Assembly: GCA_028717645.1 (NCBI GenBank)
Contig: JAQUNK010000004.1
Span: forward strand, 16,349 to 80,348
Direction: 5' to 3'
Length of the DNA stretch: 64,000 nucleotides
Source of the DNA: Candidatus Omnitrophota bacterium
Lineage (GTDB): Bacteria > Omnitrophota > Gorgyraeia > Gygaellales > JAMWDD01
The notes under the pieces: generated by a model
What the model saw: the letters and a program-made list of their open reading frames with translations, nothing else
What the model was told of the DNA's origin: nothing
The model's database searches: none
Shown: piece after piece, positions 1 through 64,000 of the stretch
How positions within the stretch are numbered: the first letter of the stretch is position 1
Layout of the letters: each line of letters opens with the position of its first letter
Position numbers and translations under genes: made by a program

Positions 1-633
1 ACTTCCTCTTCTTTCTCACCCATCCCCAGCATTAATGAAGATTTGGTAAGCATGTTCGGCGCCAGCCTTTTAGTATGCTCAAGAATTTTTAAAGAAACTG
101 CATACTTGGCCCCCGGACGAACTTGCGGATAAAGGCGCGGAACCGTTTCCAGATTATGGGCCAGGACATCGGGCGAAGAACGGATTACTTTTTCCAAAGC
201 ATTATCATTACCCTGAAAATCCGGAACAAGTAATTCGATTTTTGCTTCGGGTATGTTACTGCGTAAGATCTCTACGGTCCCGGCAAAGTGCCCCGCACCG
301 CCGTCTTCGAGGTCATCGCGCGTAACAGAAGTGATCACGATATATTTTAACCTTAAGCCCTTCGCTGCCTCTAGAATGCGCCACACTTCAGCCGGGTCTA
401 CCGGATCAGGCTTGAGGCCTTTTTTTACCGCGCAGAAAAAGCAGTTACGCGTGCAGGTATCCCCCAAAAGCATGAATGTAGCGCACCCTGCCTTGAAACA
501 GCGGCTTAAATTAGGGCAATGGGCACTCGCACATACGGTATTTATTTTGAGTTGTTTAAAAAAATTTAATTTTGTAAATGTCTCCTGCGCAGGAATTTCC
601 TGTTTAAAGACTACGGGGAATTTTTTCATTTGA
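1..633 (-). CDS. lipA: Lipoyl synthase LipA (N-terminal part; 3' end runs off the window)
   Basis: Reverse-strand translation starting at the ATG at 633 gives MKKFPVVFKQ...CPNLSRCF...ATFMLLGDTCTRNCFFCAV...VITSVTRDDLEDGGAGHF, the classic LipA cysteine motifs. The listed plus-strand ORF 253..633 is its shadow. Confidence 0.85.
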
Positions 634-823
634 AGCAGGACACAAAACAAGTGACGGACCGGTCATAGGTTTTTTCTTTTTCCGGAGGGAAAAAACATCC
701 GGGGACCTGGCTGACGCTACGATGGAACGCCACGCATTCGCAGCAGCAACCCTTGCGGTCACAGGGATAATAACTACAGGTACAATTTTTGAGATTTTCT
801 TTTTGGTTGGGGCATTTCTTCAT
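626..823 (-). CDS. Small cysteine-rich protein (putative metal-binding), overlaps lipA start by 8 nt
   Basis: 65 aa with the cluster CTCSYYPCDRKGCCCECVAFH. It lies between panD and lipA in the same orientation. No confident family assignment. Confidence 0.35.
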   Translation of the reverse strand: MKKCPNQKENLKNCTCSYYPCDRKGCCCECVAFHRSVSQVPGCFFPPEKEKTYDRSVTCFVSCFK

Positions 824-831
824 AATGGACC

Positions 832-1191
832 CTAACCTTTCATCTGGTTCTTTTCGTCTACGTGTACGATCTTCGGGCTTAATTGCCTGGCCTTTTCTTC
901 TTCGATCAGCGCGTAGCAGACGATGATTATTTCATCCCCCACATAGCCCCAGCGTGCTGCCGGGCCGTGCAGGCAGACCTCACCTGAGCCTTTTTTACCT
1001 TTGATAGCGTAAGTTTCGAAACGTGAGCCGTTATTTAAATTAAACACCTCTATTTTTTCACCCGGGATAATATCCGCTTTTTCTAAAAGTGCCTCATCGA
1101 TCAGGAGGCTGCCTTCATAGTGCAGGTGGACACCGGTAATTCTGGCCCTATGGATCTTCGATTTTAAGATTGTACGTAACATTTTGGACAC
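832..1191 (-). CDS. panD: Aspartate 1-decarboxylase
   Basis: 119 aa starting MLRTILKSKIHRARIT, with the YEGS pyruvoyl-forming region. The length is typical for PanD. Confidence 0.9.
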   Translation of the reverse strand: MSKMLRTILKSKIHRARITGVHLHYEGSLLIDEALLEKADIIPGEKIEVFNLNNGSRFETYAIKGKKGSGEVCLHGPAARWGYVGDEIIIVCYALIEEEKARQLSPKIVHVDEKNQMKG

Positions 1192-1201
1192 CTCGCTTAT
1201 T

Positions 1202-2254
1202 TTATTTTGTGATTTCGTACGATTGCCGGGCGATCATCAGTTCTTCGTTTGTCGGTATAACCAGAACTTTGGGTTGTTTTTTAAAATGAGAGAACAGGTT
1301 TTTAGTAACTGCCCTGCGTATATCCGCCTGGTTCTCTCCGATGCCCGCGGTAAAAACCAGCACGTCTAATCCGCCCATTACCGCGGTATAGGCGCCGATA
1401 TATTTCTTGATACGATAGACGAATATTTCTAAAGCGAGCCTGGCGCGTTTGTTTTTCTTTCTTGCCGCGCGCTCGATCAGGCGCATATCATTGCCTATCC
1501 CGGAAATGCCCAAAAGGCCGCTTTTTTTATTCAGGATATGTTCCATTTGATCAAGATTTAATTTGAGCTTACGCATCACGTAAAATATTGCCGCCGGATC
1601 GACGTCGCCGGAGCGCGTGCCCATCACCAGGCCCTCTAAAGGAGTAAAACCCATGCTTGTATCCACCGACTCACCGAATTTCGTGGCGGTGATACTACAG
1701 CCGTTCCCCAGGTGGCAGGTAATAATTTTTAATTTATTGAACGGTTTTTTTAGTTTACGGCTGGCAGTGCGCGCCACATATTCATGGCTGGTGCCGTGGA
1801 AACCGTATTTCCTTACTCCCAGATTTTTGTAATATTCGTAAGGCAGGCCGTAGGTATAAACGTAATCTTTTAAGGTCTGGTAAAATGCGGTGTCGAACAC
1901 CGCCACCTGCGGAGTGCCGGGAAGAAGTTTTTTACAGGCCAGGATGCCCATCAGGTTGGCCGGATTATGCAAAGGCGCAAGGCCGGCACAATCTTTTATA
2001 TCCCTAAGCACCGCGGTATTTATCAGGATGGGTTTTCTGAATTTTTCGCAGCCATGCACCACGCGGTGGCCCACGCAGGAAACATTGTTTATTTTATCCA
2101 GGATCGATTTCAGGCCCTGATAATGGTCTTTTATTTTAGAGCCCTTTTCGCCGATATGCTCGATGAGCCCCTTAGAGATCAGTTTTTCATCGGGCATGCT
2201 GAAAAGTTTGTATTTTATGGAAGAACTGCCGCTATTGATAACCAGGATATGCAT
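1202..2254 (-). CDS. ackA: Acetate/propionate/butyrate kinase family protein
   Basis: MHILVINSGSSSIKYKLF at the N-terminus, plus GFHGTSH and TNEELMIA motifs. At 350 aa it is closer to butyrate-kinase length, so substrate is uncertain. Confidence 0.8.
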   Translation of the reverse strand: MHILVINSGSSSIKYKLFSMPDEKLISKGLIEHIGEKGSKIKDHYQGLKSILDKINNVSCVGHRVVHGCEKFRKPILINTAVLRDIKDCAGLAPLHNPANLMGILACKKLLPGTPQVAVFDTAFYQTLKDYVYTYGLPYEYYKNLGVRKYGFHGTSHEYVARTASRKLKKPFNKLKIITCHLGNGCSITATKFGESVDTSMGFTPLEGLVMGTRSGDVDPAAIFYVMRKLKLNLDQMEHILNKKSGLLGISGIGNDMRLIERAARKKNKRARLALEIFVYRIKKYIGAYTAVMGGLDVLVFTAGIGENQADIRRAVTKNLFSHFKKQPKVLVIPTNEELMIARQSYEITK

Positions 2255-2255
2255 A

Positions 2256-3191
2256 TTATTTGCTCTGCGCCCTGATCGCGGTCACTGCCACACAATTGAC
2301 GATCTCATCCACCCCGCATCCGCGGGAAAGGTCGCTGCATGGTTTATTTAAACCGACGATCAAAGGGCCGATGGCGCTGGCGCGGGCCAGGCGCTGGGTA
2401 AGTTTATAACAGATGTTGCCGGCTTCTAAGTTCGGGAAGATCAGCACATTGGCATTGCCCTTTAAAGGGCTGTCCACGCATTTTATCTCGGATACCTCCG
2501 GGACGATCGCTGCATCAGCCTGGAGTTCTCCGTCGATCAATAGATCCGGTTTTGCCTCGCGCGCCAATGTCAGGGCCTGCCTGACCTTATCGATCAGCTC
2601 ACCCCTGGCTGAGCCTTTGGTCGAATAACTCAAAAGGGCCACCCGCGGGGTGATCTCCAGGACCTTCTGGGCCAATTGCGCGGCGGAAATAGCTATCTTG
2701 GCCAATTGTGACGGTGAAGGATCAGGGATGATCCCGCAATCAGCATAAACAAAAGTCCCCCTGTCCCCGTAACTACAATCCGGCACTTCCATGATAAAAC
2801 AACTGGATACCGTGCCGATCTCATCGTCCACCCCCAGGCAATGTAAAGCCGCGCGGACCACATCTGCAGTAGTGTGCGCGGATCCGGCGACAAAACCATC
2901 TACCAGCCCATCACGCGTCATCATTGCCGCGTAAAAAAGCGAATCCTCGAAGATCTTACGCACCTCATCCAGGGTGATACCTTTGGCCTTACGCAGTTCA
3001 TAATACTGTTGGATATATTTCTCTTTGAGCTTGGCGTCAATTTTATCCTTATCCAGCACAACCACCTTAGCCAGGCCTTTCTTCCTGATGATCTCTGCCG
3101 CTTCCAGTATGCGCCGGTCTTCTGACTCCGGCAGGACGATGGTCTTTAATTCCCTTTTTGCCTTCAGGTGTATCCTCTCGACCGTATTCAT
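2256..3191 (-). CDS. pta: Phosphate acetyl/butyryl-transferase catalytic domain (PTA_PTB family)
   Basis: 311 aa aligning with the C-terminal catalytic half of E. coli Pta (…AHTTADVVRAAL…, …IFPNLEAGNI…, …DLSRG…). It sits immediately upstream of ack. Confidence 0.8.
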   Translation of the reverse strand: MNTVERIHLKAKRELKTIVLPESEDRRILEAAEIIRKKGLAKVVVLDKDKIDAKLKEKYIQQYYELRKAKGITLDEVRKIFEDSLFYAAMMTRDGLVDGFVAGSAHTTADVVRAALHCLGVDDEIGTVSSCFIMEVPDCSYGDRGTFVYADCGIIPDPSPSQLAKIAISAAQLAQKVLEITPRVALLSYSTKGSARGELIDKVRQALTLAREAKPDLLIDGELQADAAIVPEVSEIKCVDSPLKGNANVLIFPNLEAGNICYKLTQRLARASAIGPLIVGLNKPCSDLSRGCGVDEIVNCVAVTAIRAQSK

Positions 3192-3207
3192 AAATTAATG
3201 CCCTCGC

Positions 3208-4299
3208 TTATTTGATTTTTTTTAAAAGTTTATCGATATTTACGTGGTTCTCGACCAATTTTACTGCCAGATCTATTTTTTCTTTGTCCTGGGGCTGCAT
3301 CTTAACGATCAGGTCGTGCATTTCAGAAACCACGGCGTAAGTATCCTCTTTAGAAAATAAAAGCGGAATATTTTTCTTATCAAACGCCTCGATGGTCTCT
3401 TTCTGGGGAGTAAAATTCCCCGTGATGATAACGCCGGAGATCCTTAAGTCATCCCGATGCGCCTGGAGTGCCAGGCTCAAAATATCTTCGCGGTCGCCGG
3501 GGGTGATCAAAAGGCAACGGTCCTTAAAATATTTGGCGGCGTCATTTGCCTGCATCGCGCCCACGAGTATCCGGGAGACACTATTATTCAAAGACCCCTG
3601 GGCCGAGAGAAGTTTTAAGCTCGTCTCTTCTAAGATCTGCCTGATGGTCGGATAGGAAAGTTCGGGATAATACGGAATAACCCCCAGGACATCAACCCCT
3701 TTTCTTTCTAAGCCGCGCCTGACCAGCTTGCTTATCTTATCGTATTTCTCCGGCAACACCTTGTTTACGATGACACCGGCGAGCTTCACCCCTTCGCGTT
3801 CAAAGAGCGCTTTGTTGAGCATAATTTCATCGATCGGCCGGCCCACTCCACCGGAAGAAATAATGATCACCTTCGAGCCCAGTAATTTTGCCACGTAAGC
3901 ATTGGAATGATCAAAAACCGAACCCACTCCGGCATGCCCGGTGCCCTCGATGATCACCATATCCTGCTTATGCTTGATGCGCTTGAAAGATTCCTTGATG
4001 TGGTTGGAGATCTCTTTTTTATTCTGCTTCTGGATATAATTCTCGGTGAAACCCTTTTCTACAGCCACCGGGCTCATATCCTTGATCCCATACCTTATGC
4101 CGTGCGCGCCGGCGGTCTTTTCGATGAGCAATGAATCTTCGTCTATCTTCTGGCCGTCTTCCTGCAGGTATCTCTGGCCGATCGGCTTGATAAAACCGAT
4201 GTTTTTAAACCTTTTCTTTAAATTGATGATCAGGCCCAGTGCTATCGTGGTCTTCCCATCATTCTGCTTAGTGGCGGCAATGAATACGCGCTTACTCAT
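3208..4299 (-). CDS. Pta N-terminal regulatory-domain homolog (BioD-like P-loop + DRTGG) encoded as a separate ORF
   Basis: Starts with a GKTT P-loop at the N-terminus. GVIVNKV, PGDREDI and ITGNFTP segments match the N-terminal half of long-form Pta. It is followed by the separate catalytic ORF. Confidence 0.65.
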   Translation of the reverse strand: MSKRVFIAATKQNDGKTTIALGLIINLKKRFKNIGFIKPIGQRYLQEDGQKIDEDSLLIEKTAGAHGIRYGIKDMSPVAVEKGFTENYIQKQNKKEISNHIKESFKRIKHKQDMVIIEGTGHAGVGSVFDHSNAYVAKLLGSKVIIISSGGVGRPIDEIMLNKALFEREGVKLAGVIVNKVLPEKYDKISKLVRRGLERKGVDVLGVIPYYPELSYPTIRQILEETSLKLLSAQGSLNNSVSRILVGAMQANDAAKYFKDRCLLITPGDREDILSLALQAHRDDLRISGVIITGNFTPQKETIEAFDKKNIPLLFSKEDTYAVVSEMHDLIVKMQPQDKEKIDLAVKLVENHVNIDKLLKKIK

Positions 4300-4616
4300 A
4301 AATTATTTTCTATTTTTTTCTTCAGCTGCGACTTGTTCAACGCGCCCACAACCTGCTCCTGTACCTGGCCATTCTTAAAAAACATGAGCGTAGGTATGGA
4401 CATAATACCGTATTCCGCGGCGATCTTGCGGCTCTCATCGATATTCACTTTAGCGAATTTTATTTTCCCTTCGTACTCTTTGGCCAGCTCTTCTAAGGCC
4501 GGAGCGATCATCTTACAGGGGCCGCACCACTCCGCCCAGAAATCCACCAGGACCGGCATAGTAGAACTAGAAATTTCTTTTTTGAAATTTTTTTCGTCAA
4601 AGTGATGTATGGACAT
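4296..4616 (-). CDS. trxA: Thioredoxin
   Basis: 106 aa containing the WAEWCGPCK active site. Confidence 0.9.
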   Translation of the reverse strand: MSIHHFDEKNFKKEISSSTMPVLVDFWAEWCGPCKMIAPALEELAKEYEGKIKFAKVNIDESRKIAAEYGIMSIPTLMFFKNGQVQEQVVGALNKSQLKKKIENNL

Positions 4617-4648
4617 GTCCTTAGTTTCCTTTCTTTTATAAAAATAAA

Positions 4649-5374
4649 TTAAGTGTTGTTGGTGGTCGAAAAGGCGAGGTTACGGTCAATAAACTCCAGG
4701 ATCTTTTTCTGCGTCGCGCTTGTAAGATTAGAGAACGCCACGCCCATCCCGGGGTAATATTGCGGCTGGATCTGTTTGTCGCAAAGCCAGACTACGGTTG
4801 CCTCTATATCTATCTCTCCCGGCTTAGGAATAAGATACATCTTCAGGTCCAGGTTATCATGCAGAGCAAGTTTGCTTTCTCCCATGATATAAGCGCCTAC
4901 TGCGCTTAAGTCCAATATTTCACCGGCCCTGTATTCCGAATCTTTTGTGCCTTGCGGCTTATATTCCACCTTGATCTTTACCGGCAGCCGCTTAAACCGG
5001 CGGCGTAAAGGCTTTCTTTTTATCTTCTCGATGATCCGGTCTTCCTTAAAGGTATTCAGGCCCAGCTCTTCCGAGGGATATATCTCAAAGGTTTTATCCA
5101 GTCCCGACACGGAAAATACGCCCCGTAAATGCGAGGGAACGCCCGCGAACTTCATCCTGCCGCCGTTATTCACCACTTCTTTGTAAGCCACGGCGATCAC
5201 CGAAATACCGGTATAATCGATGAATTCCACCTCTTCCATATTGCAAAGCAGGTCCAGCTCGCCGTTATGGATAAGGTAACCCACGGTCTCGATGAGGATG
5301 GCCGAATCTACGTCTATGCGGCCGGCCAGGTCCAGGATGGTCACACCATATTTTCTGCGGACAGATATCTCCAT
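4649..5374 (-). CDS. STAS (anti-sigma-factor antagonist) – PilZ fusion protein
   Basis: The N-terminal ~110 aa follows the SpoIIAA/STAS pattern (ILDLAGRIDVDSA…FIDYTGISVI…GGRMKFAGV…). The C-terminus carries PilZ motifs RRRFKR and DLSAVGA. Confidence 0.6.
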   Translation of the reverse strand: MEISVRRKYGVTILDLAGRIDVDSAILIETVGYLIHNGELDLLCNMEEVEFIDYTGISVIAVAYKEVVNNGGRMKFAGVPSHLRGVFSVSGLDKTFEIYPSEELGLNTFKEDRIIEKIKRKPLRRRFKRLPVKIKVEYKPQGTKDSEYRAGEILDLSAVGAYIMGESKLALHDNLDLKMYLIPKPGEIDIEATVVWLCDKQIQPQYYPGMGVAFSNLTSATQKKILEFIDRNLAFSTTNNT

Positions 5375-5446
5375 TTAGTTACTCCTTAAATGCAAGTATT
5401 ATACCGCAAAAAATAGAATCTCAAAGGGAATTTTTAGAAGACTGGT

Positions 5447-6589
5447 TTACTGCCAGATGCCCACTATCGGGTAGCCGCAAAAAATACAGCAGCCGTCCTT
5501 AAGGTTCACTTCCAAGACCCGATAGCCGTACCTACGCACGACAACGCGCTTGCAGCGCGGGCAATAGGTATTTTCAGCCGGATGGCCCGGGACATTGCCG
5601 ATATAAACATAATGCAGGCCGGCAGCCATGGCCAGGCTCCTGGCTTTTTCCAGAGTCTCGATGGGCGTTTCCGGCAGGTTGGTCAGTTTATACTGCGGGG
5701 TGAAACGCGAGAAAAAAAGCGGGGTATCCGGGCCGAGGTGAACATAGATCCAGGCGCACATCTTTTGGATCTCATCCATATTGTCGTTTAAGCCCGGCAC
5801 GATCAGGTTGACCACTTCGGTGAATACGCCGGTTTTTTTTAATTCTACCAGTGTATTCAAAACAAACCTTAAGTTCCCGCCGACCACTTCTTTGTAAAAT
5901 TTTTCATTAAAACCTTTGAGGTCTATTTTTACCACGTCAAAATACTGTACCAGTTCTTTTAACGGTGCGGGGTTGATATATCCGGCGCTGACCAGGACAT
6001 TCTTTAGCCCGGCGGCACGGGCCAACTTTGCGGTATCCAGCACATATTCATAAAATACCGTGGGCTCGGAATAAGTATAGGCGACGGACTTTGAACCGGC
6101 GGCAATCGCATCCCTGACCACTTCTTCCGGCGTATAAATGCCGCCCTTTTCCGTTTCCGGATAGGCCTGGGATATTTCCCAATTCTGGCAAAATGTGCAT
6201 CTCAAATTACAGCCTACGGTAGCGATAGAAAAAACAGAACTGCCGGGAAGCAAATGATAAACCGGTTTTTTCTCGATCGGGTCAACGTGCACGGCCACCG
6301 GCTGGGCATAGACTAAAGTGTAAAGTTTATTCCCTGTATTCATCCTGACCCGGCAAAGGCCGCGCTCTCCCTCGGGCAGATAACAATTGAATGGGCAAAG
6401 GAAACATTGCACGCCAGTGCAGGCACTGTGCCACCAGCGGGCCGGCCGGATATAATTTTCATTTATCTTGAATATCTTATTCAGCGTATGCGGCGGTTTT
6501 ATCCAGGAGATCCCCAACGAAAGGAATACTGCCAAGATCAGCAGGCAGACCAGAATCAGCAAAATTTTAAAATTCGGTTTTTCATCCAT
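5447..6589 (-). CDS. AmmeMemoRadiSam-system radical SAM enzyme with N-terminal membrane anchor
   Basis: CNLRCTFCQNWEIS radical-SAM motif, with DPIEKKPVYHLLPGS and the C-terminal Cys pairs typical of the family. There is an N-terminal hydrophobic helix. Confidence 0.7.
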   Translation of the reverse strand: MDEKPNFKILLILVCLLILAVFLSLGISWIKPPHTLNKIFKINENYIRPARWWHSACTGVQCFLCPFNCYLPEGERGLCRVRMNTGNKLYTLVYAQPVAVHVDPIEKKPVYHLLPGSSVFSIATVGCNLRCTFCQNWEISQAYPETEKGGIYTPEEVVRDAIAAGSKSVAYTYSEPTVFYEYVLDTAKLARAAGLKNVLVSAGYINPAPLKELVQYFDVVKIDLKGFNEKFYKEVVGGNLRFVLNTLVELKKTGVFTEVVNLIVPGLNDNMDEIQKMCAWIYVHLGPDTPLFFSRFTPQYKLTNLPETPIETLEKARSLAMAAGLHYVYIGNVPGHPAENTYCPRCKRVVVRRYGYRVLEVNLKDGCCIFCGYPIVGIWQ

Positions 6590-6592
6590 CGC

Positions 6593-8746
6593 TTAATCCT
6601 TATTTACGGCCAGCAGCGCCAACAACTCCAAGCCCAGGGCAAGAATTATCGCTCCTTTAAATCCCCAGAGAGGAATGATCAACAAACCCGAAAGCAAAGC
6701 GCTTACGCTCCCGCCCCAGAGGTCAGCGGCGTATAATAAGCCGGAGACTTTTTCTAAGCGCTCTTCTTGCATGGCCAAATATCCGCTTAAAGGAAAACTA
6801 GCGCCTAAGATCATACCGCTGAGCACCAATAAAAGCGGAAAAATTATCAATAGCTTCGGGTACGCCAGCTGCGCAGCAAAAGGCAAAAAGATCATCAGGC
6901 CCAGAGAAAAAATCAGGCAGATAAGAACTAAACCATTCAAATACCTCTTCTCTATCGCTATCCCCTTTTCTTTTGCGGGCTTAACCAAGATACTGCCTAA
7001 AACCAGGCCGAGCATAAAAGCGGCAAAAAGCGCACCCATCTGCCAATAGATATAACCGGTGAATGCCTGGAAACTCAGGATCAGGACCATTTCCAATAAC
7101 ATGCTCATAAAGCCGAAAAGAAAGATAAAGATATAATAGCGGTATTTTACGAATTGCCCTCTCCTTTTGTAAAGCCGCACCAGGCCCCAGCAGAAAAGGC
7201 CAAGCATCAACAGGTTCAGGAGAAAATAATTCGGTGTAGAAAATTTCTGGATCCAGAGTTTTGAAAAATAATAATAGGCGATCGGGCTGGTATCACGGTT
7301 GATCCGCTCGTCCCTGCTTGCTAACCTTTCCAGGATGTATTGCCTGCGCTCCAAAGACAACTTATACGGAAAATACGTCGGCACGACATATTGATTATGG
7401 ATCTTCCTCTCCTCATAATTTTTTACCAGCCGCTGCTCATTTAAATTTATCGGTTCAGGGCCGGCCAAAAATAATAAGTTATCTCCGGGCACAAAATCCA
7501 CCGAAGCGAAAACAGATCTTAATGTCTTGTATATTGAGGTATTGAAGACCTGGATATCAAGCCGCAAATATTCCGCCGCAGAAGGAAGGCTAAAAGCGAG
7601 TACCCCGTCCGGCTTTAGCCTTTGTTTTAATTCCTGGTAAAACTCCTGCGTATAAAACCGGTTTGCCTGGGCATTCGCCGGTTCAGGAACATTTAAGATG
7701 ACTACGTCGTATTGCCTGGGATGGTTTTTCAGCCAGAACCGCGCATCAGCATAATGGATAAAAAGGCGCGCGTCGCTTAAGGCAGCGGCATCTTCTTTTT
7801 CCAGGTACGGCTTAAGCAATGCGGTGCTTTTTTCATCCAGCTGCACATAATCCAGCCGTTCTATGCTATATTTGAATACTTCGCGCAGCGTCCCGCTTTC
7901 GGCATTCCCCACGACGAGGATATTCTTCGGCGCACTGCTCAAAAGCATCGGCCAATGCACACCCTCTTCATAAAATGTGGCCAGGGGGAACTGCGCAGAA
8001 AGCAGGCCGTTCTCAAAAAATAATTTTAAACTGCCCATCCTGGCCAGGGCCAGATGAGCGTAGCGCGATTCTGTTTCTTCCAATAACTTAAACTTGCCCC
8101 ACTCTATTTTGCGGCTGGAGGTTTGGATATTTTTGGCAAAAAAAGCAAAAATAAGCACGCATAATACCGCTACGGCTACCGGCAATCCGATCTTTGCTTT
8201 ATTTTTTAAAAGCATAACTACGGCCATAAACAAAGTCAGCATGCTTAAAATAATTGCCAGATAAAATACCGGGATCCGGCCGACAAAGAGATAAGTAAAA
8301 AGCGCTCCACCCAGCACACTACCCAGGCATTCCAGATAATATACCTTTTTTAGGGCTGCCTTTTCCCCTTTTTCATTCGCTAAGCTACAAGCCAGCGGGA
8401 ACATATTGCCCAACAAAATACAGTAAAGGCTTAAGCTAATAAAGGTGGTGGCGAACATCGGCAGCGGCCCTAATATCGTGCCGAAATAAAAAAAACTTTT
8501 GGCGACACGAATAGAAATAATTTCTAAGGGCAGTAATACTGCGGCTAAGACCAACAGATACGGAAAGTTACGTGAGAAAAACTTTTTGCTGCTGCCTACC
8601 CCAACCCAAAAGAGCCAGGCGGAAAGTGCCGTGCCGATAAAAAGCTCATTGCCATAGAACACAATCGACAGCTCACGAAATATGATCAGCTGGCTAACTA
8701 TGGCCAAAAATCCGTAAAAAATGAAAGTTAAATTATATATAATCAT
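6593..8746 (-). CDS. Fused polytopic membrane protein / spermidine synthase-like (aminopropyltransferase) protein
   Basis: 717 aa. Many predicted TM helices sit at both ends around a central SpeE-like segment (VVILNVPEPANAQANRFYTQEFYQELKQRLKPDGVLAF). Confidence 0.6.
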   Translation of the reverse strand: MIIYNLTFIFYGFLAIVSQLIIFRELSIVFYGNELFIGTALSAWLFWVGVGSSKKFFSRNFPYLLVLAAVLLPLEIISIRVAKSFFYFGTILGPLPMFATTFISLSLYCILLGNMFPLACSLANEKGEKAALKKVYYLECLGSVLGGALFTYLFVGRIPVFYLAIILSMLTLFMAVVMLLKNKAKIGLPVAVAVLCVLIFAFFAKNIQTSSRKIEWGKFKLLEETESRYAHLALARMGSLKLFFENGLLSAQFPLATFYEEGVHWPMLLSSAPKNILVVGNAESGTLREVFKYSIERLDYVQLDEKSTALLKPYLEKEDAAALSDARLFIHYADARFWLKNHPRQYDVVILNVPEPANAQANRFYTQEFYQELKQRLKPDGVLAFSLPSAAEYLRLDIQVFNTSIYKTLRSVFASVDFVPGDNLLFLAGPEPINLNEQRLVKNYEERKIHNQYVVPTYFPYKLSLERRQYILERLASRDERINRDTSPIAYYYFSKLWIQKFSTPNYFLLNLLMLGLFCWGLVRLYKRRGQFVKYRYYIFIFLFGFMSMLLEMVLILSFQAFTGYIYWQMGALFAAFMLGLVLGSILVKPAKEKGIAIEKRYLNGLVLICLIFSLGLMIFLPFAAQLAYPKLLIIFPLLLVLSGMILGASFPLSGYLAMQEERLEKVSGLLYAADLWGGSVSALLSGLLIIPLWGFKGAIILALGLELLALLAVNKD

Positions 8747-8820
8747 AATTTATACGCGGGCCCTGTCTACTGACTTACCCCGTCTCAGCAACCACCCGTT
8801 AACCCTCCTCTATTTTATAA

Positions 8821-9498
8821 CTAAAGATTTCCTGAAACGGTTTTTGTCTCCTTATCAATCCAAGGAATAGTCAAAACTTCTTGCCAATAGCCCAATATTG
8901 GTTCAATCTGAGCAAAAGAAGCAGCGCGAACAAACACATTATATTTGTTTAAAATACGCTCTAATATTTCGAAGGCATTAAATAACTCTAAGTATGTAAG
9001 GTGAATTATCTCTCTTTCTTTATCGCTATGAGCGATATATTGATCCCTGAAAGACTTAATTTTCTTGAATGGCTCTTCTTCAGTTATACACTTAATATCA
9101 CTATTAATTTTCTCAACGGGAAAAGATATTTCATTCTTACCTGCTAGATTATCGAAATCACGATTAGCAAAATACAAGTCTTCTTTGTAAAGCTTTAAGA
9201 ACCTTTCTCTTTTTAGATACTCTGTTTCCTTTTTTAGTTTATCTAGAAATTTGACTAAACTGGCAGATTTATGATGTGTATCAATTATCCTACAAATCCC
9301 AATTACTAAATCTACTGTAAAGGCATTCTGCATCCATTTTAATAAAACTCCATCCATCTTTTTTAGCTTATCATTGCTTTCAATAATTTTACTAAGTTTT
9401 TTATATAAGTCTAAATGATGGTAAACAGAGATTATTTCTTTATTTATTCTTTCCAACCAAGCTTCTATATTCTCTATTTCCTTATTTGATTCTTTCAA
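8821..9498 (-). CDS. Hypothetical protein in an AT-rich segment; possible HEPN/Abi-like (R-x5-H)
   Basis: 225 aa, Lys/Glu-rich, with codon usage visibly AT-richer than its neighbours. Contains FRDQYIAHSDKE, which fits the Rx4-6H pattern. No family recognised with confidence. Confidence 0.5.
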   Translation of the reverse strand: MKESNKEIENIEAWLERINKEIISVYHHLDLYKKLSKIIESNDKLKKMDGVLLKWMQNAFTVDLVIGICRIIDTHHKSASLVKFLDKLKKETEYLKRERFLKLYKEDLYFANRDFDNLAGKNEISFPVEKINSDIKCITEEEPFKKIKSFRDQYIAHSDKEREIIHLTYLELFNAFEILERILNKYNVFVRAASFAQIEPILGYWQEVLTIPWIDKETKTVSGNL

Positions 9499-9539
9499 TT
9501 ATCTTCCTCTCATATAGCTAGATGCATCTGGCGATTAGT

Positions 9540-19207: not shown

Positions 19208-19628
19208 GGCTCTGCAAAAGTTTCACCACACCGTCGATAATCGCCTTGGGGCTGGCGGGGCAGCCCGGGATATAGGCTGAAACCGGTATTGCCGCATTGA
19301 TGCCTGACTTAACATTATAGCAGCCGTCAAAGACTCCTCCGGAGCAGGCACAAGTACCTACTGCCACGACGAATTTCGGTTCAGGCATCTGTTCATAGAT
19401 CATCTTCAGCCGGCACTCTACCTGCCGCGTTACCGGGCCGGAGCACAATAAAATATCCGCATGGCGCGGGGTGCCTTTTAACTGCACACCAAAACGCTCC
19501 AGGTCATAGCGCGGAGTGAGCGCTGCGATGATCTCGATATCGCAGGCATTGCACGCGCCGGTATTAAAATGCAGGACCCAGGGAGATTTGATACGCGCCC
19601 AATTTACTATGTGTGTTAATTTACCCAA
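19176..19628 (-). CDS. NuoB-like / hydrogenase small subunit (N2 [4Fe-4S] cluster)
   Basis: CNACDIE…, GTCACSGG… and GCPASP cysteine motifs. Confidence 0.85.
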   Translation of the reverse strand: MGKLTHIVNWARIKSPWVLHFNTGACNACDIEIIAALTPRYDLERFGVQLKGTPRHADILLCSGPVTRQVECRLKMIYEQMPEPKFVVAVGTCACSGGVFDGCYNVKSGINAAIPVSAYIPGCPASPKAIIDGVVKLLQSLEAEEEKKEK

Positions 19629-19648
19629 AACTGATAACCCTCCTCTGG

Positions 19649-19990
19649 CTATTTTCTCAATAAAACTATGAGGCCGATAACTGAGCCCAAAATATACAAT
19701 GTCGCGATGGTAAAGGTATGCACGGTCTCAGCCGGGACCGTAGCGATCATCAGGGCCACGACGTGCAGTATGGTGAAAAAGAAAGCAAAAGGGAAAAACT
19801 GGCTGTAGTCGGGCTGGATCATGTGCCCCTTGAAATCTTCACCGCAAGAATAGGCCTGCATTTCTGCACCCCTGTCTTCTCCTGCCTTCCGCTTAAAAGA
19901 AAGGCGCTTAAAGGCCTGCGTCAATAATAAAGACGCCGCTAAAATCGCTAAAAACGTAACCGGCGGATTAAGCAATAAGTTTTGCGGCAT
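19649..19990 (-). CDS. NuoA-like small membrane subunit
   Basis: 113 aa with 3 TM helices and a YSCGEDF motif resembling the NuoA YECG loop. Confidence 0.45.
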   Translation of the reverse strand: MPQNLLLNPPVTFLAILAASLLLTQAFKRLSFKRKAGEDRGAEMQAYSCGEDFKGHMIQPDYSQFFPFAFFFTILHVVALMIATVPAETVHTFTIATLYILGSVIGLIVLLRK

Positions 19991-19993
19991 AAA

Positions 19994-20305
19994 TTATCCT
20001 TTCAGATCCCTCAAATTCCGCGTATCGATGGTGCCGTGATGGCGGAAGATCGACAGGACAATGCCTCCGGCAACCACCATAAAAACTACTTCGATGACGA
20101 TCAGGGTGATCGCAATAGCCTGGGCGAGCCCTAAGTTACCGGTGAGGTAACCAGCGAGAATGATCAAAAGGGTCACTGCCTTGATCAGTATTTCGATACC
20201 GATCAATGCGCGGATGAGATTAAAGGTCACCAATATCGAATACGTGCCCGCAATGAACAAAAGTATCACGAATACGCTAAAGAGCCCGAATAAAGATACA
20301 TTCAT
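19994..20305 (-). CDS. NuoK/MrpC-like membrane subunit
   Basis: 103 aa containing NLIRALIGIEILIKAV, which matches the NuoK LIGLEIM region. Confidence 0.7.
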   Translation of the reverse strand: MNVSLFGLFSVFVILLFIAGTYSILVTFNLIRALIGIEILIKAVTLLIILAGYLTGNLGLAQAIAITLIVIEVVFMVVAGGIVLSIFRHHGTIDTRNLRDLKG

Positions 20306-20784
20306 TTTTTGTTTTCCTTAAAAAGTGCGACCACTCCGAAGGCACCGGCCAAGAGAACCAGGACCTGCCCGAAGAGGTCGATATGGCGCGTGTTCCAAAG
20401 GACATCGCGTACGTTTTCTGCCGGCACGCGGATAAAAATTACCTCGCTGGGAAAATGGCGCCAAAACAGCAAAATTGCCGCGGCAATAATAATGAGCGGC
20501 AACGGCCAAAATTTACTCAGACGCTGCCTACGCCTGGTCTTAAAATCGCTTTTGCTCATCCGGCGCGTAAAACTTATGGTGGTGATAAATATGACCGAGA
20601 TCAACCCTGCGCATACCGACAGTTCAAATACTGCGGCGAGGCTTGCGTTCAGCCGGAACATCAGGATGGAGAGCACAACACTGGTCAACGCCAACCCTAC
20701 TGCCGAACGCACCAGGCGGATGGCCATTACCGTCCAGATGACCATTATTAAAAGCACACTTAAAAGTATGAGGTCTATCATCAT
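20302..20784 (-). CDS. NuoJ/MrpB-like membrane subunit
   Basis: 160 aa containing AAVFELSVCAGLISVIF, which resembles the NuoJ ALEIIVYAGAIMVLF helix. Confidence 0.5.
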   Translation of the reverse strand: MMIDLILLSVLLIMVIWTVMAIRLVRSAVGLALTSVVLSILMFRLNASLAAVFELSVCAGLISVIFITTISFTRRMSKSDFKTRRRQRLSKFWPLPLIIIAAAILLFWRHFPSEVIFIRVPAENVRDVLWNTRHIDLFGQVLVLLAGAFGVVALFKENKK

Positions 20785-22211
20785 TTTAAAAATATTGACT
20801 GTACTGGAAAAATAAATTTATTCAGCACAAAAGGAAAACACACTCCCACCAAAACAATAATCGCTGCCAGAACCAACTGCGGGATGACCAACCCCGGCCC
20901 TACCTCTTTTACGCCGCCTAACCCATCTTTTAATTTTCCGAAAAATACATTGCGCTGCAAAATAAGCATATAGCCCAGCGTAAGTATACTGGCCAAAAGT
21001 GCGAAGGCGGCATAAAAATATTTTCCCGCTGCCCAAAGTGCCAAGACGATCATAAACTTGCTCCAGAAACCCGAAAATGGCGGAAGACCAGCAGTGGAAA
21101 GAAAACCGACCAGCGAAGTAATGCCGGTTGCAGGCATACGGTTGCTCAGGCCGCCCATCTCGCGCATATCCATCGTACCCAGCCTCTTTTCTACGCTGGC
21201 GGCATTGACAAAAAGCAAGGATTTGAATGTCGCGTGGTTAAAGAAATGGAACGCTGCAGCGGCAAAGGCAAAAGGTGTCCCCACTCCTGTTGCCAGGATG
21301 ATATACCCCACCTGGCTGATACTGGAATAAGCAAGCATGCGCTTAAAATTTTTCTGGGTCATGGCCAGGACCGCGCCGGTAATAATGGAAAGTGCTCCGA
21401 CAGCCATTACCATAGCCTGTATATGCAGGGATTCCCCGAATATGCTTAAGGAAAGGCGCATCAGCACATAAACGCCGACTACCTTGGTGATAATACCTGC
21501 CAAAAGCACCGACGCGGCAGAATGCGCCGCAGAATACGCGTCCGGCAGCCACCAATGGAAAGGGAATAAACCCGATTTGATGAACAAGCCACATAAAAAT
21601 AAACCGATGGATAATTTAATCAAGATCGGGTTAGGATACACTGACATGGCCTCGGCCAGGCCGCTTAATTCAAGGGTCGGAGAAAATAAAAGCATCAGTG
21701 CGATAGAAGAAAGCATCAGTATAGTAGCAAATGCCGAAAGCATCAGGTATTTGAATGCGCCTTCTAGCGCGAGCCGGCCGCGGTCTATGGAAATGAGGAC
21801 AAAAGAAATAATAGCAATGGTTTCAACGAACAGATAGATGGAAAATATATCCCTGAGCATTACTGTCGTGTTCATCCCGATAAGAGCAACGAGTAAAAGG
21901 TTCATGAACGTAGCACGCTGCCCGGGGTCATTGATGGTTGAGCGCGCCACACAGCAAGCCACAAAGGCCACAATGCCTATTGCCGCCAGCACTACAATAG
22001 AAAATTCATCGATAGCCAGTTTGAAATCGGGAAGCCAGGTGAAGATCACGTTATTCGTTTTTAACAAAGTCCCGGGCAGGGAAACTACGAAACCCGCCTG
22101 GGCAAGCGTTGCCAATGCCGTCAGGCTACAGGCCACATTGGGTGCGACCTTTTTCGACAGGTTCACCGCGACTAAGATCAAGAATGGTACCAATACCAAT
22201 AAAGAAAACAA
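20781..22211 (-). CDS. Antiporter-like subunit (NuoM/MrpD family)
   Basis: 476 aa with about 14 TM helices and the conserved NuoL/M/N core (…WLPDAYSAAHSAASVLLAG…). Confidence 0.8.
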   Translation of the reverse strand: MFSLLVLVPFLILVAVNLSKKVAPNVACSLTALATLAQAGFVVSLPGTLLKTNNVIFTWLPDFKLAIDEFSIVVLAAIGIVAFVACCVARSTINDPGQRATFMNLLLVALIGMNTTVMLRDIFSIYLFVETIAIISFVLISIDRGRLALEGAFKYLMLSAFATILMLSSIALMLLFSPTLELSGLAEAMSVYPNPILIKLSIGLFLCGLFIKSGLFPFHWWLPDAYSAAHSAASVLLAGIITKVVGVYVLMRLSLSIFGESLHIQAMVMAVGALSIITGAVLAMTQKNFKRMLAYSSISQVGYIILATGVGTPFAFAAAAFHFFNHATFKSLLFVNAASVEKRLGTMDMREMGGLSNRMPATGITSLVGFLSTAGLPPFSGFWSKFMIVLALWAAGKYFYAAFALLASILTLGYMLILQRNVFFGKLKDGLGGVKEVGPGLVIPQLVLAAIIVLVGVCFPFVLNKFIFPVQSIFLK

Positions 22212-22222
22212 ATTACCCTCTC

Positions 22223-24049
22223 CTATTTAACCATGAATGCCAGCGCGACCGCGGCACTCACCAGCGACCAAACAATATAGACGACATAATTACCCGTCTG
22301 TAACAATGCGAGTGCGCGCGAGGCCAAAAACGCCGTGCCGGCTAAAAAACCATCATAGAGCCAGTCGATAATGCGGTCTATGGCCATCAAAAGCAAGGAT
22401 GCGATATGAACAACCTTCATTCCTACTTCATAAGGATCGAACCATTTTCTTTCCGCAGCCTGATATATTGTCCCAAGGACCGGCGCATGATGGATGTGTT
22501 CCGAGGCCTTTAAGCCGCTGCCCGCGGCCTTAGCGGCGATCAAATGGTGGATTAATGCAGCGATCAAAACAACTATGGTCGTCAGGGTAAGCCAGGCGTT
22601 AGCCGGGAAACCGCTGAAGTTGTGCCCTTCTAATCTGGCATGGCCCAAAATCGGCTGAATAAACTTTTCAATGGGCAATTGGTTATAGACCCCGAATAAA
22701 ATACACAAAAAGGCGATCACGGCCATCGGCACCAGCATTCCCAGCGGCGCTTCTTTTACGCGCCGGTTTTCCTGGCTTGCCTTGCCGCAAAATGCGGCAT
22801 GCCCCAATTTTAAGAATGATGCCGCGGTGAAGAATGAGCCGATGAGTGCAGCAAGATAAAATATTTTTCCTCTTTCCAGTGCGCCGTCGTAAATAAGTTC
22901 TTTTGAGAAAAATCCGTTAAACGGAGGTACACCCGAAATAGAAAGCGCAGTGATCACAAAACAGGCAAAGGTAATCGGCATCTGCTTCCAGAGGCCGCCC
23001 AATCTTTCCAAGTCTGTGGTACCCGCCTGCTTTTCTACTGAACCTGCGGTAAAGAAAAGGCAGGATTTATAAAGCGCGTTATTGACCATGTGGAAGATGC
23101 CGCCGATGATGCCGGCAGGCACGCAGGTACCGATACCGAGGATCATATACCCCACCTGGCTGATAGCGTGATAAGAAAGCAACCTTTTATATTCCTTCTG
23201 CACCAGGGCCATCATTACCGCCAAAATGATCGTGGCCGCGCCGATGGTCATCATGGTAATACTTATCCACGAACCGGCGGAAAGCTTGAACATCTCCAGG
23301 GTTATGCGGGATAAGAAATATATGCCCAATAATTTTTCTAATGCTGCCGGCATCAACGCCATAAAAGGAAGCGGCGCGTCGGTGGCGGCACTGGGGATCC
23401 AACTATGGAAAGGCATGGAACCGCCCTTGGCGATCGCTCCGATCATCAGTAAGACGAAGGCAATGCTTGCCAGGGGAGTGAGTTCAAGGTGTATCTGGGA
23501 AATGGTCAGGGTCGAAGCAAGGTAACCGGTAATGGCAAGGCCGCCCATCATACACAAGTCAGATATACCCACGATAATAAATGCCTTAGTGGCAGTCTTA
23601 AAAGCATTTTTGTTGCCGATGGCGATCATGCCGAATATCGCCAGTAAGATGCCTTCCCAGAAAAAAAGCATAAAAATAAGGTTATTCGCCAGTACCGCGG
23701 CATTGGTACAAACCAGGATAATCAGCAGATAAAAATAAAATTGTTTGGGATGGTCCTTTCCGCGCATGGAAACGACGGAATATAATGCGGTGAGAAAAGC
23801 AAAAAGCGAAGCGAAAAGAACGATGAAGCCGCTAAAACGGTCGAGGCGAAGAGACAGATCAATGCCATGGCCTATCCAGGGAAGAATAAAAGAGATCTCT
23901 TTACCGAAAAGTTGTACGCTGATTGCCAGGGTAGCGGCGGTAGCCACTAAGGTAAGTGCTTCTTTCAGGCCGCGGGGCTTTCCCCGGGTCGCTAGAATCA
24001 GCACTGCTGCAACCAACGGTATAAATATAGGTAAGATTAAAATACTCAT
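22223..24049 (-). CDS. Antiporter-like subunit (NuoL/MrpA family, long form)
   Basis: 608 aa with …HSWIPSAATDAPLPFMALMPAA… and a C-terminal extension consistent with the NuoL lateral helix. Confidence 0.8.
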   Translation of the reverse strand: MSILILPIFIPLVAAVLILATRGKPRGLKEALTLVATAATLAISVQLFGKEISFILPWIGHGIDLSLRLDRFSGFIVLFASLFAFLTALYSVVSMRGKDHPKQFYFYLLIILVCTNAAVLANNLIFMLFFWEGILLAIFGMIAIGNKNAFKTATKAFIIVGISDLCMMGGLAITGYLASTLTISQIHLELTPLASIAFVLLMIGAIAKGGSMPFHSWIPSAATDAPLPFMALMPAALEKLLGIYFLSRITLEMFKLSAGSWISITMMTIGAATIILAVMMALVQKEYKRLLSYHAISQVGYMILGIGTCVPAGIIGGIFHMVNNALYKSCLFFTAGSVEKQAGTTDLERLGGLWKQMPITFACFVITALSISGVPPFNGFFSKELIYDGALERGKIFYLAALIGSFFTAASFLKLGHAAFCGKASQENRRVKEAPLGMLVPMAVIAFLCILFGVYNQLPIEKFIQPILGHARLEGHNFSGFPANAWLTLTTIVVLIAALIHHLIAAKAAGSGLKASEHIHHAPVLGTIYQAAERKWFDPYEVGMKVVHIASLLLMAIDRIIDWLYDGFLAGTAFLASRALALLQTGNYVVYIVWSLVSAAVALAFMVK

Positions 24050-25488
24050 TTTATTAATGCGATCTGCTGCACTATTGTCCCAACCACTTTATCCGGATAA
24101 TAAATAAATATGCCAGCGGCTAAAGAAAGAAAAGCCAGGAGTGCCACGCAAAATACCATTACCGGCTCGCCTTCTTTTACCGGCTCTGTTTTCGGTTCGC
24201 CTAAAAATACCAGATTAAAGGCGCGGAAAAGATAAAGTATGGTCATTACCGCACCCACCAAAAAAGTAAAGGCAATAAGGAGATTCCCGCTGTTAAAAGC
24301 TCCAGCCATCACCATGTATTTGCTGAAGAATCCACCAAGGGGCGGGATACCCATTACAGAAAAGGCACACAAAATGAACGCGGCCGCGGTGAGCGGCATA
24401 GTCTGGATGAGGCCTCCCAGCCGGGTGATGTCCCTGACCTTGGTTTTTTGCTCGATAATACCCGCGCACAAGAAAAGCCCTGCCTTGGCCAGGCCGTGCA
24501 TCAAAATATATAAAAGCCCTCCGGCCAGGCCAATGATATTGCCGATAGAAAGCCCTAAAAAGATAAAGGCGATCTGGCTCACTGTGGAATAAGCGATGAC
24601 CCTTTTCAGGTCCGTTTCAATTAGTGCCGCACCCGCGCTAACCAAGGCGCTCGCGCCGCAGATAAGTGGTATAGCCGTATGCCAAAATTGCTCCACATTC
24701 AATGTCGCCACGAAGAGGCGCGCGTAAACATAGACGCCGATCTTCACCAGTACTGCCGCATGCAGGAGTGCGGTGACCGGAGAAGGCGCCACGCCGGCAT
24801 CCGGCAACCAGGTATGGAACGGCAGGGTCGCGGACTTGGATAAAATACCCGCCATAATCAGGGCAACTGCCAGGCTTGAGGCCGCCTGCATTTTTAAACC
24901 GTCTTTGATCACCAACAGGTCAAATGAACCAGTCTGCTGATAGAGATTGATGAAGCCCAAAAGCATGACCAACGCGCCGAATACGGTGACCAGGAATGCC
25001 TTGTCTGCCTTAAGCACGTGGTTCTTTTCCCGGAAAAATCCAATCAGGCGCCAGCTGACTATGGCCGTGGCCTCCCAGAATAAATAAAGAAAGATCAGGT
25101 TCGCCGAAAAGACCAGGCCAAGCATCGAACCCAGGAACAAAACCACCATAAAATAGTATTCGTTCTGGTCGTCGTAATGGCTGATGTAGCCAAAAGAATA
25201 AAGCACGACTATGGCGCTGACCAGGCTTGAGACCAGGCTCATAAAGACCGCCAGTCCGTCGGCATATAAAACAAAATTAAAACCCAGAGGAAGGAATTTG
25301 GTAAAGATAATGGTCTTTCCGGCCAGGACGCCGGGCAGGATAATTAAGGAAAGTAAAAATGACGCAGCAACAAAAGCGAGTGCCAGATGATTTCTAAAAT
25401 TCTTAGAGATCCTTCCGGCAATCGGCAGAAAAAACGAGCCTAATATCGGGATAAAAACTGTGAGTAGAAGTAGGTTTGTCTGCATCAC
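24046..25488 (-). CDS. Antiporter-like subunit (NuoN/NuoM/MrpD family)
   Basis: 480 aa, polytopic, with …FHTWLPDAGVAPSPVTALLHAA…. Confidence 0.8.
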   Translation of the reverse strand: MMQTNLLLLTVFIPILGSFFLPIAGRISKNFRNHLALAFVAASFLLSLIILPGVLAGKTIIFTKFLPLGFNFVLYADGLAVFMSLVSSLVSAIVVLYSFGYISHYDDQNEYYFMVVLFLGSMLGLVFSANLIFLYLFWEATAIVSWRLIGFFREKNHVLKADKAFLVTVFGALVMLLGFINLYQQTGSFDLLVIKDGLKMQAASSLAVALIMAGILSKSATLPFHTWLPDAGVAPSPVTALLHAAVLVKIGVYVYARLFVATLNVEQFWHTAIPLICGASALVSAGAALIETDLKRVIAYSTVSQIAFIFLGLSIGNIIGLAGGLLYILMHGLAKAGLFLCAGIIEQKTKVRDITRLGGLIQTMPLTAAAFILCAFSVMGIPPLGGFFSKYMVMAGAFNSGNLLIAFTFLVGAVMTILYLFRAFNLVFLGEPKTEPVKEGEPVMVFCVALLAFLSLAAGIFIYYPDKVVGTIVQQIALIK

Positions 25489-25525
25489 AAAAAAAATGTC
25501 TTCTAGTTTCTAGCTAGAAGACATC
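25488..25525 (-). terminator. Rho-independent terminator downstream of the TonB-receptor gene
   Basis: An 11-bp perfect inverted repeat (ATGTCTTCTAG…CTAGAAGACAT) is followed by an 8-nt U-run on the minus strand, abutting the start of the hydrogenase-locus first gene. Confidence 0.6.
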
Positions 25526-25585
25526 CTCATCCTAATCTTAATAGCTAAGCGGTAATATATTAGCATAACCTCGCGGTTTGTCAAA

Positions 25586-27430
25586 TCAAAATTCCAGCTT
25601 CATCCCGCCGGTCAAAGAGAAACCCGGCATAGGAAAACCCTGGATCACGCGGTATTTCCGGTTCAAAAGGTTATCTATGTAGGCAAAGCAGGTAACCCCC
25701 TCCTTTATCTTCTTGGTTACACTTAAACCTAAGACAAAGAACCTTTTTACCTTCTCTGTGTTCGCGGCGTTGTTAAACCTGGTGGCGGTAAACTGGCCCT
25801 TCAGTTCCACGACCAACCCTTTATAGTCAGCGTATTTCAGGCGCACATCGGCTTTATGCTCGGGCTGATAAACCAGGAATTTATGGGTCTTGGCATCCAG
25901 GGCCCTTAAAAACGTGTAATTGACCTCTAAGCCGAGTTTATCAATAATATATACCTTATTCTCGAATTCTACGCCGTCGATAGTCGCCGAGCCGATATTT
26001 TGCGGCCGCCAGATGCCGGTTCCGTCATCAGACCACTGGATCAACTCATTATAATTGCTGCGGTAATAAGTAAGCCCTGAGGTAAAATACTTGCTTATCT
26101 TTGCTTCTGTGCCGATCTCCGCAGTAATGCCTTTCTCGGGCTTCAGGTTAGGATTGCCCTCTTCCCACCCGTCGAAAGGCCAGTATAGATCATTGAAAGT
26201 GGGCGCGCGGAATGACCTGCTGACCAAGCCGTGGACCTTTATATTCTCGTTAAAGGTATAAAGAAAATCGAAATTCGGGTTGATCTGTGCGCCGAAGTTA
26301 GAATAATCATCGAGCCTGGCGCCGAAATTGATCTTCAGGTTCTTCGCCAGGTCCAGGTGGTTCTGCAGGTAACCTGCGGTCACATCATATTCGTGTTTCG
26401 CGCTGGTGGTAGAATCATTCATATTTTTTACGTAATTGAACCCACAGACCAGGCGGTACTTCTCCAGCAGTTGCTTTTCCACTTCCACGTCTAAACCCCT
26501 TACCGTAGTGGCGTGGATGTCTTTCTGGAATGGCGTCTCCCATACCTGTTCAGCATTGTTCTCCATAAATTCCAGCCGGTCGTAGTTCTGGTAAACATTC
26601 GTGATAAAAGCGGTCTCTTCGTCCGGCCGGAAACTCCAGTTAAAATCAAAGAAGCGCTTCAGCGTACGCTGTTTATCGTCCGGATCAAAAAGGTATGCCG
26701 GCCCGGGTGTACCTAATCTGTCGGTGTAAAAACCGGAATTTAAATTGAGGTTATTTTCTTCGTTTGCTGCGTAGCTGAGTTTAAGATTTGCGTCTTTGGC
26801 AGTAAGGGCAGAATTGGGCCGGAAACCTTCCGAACTCTGGTATCCGCCGCTGGCAAGGTATCCGAATTTTGAAATATTCGCCCCCTGCGACAAGCGTTCT
26901 ATATAGGTACGGGCAGTGCCGAAACTGGAGTAAACTTCGGTTTTTTGGCCCTGCTTCGGAGGATTTTTGGTAATGATATTGAGCGTGCCGCCCATTGCCG
27001 AACTGCCATAAAGGCTGGAGCCCGGGCCGCGCATCAATTCTATCCGGTCTATGCTTTCTAAGGGGATAGTGGAAAGATCTACCTGGCCATCGCGCGGGTT
27101 ATTGACCGGCCTACCGTCGACCATAACCAGCACCTGGGCCGCGGTCGAACCGCGCATCCGGATGTTCTTATTCGCACCCGGCCCGCCGTAATCGCTAATA
27201 TCGACTGAAGGCAGGTTTGTGAGCACGTCGGCCAGATTTTGTGAGCCTTCTTCCTGGATCTCGCCGGAACCGACCACGTCTACGTTGCGGGTGGTAGAGC
27301 CGTAACTTTCTTCCATCCTAGAAGGAGTCACGACTATTTTTTCCAGATTAACGTTTTGCGAAAAAGCAGATCTTACAAAAATGCCTGCCGCGAAACAAAT
27401 AACGCCTAAAACCTTGCTTAACTTTACCAT
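25586..27430 (-). CDS. TonB-dependent outer-membrane receptor (BtuB-like, cobalamin riboswitch-controlled)
   Basis: Signal peptide, plug domain, a 22-strand-barrel-sized protein and a C-terminal …GMKLEF ending in aromatic Phe. A cobalamin riboswitch sits in its leader. Confidence 0.85.
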   Translation of the reverse strand: MVKLSKVLGVICFAAGIFVRSAFSQNVNLEKIVVTPSRMEESYGSTTRNVDVVGSGEIQEEGSQNLADVLTNLPSVDISDYGGPGANKNIRMRGSTAAQVLVMVDGRPVNNPRDGQVDLSTIPLESIDRIELMRGPGSSLYGSSAMGGTLNIITKNPPKQGQKTEVYSSFGTARTYIERLSQGANISKFGYLASGGYQSSEGFRPNSALTAKDANLKLSYAANEENNLNLNSGFYTDRLGTPGPAYLFDPDDKQRTLKRFFDFNWSFRPDEETAFITNVYQNYDRLEFMENNAEQVWETPFQKDIHATTVRGLDVEVEKQLLEKYRLVCGFNYVKNMNDSTTSAKHEYDVTAGYLQNHLDLAKNLKINFGARLDDYSNFGAQINPNFDFLYTFNENIKVHGLVSRSFRAPTFNDLYWPFDGWEEGNPNLKPEKGITAEIGTEAKISKYFTSGLTYYRSNYNELIQWSDDGTGIWRPQNIGSATIDGVEFENKVYIIDKLGLEVNYTFLRALDAKTHKFLVYQPEHKADVRLKYADYKGLVVELKGQFTATRFNNAANTEKVKRFFVLGLSVTKKIKEGVTCFAYIDNLLNRKYRVIQGFPMPGFSLTGGMKLEF

Positions 27431-27439
27431 GCTCCCATC

Positions 27440-27568
27440 CTTTCCTTTCCAGCGAAAGTACTTTCCGCTAAGCAGGTGATCGACCGGGCTCCTCTCCGCT
27501 TGAAGAGATTACCGTTGCGCGGCAGCACCCGGGATTAAACCGGGACTTCCTTCACCCGTACGGATTAT
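27440..27568 (-). promoter_or_regulatory. Cobalamin (AdoCbl) riboswitch in the TonB-receptor leader
   Basis: On the minus strand the sequence reads GGTGAAGGAAGTCCCGGTTTAATCCCGGGTGCTGCCGCGCAACGGTAA…GAGCCCGGTCGATCACCTGC. This matches the conserved core (…AAGGGAA.CC.GGTGAAAATCC…GCTGCCCCCGCAACTGTAA…) and the B12 box. Confidence 0.8.
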
Positions 27569-27569
27569 T

Positions 27570-28259
27570 TTATTTTTTTTCTACTGTCCTGTATTTCCTG
27601 ATATCCAAGAACCAATATTTCCAAAATCCGGTCTTAAGCACCGGCTCACTTTCCGTGATCTCGATCCTGCGCTTAAAGAACGGCCCGTCGACGACCAGGG
27701 TATGGTATTCGCCGTTCTCACCGCACGGGCAGATATTTTTTTTCTTCAACTCTGCGGCCAACTCTTTGTCGATATAGCGGCCGAGGAATTCCCGGCCCAT
27801 GATATCCGCCTTACAACTGACAATGATCGCTTTAAACCCCGCCTTCAGGAATTCATCAATGATGTTTTCCACCGGGTTGTTCCAAAGCGGTTCTAAGGCG
27901 TCGATCTTCAGATCGCCGCAGACACGCTCAACCCAACTTTCATGTTCCAAAAGATAGATATCGCCGAAAACCATGGAACGCGTATCCTTGCCCCTTAATT
28001 CATTGACCGCGGCCTTGAATTCTTCTTCATATTTCTGCATATCCGGGCTCACTTCTCTTTGCACGATAGGCAGGCCGATCAGCTCCGCCTGCAGTTTCAA
28101 TAACCGCGACTCGATCCCGTGGAAACAACCGCGCTTTGATTCGCGGGAAATAAAATTTAAAAGCAGCTTTATATCATGGCCCTGCTGTATCGCCTTATAA
28201 CAAGCCAGGCAGCTGTCTTTACCGCCGCTCCACGACGCTATTGTCTTTGATCTATCCAT
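27570..28259 (-). CDS. MJ0570/Dph6-like PP-loop ATP pyrophosphatase (diphthine-ammonia-ligase family), last gene of the cobalamin salvage operon
   Basis: Starts with a WSGGKDS PP-loop at the N-terminus. Fold and size match the Diphthami_syn_2 family. It overlaps cobS by 8 nt. Confidence 0.6.
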   Translation of the reverse strand: MDRSKTIASWSGGKDSCLACYKAIQQGHDIKLLLNFISRESKRGCFHGIESRLLKLQAELIGLPIVQREVSPDMQKYEEEFKAAVNELRGKDTRSMVFGDIYLLEHESWVERVCGDLKIDALEPLWNNPVENIIDEFLKAGFKAIIVSCKADIMGREFLGRYIDKELAAELKKKNICPCGENGEYHTLVVDGPFFKRRIEITESEPVLKTGFWKYWFLDIRKYRTVEKK

Positions 28260-29001
28260 AAATGATCCCTCCCGCGATACAAAAAGTCGATAATGTGATT
28301 ATTTCCGTCAATTCAATTGTTGCCCCCAGGGTATCTCCGGTCATCCCGCCGATCTTCCTACTGAAAAATTTAGCGCTTAAATAAGTAAAACCGCCGACCA
28401 CTAACAACGCGATTGTGCCGGTCAGCCATCCGAGTACTAAGGCAAAGATAACGGCCGATGCTGAAGCGATAAGAAAAGTCTTCAAGGTCATTCCCTGAAT
28501 AAAAACCTTGGCCTTGCCTTCCTGGCGGGCATAAGGAAAAAAAGACATTGCCCCGACCGCCGACCAGCGGCTTAAAACGCACATCAATATCAGGGCAGCC
28601 GCTTTATCCTGCGGCCGTAGGGAAAAAATAAGCCCTACCTTTAAGAGTAGCGCGCAAACCACGCTGGCAACGCCCAGCGCGCCGCTATGCGGATCGCGCA
28701 TGATCGCCAGGAATTTTTCCTTATCTTTGCCGCTGGAGATCGCGTCGAAGGTATCCGAGAGTCCGTCTAAATGCATACCGCCGGTAATCAATACCAAGGC
28801 CACGACCAAAACTATTGCCGCAGTAAGTTCATAGAAATTCAGGGCGTACAATACCCTGCTTAACCCGAAAAGTATCAGGCCGATAAACAGCCCCACCGCC
28901 GGGAACCAGGCCGGGGCTTGCGCAAACTTACGCTCATCCATATTTTTAATACGCAGGGGGATAACGGTCAAAAACTGCAATGCTGAAAGAAGGCTTGTCA
29001 T
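28252..29001 (-). CDS. cobS: Adenosylcobinamide-GDP ribazoletransferase (cobalamin synthase)
   Basis: 249 aa, polytopic, starting MTSLLSALQFLTVIPL, with the CobS signature. Confidence 0.85.
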   Translation of the reverse strand: MTSLLSALQFLTVIPLRIKNMDERKFAQAPAWFPAVGLFIGLILFGLSRVLYALNFYELTAAIVLVVALVLITGGMHLDGLSDTFDAISSGKDKEKFLAIMRDPHSGALGVASVVCALLLKVGLIFSLRPQDKAAALILMCVLSRWSAVGAMSFFPYARQEGKAKVFIQGMTLKTFLIASASAVIFALVLGWLTGTIALLVVGGFTYLSAKFFSRKIGGMTGDTLGATIELTEIITLSTFCIAGGIIYG

Positions 29002-30056
29002 TTTTTCTTCTCCGATACTTTTGCGCTCTCGAACGTGGCCATCTGGGTAAGAATTTTTATTGCCGCGTCCGCCAAAGACATGGCTAAAGCGCCACCCGTT
29101 CCTTCGCCGAGCCGCAAGTCCAGGTCAAGCAGCGGCCTAAGGCCGATATGTTCTAAAATATATTTGTGCCCACCCTCTGCTGACTGGTGGGCAGCGATGA
29201 GATATTTTTTTACCCGCGGTTCGATCTGATAAGCAATAAGCGCTGCGGCACCCGAAATAAAACCGTCGATGACCACCGGGACCTTTTGGGCGGCTGCGGC
29301 AAGGATTATTCCCGCCAGGCCCGCGATCTCAAAACCGCCGACCTTGGATAAAACATCTATTGCATCTTTGGGGTCAGGCTTGTTTACGGCTAGCGACCTT
29401 TTGATCACCTCAATTTTATTTTTTAATCCTTTGTCATCGAGGCCGGCGCCGCGGCCGGTGATCTCTTCTACCGGCTTCCTGGTAAAGGCTGCGGTTATGG
29501 CGCTGGCGGAGCTCGTATTACCTATGCCCATCTCGCCGGTACCGATGATATCCAGCCCGCGCTGGAATTCATCTTCAAAAATCTCAAAGCCGACGACGAT
29601 CGCCCTGATGGCCTCATCCCGGGTCATTGCCGGGCCCTTGGCCATATTTTTCGTTCCGTAAGCGATTTTTTTAATCACTAGGCGGGGATCAGGCCCGAGG
29701 TCTACGGCCACACCCATATCCACTACGACTACTCTCGCCCCGCAGTGCCTGGCCAGGACATTGATCCCTGCACCGCCCTTAAGGAAATTATCGACCATCT
29801 GGCCGGTCACATCCTTAGGATAAGCGCTGACCCCCTCGTCGGTCACTCCATGGTCAGCGGCCAGGGTAAAGATCACTTTATGCTCCAGGCTAGGGTTGCT
29901 TTTCGCAGTGATCCCACAGACCTGCTTTGCCAGTTCCTCTAACCTGCCCAGGCTCCCCAGGGGCTTGGTCAAGCTATCCAGTTTTTTTTGCGCCTCTTCC
30001 ATCGCCCGCGCATCCAGATCAGTGATCTGGGCGGTTATTTTTTTTATTCTTTCCAT
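28998..30056 (-). CDS. cobT: Nicotinate-nucleotide–dimethylbenzimidazole phosphoribosyltransferase
   Basis: 352 aa with …KPLGSLGRLEELA… and …GIGNTSSASA…. Confidence 0.85.
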   Translation of the reverse strand: MERIKKITAQITDLDARAMEEAQKKLDSLTKPLGSLGRLEELAKQVCGITAKSNPSLEHKVIFTLAADHGVTDEGVSAYPKDVTGQMVDNFLKGGAGINVLARHCGARVVVVDMGVAVDLGPDPRLVIKKIAYGTKNMAKGPAMTRDEAIRAIVVGFEIFEDEFQRGLDIIGTGEMGIGNTSSASAITAAFTRKPVEEITGRGAGLDDKGLKNKIEVIKRSLAVNKPDPKDAIDVLSKVGGFEIAGLAGIILAAAAQKVPVVIDGFISGAAALIAYQIEPRVKKYLIAAHQSAEGGHKYILEHIGLRPLLDLDLRLGEGTGGALAMSLADAAIKILTQMATFESAKVSEKKK

Positions 30057-30063
30057 ACGACCC

Positions 30064-30579
30064 TCATTTTACTTTTACCGGTATTCCGGAAACAGTAAAA
30101 AATACCTCGTCAGCTTCCCGGGCCGCCAATTGATTGACTCGGCCGGCGACATCGCGGAATTTCCTGCCCAATTCATGCACCGGCACCAGGCCCAGGCCCA
30201 CTTCATTCGAAACAAGGATTGAGCGTATTTTCATTTTTTCTAACTGCGCCAGCATCTTAAGCGCTTCGCGCATAATTTTTTCTTCTTTGTTCTTTGTAAG
30301 TAAAAGATTGGAGACCCAGAGGGTAAGGCAATCGATGATCACACAATCAAAATCATTACCGATATTTTCCAGCGCAGGAATAATGTCCTCATCTCTTTCA
30401 AAAGTCACCCAATGCGGCGGCCGCAAGACCCGGTGTTTCTTTATCCGCTGGCGCATTTCTTTATCCAGGGCTTGAGCAGTAGCGATAAAGGCTACCCGCT
30501 TATATTTTTTTGCCAAGCCAAGCGCGTAAGTGCTCTTTCCGCTGCGTGCCCCGCCCAAAACTAAAGTGATCTTTCCCAT
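30064..30579 (-). CDS. cobU: Adenosylcobinamide kinase / adenosylcobinamide-phosphate guanylyltransferase
   Basis: 171 aa starting with a LVLGGARSGKS P-loop. Confidence 0.85.
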   Translation of the reverse strand: MGKITLVLGGARSGKSTYALGLAKKYKRVAFIATAQALDKEMRQRIKKHRVLRPPHWVTFERDEDIIPALENIGNDFDCVIIDCLTLWVSNLLLTKNKEEKIMREALKMLAQLEKMKIRSILVSNEVGLGLVPVHELGRKFRDVAGRVNQLAAREADEVFFTVSGIPVKVK

Positions 30580-30583
30580 AATT

Positions 30584-31210
30584 TTAGCCCAAATGCGCGA
30601 TATCGTTAAATTTCATAATGCGCGGTTTTCTGTTTTTGTATTTTACTACCGTAACACTGGTTGCCCCGGGCACATAACGCCAAAAATCTTTTGATCTATA
30701 AATACCGCCCACGAAAACGCCGATCACTCCGCCATGGCAGACCACGGCAACGGTTTTATCCGGGTTAGCGCGGGCAATTTTGGCAAATGAAACATAGATC
30801 CTTTTTTTAAAATCGGCCATCTTTTCGGCGCGGGGAATATGGTGCTGGTAAGGGTCGCTGAGCCATTTTTTATAGACCGGGCCGTATTTTTTCATGATCT
30901 CTGTGTGCCTCAGTCCCTCGAACACGCCAAAATTGATTTCCCGTAAGCCTTTGACCTTTGCGATCCTTACCCTGCCAAAAATGATCCGGCAGGTTTCTAG
31001 CGCACGTTTTCTGTCGCTGGAATAGATACGGTCGAAACAAACATCCTTAAGTTTACGGTGCAGCTTAACTGCCTGGGCCCTACCTTCACTGCTTAAAGGC
31101 ACGTCTTTACAGCCGCAATAGCGCCGCGCCTTGTTCCAATTAGTAATTCCGTGACGGATCAATATCAGTTCAGTGGCCATTGTTTTCCCTTCCCGGGACC
31201 AGGAGCACAT
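30584..31210 (-). CDS. cobC: Alpha-ribazole phosphatase (histidine phosphatase family)
   Basis: LILIRHG catalytic motif. The true start is probably the internal MATEL… codon. Confidence 0.7.
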   Translation of the reverse strand: MCSWSREGKTMATELILIRHGITNWNKARRYCGCKDVPLSSEGRAQAVKLHRKLKDVCFDRIYSSDRKRALETCRIIFGRVRIAKVKGLREINFGVFEGLRHTEIMKKYGPVYKKWLSDPYQHHIPRAEKMADFKKRIYVSFAKIARANPDKTVAVVCHGGVIGVFVGGIYRSKDFWRYVPGATSVTVVKYKNRKPRIMKFNDIAHLG

Positions 31211-31970
31211 TCGGCCCGTGCGTCACAGGATTTTCGTTCACTAAAACGATAGTTTTATAAACTGCTTCGATATTCTGGTAAGTCAAGACCTCTGCCGCAC
31301 TGCCTTCTTTAAAGATGCTGCCTCTATCCATAAGGGCAATGCGGTTAGAATAATTAGCCGCCAGGTTTAAGTCATGCAGGATCATGGCAATGGTCACTTG
31401 GTTATCACGGTTCAGTTTTTTTAAGAGGTCCAATATCTGTATCTGGTGGCCGATATCCAGATGCGCAGTCGGCTCATCGAGCAGGAGAAGTTCGGGCTCC
31501 TGCGCCAGGGCGCGGGCAATGATCACTCTCTGGCGCTCGCCGGCGCTCAGTTCATCGACCAGTTTATCCTTCAGGCTAAGGGTATCGGTAAGGGAAAGCG
31601 ACCGCTCGGCGATCTCGATATCCCTTTTGGTCTCGAATTGTAATCTTTTTAAATGCGGGATCCTGCCCATAGTTACGATCTCCATTACCGTAAAAGAAAA
31701 ATTGGTCGAGATGTCCTGAGAGACGAAGGCGACCCTGCGGCAAAATTCTTTCAGGGGCATATGAAAAATATCACTGCCCTTAAAATAGATCTTTCCTGAG
31801 CGGGGAGAAAGTACGCGCGTAGCGAACCTCAGGAGCGTCGTCTTACCTGAACCGTTGGGGCCGATGATCCCCATAAAATCACCCTGGTTAATTTCCAGAG
31901 ACACCCCTTTGAGTACATCTTCTTTATAATAACCGCCGCTTAAATTATCTATCCTTAACATTGGGTTCAT
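31170..31970 (-). CDS. btuD: ABC transporter ATP-binding protein, BtuD/FecE family
   Basis: Walker A GPNGSGKTTLL, LSGGERQR signature and Walker B LLLDEP. Confidence 0.8.
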   Translation of the reverse strand: MNPMLRIDNLSGGYYKEDVLKGVSLEINQGDFMGIIGPNGSGKTTLLRFATRVLSPRSGKIYFKGSDIFHMPLKEFCRRVAFVSQDISTNFSFTVMEIVTMGRIPHLKRLQFETKRDIEIAERSLSLTDTLSLKDKLVDELSAGERQRVIIARALAQEPELLLLDEPTAHLDIGHQIQILDLLKKLNRDNQVTIAMILHDLNLAANYSNRIALMDRGSIFKEGSAAEVLTYQNIEAVYKTIVLVNENPVTHGPNVLLVPGRENNGH

Positions 31971-32929
31971 CGGAGCCTCATTCCCCTTTTTAAAAGCAGG
32001 ATAAACACCGGAGCGCCGATTATCGCCGTGATCACTCCGATGGGAATTTCTAAAGGCGCAAAAAGTGTGCGCGCCAAAAGGTCAGAACCGATCATAAAAA
32101 TAGAAGCCGCCAGGCAACTAATGGGAATAAGCACTTTATGGTTCGGGCCCACTATCAACCTGATCATATGCGGCACGATCAACCCGACGAACCCGATTAT
32201 CCCGCAGATACAGATCAGGCTGGCGGTGATCAACGCCGTAATGAGGATCAAAATTTTCTTGATGCCCTGCGTATCGATGCCCAAATGCATTGCTTCTTCT
32301 TCTCCCAGGCTTATCGCGTTCAAATCCTGGGCAAAGAGATAAATCGCAGCTATCCCCAGGACGACCGGAAAAGCTACCGCTAAAACCAATTTATAATCGT
32401 AGACCTGAAAACTTCCCCACAGCCACCAGGTCATTTCGTGTATGGCGCGGTTGCCGGAAATAGAGATCAAAAATACTATCAGGGAAGAAAAGGCCACTGA
32501 GATTATCACACCGGAGAGGATCAATGATTTATCCGAAATGCGGTTTTCTTCGCGGGCCAGGGCGTAAACCAGGACAATGCTCGCCACCGCTCCCAGGAAC
32601 GCAGCCAGAGGCATATAATTTATGGATACCCCCAGGACCAGGGCGATTATTGCTGCCAGGCCCGCGCCGCTGGAGGTCCCCAATAAATATGGCTCAGCCA
32701 AAGGATTCCTTAGGATCGCCTGCAGGGTGATCCCTGAAACAGCCAGGCCGCTTCCTGCGAGGATCGCCGTAATTATCCTTAAAATACGCATGTTCAGGAT
32801 GACGCGGTTATCTTTTAACAAAAGGCTTTGAAGAGGAATGTTCACCGCGCCCTTGATCAGGGCCAATACTACGACCAGGCAAAGGAGCAGGAATAATACC
32901 ACTAATCTTTTCTTTAAATGCGCGAACAT
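31967..32929 (-). CDS. btuC: ABC permease, BtuC/FecCD family
   Basis: 320 aa with about 9 TM helices, in the FecCD-family arrangement. Confidence 0.8.
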   Translation of the reverse strand: MFAHLKKRLVVLFLLLCLVVVLALIKGAVNIPLQSLLLKDNRVILNMRILRIITAILAGSGLAVSGITLQAILRNPLAEPYLLGTSSGAGLAAIIALVLGVSINYMPLAAFLGAVASIVLVYALAREENRISDKSLILSGVIISVAFSSLIVFLISISGNRAIHEMTWWLWGSFQVYDYKLVLAVAFPVVLGIAAIYLFAQDLNAISLGEEEAMHLGIDTQGIKKILILITALITASLICICGIIGFVGLIVPHMIRLIVGPNHKVLIPISCLAASIFMIGSDLLARTLFAPLEIPIGVITAIIGAPVFILLLKRGMRLR

Positions 32930-32930
32930 T

Positions 32931-33803
32931 TTAAGGATATAACCTCTGATAAAGTTCTTTCAGGCCCTCGGTCGTCCTCGGCCCGGGCCTGAGCAGCATA
33001 TTCGGGTCGATATCATTGAATATGCGTTTATTCTTCACCGCGTCGATATTGCCCCAGCCGAACCTGGACGCAACCAATCTTAAGGGCAGCTCCTGGGCCA
33101 TATAAGCCATAATGATACAGCCGGGATTAAGGCTCACTACTTTTTCCGCACTGAAATTACTATAGGGCCGCCTGACCTCGTGAGCGATATTGACTCCGCC
33201 GGCCAAGGTGATCAATTCATCGATGAACGAACCCTTCCCCGCGGTCATCAGCGGCTCGTGCCAGATCTCGATAAACACCCTTACCTTTTTTCCATCCGGT
33301 ATGGCCCGGACCTTAGAACTTACCGCATCCATATCTGCCTGCATCTTCTTTAATAATTGTGCAGCCTCATTATTCTTATGGGTGATCTTTCCTATCTCAC
33401 TTATCGTCTCGAATAATTCTTTGATGTTCGTGGGGTCGGATACATAGACATTGAACCCCAGCCGTTTCAATTGATTCACTGCCGGCTCCTGTTCCAGGCC
33501 GGTACAAAAAATAAAATCAGGCCGCAAGGAAACGATCTTCTCGATATTCGGCCGGCTGAAATCCCCTATTTTCTCTTTAAGTTTTGCCTGGGCCGGATAA
33601 TCGCAAAAAGAACTTACCGCGATTATTTCTTTATCCAGGCCGAGAGCAAATAAGATTTCCGTGGTCGAAGGCGCCAGGGAAATATAGCGCGGCGTAGCTG
33701 ACCCGGAGCCAGGGCCGGCAGCCCCACAGATCATCAGAACAATCAAACCAATAACCGAGTATATTTTTTTCATCCCAATAAAAAATCCCGAACGCCGCAC
33801 CAT
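32931..33803 (-). CDS. btuF: Periplasmic cobalamin/iron-siderophore binding protein (BtuF-like)
   Basis: Signal peptide, then a class III substrate-binding-protein fold. It is the first gene after the second riboswitch. Confidence 0.7.
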   Translation of the reverse strand: MVRRSGFFIGMKKIYSVIGLIVLMICGAAGPGSGSATPRYISLAPSTTEILFALGLDKEIIAVSSFCDYPAQAKLKEKIGDFSRPNIEKIVSLRPDFIFCTGLEQEPAVNQLKRLGFNVYVSDPTNIKELFETISEIGKITHKNNEAAQLLKKMQADMDAVSSKVRAIPDGKKVRVFIEIWHEPLMTAGKGSFIDELITLAGGVNIAHEVRRPYSNFSAEKVVSLNPGCIIMAYMAQELPLRLVASRFGWGNIDAVKNKRIFNDIDPNMLLRPGPRTTEGLKELYQRLYP

Positions 33804-33807
33804 TTTT

Positions 33808-34055
33808 AGTGCCGACTTCGGGATTATACCCTGTTTTAATTCATCCCTTGGCTTTGTCCGCGAACCAAGTCTTATCCGGACTTTCTATATAGGCAGGTCT
33901 TCTGACTTCCCCGCCCCTTCAGCTACCTTCCCATCCTTAAAACAATTCGGACAGTGGTATTTTTCGCTGAAAGAGTCCCCTTTCTACAATAGAAAGGGCG
34001 GGGTTACAGCGGCGGGACCGTTGCCGTTTTTACGGCATTCCCTTTTAACCTACAT
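33808..34055 (-). promoter_or_regulatory. Cobalamin riboswitch plus terminator-type expression platform upstream of btuF
   Basis: The minus strand reads …AAAAGGGAATGCCGTAAAAACGGCAACGGTCCCGCCGCTGTAACC… and …AATACCACTGTCC (B12-box core). This is followed by the hairpin AATCCCGAAG…CTTCGGGATT plus a U-run immediately 5' of the btuF start. Confidence 0.6.
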
Positions 34056-34103
34056 AGAACGATTGATTTCTTTTTATTATAAATCAGGCTGCCTAAAAGT
34101 CAA

Positions 34104-34649
34104 TCAATATTCAATGGCTTTTCGCGCGCAGTTGCCTTGATCAAAATGATGTTTTATTTTTTTTATTTCACTGACCAGGTCGGCATGGCGCATGAGATTA
34201 CGGGATGCGCCCCGGCCGGTAAATACGATATTTAAACTACGGGGCTTGTCTTTAAGCAGAGAGATTATCTCTTTTTCCCGCAAGAGCCCGTCGCGTAGCG
34301 CGATATTTATTTCATCTACTATCAACATGTCGAATTTACGCTTAAAGGCACTGCGGATGTACTTCAGGGCATCAAGGCACGCGAGCCTGGCCTCTTTTTT
34401 ATCCACGCCGCGGCAGAAACGCGGGTGATGCGTCGCGCAGTGGATCACCCGGATACCTATCTTCTTCAATATCCTATCTTCACCGCTGGGGAATACTTCC
34501 GGGTCCTTAAAAAAATGTATCAGGCATACCTTAAAACCATTGCCCGCGGCGCGTACTGCCTGGCCGACCGCCTGGGTAGTTTTACCTTTGCCTTCGCCGG
34601 TATAGATCTGGACCAGGCCCCTTAGATGCACTTTACACTTACGTTGCAT
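34104..34649 (-). CDS. cobO: Cob(I)yrinic acid a,c-diamide adenosyltransferase (CobA/CobO/BtuR family)
   Basis: GLVQIYTGEGKGKTTQAVG P-loop, characteristic of the family. 181 aa. Confidence 0.8.
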   Translation of the reverse strand: MQRKCKVHLRGLVQIYTGEGKGKTTQAVGQAVRAAGNGFKVCLIHFFKDPEVFPSGEDRILKKIGIRVIHCATHHPRFCRGVDKKEARLACLDALKYIRSAFKRKFDMLIVDEINIALRDGLLREKEIISLLKDKPRSLNIVFTGRGASRNLMRHADLVSEIKKIKHHFDQGNCARKAIEY

Positions 34650-35146
34650 TTTGCCTCAGCGCTGGGATGTTCTTTCTCCCATTTTTTTAATTTTGCCCTT
34701 AATTTTAATTTCTCTGCCCAAGAAGCGTAATCAATGATCACTTTCCCATGCAAATGGTCTATTTCATGCTGCAGCACGTGCGCAGCGAGCCCTTCTTCTT
34801 GGATACGCACAGGTTTGCCGTTCTCATCTATTGCCTCGACTATAACCTCAGCCGCCCTTTTTACCCTGACGGTAATACCCGGAAAAGAAAGGCATCCTTC
34901 TTCTAAATGGCTAGTGCCTTTTCTCTTGGTCACCTTCGGGTTGGCCAGGCATTTCAGCCCCTCTCCCACATCCATAATGATCATCTGTTTAGAGATGCCG
35001 ACCTGGGGGCCAGCCAAGCCGACTCCGCCGGCCAGATACATCGCATCGGCCATCCCCTTAAAGATCTGCCTGATCTCAGCACTGACCTTTTCTACGGGCT
35101 TGGCCTTTTGCCTTAAAATGCGGTCCGGATAAAAAATGATCTTCAC
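34622..35146 (-). CDS. def: Peptide deformylase
   Basis: GVGLAGPQVG, EGCLSFPG and HEIDHLHG motifs. Confidence 0.9.
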   Translation of the reverse strand: MKIIFYPDRILRQKAKPVEKVSAEIRQIFKGMADAMYLAGGVGLAGPQVGISKQMIIMDVGEGLKCLANPKVTKRKGTSHLEEGCLSFPGITVRVKRAAEVIVEAIDENGKPVRIQEEGLAAHVLQHEIDHLHGKVIIDYASWAEKLKLRAKLKKWEKEHPSAEAKCNVSVKCI

Positions 35147-35337
35147 TTTTTAAATTCTCTCCAGGCCCAGAGGATGAATTTTCCCAGGAGCCAGATCAGA
35201 AAACAGGAAACCAGAAGAAAAACAAAAATATACAGGACAAAGTTTAAAGCAGCGAGTAACGGTACAAGCAGGATGATGACAAAAGAAAGAACGCTTATAC
35301 TGATTAAAAACAGTAGGCCCACAAGAAATGCTTTCAT
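35143..35337 (-). CDS. Small hydrophobic membrane protein
   Basis: 64 aa, two TM helices, overlaps the def start. A good AAGGAG RBS lies upstream. Confidence 0.4.
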   Translation of the reverse strand: MKAFLVGLLFLISISVLSFVIILLVPLLAALNFVLYIFVFLLVSCFLIWLLGKFILWAWREFKK

Positions 35338-35392
35338 GTGATTGTCTCCTTATCCCGACGTTACGTCGGCGAAGCCGGGGTTCCGCTGCGCT

Positions 35393-35956
35393 TCATTTCC
35401 AGAGGCCGCGGCGGTTCTCGCGGGCTTCATGTAAAAGTTGCCGGAAATATTCGGCATATTTGACATCTGGCGGGATAGTCAGAAGATTAGCGTAGCCCTG
35501 TTTCACGATTTCGGCGTTCACAAATGTGCCGTCTTTTAAATAAACGTAAGCCAACAGCCGTTTATATTTATCATATTTTTCCACATCGAATTCCAGGCTC
35601 ACGCGCTTACCCTCTACCAAACCCTTAGTAAAAAGGTAGGCCCTTCTGCCTAATTCCTGGATAGTGGCAATATCCTGTTGGGTCTTTTGCGCGTCGCGGT
35701 ATAGTTTGTTGCTTACGTGTAGCTCCGGAGTATCTATCCCGATCAGCCTGACCCGCTCGCCGGTCTCTAAGACCAGCGTATCGCCATCCACTGCACGCGT
35801 GACCAAAATATCGCTATAGCTCGATGCCTTACCGAAGGGAAGAGAAAATTTCATCCCGCCCTCACCCTGCTGGGCAAGTGAATACGAGATGCCGGCAATC
35901 AGCAAAGTCAAAACTGCAAAAATGATCCTGGGTTTTTTAAATTTTGTGCGTGTCAT
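35393..35956 (-). CDS. Secreted thermonuclease (SNase/micrococcal nuclease family)
   Basis: Signal anchor followed by VTRAVDGDTL…VRLIGIDTPE…, the SNase active-site region. Confidence 0.75.
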   Translation of the reverse strand: MTRTKFKKPRIIFAVLTLLIAGISYSLAQQGEGGMKFSLPFGKASSYSDILVTRAVDGDTLVLETGERVRLIGIDTPELHVSNKLYRDAQKTQQDIATIQELGRRAYLFTKGLVEGKRVSLEFDVEKYDKYKRLLAYVYLKDGTFVNAEIVKQGYANLLTIPPDVKYAEYFRQLLHEARENRRGLWK

Positions 35957-36000
35957 ATTTTTATATCATAGCATAGCGCAAAATTCTGGTAAAGAGGATT

Positions 36001-37491
36001 TCAGAATTTTAAAGCAAGGTTCGCGGCATCCATCCCGGAAATAAAACAGCCGTGGACCCCATGGCCCGGCCGCGTCCAGGCTCCGGCTAAAAATAATCCT
36101 TTTATCGCCGTCTTCTGGCCCAGCCGGTTGATGCTCGATTGGGCAACAGTCTGCGCAAAACCATAGATCGCGCCTTCCGGAGACCCGGTAAAAGCCTGCA
36201 TGGTCCGGGGCGTAGCCGTTTCCCTTACCTCGATATGCTTCGTCAACCCGGGCAGGTATTTTTGCGCGCGTAGGATCAATTTATCCGCCATCTCCTGTTT
36301 TTTCTTCTGGTATTCTTCTTCACTTAAACCCTGCCAGTTTGTATAACTGTCTAAGGACATGATAACCAGGCCCCCTTTTCCCGGCGGGACAAGCCCAGGA
36401 TCAAGCTGGCTGTGGTCAACGATCTCGATCGAACACCTCTCGTAATCTCCGGCGAGAGAAAAACGCATGGATTCATCGTGTTCATATGTAGTATTGATGG
36501 AAAACATGTACTCGTTCATTCCCAGGCTCCTGGCCGGCACATCCAGGCCCAGGTATACCTGAACCGCGGAAATGGATTTCTCCAGGCCCAACAATTTTTT
36601 CCGGTATATTTCTTTTAAGGCCTCATCATCTATCAGGCTGGTGAACGTATCTATGGCATTGGCATTGGAAATTATTGCCCTGGCTTTAAATTCCTCGCCT
36701 TTCTCAGTAACCACTGATTTTATTGAGCCGCGATCGGTTACGATTTTTTTAACAGTAGTATTAAACCTTACTTCTGAGCCGGAATTTTTTATTTCCTCAA
36801 CCATTGCCTCAAACAACCGGATAAAACCACCCCTGATATAAGCGGTCGGGTTGTAATAATATCCCCTAAAAATAAGCAGAAAATAGAATGCGCCGAGGTC
36901 CTCTGGCGGCAGGCCGGCAAAACGCCAGATATCGGTGATCAGCGCCTGAAGCCGATCGCCGGTAATGAATCGAGCAATAAATTGCTTTGTAGTAAGCCTC
37001 GATGCCATGATGATAGCCGGATAAAGAAAAGGAACCAGCACAAGCTTAAGCCAGAGGGGAAATTTTACATTACAGAATTTATCGAACTGGGCGTAGAATT
37101 TGTCTATATCTAAAAATAATTTTTTGATATTTCCGGCTTCCTCAGGGAAGCTTTGGCTAAGGTATGCGATAAAATCTTCATGGCGGGGCGTAACCAAGAA
37201 ATTATGCCCGGGATAGATCACGCGCGCAAAATTTTTTAAGGGAATAAAATCTAATTTTTTATCGAGGCCTGCTTCTTCCAGGAATTTCCTGATCTCGCCA
37301 CCCTCCCCCAGCGCGTCCACGCAGTGTATGGCGGATTCAAAGGTAAAACCTTTCCTTTTAAAAACAGTGGCGTAGCCTCCGGGCAGAGGCTGCTTTTCCA
37401 GAAGAAGTACCCTCCTTCCGGCATGTGATAATTTTAGCGCAGAAGTCAATCCAGCGACGCCTGCGCCAATGATAATTACATCATATTCCAT
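36001..37491 (-). CDS. FAD-dependent oxidoreductase, phytoene-desaturase (CrtI)/amine-oxidase family
   Basis: YDVIIIGAGVAGLTSA dinucleotide-binding motif and a C-terminal …GLFLAGAWTRPGHGVHG…. 496 aa. Confidence 0.7.
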   Translation of the reverse strand: MEYDVIIIGAGVAGLTSALKLSHAGRRVLLLEKQPLPGGYATVFKRKGFTFESAIHCVDALGEGGEIRKFLEEAGLDKKLDFIPLKNFARVIYPGHNFLVTPRHEDFIAYLSQSFPEEAGNIKKLFLDIDKFYAQFDKFCNVKFPLWLKLVLVPFLYPAIIMASRLTTKQFIARFITGDRLQALITDIWRFAGLPPEDLGAFYFLLIFRGYYYNPTAYIRGGFIRLFEAMVEEIKNSGSEVRFNTTVKKIVTDRGSIKSVVTEKGEEFKARAIISNANAIDTFTSLIDDEALKEIYRKKLLGLEKSISAVQVYLGLDVPARSLGMNEYMFSINTTYEHDESMRFSLAGDYERCSIEIVDHSQLDPGLVPPGKGGLVIMSLDSYTNWQGLSEEEYQKKKQEMADKLILRAQKYLPGLTKHIEVRETATPRTMQAFTGSPEGAIYGFAQTVAQSSINRLGQKTAIKGLFLAGAWTRPGHGVHGCFISGMDAANLALKF

Positions 37492-37498
37492 CTTAAAG

Positions 37499-38332
37499 TT
37501 AGAATTTATTGATGAATCTTATTGCCTCTTGGGCAACCCTGTCTTTTTCTTTATCGATGGTGATCATATGGTAGCTATCCTCTAAAACTACCAGCGATTT
37601 ATCTTTCGAGCCGATATTTTTGAATACGTATTGGGCGTTCTTCAGGCTCGTCATATCATCCTCTTTGGCATGCAGGATAATGGCAGGAGTTTTGACTCCG
37701 GGCAATTCTCGCCTGACCACTCCAGTAAGGAGGTGGTGCTGATAAAGGCAGGCCAACGGAAAAAACGGGCTGCCGAAAAGGAGCACCTTATTATCGAACG
37801 CGCGCGCATCGGCATTCTTGTAAAACCGCTGGATATTCTCCCTTAATCCTTCATCTTTCAAGCCATAAGGCCAGCCTTCCCGGATATTTATCCTGTTCCT
37901 GAAAAATGGCGCGTGCCAAGCCAGGTTCATGAATATCTTTCCTTTATGCAATGCCCAGCCGTCATAAAATAGGGTTGGCGCCAGGGCGATGATGCCGGTT
38001 ATATCCGAGGGGAATTCGTAAGCCAGGTGCATAGCCATGAGTGCCCCCATGGAAAGGCCGCCGATAAAAACCTGCGTACATTCTTTTTGCAGGCGCCTCA
38101 AAGATCTAATACAACTCTCTGCGATCTCTTTCCAGGTAACTTTTTTTAATTCTCCCAGGGTATCGCAATGGCGCGGCAGGGTATTGCATAAAACAGTATT
38201 GCCTGCTTTCTGCAGCTGCTTACCGAAATAATGCATCTCTGAAGGCGTGCCGGTTATCCCGTGGATAAGCAGTACGCCTTTATTGCCGCCTTTTAAGAAA
38301 AAATTGAATTTTTGGGGGTTGTGTTTCTCCAT
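37499..38332 (-). CDS. Alpha/beta-hydrolase (esterase/thioesterase-like)
   Basis: GLSMGALMA nucleophile elbow (GxSxG). 277 aa. Confidence 0.65.
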   Translation of the reverse strand: MEKHNPQKFNFFLKGGNKGVLLIHGITGTPSEMHYFGKQLQKAGNTVLCNTLPRHCDTLGELKKVTWKEIAESCIRSLRRLQKECTQVFIGGLSMGALMAMHLAYEFPSDITGIIALAPTLFYDGWALHKGKIFMNLAWHAPFFRNRINIREGWPYGLKDEGLRENIQRFYKNADARAFDNKVLLFGSPFFPLACLYQHHLLTGVVRRELPGVKTPAIILHAKEDDMTSLKNAQYVFKNIGSKDKSLVVLEDSYHMITIDKEKDRVAQEAIRFINKF

Positions 38333-38357
38333 AATGCAGATTATTATAACATAAAAA

Positions 38358-39566
38358 TTAAAGCGGGGGAAATTTCCTTAATACCAGGCAGGCATTATTT
38401 CCGCCAAAGGCCGAGGCGCTGTTCAAGGCAATGTTGACTTTTTGCTTACGCGTTACGTTGGGTACGCAATCAATATCACATTCAGGGTCCGGGGTCTCGT
38501 AGTTGATCGTGGGTGGCAGGATGTCGTTTTTTATGGCGAGGCAACAGGCCACCGCCTCAATGGCCGAGGCCGCACCCATGGTGTGGCCGAGCATTGACTT
38601 GATGGAACTCACCGCCAGCCTGCGTCCTTTAAAAACCTGGTTAATCGCCGCACACTCTTCTTTATCATTGGCCGGCGTGCCGGTCCCGTGGGCGTTAAAA
38701 TAATCTACGTCCTCGGGCCGCAGGCTGCTTGCTGCCAGTGATTTTTCTATCGCCTGTTTTATCCCCTCAGAAAAGGGAGCGGTCATATGATGTGCGTCGC
38801 AACTTAAACCATAACCCAGGACTTCCGCATAAATATCGCTTTTTCTTTTTAAAGCACTTTCCAGCGATTCCAGGACCACTATACCCGCGCCTTCGCCCAC
38901 GAGCATTCCTTTTCTGTTTTTATCAAAAGGCTGGCATTTTTCAGGCGCTACGGCGAACATACGATTAAAACCGATAAAGGCGATCTTGGAAAAGGCATCC
39001 GCGCCTCCGGCAAGCATCATGTCGGCTTCGCCCATCCTGATCAGATCATAGGCATAACCAATAGCATAGTTTCCCGCGGCACAGGCGGTAGGGATCACAT
39101 AGTTCGGCCCTTTCAATCCAAATTCTATGGCCACGTTCGTAGAAAGTACGTTCGAGGGATACCTTGGAATCAGCGCCGGCTCCAAGGCCTCTGGCCCGTT
39201 CTTCACCCAGGCTAGATTCAATTGTTCCAGTATCTGCGATTCGCCCATGGTCGTACCCATGCAGACACCGGCCCTTTCTTTGTCAGGAATGGTTTTTAAT
39301 TTTGCGCTCTCCAGCGCCAGGTGCGCCACGCTCACCGCAAAACACGATGCACGGCCCAATTGATCGATCTTTTCCGAGCTGATAAATTGTTGAGGTTGGA
39401 AGCCTTTGACTTCGCCGCCGTTATGGGTGGGAAAATCTGCAGTATCTATGGAAGAGATCTTTGAGATGCCGCTTTTTCCGGCAATAAGGGATTTCCAGAA
39501 TGCGTCCTGGCCAATGCCCACTGAAGAAATGACGCCCAGGCCAGTGATCACTACCCGCTTATCCAT
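38358..39566 (-). CDS. Beta-ketoacyl-ACP synthase (KS, FabF-like, catalytically complete)
   Basis: Active-site Cys in PTACAAG, and His residues in AHHMTAP and NAHGTGTPAND. Confidence 0.8.
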   Translation of the reverse strand: MDKRVVITGLGVISSVGIGQDAFWKSLIAGKSGISKISSIDTADFPTHNGGEVKGFQPQQFISSEKIDQLGRASCFAVSVAHLALESAKLKTIPDKERAGVCMGTTMGESQILEQLNLAWVKNGPEALEPALIPRYPSNVLSTNVAIEFGLKGPNYVIPTACAAGNYAIGYAYDLIRMGEADMMLAGGADAFSKIAFIGFNRMFAVAPEKCQPFDKNRKGMLVGEGAGIVVLESLESALKRKSDIYAEVLGYGLSCDAHHMTAPFSEGIKQAIEKSLAASSLRPEDVDYFNAHGTGTPANDKEECAAINQVFKGRRLAVSSIKSMLGHTMGAASAIEAVACCLAIKNDILPPTINYETPDPECDIDCVPNVTRKQKVNIALNSASAFGGNNACLVLRKFPPL

Positions 39567-39571
39567 GCCGT

Positions 39572-40015
39572 TTACGTGCTTTCTTTTGCCATGAAGCTGA
39601 TCTCGCCGCCGGCGACTTTTTGCCCTTTAACGCGCGCCTCGGCATTCACTATGGCTGCCTGGGTAATGACCTTGACCGGTTCGATAACTATTTCTATCTG
39701 ATCTCCGGGTAAAACCGGATGCAGGAACCTTACCTTTACGCTGCTCAGGTAATAAGTGGGTTTCTTGGCAGAGCTCGGCTCATCAGGAGAATGAAAAAGA
39801 ATGATTGCTGCCTGCGCCATGGCCTCGATGATAAGCGCGCCCGGCATAATGGGGTTGCCCGGAAAATGCCCCTTTATAAAATCATCGTTTGCGCTTACGT
39901 TCTTCAGCGCCACGATCTTTTTCCCTGGTTCTAATTCCGTGACGCGATCGATCATCAGGAAGGGAAAACGCTGGGGCAATATCTTAAAAATTTCTTCTAT
40001 ATTAAGTATGGGCAT
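39572..40015 (-). CDS. Hotdog-fold 3-hydroxyacyl-ACP dehydratase (FabZ/FabA-like)
   Basis: 147 aa with HFPGNPIMPGALIIEAMAQ, the FabZ catalytic His region. Confidence 0.75.
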   Translation of the reverse strand: MPILNIEEIFKILPQRFPFLMIDRVTELEPGKKIVALKNVSANDDFIKGHFPGNPIMPGALIIEAMAQAAIILFHSPDEPSSAKKPTYYLSSVKVRFLHPVLPGDQIEIVIEPVKVITQAAIVNAEARVKGQKVAGGEISFMAKEST

Positions 40016-40259
40016 TCTGCTTTTTGGCTAAGCACTCTCTGGCGATGGCGAGTGTCGCGTTTAAATTGGTCAACGCCGCCAGCTTCTCTTCGGGAATGGC
40101 GATCTTATATTTCTTTTCCATTGCCGCTAATATTTCCAGGGCCATCATTGAATCCATGCCTAAATCCTCGATGAACCTCGATTCCGGCTTGATCTCTTCA
40201 GGGTCCTTTTCCAGTATCTCAGCAATGATATTCTTGATCTCGCTTTCCAATTCTTGCAT
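40002..40259 (-). CDS. Acyl carrier protein (dedicated)
   Basis: 85 aa with DLGMDSMMALE, the phosphopantetheine-attachment Ser. Confidence 0.8.
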   Translation of the reverse strand: MQELESEIKNIIAEILEKDPEEIKPESRFIEDLGMDSMMALEILAAMEKKYKIAIPEEKLAALTNLNATLAIARECLAKKQNAHT

Positions 40260-40280
40260 CCATTCCTCCTCTATCTGGTA

Positions 40281-41522
40281 CTAAGCGTTGTATTTCGAAA
40301 TTACCAGGCTCGCGTTACAGCCGCTAGGGCCAAAGGTATTGATCAAAGCATGCCTTACCTTTGCAGCCCGCGCCTGATTTGCCGTATAATTTAGATCGCA
40401 GGCCGGATCCTTTACTTCATAATTTATGGTCGGCGGTATCTTCTGCTTCTCTAACGCGCAAACTCCCGCGGCGAGCCCAAAAGCGCCACCGGCACTGAAG
40501 CATTCTCCGATCATAGACTTAATAGCACTAATATACAATTTTTCTTTGTATTTTGCAAATACATCTTTTATGGCGCAGGTTTCCAGGACATCCGCGTTTA
40601 CGCCTGAATTTGCGCCGGCAGAAAGGTAATCTATATCTGCGGGCGAAAGAGCAGACTTATCCAATGCCTGACGTAGCGACCGACTCATGCCTTGCGCCTC
40701 GGAAGGGTATTTATCCACCCGGTAAGGCTCAAAGGCCGTGCCAAAGCCGCTGACTAAAGCGTAAATATTTGCCTGGCGCCGGAGGGCAGAATCCAGGTCT
40801 TCCAGGATAAACACCACTGAACCCTCTCCGAGAACTACGCCGTTCCTCCTCTTATCAAAAGGACAGGATAATTCTATCCCTGCGTCTTTCGAACCTGCCA
40901 AAGAATGCGTCCTGTAAAAACCTAAAAAGGTCTGCTCACAAAGTTCTTCTACGCCGCCGGCTAAAACCGTTTTGGCGCGGCCCATTCTGATGAAATTCGC
41001 GGCATAACCAACGGCTTCCAGGCTCGAGGTAAAACCCGTAGAGATAGTAGTATTAAAACCTTTAATGCCGAACCTGATGGAGATCTGGCTGGCCGGAGAA
41101 TTAATCACCGTGTTCGGGAAAAGCGCCGGGTTGACAAAGCGCGGCCCTTCTTTGATCGCCTCCTTGTCGAATTCACTCATACTCCTGACGCTGGCCAAAG
41201 TAGAGCCGATGGCCACCCCTGTATCCAGGGTGTTGCCTTCGTTGATCTCTAAATGCGCGTCTTCTAAGGCGAGTTTAGCCGCGCAGTTGACCAGCTTGGT
41301 GCTGCGATCTAAAACACGCAGCCCTTTTTCACCGAGGATAGCCTGCGGCTGAAAATCCTTTACCTCACCGGCGGTCTTGACTTTATATGCAGACGTATCA
41401 AACAAAGAGATCGGCTTTATGCCGGAAAGGCCCTGAAAAATAGCCTCGCTAAAGGCCGATTTTCCGATAGCATTAGGGCCGATCACGCCAACGCCGGTAA
41501 TGACTACTTTTTTTTCGTTCAT
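40281..41522 (-). CDS. KS-like protein lacking catalytic Cys/His (chain-length-factor-like partner)
   Basis: Thiolase/KS fold (VVITGVGVIGP…). The nucleophile position reads ISTGFTSS (no Cys) and the His motifs are replaced (GFGTAFEPYRV, ANSGVNAD). Confidence 0.7.
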   Translation of the reverse strand: MNEKKVVITGVGVIGPNAIGKSAFSEAIFQGLSGIKPISLFDTSAYKVKTAGEVKDFQPQAILGEKGLRVLDRSTKLVNCAAKLALEDAHLEINEGNTLDTGVAIGSTLASVRSMSEFDKEAIKEGPRFVNPALFPNTVINSPASQISIRFGIKGFNTTISTGFTSSLEAVGYAANFIRMGRAKTVLAGGVEELCEQTFLGFYRTHSLAGSKDAGIELSCPFDKRRNGVVLGEGSVVFILEDLDSALRRQANIYALVSGFGTAFEPYRVDKYPSEAQGMSRSLRQALDKSALSPADIDYLSAGANSGVNADVLETCAIKDVFAKYKEKLYISAIKSMIGECFSAGGAFGLAAGVCALEKQKIPPTINYEVKDPACDLNYTANQARAAKVRHALINTFGPSGCNASLVISKYNA

Positions 41523-41555
41523 TCTTACGATAAAGGAAAGTTTTAAAAAATGCGG

Positions 41556-42974
41556 CTACTTGGTAAGGGCGATACCTTTACGCAGGGCCTCTTCAAAAAG
41601 ATCCACCGCAAGGTCTATCTCTTTTTCTTTGATATAGAGCGACGGGGCAAGGGTAAACACGTTTTTATAATAACCGCCCACATCGAGTATCAGGCCCCTC
41701 TTTTTCCCGCCGGACTTGAGGTTCCCGCTTAAACCTATATTGGTAATGGCATCGGTAAGCGCGCGATTAGGCGTATATCCGTCTTTCTCGCAGATCTCAA
41801 CCCTCAGGGCCAGGCCCATGCCGTCAACATCGCCTATCTCGGGATATTTTTTCTGTAATTCTCTAAGGCGGGCGATAAAATAACGCCCCTTCTTCGGTAC
41901 CTGCTCGGCGAAGTCCGATTCCTCGATAAGTTTGAGCGTCTCCAGCCCTACGGCTGTGCCCAGGGGGTTGGAAGAGAATGTCGAGTGTGTCGAGCCCGGA
42001 GGAAAAACTTCAGGGGAGATCAATTCCTCTTTTGCCCATATCCCGGAAATGGGATTAAGGCCGTTGGTCAGCGCCTTACCGAAAACAATGATATCCGGAA
42101 TGACTCCGAAATGTTCTATCGCCCAGAACTTTCCAGTGCGGTAAAAACCCATCTGGATCTCATCATCTACCAGAAGTATTTTATATCGATCCAATAATTC
42201 CTTGAGCCTTGAAAAATATTCTAGCGGCGGGATGACGTAGCCGCCTGTACCCTGCAGTGCCTCGATATAAAATGCGCTGAACTCGCAGCGGTTGGTCTTT
42301 TTATTGATCAGAGAATAATATTCCGTTTCAAATAATCTCTCGAACTGCCTCAGGCAATATAAGTCGCAGTAATCCCTTCTTTTATCATAAGGGCACCTGA
42401 AACAATAAGGATAGGGTATAAAACAAGCGCGGTCGGAGAAATGCCCGAATTTTTCGCGGTAGCGAAAACTGGAAGTGATCGCCGAAGCACCCAAGGTCCT
42501 ACCGTGATAGCCGCCCATAAAGGCAAAGACCAGGTTTCTTCCGGTATGATTACGCACGACCTTTAAAGAATCTTCTACTGCCGAGGCACCCCCCACATTA
42601 AAATGCACGCGGCCCTTGGTTTCAAAGGTAACCTCTATTTTTTGTGCCAGGCGGGCAGCCAGGCGGATCTTTTCCTCATGCAGGTATTGGCAAGCCAACT
42701 GCGGCAGGGTATCGATCTGTTTTTTTAACGCGCGGTTCAAGCGGGGATTTTTATAGCCAAAATTAACCGCAGAATACCACATCTGCAGGTCCACGAATTC
42801 CGTCCCCTGCTTATCGTAGAGATACATCCCTTCTGCGCGGTTAAAAATATTCAGTTTTTCGGCATAATGCACCGTATCGCCCCAGGAACAATATTTTTTC
42901 TCCAGTTGCAGGAGTTCATCTTCCTGTTTCTCTGGCTTTACGGCCCTAGCCCTTGCCTTTTCCTTCTGTTTCAT
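41556..42974 (-). CDS. Class-III (PLP-dependent) aminotransferase
   Basis: DDEIQMGFYRTG and IVFGKAL (Schiff-base Lys). 472 aa with several extra Cys residues. Confidence 0.75.
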   Translation of the reverse strand: MKQKEKARARAVKPEKQEDELLQLEKKYCSWGDTVHYAEKLNIFNRAEGMYLYDKQGTEFVDLQMWYSAVNFGYKNPRLNRALKKQIDTLPQLACQYLHEEKIRLAARLAQKIEVTFETKGRVHFNVGGASAVEDSLKVVRNHTGRNLVFAFMGGYHGRTLGASAITSSFRYREKFGHFSDRACFIPYPYCFRCPYDKRRDYCDLYCLRQFERLFETEYYSLINKKTNRCEFSAFYIEALQGTGGYVIPPLEYFSRLKELLDRYKILLVDDEIQMGFYRTGKFWAIEHFGVIPDIIVFGKALTNGLNPISGIWAKEELISPEVFPPGSTHSTFSSNPLGTAVGLETLKLIEESDFAEQVPKKGRYFIARLRELQKKYPEIGDVDGMGLALRVEICEKDGYTPNRALTDAITNIGLSGNLKSGGKKRGLILDVGGYYKNVFTLAPSLYIKEKEIDLAVDLFEEALRKGIALTK

Positions 42975-43645
42975 CGTTCCAGACTCCTTAACGAATCGTA
43001 GATATCCCTAAAATCTTTAAACGCGGCGCACAATAACTTCTTTCTTCTGAAATGTTCCAATAATTTTCCCTTGGCAAAAACGATATCCGCCTCTTCGGCC
43101 GGGCAGATATCCGAAGCGCCATCGCCAATATAGATAATAATTTTATCCCGCAAATTATGCTTTAGCAAGTTTTTCCTTTTGCAGTGGGCACAGTGGGCGC
43201 AACGTTTATAGGTATGCGGAAATGAGGGGGTCAGCCTATCTTTGGCAAATTTTAACCTGTTGGCATATATTTTTATACCGCTGATCCTGTTTTTACGTAG
43301 GACACTGTTGATAACGAACGAAAAATCATCGCTTAAGATGGCTGTTTTTATCCCTTCCCTTTTAAGCAAAGATATGAGCCTGGGGAAACCCGGCGTAAGC
43401 GTAACTTTGGAAAGATAGCGCGCCAACGCAGGCTTAGTGATCCTTATTCCTTTTAACTGGCCGCTAAGGCATTCCAAAGAACCGATCTTACCCTGTTTCC
43501 AGCGCTCTTCCAGCTTCACCCAGTCTTTATTTATGGAAAATTTCTCGATCAGATCGTCCAGCACATCAAAAGAAGTAATAGTGTTGTCAAAATCGAAGAA
43601 TACCGCGCAATCCGATAACTTATGTAATCTGATATGGTTATGCAT
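42971..43645 (-). CDS. HAD-superfamily phosphatase (subfamily IB/MtnX-like)
   Basis: FFDFDNTIT motif I and YIGDGASD motif IV. Confidence 0.65.
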   Translation of the reverse strand: MHNHIRLHKLSDCAVFFDFDNTITSFDVLDDLIEKFSINKDWVKLEERWKQGKIGSLECLSGQLKGIRITKPALARYLSKVTLTPGFPRLISLLKREGIKTAILSDDFSFVINSVLRKNRISGIKIYANRLKFAKDRLTPSFPHTYKRCAHCAHCKRKNLLKHNLRDKIIIYIGDGASDICPAEEADIVFAKGKLLEHFRRKKLLCAAFKDFRDIYDSLRSLER

Positions 43646-43680
43646 ATTCTTATTATCTCACCCCCAAACTCTCAAGGCAA

Positions 43681-44343
43681 TCAGTTTTTGCGTTTTATAT
43701 TCTCAGCGATCAGCCGGGAAAACCTGCCCCCAGTAAACGCGTCTATACTGGCGGTAAGCTCCTGAATACGCAATTCCTTGTCTGTGCGTTTTTTCCCTTC
43801 CGGCACACCGGCCAACAGTTCTATCTGCAGCCGGCGGCGCTCAAAATAATCGCGCGTAACCTCATACAATATATCATTCCTTAATTGCGTGGTCAGGCGC
43901 GAGCGCGTGTCTATGGAAGTCTGGTCAGTGGACCAGATAAGATCGCTCAATTCCCAGCTCACCGTAACATCCCAGCCCGAACTGATATCCTGGGGCCCGT
44001 TCACACAATAATTATTGGTCGAGCTGGTATATATTTCATAAGTATTGCCCGTGGACTTGTCCCAGCCGACGCTTAATTTCGGCAGTAGCGCCTTTATCCG
44101 CGCCTGCTTTTGCCAGCGGGAGATCTTTTCCGGCTCTACATCGGCATACTCTATAGCCAAGCCCTGCACCTTGGCTATAGATGGTTCATAAGAAAAATAA
44201 TTTTCGTATTCTTCCACGCTGATGTAATTAAATTCCCCTGCATTTGATCCCTGAGACGGCCCTTGCCGTTTTTCCTGCGCCGGCTCAACACCAGTGGCCA
44301 CCAATAAAACCAAAACTACCGTAAAAAATGCTTTTTTCTGCAC
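43681..44343 (-). CDS. Secreted hypothetical protein
   Basis: Signal peptide MQKKAFFTVVLVLLVATGVEP. No recognisable domain. Confidence 0.45.
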   Translation of the reverse strand: MQKKAFFTVVLVLLVATGVEPAQEKRQGPSQGSNAGEFNYISVEEYENYFSYEPSIAKVQGLAIEYADVEPEKISRWQKQARIKALLPKLSVGWDKSTGNTYEIYTSSTNNYCVNGPQDISSGWDVTVSWELSDLIWSTDQTSIDTRSRLTTQLRNDILYEVTRDYFERRRLQIELLAGVPEGKKRTDKELRIQELTASIDAFTGGRFSRLIAENIKRKN

Positions 44344-44443
44344 CTTGGCACCTCCTACATCATTAGACGCGGAGGTAACTAAAATCTAACAGGATTTTTT
44401 AAATTTTAAGAGGTTTTGGGGAAGGCCTGGTGCTTGGAGGTCG

Positions 44444-45142
44444 TTAAAAATCGAAGTTAAGTGAAGCTGCGGCTTGAGCGCCGTCTAAGAAGTCGAACTC
44501 GGTATTCAGCCGGACATTTTTCGTGAGGTTAAAGTCCAGGCCCGCGACTAAGCCGAAATTGTCTTCTGCCTTATATCTTTTGCGGTTAGCATCGTCTATC
44601 CAGCGGATCAGATCATAAGTACCGTATTTGAAACCGAAATAAGGAGTGAATTTTTTCCAGGAGACCGAGCCGAGCACCGAACCCTGCCATTCATCGGCTA
44701 TTGCTTTATATTTACCCGCCGCAGTATCTACGGTCTTCGGATGCACGCTGATATGCTGGAATCCGCCGACCAAGCGGATCTTTTTACTTTTATTTTCGTA
44801 GAACCTTAACCTGAAACCATATGCCCCGGAAAAACCGGTAGAGAATTTCAGGTCCCCGTAAGGGCTGTCTTTCCAGTCAATTTTTCCTGCGCCGCCTTTT
44901 AAGTCAATGCTCAACCAGTCAAATACGCCATAAGATAGCGCGAGGAACTCATCGGGGTTCTTTATTTTTCCGTTCTCATGCTGCAGAGAACGCTTGACCA
45001 CAAAATTATATTCCACACCCAGGGTGATCCTGTTCCTCGCAGGCATATGCGTGCCGTAGCAAGGCGCGGCATGAACTTGGGTCGAAAAAATAAAAACAGC
45101 ACCCAGCGTGATAAAAAATATATTCTGTAACTTCATAAGCAT
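44444..45142 (-). CDS. Outer-membrane beta-barrel protein (small porin/MipA-OmpV-like)
   Basis: Signal peptide, alternating amphipathic strands, C-terminal …SLNFDF ending in Phe. Confidence 0.55.
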   Translation of the reverse strand: MLMKLQNIFFITLGAVFIFSTQVHAAPCYGTHMPARNRITLGVEYNFVVKRSLQHENGKIKNPDEFLALSYGVFDWLSIDLKGGAGKIDWKDSPYGDLKFSTGFSGAYGFRLRFYENKSKKIRLVGGFQHISVHPKTVDTAAGKYKAIADEWQGSVLGSVSWKKFTPYFGFKYGTYDLIRWIDDANRKRYKAEDNFGLVAGLDFNLTKNVRLNTEFDFLDGAQAAASLNFDF

Positions 45143-45236
45143 ATTCTATAATAAAAAGCAATTTAATCAATATAAAATACAAGTATTCTTTTAATTTTTG
45201 TTGTATAAATTAGATAGATTGCTTATAATAAATCAT

Positions 45237-45358
45237 AAATCCGAATATCGAAATCCAAAACAAATTTAAAATTCCAAATCACAATGTTTTAAACTTAAAT
45301 GCTTGGAATTTGGAAAATTTGGATTTGGGATTTGTTTAGAATTTAGAATTTCGGATTT
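45237..45358. repeat. Long imperfect inverted repeat in AT-rich divergent intergenic region
   Basis: Left arm AAATCCGAATATCGAAATCCAAAACAAAT…AAATTCCAAAT. Right arm (reverse complement) AAATCCGAAATTCTAAATTCTAAACAAAT…AAATTCCAAG. About 75 % arm identity over ~40 bp, with an internal insertion. Confidence 0.5.
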
Positions 45359-45397
45359 GCCGTTTAATTCAATAACATCAAACTTGGAGATGAGAAA

Positions 45398-46120
45398 ATG
45401 GTAATGAAACATCTGCGCAAGAAAGATACCGCGAAAAAGATCTGGATCGTCCTGATCATCATTATCCTGCCGGCCTTTGTCCTCTGGGGCTTAGGCAGTG
45501 CCAGCCGCGCTAAAGGCAGGATCAACTACGCCGGAAAGATATTCGGTAAAAAGGTCCCCCTTCAGGAATTCGCCGACGCCTACAGCGCCGTGCTTACTCA
45601 GGGGATATTACGCTGGGGTGAGGAAAATTTTGCAAAGATGGTCAAGGAACTCGACCTGAAACAAGAAGCCTGGAGCCGGATCATCCTGCTAAAAGAAGCT
45701 AAAAAAAGGAATATCCGGGTAAGCGACAAGGAATTGGCTATCTTCATAGAGAGTTCGCCTATGTTCCAATATAACGGCCGGTTCAATATGAAGGCCTACA
45801 AAGAGATCCTGCAGTTCGTTTTGCATGTAAATGTGCCTGTGTTCGAGAGCCAGATGCGTGAAAATATCATGATCGCAAAACTCTACAATCAAGTAACCGC
45901 CCAGGTAAAATTAAGCAATGAGCAGATACGCCAGGCAGAAGAAAATAGAAAAGAGGGCGAAAAAAAAGAAGGCAAACAACTTACCGATGCAGAAAAAGAA
46001 ATTTTTACAAAAGAATTGCTGTTTAAAGAAAAAGATGCCGCATTTAATAAATTCCTGCAACAGTCATGGGCCGAGGCCAAGATAGAAGATAATACCCAAG
46101 CCTTAAAAGTCGAGCCCTAA
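45398..46120 (+). CDS. SurA N-terminal-domain periplasmic chaperone-like protein (membrane-anchored)
   Basis: N-terminal TM helix, then a region resembling the SurA_N/PpiD chaperone domain, with a Lys/Glu-rich C-terminus. Confidence 0.5.
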   Translation: MVMKHLRKKDTAKKIWIVLIIIILPAFVLWGLGSASRAKGRINYAGKIFGKKVPLQEFADAYSAVLTQGILRWGEENFAKMVKELDLKQEAWSRIILLKEAKKRNIRVSDKELAIFIESSPMFQYNGRFNMKAYKEILQFVLHVNVPVFESQMRENIMIAKLYNQVTAQVKLSNEQIRQAEENRKEGEKKEGKQLTDAEKEIFTKELLFKEKDAAFNKFLQQSWAEAKIEDNTQALKVEP

Positions 46121-46127
46121 AAAATTA

Positions 46128-46164
46128 TCCCGGCTTCCTGAAATTCTCGGAAGCCGGGATTTTA
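46128..46164. terminator. Bidirectional rho-independent terminator
   Basis: TCCCGGCTTCC…GGAAGCCGGGA stem with T-runs on both sides, between convergent genes. Confidence 0.65.
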
Positions 46165-46184
46165 TTTAAAACCTTGCAGATCTT

Positions 46185-46367
46185 TTATTGCAATTTGATC
46201 GCTTCTACCGGACACTGTGGAACTACTTCTTCCACTTTACAACTGGCGCAAGTCTGGCCAATGACATGAGCAATACCGTCAGCCTCAACCTTAAATACCT
46301 CCGGGCACTGCTGTTCGCATAAGCCGCAACCCACGCACAAATTCGCATCTACTACTACCTTTGCCAT
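46185..46367 (-). CDS. Small [4Fe-4S]/[3Fe-4S] ferredoxin
   Basis: 60 aa with CVGCGLCEQQCP plus C…C…CP. Confidence 0.75.
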   Translation of the reverse strand: MAKVVVDANLCVGCGLCEQQCPEVFKVEADGIAHVIGQTCASCKVEEVVPQCPVEAIKLQ

Positions 46368-46395
46368 AATTATCTTACCTCCGTATGAAAAATTA

Positions 46396-46875
46396 TTACC
46401 TTTCCTGCAGGTTCTCGAACATCTCTTCGTGGGCCACTTCTTCCGCTAAAATATGGGTGACTAATTGATAAGTAACGTTGTCTTTACTCAAGGTTTTTTT
46501 GGCGATCTTATTATACACATCGATAGCGCCGGCCTCTGCTTCGGTAACCGTACGGATGATCCGGTTGATATCTGAGGTGTTCTTGGGAGGGATCGGATAA
46601 GGATAATTGGCGTTTTTCTCTAATTCCGTAATGTGCGCCGTAGGTAGACCCCCTAACTTAATGATCAGGTCAGCTACTTCAGTAGCATGCTCCAGTTCAT
46701 CTTTGGCTATTTTCATCAGGAATTCGCTGATGTCCTCATATGCCTTGCCGGAAACTATCTGGGCCATATACCAATAAAGATAATAAGCCAACCACTCGTC
46801 GCAATAGGCCTTGTTCAGGTCCTTTACCAGATCCTTCAAACTTACTTCTACTATTGCCCTGGCTTGTTTTCCCAT
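46396..46875 (-). CDS. Ferritin-like diiron protein (bacterioferritin-like)
   Basis: Two ExxH motifs (DELEH, EEVAH) spaced as in Bfr. 159 aa. Confidence 0.55.
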   Translation of the reverse strand: MGKQARAIVEVSLKDLVKDLNKAYCDEWLAYYLYWYMAQIVSGKAYEDISEFLMKIAKDELEHATEVADLIIKLGGLPTAHITELEKNANYPYPIPPKNTSDINRIIRTVTEAEAGAIDVYNKIAKKTLSKDNVTYQLVTHILAEEVAHEEMFENLQER

Positions 46876-46955
46876 CTCTCACCTCCGAGCCCCCTTTTCA
46901 CGCTGGGGCGGGTCCTGAGCCCTATTTAAAATTTGCCGGGCCGAGGACGGTTTTC

Positions 46956-47837
46956 TTAAGCGCTCTTCTCGAGCCTTAACCCGTATTTCTGGATGTTTCT
47001 ATCTGCAACTTCCTGAACCTGCTTTATTGCTTCAGGATTATTCAATATATGCTTGAACCTGCCCTGGGTCTTCAGATATTCTTCGACCGGTTTTGGCTGG
47101 ATCTGGCGGGCAGTAAGCTTTCCATTCTCATATTCGATCAAGGGATATAATCCTGTCTCGACGGCAAGTTTGGCGACATCTATGGTAAGCGCCGATTCAT
47201 GCCTCCAGCCCAATGGGCAAGGCACATGGATCTGGATATATTTAGGGCCTTTTATGGAAATGGCCTTCTTTACTTTTCTTTGGATATCCTGCGGGTATCC
47301 TGCCGAAGCAGTAGCCACATAAGGTATGCCGTGCGCATTGGCGATCTCCGGCATCGGTTTTTTCGGGCGGGGATTGCCAAAAGATTTTTCTGCGATAGGG
47401 CTAGTGGTGGTATTGGTGGCAAAAGGAGTAAGGCCACTGCGCTGAATACCAGTGTTCATGTAGGCCTCGTTATCATAGCAGACATATAAAATATCATGGC
47501 CCCTTTCCCACATCCCGGATAATGCCTGTAGGCCAATATCCGCCGTGCCGCCGTCTCCGCCCTGCGCGATGACATTGGTAGTATCTTTTTTACCTAAAAA
47601 TTTAAGCGCCGCCTCAACTCCAGAAGCCACGGCCGCGCAATTCTCGAACAGCGAGTGGATAAAAGGTACGTTCCAGGCTGATTCGGGAAATGCCGTGGAA
47701 AAAACTTCCAGGCAGCCGGTATTATTGGCCACGATCGTATTCGCTCCGGCCGCTTCAATCACCAACCGCGCAGCGAGTGACTGGCCGCAACCTGCACAGG
47801 CAGTATGTCCCGCAATAAATAAAGGTTTATTGTCCAT
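46956..47837 (-). CDS. porB: 2-oxoacid:ferredoxin oxidoreductase beta subunit (TPP-binding)
   Basis: GHTACAGCG and GGDGG TPP-binding motifs. Confidence 0.85.
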   Translation of the reverse strand: MDNKPLFIAGHTACAGCGQSLAARLVIEAAGANTIVANNTGCLEVFSTAFPESAWNVPFIHSLFENCAAVASGVEAALKFLGKKDTTNVIAQGGDGGTADIGLQALSGMWERGHDILYVCYDNEAYMNTGIQRSGLTPFATNTTTSPIAEKSFGNPRPKKPMPEIANAHGIPYVATASAGYPQDIQRKVKKAISIKGPKYIQIHVPCPLGWRHESALTIDVAKLAVETGLYPLIEYENGKLTARQIQPKPVEEYLKTQGRFKHILNNPEAIKQVQEVADRNIQKYGLRLEKSA

Positions 47838-49014
47838 ATTTTTCTTTCAATAATTCCGGCTTCAGATCAATAAAATCTAAGTTGACTTCTTTTGTGGTTA
47901 ACCTGCGGTATATCTCTTCGATAGATTCAACCGTGATATCACGGCCGCCTAAACCCGCCACAAAACTGCTGATCACCTTGGGTGTCTTTTTCTTGCCATA
48001 GCAGGCAGCCTTGACCTCTACGGCCAACGGCGCATAGCCACCCAAAGAAACGGATTTATCAAGGACCGCCACTTTGGGAATATCCTTTAGGGCCTGGTAA
48101 ACTTCCTGATACGGGAAAGGCCGATAGCTGACGACCCTTAAGAGCCCGACCTTCTTACCCTTGGCGCGCATCTGGTCAACTACAGTCTTGACCGTACCGC
48201 AGACCGAGCCCATGGCCACGATCACTTTCTCTGCGCCCTCGGTGCGGTATTCTTCAATCAGCAAATTCTTGTAGTCCCGGCCGAAAACCGCCTTGAAATC
48301 GGCGGCGAGTTTTGGTAACAGCGTCAGCACGTCTTTATGGGTTTCCTGAATGGCATAACGGGTTTCCAGATAATAATCCGGGCCAACCAACGGCCCTAAG
48401 GTCATTGGCGTAGCCGTATCCAGTTTGTACAACGGGCTATACACTGGTAAAAATTTATCTACCTCTTCTTGCTTGGGGATATCCACGGTCTCAATGCCGT
48501 GAGTAAGGATAAAACCATCCATGCAGACCATTACCGGAAGCATGATATTTTTGTCTTCGGCGAGGCGGTAGGCGATAAAATGCATATCCGCTGCTTCCTG
48601 GTTATTTTCCGCGTATATTTGTACCCAACCGGCATCGCGCATGGAGATCGAATCTTGCTGGTCATTCCAGATATTTATGGGAGCAGAGATCGCGCGATTA
48701 GCACAGGTAAGTACCAAGGGCAGGCGCATGCCCGCAATATTGAACAACACTTCGCACATTAACAGTATCCCCTGCGAGCTCGATGCGGTATAGGCGCGTA
48801 CACCAGTGGCCGAAGCGCCTAGAACTACGGAAGCAGCAGAATGCTCGCTTTCTACGTTGACGAACTGAGAATTCAATGACCCTTCCGCGACCATCTGGGC
48901 CAGCTCTTCCACGATGTGCGTCTGGGGCGTGATCGGATAGGCCGAGATAACACCCGGCTTACACAACCTTACTGCCTCTGCTACTGCTCGTGAACCTTCT
49001 ATAAATTCTTTCAT
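47827..49014 (-). CDS. porA: 2-oxoacid:ferredoxin oxidoreductase alpha subunit (start set at internal ATG overlapping porD stop)
   Basis: MKEFIEGSRAVAEAV… is the canonical PorA N-terminus. The longer listed ORF (to 49173) adds an Arg-rich 53-aa extension that overlaps porD. The ATG at 49014 forms an ATGA overlap with the porD stop. Confidence 0.8.
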   Translation of the reverse strand: MKEFIEGSRAVAEAVRLCKPGVISAYPITPQTHIVEELAQMVAEGSLNSQFVNVESEHSAASVVLGASATGVRAYTASSSQGILLMCEVLFNIAGMRLPLVLTCANRAISAPINIWNDQQDSISMRDAGWVQIYAENNQEAADMHFIAYRLAEDKNIMLPVMVCMDGFILTHGIETVDIPKQEEVDKFLPVYSPLYKLDTATPMTLGPLVGPDYYLETRYAIQETHKDVLTLLPKLAADFKAVFGRDYKNLLIEEYRTEGAEKVIVAMGSVCGTVKTVVDQMRAKGKKVGLLRVVSYRPFPYQEVYQALKDIPKVAVLDKSVSLGGYAPLAVEVKAACYGKKKTPKVISSFVAGLGGRDITVESIEEIYRRLTTKEVNLDFIDLKPELLKEKYGQ

Positions 49015-49286
49015 TTTTTTTCTTTTTCTTCTTTGTCTTCTTCGATCATCAGGATGTCTTTCTTGGGGCAGATGTTCGCGCATAAACCGCAGCCCTTGCA
49101 AAAGAAATATTCGCAATAATAGGCGTTCTTTTCTTTGCCGACGATACAATTTTCCGGGCAGACAACCGTGCACATCTTACAGCCGATGCAATTCTTCTGC
49201 AGGAACTTCGGACGGGATTTTACCCGCCAAGAGCCCGTCTTATTCGCCTTGCTTGTCCCGGGTTTTGTGGTCAACGGCCCAAACAT
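49011..49286 (-). CDS. porD: 2-oxoacid:ferredoxin oxidoreductase delta subunit (2x[4Fe-4S])
   Basis: CIGCKMCTVVCP and CKGCGLCANICP. Confidence 0.85.
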   Translation of the reverse strand: MFGPLTTKPGTSKANKTGSWRVKSRPKFLQKNCIGCKMCTVVCPENCIVGKEKNAYYCEYFFCKGCGLCANICPKKDILMIEEDKEEKEKK

Positions 49287-49831
49287 TATGCTTTTCCTTT
49301 TATAAAATCGTATCCGCGCTTTACCGCGGCGATATTTCCTTCCAAGGCGCGGCTGCCGAATTTCTGTTTTACCGCTTCGATCAACGTATCTAATTTAATT
49401 TCACCCGTAGCCGCGGCAAAGGCGCCGATCAGGGCGGTATTGCCCAGGGGCCTGCCGATGGTTTCCTGCGCGATACTATTGGCCGGGACGATAAAAACTT
49501 TCTGAGTGGGTTTCACGCGGGGAAGTTCCAGGCCGGCCTCGGCGTTGATGATCGCCACACCCTTGTCTTTTAGGCCCGCAAAACAATTGAAACCGCGCAT
49601 CAGGGTATTATCCACGATGATCACGTAATCCGGCTCATAGATCTGGCTTCTTAAACGGATGGGTTCGGAATCGACCCGGACAAAGGCATTCATCGGAGCG
49701 CCCATACGCGCTGCGCCAAAATGCGGAAAGGCGTAGGCATAAGTGCCCTGAAGAAAATAGGCATACCCCAGCAATGTAGCTGTGGTAATCGCTCCCTGGC
49801 CCGCACGGGCATGTATTCTGATTTCTTTCAT
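49286..49831 (-). CDS. porG: 2-oxoacid:ferredoxin oxidoreductase gamma subunit
   Basis: MKEIRIHARAGQGAITTATLLG, the PorG signature. Confidence 0.85.
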   Translation of the reverse strand: MKEIRIHARAGQGAITTATLLGYAYFLQGTYAYAFPHFGAARMGAPMNAFVRVDSEPIRLRSQIYEPDYVIIVDNTLMRGFNCFAGLKDKGVAIINAEAGLELPRVKPTQKVFIVPANSIAQETIGRPLGNTALIGAFAAATGEIKLDTLIEAVKQKFGSRALEGNIAAVKRGYDFIKGKA

Positions 49832-49873
49832 TATTATATACCTAAATTTTAGTGAGGGGAAAATACGTTGTAT

Positions 49874-49901
49874 ATGATACAGAAATTTCAGTTTTTGTCA
49901 A
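49874..49901 (-). promoter_or_regulatory. Candidate sigma70-type promoter for porGDAB
   Basis: The minus strand reads TTGACA-16 bp-TATCAT about 45 nt upstream of porG. Confidence 0.3.
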
Positions 49902-49912
49902 ATGATTTCTTT

Positions 49913-50938
49913 TTACCTCAAATCCTGCGAGATTTGCGCGAGGAGCTTTAGGATCGGCTCTATCTTTGCGGGCTCAAGGCTGCCCAAACCACAGGCAGGA
50001 CTGACCAATATCCTTTCCAAAAGCAGGGTTTCCTTAACCCCTTTGTTTTTAAAGGTATCTATCCCTGATTTTATCTTATCTATCAGCATTTTTTTGCTGA
50101 TCTTATCGCTAAATTCCTGCGTAGGCACAATACCCCAGCAAAGTGCACCATCCCGCGCGAGGAACTTACCTATATCTTGGGCATAAAGAGTAACTTTTTC
50201 CAGGAACTCAAAGGCGTCGAAATTGATGATGTCTATCCCTTCTACATCCGTAAACATGGACCAATCCGTGTTGCCGCAGCAGTGTATGCCTAAAAGCACA
50301 TCTTTAGATTTAACCGTACTGGTCAGGTCCTTTAGGCCGGCAACCACATTTTCGCGGTTTATGGGCGTAAACCCTGAGCCAAAACAGCTTAAATACGGCT
50401 CATCAAAAAATAAAATGATCTCTTTTTTGAACTTCCTGAACAGTTCTATCTGCCAAAGCGCCTTCATGCTCAGGCCTTTTATTACCGCCTGCATAAAAAC
50501 TGCATCATGCAGTATCGGCCTGCCCGAGGCATCATTTATCCCTGCGGCAAAAGTAAACGGCCCGGTCACGTGGCATTTGATATATTTTATTTTACTTAAA
50601 TCGGAATTCTCCAACCTCTGATAAAACCGCCACAGACCCTGGCTGTAATCCTCGGAAATTTCAAATTTCTGGATGTCTTTATCAATGACCGCGGCATAAA
50701 ATGCCTCCAGGTTCGCCTCTTTATCGCTTTCATCCAAATACAGGCCCTTCCCGGACATCTTCAGGCACGGCAAGCCTTCGCTGTATTGCGCGACCATCCC
50801 TTCTTTCGCATCGCGCCTGGGTAACTGCGGCCAAGAAGGAATGGCCGGCGCGTATTGAAAGATCAGGTCCAGCGCCTCATCCGCATCTTTATACGGGAAA
50901 CTTCCGATTAACGTGGCTGATCCTTTTAACTGTGACAT
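49913..50938 (-). CDS. Cobalamin-independent methionine synthase (MetE C-terminal-domain) family protein, short form
   Basis: Zinc-ligand pattern IHCCG … E … PACGLGS, matching MetE His/Cys/Glu/Cys (NPDCGLK context). 341 aa. Confidence 0.6.
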   Translation of the reverse strand: MSQLKGSATLIGSFPYKDADEALDLIFQYAPAIPSWPQLPRRDAKEGMVAQYSEGLPCLKMSGKGLYLDESDKEANLEAFYAAVIDKDIQKFEISEDYSQGLWRFYQRLENSDLSKIKYIKCHVTGPFTFAAGINDASGRPILHDAVFMQAVIKGLSMKALWQIELFRKFKKEIILFFDEPYLSCFGSGFTPINRENVVAGLKDLTSTVKSKDVLLGIHCCGNTDWSMFTDVEGIDIINFDAFEFLEKVTLYAQDIGKFLARDGALCWGIVPTQEFSDKISKKMLIDKIKSGIDTFKNKGVKETLLLERILVSPACGLGSLEPAKIEPILKLLAQISQDLR

Positions 50939-50948
50939 AAATTATCCT

Positions 50949-51620
50949 CTAAAACCCCAGTTTTTCTCCGACCAGAATTACCTTTAATCTATCCGGATTG
51001 ACGTCTGCCTCAATGATCAAAACCTGGCAGCACATCCTTTCGTATTCGGGAAAAAGGCAGATCTCCTTACGGCAAATACCGTCGGGTAAACACGGCGTTT
51101 TCCAATTCAGCCGCCGGCAATTTAACGGCGTGGCATATTCCCTCGCCCGTTTCAGCGCCTCGCCAAGATCGGGAGTAATTTTGTTCACTCCGGCGATGAT
51201 AATCACATTCTTGGCATTGGATACGCCTGAAATACGGTTGCCGAACGCGCTAAAAAATACCAATTCGCCTTTTGAGGAGATCGCATTGGCACTGGCCAGG
51301 TAATAATCCGCCAGGGTCGCCTCTTGCCTTGTCTGCATCACCTCTTCGCGGCTTAAACCGGCCAAATAAGGATCGAGCACGCGGTTGCCTCTTGACTTGA
51401 GATTATCTATCGCGGCTATTTCGTTTAGGGTAACCGAACCGGAGAAACCCACTGAGGCGGCCTGGGGCACCAGCTCCAAAACTTTTTTCAGCGCCTGGTC
51501 TTTATTTTCGCAATAAAAACCGCTGATATTATGTTTATCCCATACCGAGAATAATTCTTTTATCTTATCGTCCATTTCCAGACTATTTACCCTCTTCCAG
51601 AGGAAAAGTATGGCCTTCAT
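50949..51620 (-). CDS. LUD-domain (LutC/YkgG-like) protein
   Basis: GFSGSVT motif. 223 aa, with a C-terminal Cys cluster. Confidence 0.5.
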   Translation of the reverse strand: MKAILFLWKRVNSLEMDDKIKELFSVWDKHNISGFYCENKDQALKKVLELVPQAASVGFSGSVTLNEIAAIDNLKSRGNRVLDPYLAGLSREEVMQTRQEATLADYYLASANAISSKGELVFFSAFGNRISGVSNAKNVIIIAGVNKITPDLGEALKRAREYATPLNCRRLNWKTPCLPDGICRKEICLFPEYERMCCQVLIIEADVNPDRLKVILVGEKLGF

Positions 51621-52137
51621 ATTTTATCCGGCCATCTTTATCTACCCAGATATAAGTCGGTATGCCTACAATTTTATAATCGTTGGTTACCGTGCCATTT
51701 CTATCCAAAAGTACCGGAAAATCGATTTTGTTTTTTGAAAAGAACCTCTTTACGACCTTCGGGGGTTCTTCTATATTTATGAACAGTAATTCTATATTCT
51801 TGTTTTTCAATTCAGGAGCACGGTTAACCAGGTTTTTTATTTCACCGCGGCAAAAAGCGCACCAGCTCGCCCAAAAAAAGATAAGCACTTCCTGCTTGCC
51901 CTTAAAACTGGACAGGCTGATTGTTTTGTCGTTATAATCCTTGAGGCTAAACAAAGGGGCAATATCTTTTTCCGCAGCGCGGGCCTCTAACGGCAAAATA
52001 CAAAAACCCATAAATACGAGTACCAACAATAAGCTAAAAGTTTTTTTCATTACATCCTCCGGAAACCCAAATAAATAAAATACAGCGCCCAGCCTATCAA
52101 AACCAGGCCGAGCGTTTTTTTGACCTTTACCATCCAC
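51583..52137 (-). CDS. TlpA/ResA-like periplasmic thiol:disulfide oxidoreductase
   Basis: Signal peptide and WASWCAFCRGE (CxxC) in a thioredoxin fold. Confidence 0.75.
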   Translation of the reverse strand: MDGKGQKNARPGFDRLGAVFYLFGFPEDVMKKTFSLLLVLVFMGFCILPLEARAAEKDIAPLFSLKDYNDKTISLSSFKGKQEVLIFFWASWCAFCRGEIKNLVNRAPELKNKNIELLFINIEEPPKVVKRFFSKNKIDFPVLLDRNGTVTNDYKIVGIPTYIWVDKDGRIKYEGHTFPLEEGK

Positions 52138-52724
52138 GGCCCGGGCTTAGGGATATTGGCCAATAAACTGCTGAAGGTGCCGGCCAAAAGCAGGATGAAC
52201 CCCACGCCGTAAGCAAAACTCATCAAAAGGAAAGCCGCATACAATAAATTTTCGCGCTTTCCGGCAAGGGTAAGGATCGAACCCAGCGCCGGAGCCGTAC
52301 ACGGCCCGATGGCCAGGCCAGAGACCAGGCCCATAAAAAGTATACCCAGGACCCCGTTTTTTTTATGGTGGTTATTGTTTACTTGTAAAAACGCCGGGAT
52401 CGGGATCTTTATCAGATCGAACATATAAAGCCCAAAGATAAAAACGATTATTCCGACGGCAAATTGCGAAACCGGATGGGCACTTACTATGCCGAAGATC
52501 CTGCCGGTAAGGGCCGCGATAAGGCCGAGAACGGCATAGGTAATCGCCGTGCCGCTAACAAAGACAAGGCTGAAAATAAAACCTTTTATTTTTGAGCCAA
52601 AAGAACGCGCAGTAACTACGCCGATCACCACCGGAATAAGCGGATAAACACAAGGGGTAAAACTCACGGCCACTCCACCTACAAATGCCACTAAGAAATC
52701 TAAATTGCTTCCTGATAAGTTCAT
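52050..52724 (-). CDS. ccdA: Cytochrome c-type biogenesis protein CcdA (DsbD TM domain)
   Basis: FTPCVYPLIPVV and a second Cys (GPCTAPALG) in TM helices. Confidence 0.8.
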   Translation of the reverse strand: MNLSGSNLDFLVAFVGGVAVSFTPCVYPLIPVVIGVVTARSFGSKIKGFIFSLVFVSGTAITYAVLGLIAALTGRIFGIVSAHPVSQFAVGIIVFIFGLYMFDLIKIPIPAFLQVNNNHHKKNGVLGILFMGLVSGLAIGPCTAPALGSILTLAGKRENLLYAAFLLMSFAYGVGFILLLAGTFSSLLANIPKPGPWMVKVKKTLGLVLIGWALYFIYLGFRRM

Positions 52725-53029
52725 TTGATAGATCTACCCAGCCAAGAAAGATATTCTTTTTCCCCTGCGACTACGGGCAATGCAATGATTTCGGGAACCT
52801 CGTAACTATGCAAGGACCTAACCCGTTTTGCGATTTTGGCGAATTTTTCTTTTTTTGATTTGGCAATCAAAAGTATCTCCCTGGCCGAATCAATTTTACC
52901 CTGCCACCGGAATAATGATTTTATATTGCCTAAAATGTTCACGCAGGCGCATAATCTTTCTTTAACCAGGGCCCGGGCGATCTTCTGCGCCTCTTTTATG
53001 CCGGAGCAAGTAATAAGGATTACGATCAT
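52721..53029 (-). CDS. cutA: Divalent-cation tolerance protein CutA
   Basis: 102 aa with …CACVNILGNIKSLFRWQGKI…, the CutA1 signature. Confidence 0.8.
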   Translation of the reverse strand: MIVILITCSGIKEAQKIARALVKERLCACVNILGNIKSLFRWQGKIDSAREILLIAKSKKEKFAKIAKRVRSLHSYEVPEIIALPVVAGEKEYLSWLGRSIK

Positions 53030-53256
53030 TTTAATAACTCTTCCAACCTCGCCTTATCGAAACCTACTACAATATTGCCGTCCACTACGATCACCGGCAC
53101 ACCCATCTGTCCGGATATTTTGATCATCTCTTCCTGCGCCTGTTCATTGCTAGAAACATCTGCATTCTCATAGGCAATGCCTTTTGCGTCCAGATATTGT
53201 TTTGCCCGCATACACCAGGGACACGTGGGTGTAGAAAAAATCTTTACTTTATGCAT
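53026..53256 (-). CDS. Glutaredoxin / NrdH-like redoxin
   Basis: KIFSTPTCPWCMRAK (CPxC). Confidence 0.8.
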   Translation of the reverse strand: MHKVKIFSTPTCPWCMRAKQYLDAKGIAYENADVSSNEQAQEEMIKISGQMGVPVIVVDGNIVVGFDKARLEELLK

Positions 53257-53271
53257 CGCACCCTCCTGTTT

Positions 53272-53757
53272 CTATTCCTTAATACGTTTAACCAACCCCG
53301 CCACACGCACACCCAGCCTTTCACATTCGCTGCTTGAGCGCCCGTCTGGTGCACCTATCGCGACCGGCCCATAGTGATCACCTTTAGGGTCGCCTTGGAT
53401 GATCATACCATGTATAAGCATGGCGTTCAATATATCCAGGACGGTGGTTTCGTTGCCTCCGGCGATATTGGCGCTGGAAGAAAATGCCGCACCAATCTTT
53501 CCGTCCAGCTTACCGTGGAATTTTACCGACTCATCCAGTAATTTCTTTATCTGGTAACTCATCGTACCGTAATAGGTGGGCGAACCGATAATGATCCCGT
53601 CATAATTCAAGAGATCTTCGGGTTTTACTGCTTCAACGCTTTTTAGATCTACGTCGACCTTTTCTCTCTTTACCCCATCCGCCACTTTCACCGCCATGGC
53701 CTTGGTATTTCCACTAGCAGAATAATAAATTACCAGAATTTTAGCCATTTTCACCAC
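53272..53757 (-). CDS. Flavodoxin-family FMN protein
   Basis: KILVIYYSASGNTKAMA FMN-phosphate-binding loop. Confidence 0.75.
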   Translation of the reverse strand: MVKMAKILVIYYSASGNTKAMAVKVADGVKREKVDVDLKSVEAVKPEDLLNYDGIIIGSPTYYGTMSYQIKKLLDESVKFHGKLDGKIGAAFSSSANIAGGNETTVLDILNAMLIHGMIIQGDPKGDHYGPVAIGAPDGRSSSECERLGVRVAGLVKRIKE

Positions 53758-53886
53758 CCTCCTTCAATGACGACATAAATTGTTTGTCGGAATTGAACTC
53801 CACACCCAGCTGTCTATTTAAGAAGTTCTTAAAAGAAGGCTGGGTGTGGGGTAAATTCAATCTCAGACTTAAGTTCGCTTCGCTCC

Positions 53887-54123
53887 TTAAGTCTGGATTT
53901 CATTTACCCTGATCGAGCCGATCCTGCCGAATTGCGCCGAGACATCGAATACGGTCGCCGGGTCAAGGGTTTCCAGGTGCACCTTAAGGTTCCCCTCACC
54001 GGGAACAGGGTCATCAACGACTTCGACCTTCTCGCCAAAATCAAGCAGGGATTTTTTAACCTCTTCCTGATTTATATTCTTACTGTTCAGAATAAATTCC
54101 AGCGAATATTTTTTTATGAACAT
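53887..54123 (-). CDS. Hypothetical small protein
   Basis: 78 aa, no recognisable motif. Nested hairpins lie directly downstream. Confidence 0.35.
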   Translation of the reverse strand: MFIKKYSLEFILNSKNINQEEVKKSLLDFGEKVEVVDDPVPGEGNLKVHLETLDPATVFDVSAQFGRIGSIRVNEIQT

Positions 54124-54125
54124 AT

Positions 54126-54887
54126 TTATTTAAGCATGACCAAAGACATCATTCTGCCGGCGGCTTTTCCTTCTTTACGGTAAGAAAAGAATTCGCCATT
54201 ATTATGCGCGGTACAGAAAGAACAATCAAACACATTTTCCGGCGTAACGCCCATAGAACCAAGCTGGGCCAAATTTATTTTTACCAGATCCAGATAAATT
54301 TTCCCATCTTTTTCGATCAAACCATCCTGAAAATGATCCTTGAATTCCCCGGTTACTTCGTAACAACAACTCCTGATCGCCGGGCCAAAACCAATGAGCA
54401 GCTCCCCGGGCGTAACGCCAAACTTATCGAACATGGCTTTAAGGGTATTCTTGATTATCTCTTCCTTGCTGCCGCGCCAGCCCGCGTGCACAATGCCGAC
54501 GGCATGCCTTTTCGTAGCAAAAATAAATATGGAAAGACAATCCGCAGTAAATACTGCCAAAGGGATATTTCTCTCAACTGTGACCAGCGCGTCGCAGTCC
54601 GGGACAGCAGTAGCAAAGCTCGCAACACCTTTGCCGATATCTTTTTTCCCGACGATGCCCACCTTCCCGCCATGGGGCTGCTGGCAACAAACCAGGTCCG
54701 CATAATTAATACCCAGTTTCCTTAAAAATTCTTTGCGGTTTTTTTCTATATCGGCGCTGGCGAACCCTAAGTCAAGGCTACGGTTACTAAAACAAGCCAG
54801 CGTCCCTTTATCCAGGAAATTCCTGAACTGGTAATAGCGGCTCTCTTTCATAAGAAATTCAGCAGGCTTAGTTTTTGCCATCGGCAT
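54126..54887 (-). CDS. pgeF: YfiH/PgeF-family (DUF152) purine-nucleoside/peptidoglycan-editing enzyme
   Basis: …CQQPHGGKVGIV… and …HAGWRG… motifs. Confidence 0.75.
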   Translation of the reverse strand: MPMAKTKPAEFLMKESRYYQFRNFLDKGTLACFSNRSLDLGFASADIEKNRKEFLRKLGINYADLVCCQQPHGGKVGIVGKKDIGKGVASFATAVPDCDALVTVERNIPLAVFTADCLSIFIFATKRHAVGIVHAGWRGSKEEIIKNTLKAMFDKFGVTPGELLIGFGPAIRSCCYEVTGEFKDHFQDGLIEKDGKIYLDLVKINLAQLGSMGVTPENVFDCSFCTAHNNGEFFSYRKEGKAAGRMMSLVMLK

Positions 54888-54891
54888 AAGG

Positions 54892-55842
54892 TCAGACCTC
54901 TAATTTTTCCTGTGTTAAAGGTATTTCTTTTTTCTGTATATTTTCCAATTTATCCTGGAACTTATCCATCCTCTTGGCGGCGTCATCGTATTTTACCGAG
55001 GCATTGCGCAGGTGCCCACCCAAAAGCGAAAAATCGTCTTTGAATTTATTGATCTCGATAGAAAGCATGCTTAAATTTTTCAAGATCTGCATGGCGTTCT
55101 TTTCTACTTCCAGCCCCTTCAACCCCAGGCAGATGACCTGTAAATACGCATAAAAAGTGTTGGGTGAAACAGGGATCACTTTTTTGGATAAGGCAAAACT
55201 GAGCAAGTCCTCTTTGATAATGATCTCATAATAGACATTTTCCGCCGGCACATACATCATGGCAAAATCATAGGTATTTTCACCCGGTAAGATGTATTTC
55301 TTGGCGATCTCATCTATCCTTAATTTTACGTCCTGGATAAATTTTTTGCGGTAGGTATTTTTTTCTTCCTCCGAGGTCATTTCCTGGAGCTTCTGGAAAT
55401 TCTCCAGGGGGAATTTCGCATCTATAGGCACGATCCTGGTACCGAGCCTGATCACGGCATCCACCGTATCTTGTGTCTTGAACCTATACTGGGTAGAAAT
55501 AAATTCTTTGGGCAGCACCTGGGAAAGGATATTTTCTAGAAGTGTTTCGCCCATCTTACCGCGGAATTTGGGCGCGCGTAATAATTCCTGTATTGTCGAG
55601 ATGTTCTTACCAAGTTCACAGATCTGCCGGTTAGCCTCTTCAAGCCTTCCCAGGCTCTTTTGCACTTCGCCAAAAACGCTGGTTGCGCCGCTTAAACTGG
55701 TACTTAAAGATTTATATGCTTCTAACGAGCCGCTCATTTCCTTTAGCTGCGTGGTTACGGTAGATGAGAACTTAAAAGTAAAGATCGCCACCAACAAGGA
55801 AATGAATACCGAAACTCCGACGATAATAGACAGGACCAACAT
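54892..55842 (-). CDS. rmuC: DNA recombination protein RmuC
   Basis: N-terminal TM helix, coiled-coil, and the conserved RmuC C-terminal domain. Confidence 0.7.
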   Translation of the reverse strand: MLVLSIIVGVSVFISLLVAIFTFKFSSTVTTQLKEMSGSLEAYKSLSTSLSGATSVFGEVQKSLGRLEEANRQICELGKNISTIQELLRAPKFRGKMGETLLENILSQVLPKEFISTQYRFKTQDTVDAVIRLGTRIVPIDAKFPLENFQKLQEMTSEEEKNTYRKKFIQDVKLRIDEIAKKYILPGENTYDFAMMYVPAENVYYEIIIKEDLLSFALSKKVIPVSPNTFYAYLQVICLGLKGLEVEKNAMQILKNLSMLSIEINKFKDDFSLLGGHLRNASVKYDDAAKRMDKFQDKLENIQKKEIPLTQEKLEV

Positions 55843-55850
55843 AGCTCACC

Positions 55851-56567
55851 TCACAAAAGATAATCTTTTTTTATTCTTTTTATTGCCCGGAATATATTTG
55901 TCTTTACCGCAGGATTTATTTTTTCCAGGCCCCTGATAATTTCCCCCATCCTGGCGCGGTTGGAAAGAGAAGAATTGGGGCATTTGCAAGCGAGCGGTTC
56001 CAGACCCTGTTTTCTCACAAAACGCCCTATTTCTCTTTCCTCGACATAAGCCATCGGCCGGATAATGGTAATGGCGCCTTTGAACAATTTCTGCTTGGGG
56101 CTCATCGCCGAGACCTCCCCCTGGAAGAAAAGATTCAGGAGTATTGTTTCGACAATATCATCTTTATGATGGCCCAAAGCGACTTTTTTATAGCCGGACC
56201 TATTCGCCACTTCAAAGAGCGCCCGGCGCCTGTTCCAGGAACACCAAAAACAGTTGATATCTTTTTTCTTGGTATGCCTTAAGACATCGACTTTCTCGAT
56301 ATGGTATTTATAGCCTTCGCTCTTAAAATATTTTTCTAATCTTTTCGCGTGCGATTTAGGAAAGCCCAGGTCCACGTGCACGGCCAACAGGTCATACTTT
56401 ATCGGAACAAAACTACGCCGGTCATTGAGCACCTTCAGTAAAGTAAGGCTGTCTTTTCCTCCGGAAACCGCGACGGAAATTTTATCGCCGTCGCGCAGCA
56501 TATCATAATCGGCGATGGCCTTGCCTATCTTTTTAGAAATATAAAATTCCGGTCCCTCGATTAACAT
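55851..56567 (-). CDS. ttcA: tRNA 2-thiocytidine(32) synthetase TtcA-family PP-loop enzyme
   Basis: ISVAVSGGKDS PP-loop with CFWCS and CKCP cysteine motifs (Fe-S ligands). Confidence 0.75.
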   Translation of the reverse strand: MLIEGPEFYISKKIGKAIADYDMLRDGDKISVAVSGGKDSLTLLKVLNDRRSFVPIKYDLLAVHVDLGFPKSHAKRLEKYFKSEGYKYHIEKVDVLRHTKKKDINCFWCSWNRRRALFEVANRSGYKKVALGHHKDDIVETILLNLFFQGEVSAMSPKQKLFKGAITIIRPMAYVEEREIGRFVRKQGLEPLACKCPNSSLSNRARMGEIIRGLEKINPAVKTNIFRAIKRIKKDYLL

Positions 56568-57373
56568 TACCTGAAGAATAAAAACTTGATGATCTTGTCC
56601 GCCCAGAAAAGGCTTAAAACGGCAGCCAAAGAAAGAAATGGCCCGTAAGGAATAGTGTGCTCTTTTTTAACCAGTAAATTGATTATTCCGACTATCGCCC
56701 CGAAAAAAGGAGCGAGAAAAAAAGTCAGGACCGCTTTCTGCCAGCCCAGGAACGCGCCGATCATCGCCAAGAGCTCTACGTCACCAAAGCCCATGGATTC
56801 TTTTTCACCATCGATAGGCGGTTTTTTCAGCAGGCCGAACCAGAAAAAATTAAAGGTTTTTCCGGTAAGATAAATTATCCCTCCTCCAGCGATTATACCG
56901 AACAGGGAATCCAGGGCAGGCCTGTAATTAAAGGCCCACGGCGAAAGGCTGATACCGCGGGCAGCATTGAATAATAACCCTAAAATTATACCGGCGTAAG
57001 TAACGACGCTATAGATCAGGCGTGCCTGTATATCTATGACGGCAGAAACGATCAGCGCCGAAACAAAAACGGCGTAGGCGAAAAATTCCAGGCTCAACTG
57101 ATAACGTTTAAACAGCGCCAAAAACAGCAGTGCCGTAAACAATTCGACTAAAAAATACCTGAAAGGTATCTTTGCCTTACAAGAACGGCATTTACCCAAA
57201 AGCAGAATATAGCTTAAAAGCGGGATATTATCAAAACCGGCTATGGGTTTTTTGCATTGCGGGCAGTATGAACGCGGGCTGACGACGGATTCTTCTTTGG
57301 GCAGGCGATAAATACAGACATTCAAGAAACTTCCGATCACTGCTCCGAATATGAAAACCAGTATCTCGCGCAT
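56567..57373 (-). CDS. pilD: Prepilin peptidase (A24 family)
   Basis: CPQCKK…CRSCK zinc-binding N-terminus and a polytopic peptidase domain. Confidence 0.8.
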   Translation of the reverse strand: MREILVFIFGAVIGSFLNVCIYRLPKEESVVSPRSYCPQCKKPIAGFDNIPLLSYILLLGKCRSCKAKIPFRYFLVELFTALLFLALFKRYQLSLEFFAYAVFVSALIVSAVIDIQARLIYSVVTYAGIILGLLFNAARGISLSPWAFNYRPALDSLFGIIAGGGIIYLTGKTFNFFWFGLLKKPPIDGEKESMGFGDVELLAMIGAFLGWQKAVLTFFLAPFFGAIVGIINLLVKKEHTIPYGPFLSLAAVLSLFWADKIIKFLFFR

Positions 57374-58227
57374 TATCCTAATGCCTCATTCAACGCATTA
57401 CGCATGGCCTCTTCGGGCGGCGTAACACCCGTCCATAATTCAAAGGAGCGGATACCTTGATATAAAAGCATGCCCAAGCCATTGGCATACTCCAACTTCT
57501 TCTCTTTTGCTAATTTCAGTAGCTTCGTTTCCTTGGGATTATAGATACAATCGAAAATATACATATTTTTATGCAGGGCATCGGCTTCTATGGGGAGCTC
57601 ATCCGTATCCTTCATCCCCGCCCCCGTGGCATTTACCAATAGGTCCGCTATCTTGATGCAATCCGATTTATCTTTTTCCCCTACCCGATAAATCCTGTTA
57701 TCTCCAAAATATTTTTTATAATCGGCTTCTAATCTTAAGGCCTTCTCTTCGTCGATATCCGTAAAGTAGATCTTCTCCGGGCTGCTGCCCAGCGCCATAA
57801 TGATCGCACGCGCCGCACCTCCGGCCCCCAGCACAAAAACTATTTTTTCTTTCGGGTCGAATCTTAGGTCCTTATCCAGGGCCTGGAGGAACCCTGGCCC
57901 GTCGGTATTTTCCCCGATCAATTTACGCTCTTTGCCTTCTTCCTCAATGATGATGGTATTCACTGCGCCGATCTTTGCCGCGTTTTCGGAAAGAGAGCCT
58001 TTTAATAAATCGTGCACAGTTACTTTATACGGGATGGTCACATTCAGGCCGGAGATCACGGAACGAGGCTTTTTTATCTGGGCAATAAATTTCTCCAGCT
58101 CTTGCTCCGTCTTATCGAACAACTGGTATTCCGCATCCATGCCCAGCGCAATAAATGCAGCATTATGCATGCTTGCAGAAAGGCTGTGTTTTACCGGATG
58201 GCCTATGAGCCCGTAGATCTTTTTCAT
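57373..58227 (-). CDS. aroE: Shikimate dehydrogenase
   Basis: IGHPVKHSLS and GAGGAARAI motifs. Confidence 0.85.
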   Translation of the reverse strand: MKKIYGLIGHPVKHSLSASMHNAAFIALGMDAEYQLFDKTEQELEKFIAQIKKPRSVISGLNVTIPYKVTVHDLLKGSLSENAAKIGAVNTIIIEEEGKERKLIGENTDGPGFLQALDKDLRFDPKEKIVFVLGAGGAARAIIMALGSSPEKIYFTDIDEEKALRLEADYKKYFGDNRIYRVGEKDKSDCIKIADLLVNATGAGMKDTDELPIEADALHKNMYIFDCIYNPKETKLLKLAKEKKLEYANGLGMLLYQGIRSFELWTGVTPPEEAMRNALNEALG

Positions 58228-58670
58228 TGTCTAGAAAAAATCATCTTCCAGAAAGCTTCCCATTGTGCATCTTGAAAATAGGAAAAAGGATTGGGGTATT
58301 TTACACTTAGTTCTTGCTGCATTTCTTCCTGGTCAAGCTGCCGGCAAAGCGGAATGAAACTCGGGCCTTCGGGATTTTCCTTGGAATATACCCCATAAAT
58401 GATCTTCCAGAATTCCTCCCAGTCTCTAACGCCGAAACTCATGAATGGCTCGCCGACATACATCTTTAGGGAATCTTCTTTCTGCATGCGGTTGCCGAAG
58501 AATTTCCTCGGTGGATCCATCTGCGTCTGGATATTTGTGGTGACGAGAGAAATAACGCGGGAAAAGTTGCTTAAAGCGTATTCTAATTTATCTTTCTGGG
58601 TGACCATCAAGAATAAGACTAGGCCCGCAAAAAGCAGAAAGATTCTCGGTAAGAGTTTCTTTAAGAACAT
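58224..58670 (-). CDS. Hypothetical membrane-anchored protein
   Basis: 148 aa with an N-terminal TM helix, sitting between leuA and aroE with overlapping stops and starts. Confidence 0.4.
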   Translation of the reverse strand: MFLKKLLPRIFLLFAGLVLFLMVTQKDKLEYALSNFSRVISLVTTNIQTQMDPPRKFFGNRMQKEDSLKMYVGEPFMSFGVRDWEEFWKIIYGVYSKENPEGPSFIPLCRQLDQEEMQQELSVKYPNPFSYFQDAQWEAFWKMIFSRQ

Positions 58671-60175
58671 TAGAATTCGGCTATTTTATTTATGGCGTTA
58701 ATGTAGGCGCGCACAGATGCCTCGATGATATCTGTGCTGGAGGCAGAGGCGTTGATTTCTTTACCACCTGACTTCAGTTTCAGGCCGACTTCACCCAATG
58801 CGTCTTTACCCTGGGTGACGCCCTGCAGGCGGTAATCCAGCAACTGTAATTTTATGCCGGTGATCTTATCGATCGCCTTATAACAGGCGTCCACCGGGCC
58901 GTCACCTGATGAAGTAGCGATGAAATGTTTGCCTTTTTTCTTCAGCTCGACCGTCGCCGACGGCCTGATCGCAGAACCGGAGGTCACCACGAAATTATCC
59001 AAGTGCCAGGTTTCCGAAACGGTCTTGATCTGGTCCTCGACGATAGTGATCAGGTCTTCATCAAAAATGTTTTTCTTTTTGTCGGCTAATTCTTTAAAAC
59101 GCACAAACGCCTTTTGCAGCTGGGTCTCATTAAGCTTAAAACCCAATACCTTTAATCTCTGCGAAAAGGCATGGCGTCCTGAATGTTTTCCCAAAACCAG
59201 GCCCGTTCCGGTAAAACCCACGTCCTCCGGCCGGATGATCTCATAGGTAGAGCGCTCCTTTAATACGCCGTCCTGGTGTATACCTGACTCGTGCCTGAAG
59301 GCATTGCCCCCGACGACGGCCTTGTTCGGCGCCACCACAAATCCGGTTAATTTGCTTACCAATTTTGAGGTCTTATAGATCTCGGAAGCCTTAATGGAAG
59401 TCTGGATACCCGGAAAAAGGTCCACTCTTGTTTTTACGTTCATCACTATCTCTTCCAAAGATGCATTGCCTGCGCGTTCACCAATGCCATTGATAGTGCA
59501 TTCTGCCTGCCGCGCGCCTTTCCTTATCGCAGCCAGGGAATTGGCCACGGCCAGGCCCAGATCATTATGGCAATGCACGGAGATGACCGCTTTTTCGATA
59601 TTCGGAACATTGTTCTTGATATCTTCGATCAGATCCGCAAATTCATCGGGCTCGGTGTAACCGACGGTATCGGGAATATTTATCGTAGAGGCGCCGGAAT
59701 TGATCACCTCTTCAATTACCTTAAAAAGAAAATCCCTCTCCGAACGCGACGCATCTTCCGGGGAAAATTCTATGTCAGAACATTTCTTGCGTGCATATTT
59801 GACACTCTCCACTGCCAAACGCAATATTTCTTCCTTTGCCTTTTTTAATTTATACTGCATATGGACCTTGGAAGTAGCGAGAAATACATGGATCCGCGCG
59901 CGCGCCGCCGGCCTTGTGGCCAGGTACGCCGCATCCATATCCGCTTTTATCGCGCGGGCGAGGCCGCAGATCACCGGGCCCTTGATGTGCCTGGCGATCA
60001 TCTCTACCGCCGCGAAATCTCCGGGAGAGGCAATGGGAAATCCTGCCTCGATCACATCTACGCCCAGGACCTTCAATTGCTGGGCAACCTCCAATTTCTC
60101 GGCTTTGTTGAGGCTGGCGCCCGGCGCCTGTTCTCCGTCGCGCAGAGTTGTGTCAAATATGATTAATTTTTCCAT
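58670..60175 (-). CDS. leuA: 2-isopropylmalate synthase / (R)-citramalate synthase
   Basis: [11 protein letters not shown] and [12 protein letters not shown] motifs, with a LeuA-dimer C-terminal domain. Confidence 0.85.
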
Positions 60176-60193
60176 GATCCTATCTTTTTTTAT

Positions 60194-61231
60194 TTACGCT
60201 TTCTTCATCCAGGGCATCATTTCGCGCAGGCGCTTCCCCACTGACTCGATCAGATGCTCATCCTGTTCCTTCAATATTTTATTGAAGTTCGGCCTGCCCT
60301 TTTCGTTCTCCTGGATCCATTCCTTGGCGAATTTTCCGGTTTGTATCTCATCCAGGATCTTTTTCATTTCCCGGCGGGTGCGGTCGGTGATCACCCTGGT
60401 GCCACGGGAAAGATCGCCGTAACAAGCGGTATTGGAAACCCTGCGCCGCATTCCGCTAATACCGAATTCCTGGATCAGGTCGGTGATCAATTTCAATTCG
60501 TGCAGAACTTCAAAATAGGCGATCTCCGGCTGATACCCGGCTTCTACCAGTGTATCGAATCCGGCCATGATCAGCTGCGTTACCCCGCCGCAAAGCACGG
60601 CCTGTTCGCCGAAGAGGTCGGTTTCTGTTTCTTCCTTAAAAGTAGTTTCGATCACGCCGGCCTTGGTAGCACCCAGCCCTTTTGCATAGGCCAGGGCGAG
60701 CTTCTTGGCATTGCCCGACGCATCCTGGAATATGGCCAATAGCGACGGAACGCCTTTGCCCTCTTCAAACATCCTTCTCACCAAAGCGCCCGGGCCCTTA
60801 GGAGCGATCATAAAAACATCCACATCTTTGGGCGGGACGATCTGTTTAAAATGGATATTGAACCCGTGTGAAAACACCAGGGCCTTACCTTTTTTCAGGT
60901 TGTGCTTGATAGATTCTTCGTAAACCTTTGCCTGGACATGGTCCTGGGTCAGGATCTGGATAATATCCGCTTTGGCCGCCGCTTCTTTGGCACTTACCGG
61001 CTTAAATTTATCCTTGATCGCCTGTTCATAATTGGGTGTGCCTTCCAGTTCGCTGACCAGCACATCCACTCCGCTGTCGCGTAAACATAGGCTCTGGCCC
61101 CTGCCCTGGATCCCATAGCCGATAATGGCTACCTTTTTCCCTTTTAAGACGCCCAGGTCCGCGTCCTTGTCGTAGTAGATCTTGATCATTTTATCCTCCA
61201 TTTCAAATTCGGCCGGCGGGCTTACGTTCAC
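60194..61231 (-). CDS. ilvC: Ketol-acid reductoisomerase (true start possibly the internal MIKIYYDKD codon near 61189)
   Basis: IYYDKDADL… [10 protein letters not shown]. Confidence 0.9.
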
Positions 61232-61321
61232 CTCGTTTGGCCTTATTTGAATTATACCCTAAAAACCGACCTTGTCAAAAGTATTTCTGGCCCCGCCTAC
61301 TAATCTAAGCTGTATCATCTT

Positions 61322-61478
61322 ATTGCAGCAACGGGTCCTGCCTGCTGGCCCGGGGCGGGTGGCTTGGGCTAATTTCGAGCGGCGTAGCGCAGGCCGAGCG
61401 GGCACGGTGCCCCGCCTCGCTGGGGCGGGGCGCGCGGCCGCGAAAAACAGCCCAAGACAGGCCCTGCCCCCTGCAAGA
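61322..61478 (+). repeat. GC-rich dispersed repeat element, copy B
   Basis: About 75 % identical to 9551..9768. Contains CCCCGCCTCGCTGGGGCGGGG (hairpin, 61410..61430). Weak terminal inverted repeat: TTGCAGCAACGGGTCCTG / CAGGCCCTGCCCCCTGCAA. Confidence 0.6.
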
Positions 61479-61517
61479 AAAAGTCAGACAAAACCCGTTA
61501 GAGAGAAAAAAGCGGGA

Positions 61518-61546
61518 GTTGACAGAAGTAGCAGTCTCAGTTATAC
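61518..61546 (+). promoter_or_regulatory. Sigma70 consensus promoter for tRNA-Leu
   Basis: TTGACA (61518-23), a 17-bp spacer, then TATACT (61541-46). The tRNA begins 17 nt downstream. Confidence 0.7.
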
Positions 61547-61562
61547 TGTGAAAGTTAGATTT

Positions 61563-61648
61563 GCGCGGGTGGTGGAATGGCAGACACGTAGCGTTCAGAG
61601 CGCTATGGGGGAAACTCCGTAAGAGTTCAACTCTCTTCCCGCGCACCA
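61563..61648 (+). tRNA. tRNA-Leu (anticodon CAG)
   Basis: Folded by hand. Acceptor stem GCGCGGG/CCCGCGC; anticodon stem TAGCG/CGCTA with loop TTCAGAG; long variable arm; T-loop TTCAACT; encoded CCA. Confidence 0.85.
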
Positions 61649-61656
61649 AATAGAAA

Positions 61657-61684
61657 AGCGGGCTCTAAAATGAGCCCGCTTTTT
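61657..61684. terminator. Bidirectional rho-independent terminator (tRNA-Leu and ABC-F gene)
   Basis: AGCGGGCTC-TAAAAT-GAGCCCGCT with TTTTT on the plus strand and a T-run on the minus strand. Confidence 0.75.
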
Positions 61685-61701
61685 GTTCCCTGGCGCTCTG
61701 A

Positions 61702-63630
61702 TCAGGTGATAATCTGTTTTTTCGTTTTTTCGATCTCTCTGACGATTTCAGAAATCCGTTTTTTTATCTCGTCGACCCGCAACATATATTCTTCAAGCGA
61801 AGCGTCGTCGCGATAACTACGCGGATTGACGATCGCCCGTTCCTTTGCCGCCCTTTCTAAATTAAGTTCTTCTTTTTCCTTTTCCAGGGCGCCGATTTTC
61901 TTCTTGATGTCGGCATTATGTAGCTTGCGCTTTTCCTTATTTTGCCGCTGGTGCTCCAGCCTCTCGTCTTGCGTTTCTTTTACTATTTCTTTCCAGCTCT
62001 TGATCTCTATCTTGTGTTTTGCTGCCGGCCCTTGGTCGTAAATTTCTCCTTTTTCTTTTTTTTCCAGATAATAATCCAGGTTGCTGACGAATTTCCTCAC
62101 CTGGCCGTTCTTTACCTCAAAAATGACGTTAGCGATAGAGCGCACAAAATAAATGTCGTGGCTGATAAAAACTATTGTTCCGGCATAACTTTGTAATGCC
62201 TTGATCAGGGCGTCTACTGCGTCCACGTCCAGGTGGGTGGTCGGCTCATCAAGCAGGAGAAAATTCGGCGGGTTGATCAGGAGCTTGGCCAGGATCAGGC
62301 GGCTCTTTTCCCCTCCGGAAAGAACCTTCACTTTTTTGTCGGAATCCTCTCCGGTAAATAAAAAAGCTCCCAAAATAGTGCGGATGGCCTCCTGCGCCAT
62401 ATATCCGGGCGCAGCAGAATATGCTTCTTCTAAAACGGTGTTTTCTGCGTTCAACACATCCAGGCGGGTCTGAGAAAAATAACCGATCTCCACGTTATGG
62501 CCGACGGTGCGCTTGCCTGCATCGATCTCCACCACTCCGGCAAGGATCTTTAAAAGGGTCGATTTACCCGCGCCGTTCTCACCGATCAAAACCGCCTTTT
62601 CGCCCTGGTTTATTTCAAAATCAAAATCCTTGTATACCTGTATCTCACCGTAAGATTTGGAGATCTCCTCCAGCCGCATTACGCTATGGCCGCTACGCGT
62701 TGTCGGGGGAAAACGAAAATCGCGGATACTCTCTGCCGTGTCCGGCGGGACGACGATCTCTTCCATTTTCTCCAGGGCCGTGCGCTTGGCGCGTACCGAC
62801 TGGGCCTTGTTCGGCTGGGCGTGGAAACGGGCGATAAAATCCTGGAGCTGCTTACGTTTTTTCTCCTGTTCTTTGAATTGCCTGATAAGGAAAGTGCGCC
62901 TCTCCTCTTTTATTTTTTCAAAGTGCTCGTAATTACCTTCTACTTTAAATATGGCCGCGTTCTCCAGGATAAAGGAATAATTCGTCACTTCATTTAAAAA
63001 GGCCTTGTCGTGGGAGATCATGATGAAGGTGCCTTTAAAATGTGCCAGGTAATCTTTAAGCCACAGGGCGGCGTTCAGGTCCAGGTAGTTCGTCGGTTCG
63101 TCGAGCAAAAGGATATCGTAACGGAAGGTAAGTAGTTTCCCCAGGAGGGCACGCATCTGCCAACCGCCGCTCAATTGAACGATCGGCCGGTTAAAGTCCT
63201 TCTCCTTAAAGCCCAGGCCCATCAAGATCTTTTTGGCCTTGTGTTCCAGTTGAAAATAATCCAATGTCTCTAACTCGTGCAGTAACTCGCCGTATCTTTT
63301 TGAATCCGCGGCATTGGATGCCTCAAGCGTTTCTTTTTCTTTGACCAGCCGCACCACTTTCTCATCACCCGTAGTAAGTTCCCCTAAAACGGTATTTTGG
63401 GATCTGAAACTCGCCTCCTGGGGCAGGTAGCCGATACGCAGATTTTTATTGATATGGACCTCGCCGCTCGTCGGCTCGGTATCACCGCGGATAATGGAAA
63501 AAAGGATACTCTTACCGGCGCCGTTTGGCCCAATGAGGCCGATCTTTTCGCCGCGGGATATAGAGAGGGAAATATCTTTAAAGAGGACCCTTTCACCGAA
63601 ACTCTTGGAAAGGTTATTTATCGTGATCAT
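61702..63630 (-). CDS. ABC-F family ATPase (two NBDs, C-terminal coiled coil)
   Basis: Two Walker A motifs (GPNGAGKS, GENGAGKS), two LSGG signatures, and no TM domain. Confidence 0.85.
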   Translation of the reverse strand: MITINNLSKSFGERVLFKDISLSISRGEKIGLIGPNGAGKSILFSIIRGDTEPTSGEVHINKNLRIGYLPQEASFRSQNTVLGELTTGDEKVVRLVKEKETLEASNAADSKRYGELLHELETLDYFQLEHKAKKILMGLGFKEKDFNRPIVQLSGGWQMRALLGKLLTFRYDILLLDEPTNYLDLNAALWLKDYLAHFKGTFIMISHDKAFLNEVTNYSFILENAAIFKVEGNYEHFEKIKEERRTFLIRQFKEQEKKRKQLQDFIARFHAQPNKAQSVRAKRTALEKMEEIVVPPDTAESIRDFRFPPTTRSGHSVMRLEEISKSYGEIQVYKDFDFEINQGEKAVLIGENGAGKSTLLKILAGVVEIDAGKRTVGHNVEIGYFSQTRLDVLNAENTVLEEAYSAAPGYMAQEAIRTILGAFLFTGEDSDKKVKVLSGGEKSRLILAKLLINPPNFLLLDEPTTHLDVDAVDALIKALQSYAGTIVFISHDIYFVRSIANVIFEVKNGQVRKFVSNLDYYLEKKEKGEIYDQGPAAKHKIEIKSWKEIVKETQDERLEHQRQNKEKRKLHNADIKKKIGALEKEKEELNLERAAKERAIVNPRSYRDDASLEEYMLRVDEIKKRISEIVREIEKTKKQIIT

Positions 63631-63697
63631 TTAGAGAGAAATTACGAAAATGCAGATAAAGCAAGTTCCTGATAACGCCGATAATTCGACCGGCTCT

Positions 63698-63856
63698 AGG
63701 CAGACTGGCTATTCTCTTCTACGAATTTTTTTATCGCGTCGATATTTTCCAGGATCAGCTTTGCCTTGGATACCCCGAAAGAAAAAGGATATTTATCTTC
63801 TTCGTTACGCTTTAAAATAAGGACCGGTTTTCCTTTAAACTCCGTCTTTTCGATCA
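63698..63856 (-). CDS. Possible small ORF (53 aa), not in the provided ORF track
   Basis: Reverse-strand translation MIEKTEFKGKPVLILKRNEEDKYPFSFGVSKAKLILENIDAIKKFVEENSQSA. Reasonable spacing, no known motif. Confidence 0.25.
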
Positions 63857-63870
63857 TTTTATCCTCCCTT

Positions 63871-64000
63871 TGTTAAATGATATGCCAGATAGAACGCTTG
63901 TAATCATCGAGCATCCTATAGGTATTAAAATCAGCACCCGTCGCCACGCAATCGATCATCGTGTCGATCCAGCGCGAACTCAGGTCAACCTTACCCTTAT
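63871..64000 (-). CDS. C-terminal fragment of an alpha-glucan (glycogen/maltodextrin) phosphorylase-like protein
   Basis: Reverse-strand translation ends …DFNTYRMLDDYKRSIWHII*, resembling the phosphorylase C-terminal (…IREYANDIWHI…) region. The gene continues beyond the window. Confidence 0.4.

Follow-up and report, generated by a model that had tools for sequence, protein, structure and literature searches.

Which pathway is encoded by eight intact, tightly packed minus-strand open reading frames at positions 36001-43645 of a 64-kb stretch of Candidatus Omnitrophota DNA (the window)? The original prediction described an aryl-polyene-like lipid operon with a transaminase and recognized no described pathway in it. 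A described counterpart does exist, as the core has the known layout of anammox Cluster I, and clusters labeled 'ladderane' by antiSMASH were previously reported in Omnitrophota. We propose, with a rough probability of 0.55, that the block is an Omnitrophota version of the anammox Cluster I FAS-like module.

Gene content of the locus

Each of the eight genes predicted for the minus strand is present in its place and in the predicted order, and HMM searches (Pfam/NCBIfam) returned the same families. Pfam E-values of 1e-16 to 1e-82 argue that the eight reading frames are not due to chance. Stops and starts, thought to overlap, do so at two junctions (HAD phosphatase/PLP enzyme by 4 bp, ACP/dehydratase by 14 bp), whereas gaps of 5-33 bp separate the genes at the remaining five. 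The GC content of the block is that of its flanks.

42971..43645, minus strand: HAD-IB phosphatase (phosphoserine-phosphatase / MtnX / PHOSPHO1-like), first gene of the block
41556..42974, minus strand: class-III-fold PLP enzyme (transaminase, possibly racemase or lyase), by Pfam Aminotran_3
40281..41522, minus strand: catalytically dead ketosynthase (KS) paralogue, a CLF-like subunit (amxFabFmut-type), by residue losses and the amxFabFmut clade
40002..40259, minus strand: dedicated ACP (amxACP-like), by Pfam PP-binding and PDB matches
39572..40015, minus strand: FabZ-type 3-hydroxyacyl-ACP dehydratase (DH) of the amxFabZ kind (narrowed tunnel), by PDB matches and signature residues
38358..39566, minus strand: active KS subunit (amxFabF2-type), by intact active-site residues and the amxFabF2 clade
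37499..38332, minus strand: alpha/beta-fold serine hydrolase (LipS / monoacylglycerol-lipase-like), by Pfam Hydrolase_4
36001..37491, minus strand: CrtI/amine-oxidase-family FAD protein, homologue of anammox Cluster I PDH, by Pfam Amino_oxidase and phmmer
43681-44343, minus strand: 220-aa hypothetical protein, no Pfam match, 35 bp gap to the operon
44444-45142, minus strand: 232-aa beta-barrel outer-membrane protein, sub-threshold OMP_b-brl match, 100 bp gap

Neither of the two upstream genes (43681..45142) adjoins the cluster in relatives, and their membership in the operon is uncertain. Genes for an enoyl reductase and a malonyl transferase are absent from the cluster, and so are FabD, FabH, FabI, and, in the window, FabG. 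The ketoreductase (KR) that in relatives stands between the CLF and ACP genes is thus missing here, an absence not remarked on in the original prediction.

An active ketosynthase and its dead paralogue

Aligned with Bacillus subtilis FabF (MAFFT), the 38358-39566 protein retains Cys-His-Lys-His-Phe and is thus the complete KS it was claimed to be. Its paralogue (40281-41522) contains the predicted ISTGFTSS motif, and the claimed loss of the nucleophilic Cys and both His residues is borne out on proper alignment: Cys is replaced by Phe, His298 by Arg, His333 by Gly, and the gate Phe by Pro, with Lys kept. Cys and both His are lost in all 24 Omnitrophota CLFs examined (plus one from Uhrbacteria), and the tunnel residues Phe135/Thr138/Val139 are kept in the window CLF and in 23/24 CLFs. 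The original prediction took the two proteins for a KS/CLF-type pair and not for housekeeping FabF; phylogeny agrees and places them nearest to amxFabF2 and amxFabFmut, with CLF and amxFabFmut forming a clade in 100/100 bootstraps and KS and amxFabF2 in 82/100. The KS is 58.8% identical to amxFabF2 (PDB 9s5h_B, 533 bits), ahead of the ishigamide KS Iga11 (6kxd_A, 363 bits, second-best PDB match) and B. subtilis FabF (328 bits). The CLF gives a gap-free alignment of 409 residues with 9s5h_C (409 bits; 257 bits to B. subtilis FabF), and among its best 120 homologues listed (56-70% identical) every one with a named source is an Omnitrophota MAG. The amxFabF2/amxFabFmut heterodimer is established by crystallography and biochemistry (PDB 9s5h/9s5i); by analogy, the window KS and CLF would also form a heterodimer.

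Automated thresholds still name the KS FabF and the dehydratase FabZ; the KS scores 422 bits against NF005589 (cut-off 387), the dehydratase 149 bits against NF000582 (cut-off 113). As no further fab genes lie within the 64 kb window, the locus could be the organism's only fabF/fabZ/acpP set, i.e., housekeeping type II FAS, a possibility considered in the original prediction. However, the KS falls below the fabF equivalog cut-off (441.5 vs 493.75), the cluster lacks FabD, FabH, FabI, and here FabG, its KR and DH content differs among genomes, and anammox bacteria carry canonical FabF in addition to Cluster I. In the relative L062 (CLF 66% identical to that of the window), a separate plsX-fabH-fabD-fabG operon lies 1.6 kb downstream of the cluster, which argues that the cluster is not housekeeping FAS. 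We therefore regard a housekeeping role as very improbable. By analogy with this relative's genome, housekeeping FabG, FabI, and FabD would also be expected in the host of the window.

Relationship to anammox Cluster I

Anammox Cluster I (KustE3603-3608) comprises amxACP, amxFabZ, amxFabF2, amxFabFmut, the phytoene dehydrogenase-like PDH, and a B12 radical-SAM protein, and is thought to begin ladderane lipid synthesis. On sequence comparison, the window KS, CLF, ACP, dehydratase, and flavoprotein are nearest to amxFabF2, amxFabFmut, amxACP, amxFabZ, and PDH, respectively. The ACP, with its serine present in GMDSM, has anammox amxACP structures (7auf, 7qv0_D, 9s5i_E) as best PDB matches (60-67 bits; canonical ACPs at most 46 bits) and is 47% identical to Brocadiaceae amxACP. 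The dehydratase matches amxFabZ (7qv0_A and 8ayb) at 124 bits and canonical proteins at 108 bits, and is 47% identical to Brocadiaceae amxFabZ vs 27% to the second, non-cluster FabZ-like gene of the same locus. In its sequence Ile replaces the canonical FabZ tunnel Gly (AQAAIILF) and Val/Ile the canonical Arg/Lys; a tunnel Ile and hydrophobic replacement of Arg/Lys are the two amxFabZ signatures described in PMC10139942. Its catalytic His and Glu are intact although no KR is encoded, which argues for a KR acting in trans. The flavoprotein (GxGxxG intact) is 29% identical to Brocadiaceae PDH (phmmer, 207-222 bits), compared with 94 bits for CrtI (PDB 4dgk) and 140-150 bits for other Omnitrophota cluster-linked PDH types; it scores 192 bits against NCBIfam crtI_fam, under the cut-off of 238.

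In both clusters, a KS with intact triad is thus accompanied by a dead paralogue next to it, by a dedicated ACP, and by a FabZ that has Ile in its tunnel and a hydrophobic residue at the ACP-binding patch; the ACP-DH-KS order and a CrtI-like flavoprotein downstream are also common to both. Identities to Cluster I proteins are 46-59% for KS, CLF, ACP, and dehydratase (46-56% to the Brocadiaceae Cluster I locus), with clades at 82-100%. In contrast to Cluster I, where the CLF follows the KS, the window CLF lies upstream of the ACP; it has Phe at the Cys position, where anammox has Val or Thr. A KR has been added in most Omnitrophota loci and lost in the window, which in turn adds a lipase-like hydrolase and a HAD/PLP-enzyme pair.

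With five of the six Cluster I gene families present, signature residues included, and with 'ladderane' being the antiSMASH label for such clusters, a true ladderane pathway in a non-anammox bacterium might be suspected. However, no homologue of the B12-binding radical-SAM protein of Cluster I was found in the window or in any Omnitrophota locus fetched; the sole radical-SAM gene of the window is 30 kb from the cluster and has a Radical_SAM match only, without B12-binding domain. Ladderanes have been reported from anammox bacteria only, and the window derives from Omnitrophota, which have no known ladderane production. We consider this explanation extremely improbable.

Comparison with other known systems

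The label 'aryl-polyene-like' does not survive inspection of the neighborhood, as no aryl-acid (starter) ligase, second ACP, thioesterase, methyltransferase, LolA/MMPL export, or glycosyl/acyltransferase genes were found within 8 kb on either side. Aryl polyene (APE) clusters (KS/CLF-type pair, ACP, KR, FabZ-like dehydratases, no enoyl reductase) resemble the operon in their enzyme set, and precomputed Pfam annotation gives an ApeI-like match for the dehydratase and, in relatives, also ApeP-like matches. However, the window KS and CLF group with amxFabF proteins. The highly reducing type II PKS of ishigamide (Iga10-13, Iga16) has a discrete KS/CLF heterodimer and its own ACP, as in our model of the window, and Iga11 is the closest structural homologue of amxFabF2. 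The window CLF, in contrast, gave no match to Iga12 at E<=1e-20 and looks FabF-derived. With KR and DH and no enoyl reductase such a PKS would yield polyene chains, whereas the window lacks a KR, and its context is a lipid pathway in a streamlined bacterium rather than an actinomycete secondary-metabolite cluster.

By gene content and order, the rhizobial cluster acpXL-fabZXL-fabF2XL-fabF1XL-adhA2XL-lpxXL is also similar, as its own ACP and FabZ are followed by two neighboring FabF paralogues, the ACP-FabZ-FabF-FabF order of anammox Cluster I. It provides lipid A, an envelope lipid, with a special acyl chain (its very-long-chain fatty acid), and relatives of the window operon adjoin PagL and other envelope genes. 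Its product, however, is C26-C30 and not short, and it has the LpxXL acyltransferase and an alcohol dehydrogenase but no CrtI-like flavoprotein. From the cispentacin Amc system (AmcB/E/F/G), the NCBIfam models of AmcF, AmcE, and AmcB match KS/CLF, dehydratase, and ACP far under their cut-offs (228 vs 325, 91 vs 140, and 29 vs 80) and below the FabF/FabZ scores, and there is no adenylating enzyme.

Recurrence in Omnitrophota and the phosphatase/PLP-enzyme pair

The cluster recurs in related genomes. The window operon plus a KR (HAD-AT-CLF-KR-ACP-DH-KS-ABH-PDH) is found in L060 and L061, and the CLF-to-PDH block in L062. KR and DH are irregularly present: the closest relative, L032, has AT-CLF-ACP-KS only, and L002, L011, and L013 have CLF-KR-DH only. 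The Cluster I-like core is widespread in Omnitrophota. In relatives, the neighbors of the operon include PagL, DegT, FemAB-like, and EamA genes; these envelope-type genes, which belong to other genomes and not to the window, point to an envelope role.

The HAD phosphatase (DFDNT motif intact) matches Pfam Put_Phosphatase/HAD and NCBIfam TIGR01489 (101.7 bits, over the cut-off), and in the PDB it comes closest to human and archaeal phosphoserine phosphatases and to MtnX. The PLP enzyme, with its PLP lysine in FGKAL, matches Pfam Aminotran_3 (8.8e-82), passes no NCBIfam equivalog cut-off, and finds archaeal Ala/Ser and broad-specificity racemases and GABA-AT-like enzymes as best PDB matches. Its likeness to class-III-fold amino-acid racemases seems about equal to that to transaminases. 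Within the operon, its gene is conserved most strongly (81% identity in L060 and L061, where the remaining genes reach 57-71%); among its best 120 homologues listed, most are 76-88% identical and one, the Omnitrophota MAG protein P0131, reaches 100%. The phosphatase gene is directly 5' of the aminotransferase gene (overlapping or at most about 90 bp apart) in L029, L030, L031, L060, and L061. The pair occurs without nearby KS/CLF genes in L029, together with arginase-like, DegT, and FemAB-like genes, and in L030, together with two D-Ala-D-Ala-ligase-like ATP-grasp genes and a lysine-aminomutase-like radical-SAM gene, whereas L062 has the KS/CLF-hydrolase-flavoprotein block without the pair. 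We regard the pair (41556-43645) as a separate, more conserved module that is probably co-transcribed with the lipid genes in the window. Because it is also found without KS/CLF genes, its pathway role is uncertain, as is any phosphatase or transaminase action on the acyl chain.

Spelled out, the model behind the original prediction is a single route through all eight genes. The transaminase would act on a keto or aldehyde group of the KS/CLF product, which would become an amino-polyene, a beta-amino acid, or an alkylamine; the flavoprotein would serve as desaturase or amine oxidase, and product release would fall to the hydrolase. Class-III transaminase domains aminate beta-ketoacyl thioesters in mycosubtilin-type synthetases. 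The HAD-AT-CLF order with AT-CLF gaps of at most 90 bp in the window, L032, L060, and L061 is consistent with this model, although in L031 an arginase-like gene lies between AT and CLF. Also consistent are eleven CLF and AT matches, among those listed, whose longest contigs are of the same length (only a proxy for a shared contig), and the amine-oxidase Pfam family of the flavoprotein. Neither L032, reduced to AT-CLF-ACP-KS, nor the window has a KR, so a beta-keto intermediate could serve transamination. However, the intact dehydratase requires a reduced 3-hydroxy substrate, which misfits a non-reducing route, and there is no reductase for aldehyde formation. The pair stands away from KS/CLF genes in L029 and L030, and the CLF-to-PDH block stands without it in L062, most Omnitrophota loci, and anammox bacteria. 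The far higher conservation of the PLP enzyme suits a primary-metabolic enzyme, and its best structural relatives include racemases. We thus consider amination of the chain unlikely; a role of the pair in forming or processing a small polar compound, an amine or amino acid of serine or ethanolamine type, is more likely.

Proposed function of the module

The amxFabF pair decarboxylates malonyl-ACP as heterodimer only and crosslinks faster and more fully with C8 (C6 less reproducibly) than with C16 probes, and amxFabZ favors chains of at most C8. Elongation past acetoacetyl-ACP was not seen in the anammox assays, and the chain-length data are a crosslinking proxy. Modeling indicated that C12-C16 chains could fit the tunnel of the anammox structure, and a 'short chain' reading is therefore not secure.

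This C6-C8 preference would also suit a dedicated short-chain synthase that feeds octanoyl-ACP or similar to a cofactor, e.g., lipoate, like mitochondrial FAS. The cluster directly follows lipoate-ligase-like, lipoyl-carrier domain, and dihydrolipoamide-dehydrogenase-like genes in L003, L004, and L005, but not in the window or most loci. Enoyl reductase is not encoded, the consistently linked CrtI-like flavoprotein and lipase-like hydrolase would have no role, and the high expression reported for Cluster I in anammox bacteria is unsuited to trace cofactor synthesis. Lipoate supply is thus quite improbable.

In the Cluster I-type reading that we prefer, the KS (38358-39566) and its dead paralogue (40281-41522) would act as a heterodimer on the dedicated ACP (40002-40259), self-prime by malonyl-ACP decarboxylation as the anammox pair does, and then elongate. 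The CLF tunnel residues and the Ile-narrowed dehydratase (39572-40015) may bias the products to short or medium chains, roughly C6-C10. The missing enoyl reductase, malonyl transferase, and ketoreductase steps would be supplied by housekeeping FAS; alternatively, enoyl reduction could be skipped and the chain left unsaturated. The CrtI-like flavoprotein (36001-37491) might modify the chain by desaturation, isomerization, or saturation. The hydrolase (37499-38332; GLSMG elbow intact; PDB matches include LipS, with 101 bits, and thermostable monoacylglycerol lipases, with about 90 bits) is a candidate off-loading or acyl-transfer enzyme that would free or transfer the chain. Its gene is 3' of the KS gene and directly ahead of the flavoprotein gene in L006, L060, L061, and L062; a minus-strand FemAB-like gene stands between KS and hydrolase in L006 and L031, and L031 stops before any flavoprotein gene. 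As product we would expect a specialized acyl chain that is not a ladderane and is probably destined for a lipid of the cell envelope. As the Omnitrophota operon has a Cluster I-like core without the radical-SAM enzyme, machinery supposed to be exclusive to anammox bacteria would also serve the synthesis of some other, non-ladderane lipid.

Organization of the gene cluster

The original prediction had placed eight minus-strand genes in a defined order between positions 36001 and 43645 of the window, and ORF calls combined with Pfam and NCBIfam assignments agree with it:

42971-43645, minus strand, HAD-IB phosphatase (HAD)
41556-42974, minus strand, class-III aminotransferase-fold enzyme (AT)
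40281-41522, minus strand, ketosynthase-like protein (CLF)
40002-40259, minus strand, ACP
39572-40015, minus strand, FabZ-type dehydratase (DH)
38358-39566, minus strand, ketosynthase (KS)
37499-38332, minus strand, alpha/beta hydrolase
36001-37491, minus strand, CrtI/amine-oxidase-family flavoprotein

Neighboring genes overlap at two of the junctions (by 4 and 14 bp) and are separated by 5-33 bp at the remaining five, and GC content is uniform over the cluster. The six proteins other than KS and CLF retain their expected catalytic or cofactor motifs. Operon boundaries cannot be set from a promoter and terminator scan of 34.5-46.5 kb, which gave counts near the shuffled expectation. The flanks of the cluster have no relation to lipid synthesis; a nuclease, a peptide deformylase and a cobalamin-salvage and transport operon lie downstream, and a hypothetical gene, a small beta-barrel outer-membrane protein, a SurA-like chaperone, a ferritin and pyruvate:ferredoxin oxidoreductase lie upstream. 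Beyond these flanks, the window carries genes for acetate kinase/PTA, a membrane-bound hydrogenase/Mrp-type complex, an H+-pyrophosphatase and enzymes of branched-chain amino acids. No other fab gene, phosphopantetheinyl transferase or ketoreductase (KR) was found elsewhere in the 64 kb window, the KR having been sought throughout its length.

Several further features of the window were recorded. At 13525-25488, the gene for an H+-translocating pyrophosphatase precedes those for a membrane-bound [NiFe] hydrogenase/Mrp-antiporter-type complex with a HycI maturation protease. Positions 25586-34649 hold a TonB-dependent receptor, a cobalamin lower-ligand/salvage operon (CobT, CobU, CobS, CobC-like, BtuR) and a BtuF/FecCD/ABC importer, a gene set which suggests that corrinoids are scavenged and remodeled by the organism. 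GC content drops to 0.41 at 8001-10000, the one low-GC stretch of the window, and there a gene for an AbiU2-type HEPN protein of an abortive-infection family is found (8821-9498).

A ketosynthase encoded with a catalytically dead paralogue

Aligned with Bacillus subtilis FabF, the KS has an intact Cys-His-Lys-His set and gate Phe. In the CLF, the Cys is replaced by Phe and the two His by Arg and Gly, the Lys is kept (F-R-K-G) and the gate Phe is a Pro; the loss of the catalytic Cys and of both His that had been read from the sequence of the 40281-41522 protein therefore holds on alignment. The best structural matches of both proteins are the two partners of a single complex, PDB 9s5h/9s5i. The KS matches chain B with 533 bits, followed by the ishigamide KS Iga11 (363) and B. 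subtilis FabF (328), and the CLF matches chain C with 409 bits, gapless over 409 residues, compared with only 257 bits to FabF. The CLF of the act system scores 142 bits against the window CLF, as opposed to the 409 bits of amxFabFmut.

This complex derives from anammox Cluster I (KustE3603-3608), and a 2026 preprint shows that its subunits amxFabF2 and amxFabFmut form a heterodimer resembling a KS and its chain-length factor. According to the same preprint, the two proteins decarboxylate malonyl-ACP only when together, and crosslinking of the heterodimer is faster and more complete with C8 probes (less reproducibly with C6) than with C16. Phe135, Thr138 and Val139 line the tunnel of the anammox heterodimer, and mutations of Phe135 and Val139 tune its chain-length preference. 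The window CLF has F/T/V at these positions, and the same holds for 23 of 24 CLFs; B. subtilis FabF has V/M/I. A charge asymmetry at the heterodimer interface was also reported for the anammox amxFabF pair; net-charge counts over the KS/CLF interface segments did not reproduce it, not even for the anammox proteins.

Neighbor-joining trees separate both subunits from canonical FabF. The CLF-like proteins form one clade with amxFabFmut in 100 of 100 bootstraps, and the cluster KSs one clade with amxFabF2 in 82 of 100. Nesting of the anammox proteins inside the Omnitrophota clade received bootstrap values of 11-40%. The first tree had placed amxFabF2 within the Omnitrophota KS clade, but with a bootstrap of just 11%, and we therefore claim no direction of transfer. 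Among the 120 homologues listed for the dead ketosynthase, identity to it is 56-70%, and all those with a named source come from Candidatus Omnitrophota MAGs.

Relationship to anammox Cluster I

The likeness extends to the remaining core genes. The top three PDB matches of the window ACP are anammox amxACP entries, and the best PDB matches of the dehydratase are amxFabZ structures. A JBC 2023 paper defined amxFabZ by an Ile in place of a tunnel Gly and a hydrophobic residue in place of an ACP-binding Arg/Lys; the window dehydratase carries both signatures, with Ile for the tunnel Gly69 (AQAAIILF) and a hydrophobic residue for Arg/Lys115 (KVIT, as opposed to EKTRR in Escherichia coli FabZ). Throughout the Omnitrophota cluster dehydratases, the tunnel Gly is replaced by a residue with a side chain (Ile, Met or Cys). 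In phmmer searches, the window flavoprotein scored 207 bits to the phytoene-dehydrogenase-like flavoprotein (PDH) of a Brocadiaceae anammox bacterium, 140-150 bits to other Omnitrophota cluster-linked flavoproteins and 94 bits to CrtI. Compared with the Brocadiaceae Cluster I, which has the order ACP-FabZ-KS-CLF-PDH-B12 radical-SAM, identities are 55.5% for KS, 46% for CLF, 47% for DH, 47% for ACP and only 29% for PDH. In the complete Brocadiaceae B188 genome (CP064969.1; comparison locus L059, 8724-9949), amxFabF2 is called as two frameshift-like ORFs of 340 and 61 aa, which could reflect either an error in sequencing or a gene that is truly disrupted.

Six defining features of Cluster I are thus present in the window: an active KS (Cys-His-His) encoded beside a paralogue with a mutated triad, the grouping of this pair with amxFabF2 and amxFabFmut, the CLF tunnel residues, the amxFabZ signatures, a dedicated amxACP-like carrier and an adjoining phytoene-dehydrogenase-like flavoprotein. 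The window cluster differs in having no adjoining gene for the cobalamin-dependent radical-SAM protein. No homologue of this protein was found in the window by tblastn or in any fetched Omnitrophota locus. A radical-SAM protein of 380 aa, adjoining a 717-aa protein with a spermidine-synthase domain, is encoded elsewhere in the window (5447-8746) and has no relation to the B12 radical-SAM protein of Cluster I. Judged by sequence, Cluster I is the closest known system; with six of its features present and the radical-SAM gene absent, the window cluster is related to the amxFabF module, and is predicted to work like it, without amounting to a full Cluster I.

Other lipid and polyketide systems

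The operon had originally been described as aryl-polyene-like. Pfam searches of all ORFs between 27.5 and 52.7 kb recovered only one ACP and one DH of the aryl polyene set, and no aryl-starter ligase, second ACP, KR, second DH, thioesterase or LolA/MMPL-type export protein. The original prediction stands in its observations and in its reading of a KS/CLF pair, and falls in its likening of the operon to aryl polyene clusters. An aromatic type II polyketide synthase (minimal PKS) was rejected on the Phe, rather than Gln, at the Cys position of the CLF and on the lack of a cyclase/aromatase gene among the ORFs of the same interval. NCBIfam scores fell below the cut-offs of the cispentacin (Amc) system (AmcF 228.5 vs 325, AmcE 91.2 vs 140, AmcB 28.7 vs 80), and a prodigiosin-type reading was likewise dropped on NCBIfam scores. 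For a biotin route with BioA/BioH-like enzymes, BioF, BioD and BioB were lacking and scores were far under the cut-offs; in comparison locus L029, moreover, a gene for a protein of the BioY family (biotin transporter) lies some 8 kb upstream of HAD-AT. Highly reducing type II PKSs combine KS/CLF, ACP, KR and DH without an enoyl reductase. The window lacks the KR, which is present in the related loci L060-L062, and the window KS scores lower to Iga11 (363 bits) than to amxFabF2. Such PKSs, like the rhizobial acpXL cluster, are analogues of the window cluster in function.

[quoted passage not shown] In the relative L062, plsX-fabH-fabD-fabG begins 1.6 kb downstream of the cluster, which shows that the subclade has canonical FAS II genes besides it. 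A role of the KS/CLF pair other than housekeeping FAS, as originally proposed, is supported as far as this relative allows. Canonical FAS of the L062 type would be a source of the missing KR and malonyl transferase, and possibly of an enoyl reductase. The window operon corresponds to the operon of L060 and L061 minus the KR, and there is no room for a KR remnant, as the CLF and ACP genes are only 21 bp apart. The window dehydratase is intact and depends on a 3-hydroxyacyl substrate, which speaks for a KR acting in trans and against a non-reducing pathway.

Recurrence and variants among relatives

Pattern-based retrieval yielded 23 genome and 27 metagenome loci, many of them canonical FabF of other phyla, so that co-occurrence frequencies are rough. 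Among the fetched loci, Omnitrophota clusters share a core of CLF-KR-(ACP)-(DH)-KS, often with a CrtI-like flavoprotein or a Rossmann protein of ~360 aa attached. The cluster does recur in the subclade of the window, where a fuller operon, HAD-AT-CLF-KR-ACP-DH-KS-hydrolase-PDH, is found in L060 and L061. Variants add arginase-like and FemAB-like genes (L031, L006) or consist of the CLF-to-PDH block without the HAD-AT pair (L062), and the closest relative (L032, CLF 70% identical) has AT-CLF-ACP-KS without KR and DH. Loss of the KR in the window and of KR and DH in its closest relative amounts to a natural experiment on the steps for which housekeeping FAS can stand in.

The hydrolase, with a GLSMG elbow, is similar to LipS and to monoacylglycerol lipases of bacteria. 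Its gene directly precedes the flavoprotein gene wherever both were seen, and in L006 and L031 a minus-strand FemAB-like gene sits between hydrolase and KS. Operons of relatives are followed or flanked by genes for PagL (lipid A deacylase), DegT, FemAB-like and EamA proteins; this neighborhood does no more than suggest that the product goes into an envelope lipid.

Other loci differ further. L002, L011, L013, L036 and L037 (match at ~10001-12500 in each) contain CLF-KR-DH only; no gene for an ACP or an active KS lies within 10 kb of these, so that the dead subunit and its presumed partner are at times encoded separately. L003 (8770-13956) and L005 (8521-13666) have CLF-KR-(ACP)-DH-KS directly after lipoate-ligase-like, lipoyl-carrier-domain and dihydrolipoamide-dehydrogenase-like genes, a layout that hints at a link of a short-chain synthase to lipoylation. 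Accessory genes of the cluster family vary widely: L007 (10818-13599) and L012 (12797-15723) have either one more KS, strongly divergent and with Cys-Lys-Lys-His, or CrtI-like flavoproteins as a tandem pair. Outside the phylum, a Candidatus Uhrbacteria (CPR) locus (L017, 4645-14551) encodes KS-CLF-ACP-DH-KS-KS with a CLF of the same Phe type (43% identical), and ~2.5 kb upstream a protein in which a polyketide-cyclase/SRPBCC domain is fused to a Rossmann domain; so elaborate a lipid or polyketide cluster is unexpected in a CPR bacterium.

The phosphatase and PLP-enzyme pair

HAD lies directly upstream of AT, overlapping it or within ~90 bp, wherever both were seen. KS/CLF genes do not always accompany the pair: it is found without them in L029, beside arginase-like, hydrolase, DegT, FemAB-like and EamA genes, and in L030, beside two D-Ala-D-Ala-ligase-like ATP-grasp genes and a lysine-aminomutase-like radical-SAM gene. 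Eleven CLF and AT matches agree in the length of their longest contig, which is no more than a proxy for co-location. Among relatives, no other gene of the operon is as conserved as AT (81% identity vs 53-73% for the others); nearly all of the best 120 matches listed are 76-88% identical, and a protein with 100% identity occurs in an Omnitrophota MAG. Of the solved structures, those best matching AT are archaeal class-III-fold Ala/Ser and broad-specificity racemases and GABA-AT-like enzymes; those nearest to HAD are phosphoserine phosphatase and MtnX. AT reached no NCBIfam equivalog, and transaminase, racemase and phospho-lyase are inseparable by sequence alone; AT may be a racemase rather than a transaminase. 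Amination of the acyl chain by AT, as originally envisaged, is possible and is favored by the minimal AT-CLF-ACP-KS layout of L032. It is not the best-supported reading, given the occurrence of the pair without KS/CLF genes, the conservation of AT and the relatives of both enzymes, and for these reasons we treat HAD-AT as a separate module whose genes lie next to the lipid genes in the subclade and are probably transcribed together with them.

Implications

Two recent structural papers regarded Cluster I as confined to ladderane producers and used this as an argument for its role. The window and about 30 related loci contradict this exclusivity: five of the six Cluster I gene families, signature residues included, are common in Omnitrophota, and the radical-SAM gene is absent from all of these loci. 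In metagenome surveys, antiSMASH 'ladderane' clusters without an assigned function had earlier been noted for Omnitrophota and other phyla. Those in Omnitrophota are true relatives of the five core gene families without the radical-SAM step, and are still no indication of ladderanes. The amxFabF-type module is known as a kind, though functionally unsolved, and the window cluster is a variant not previously described.

It is tempting to propose, at a probability of only about 30%, that KS/CLF-ACP-FabZ-PDH constitutes an older and wider pathway for unusual short unsaturated acyl chains that Omnitrophota and anammox bacteria have in common with at least one CPR bacterium. Anammox bacteria would have added only the B12 radical-SAM protein, along with other genes, to arrive at ladderanes, and Omnitrophota would pass the same precursor to a lipase-like hydrolase, and perhaps the HAD/PLP-enzyme pair, to form a new class of envelope lipid or aminolipid. 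The value of the finding is comparative, as it makes a shared 'precursor' module separable from a candidate ladderane-specific step and draws attention to an uncharacterised lipid of a phylum that is both widespread and uncultured. If the proposal is true, the Omnitrophota operons would offer a ladderane-free system in which to work out the products of the shared enzymes.
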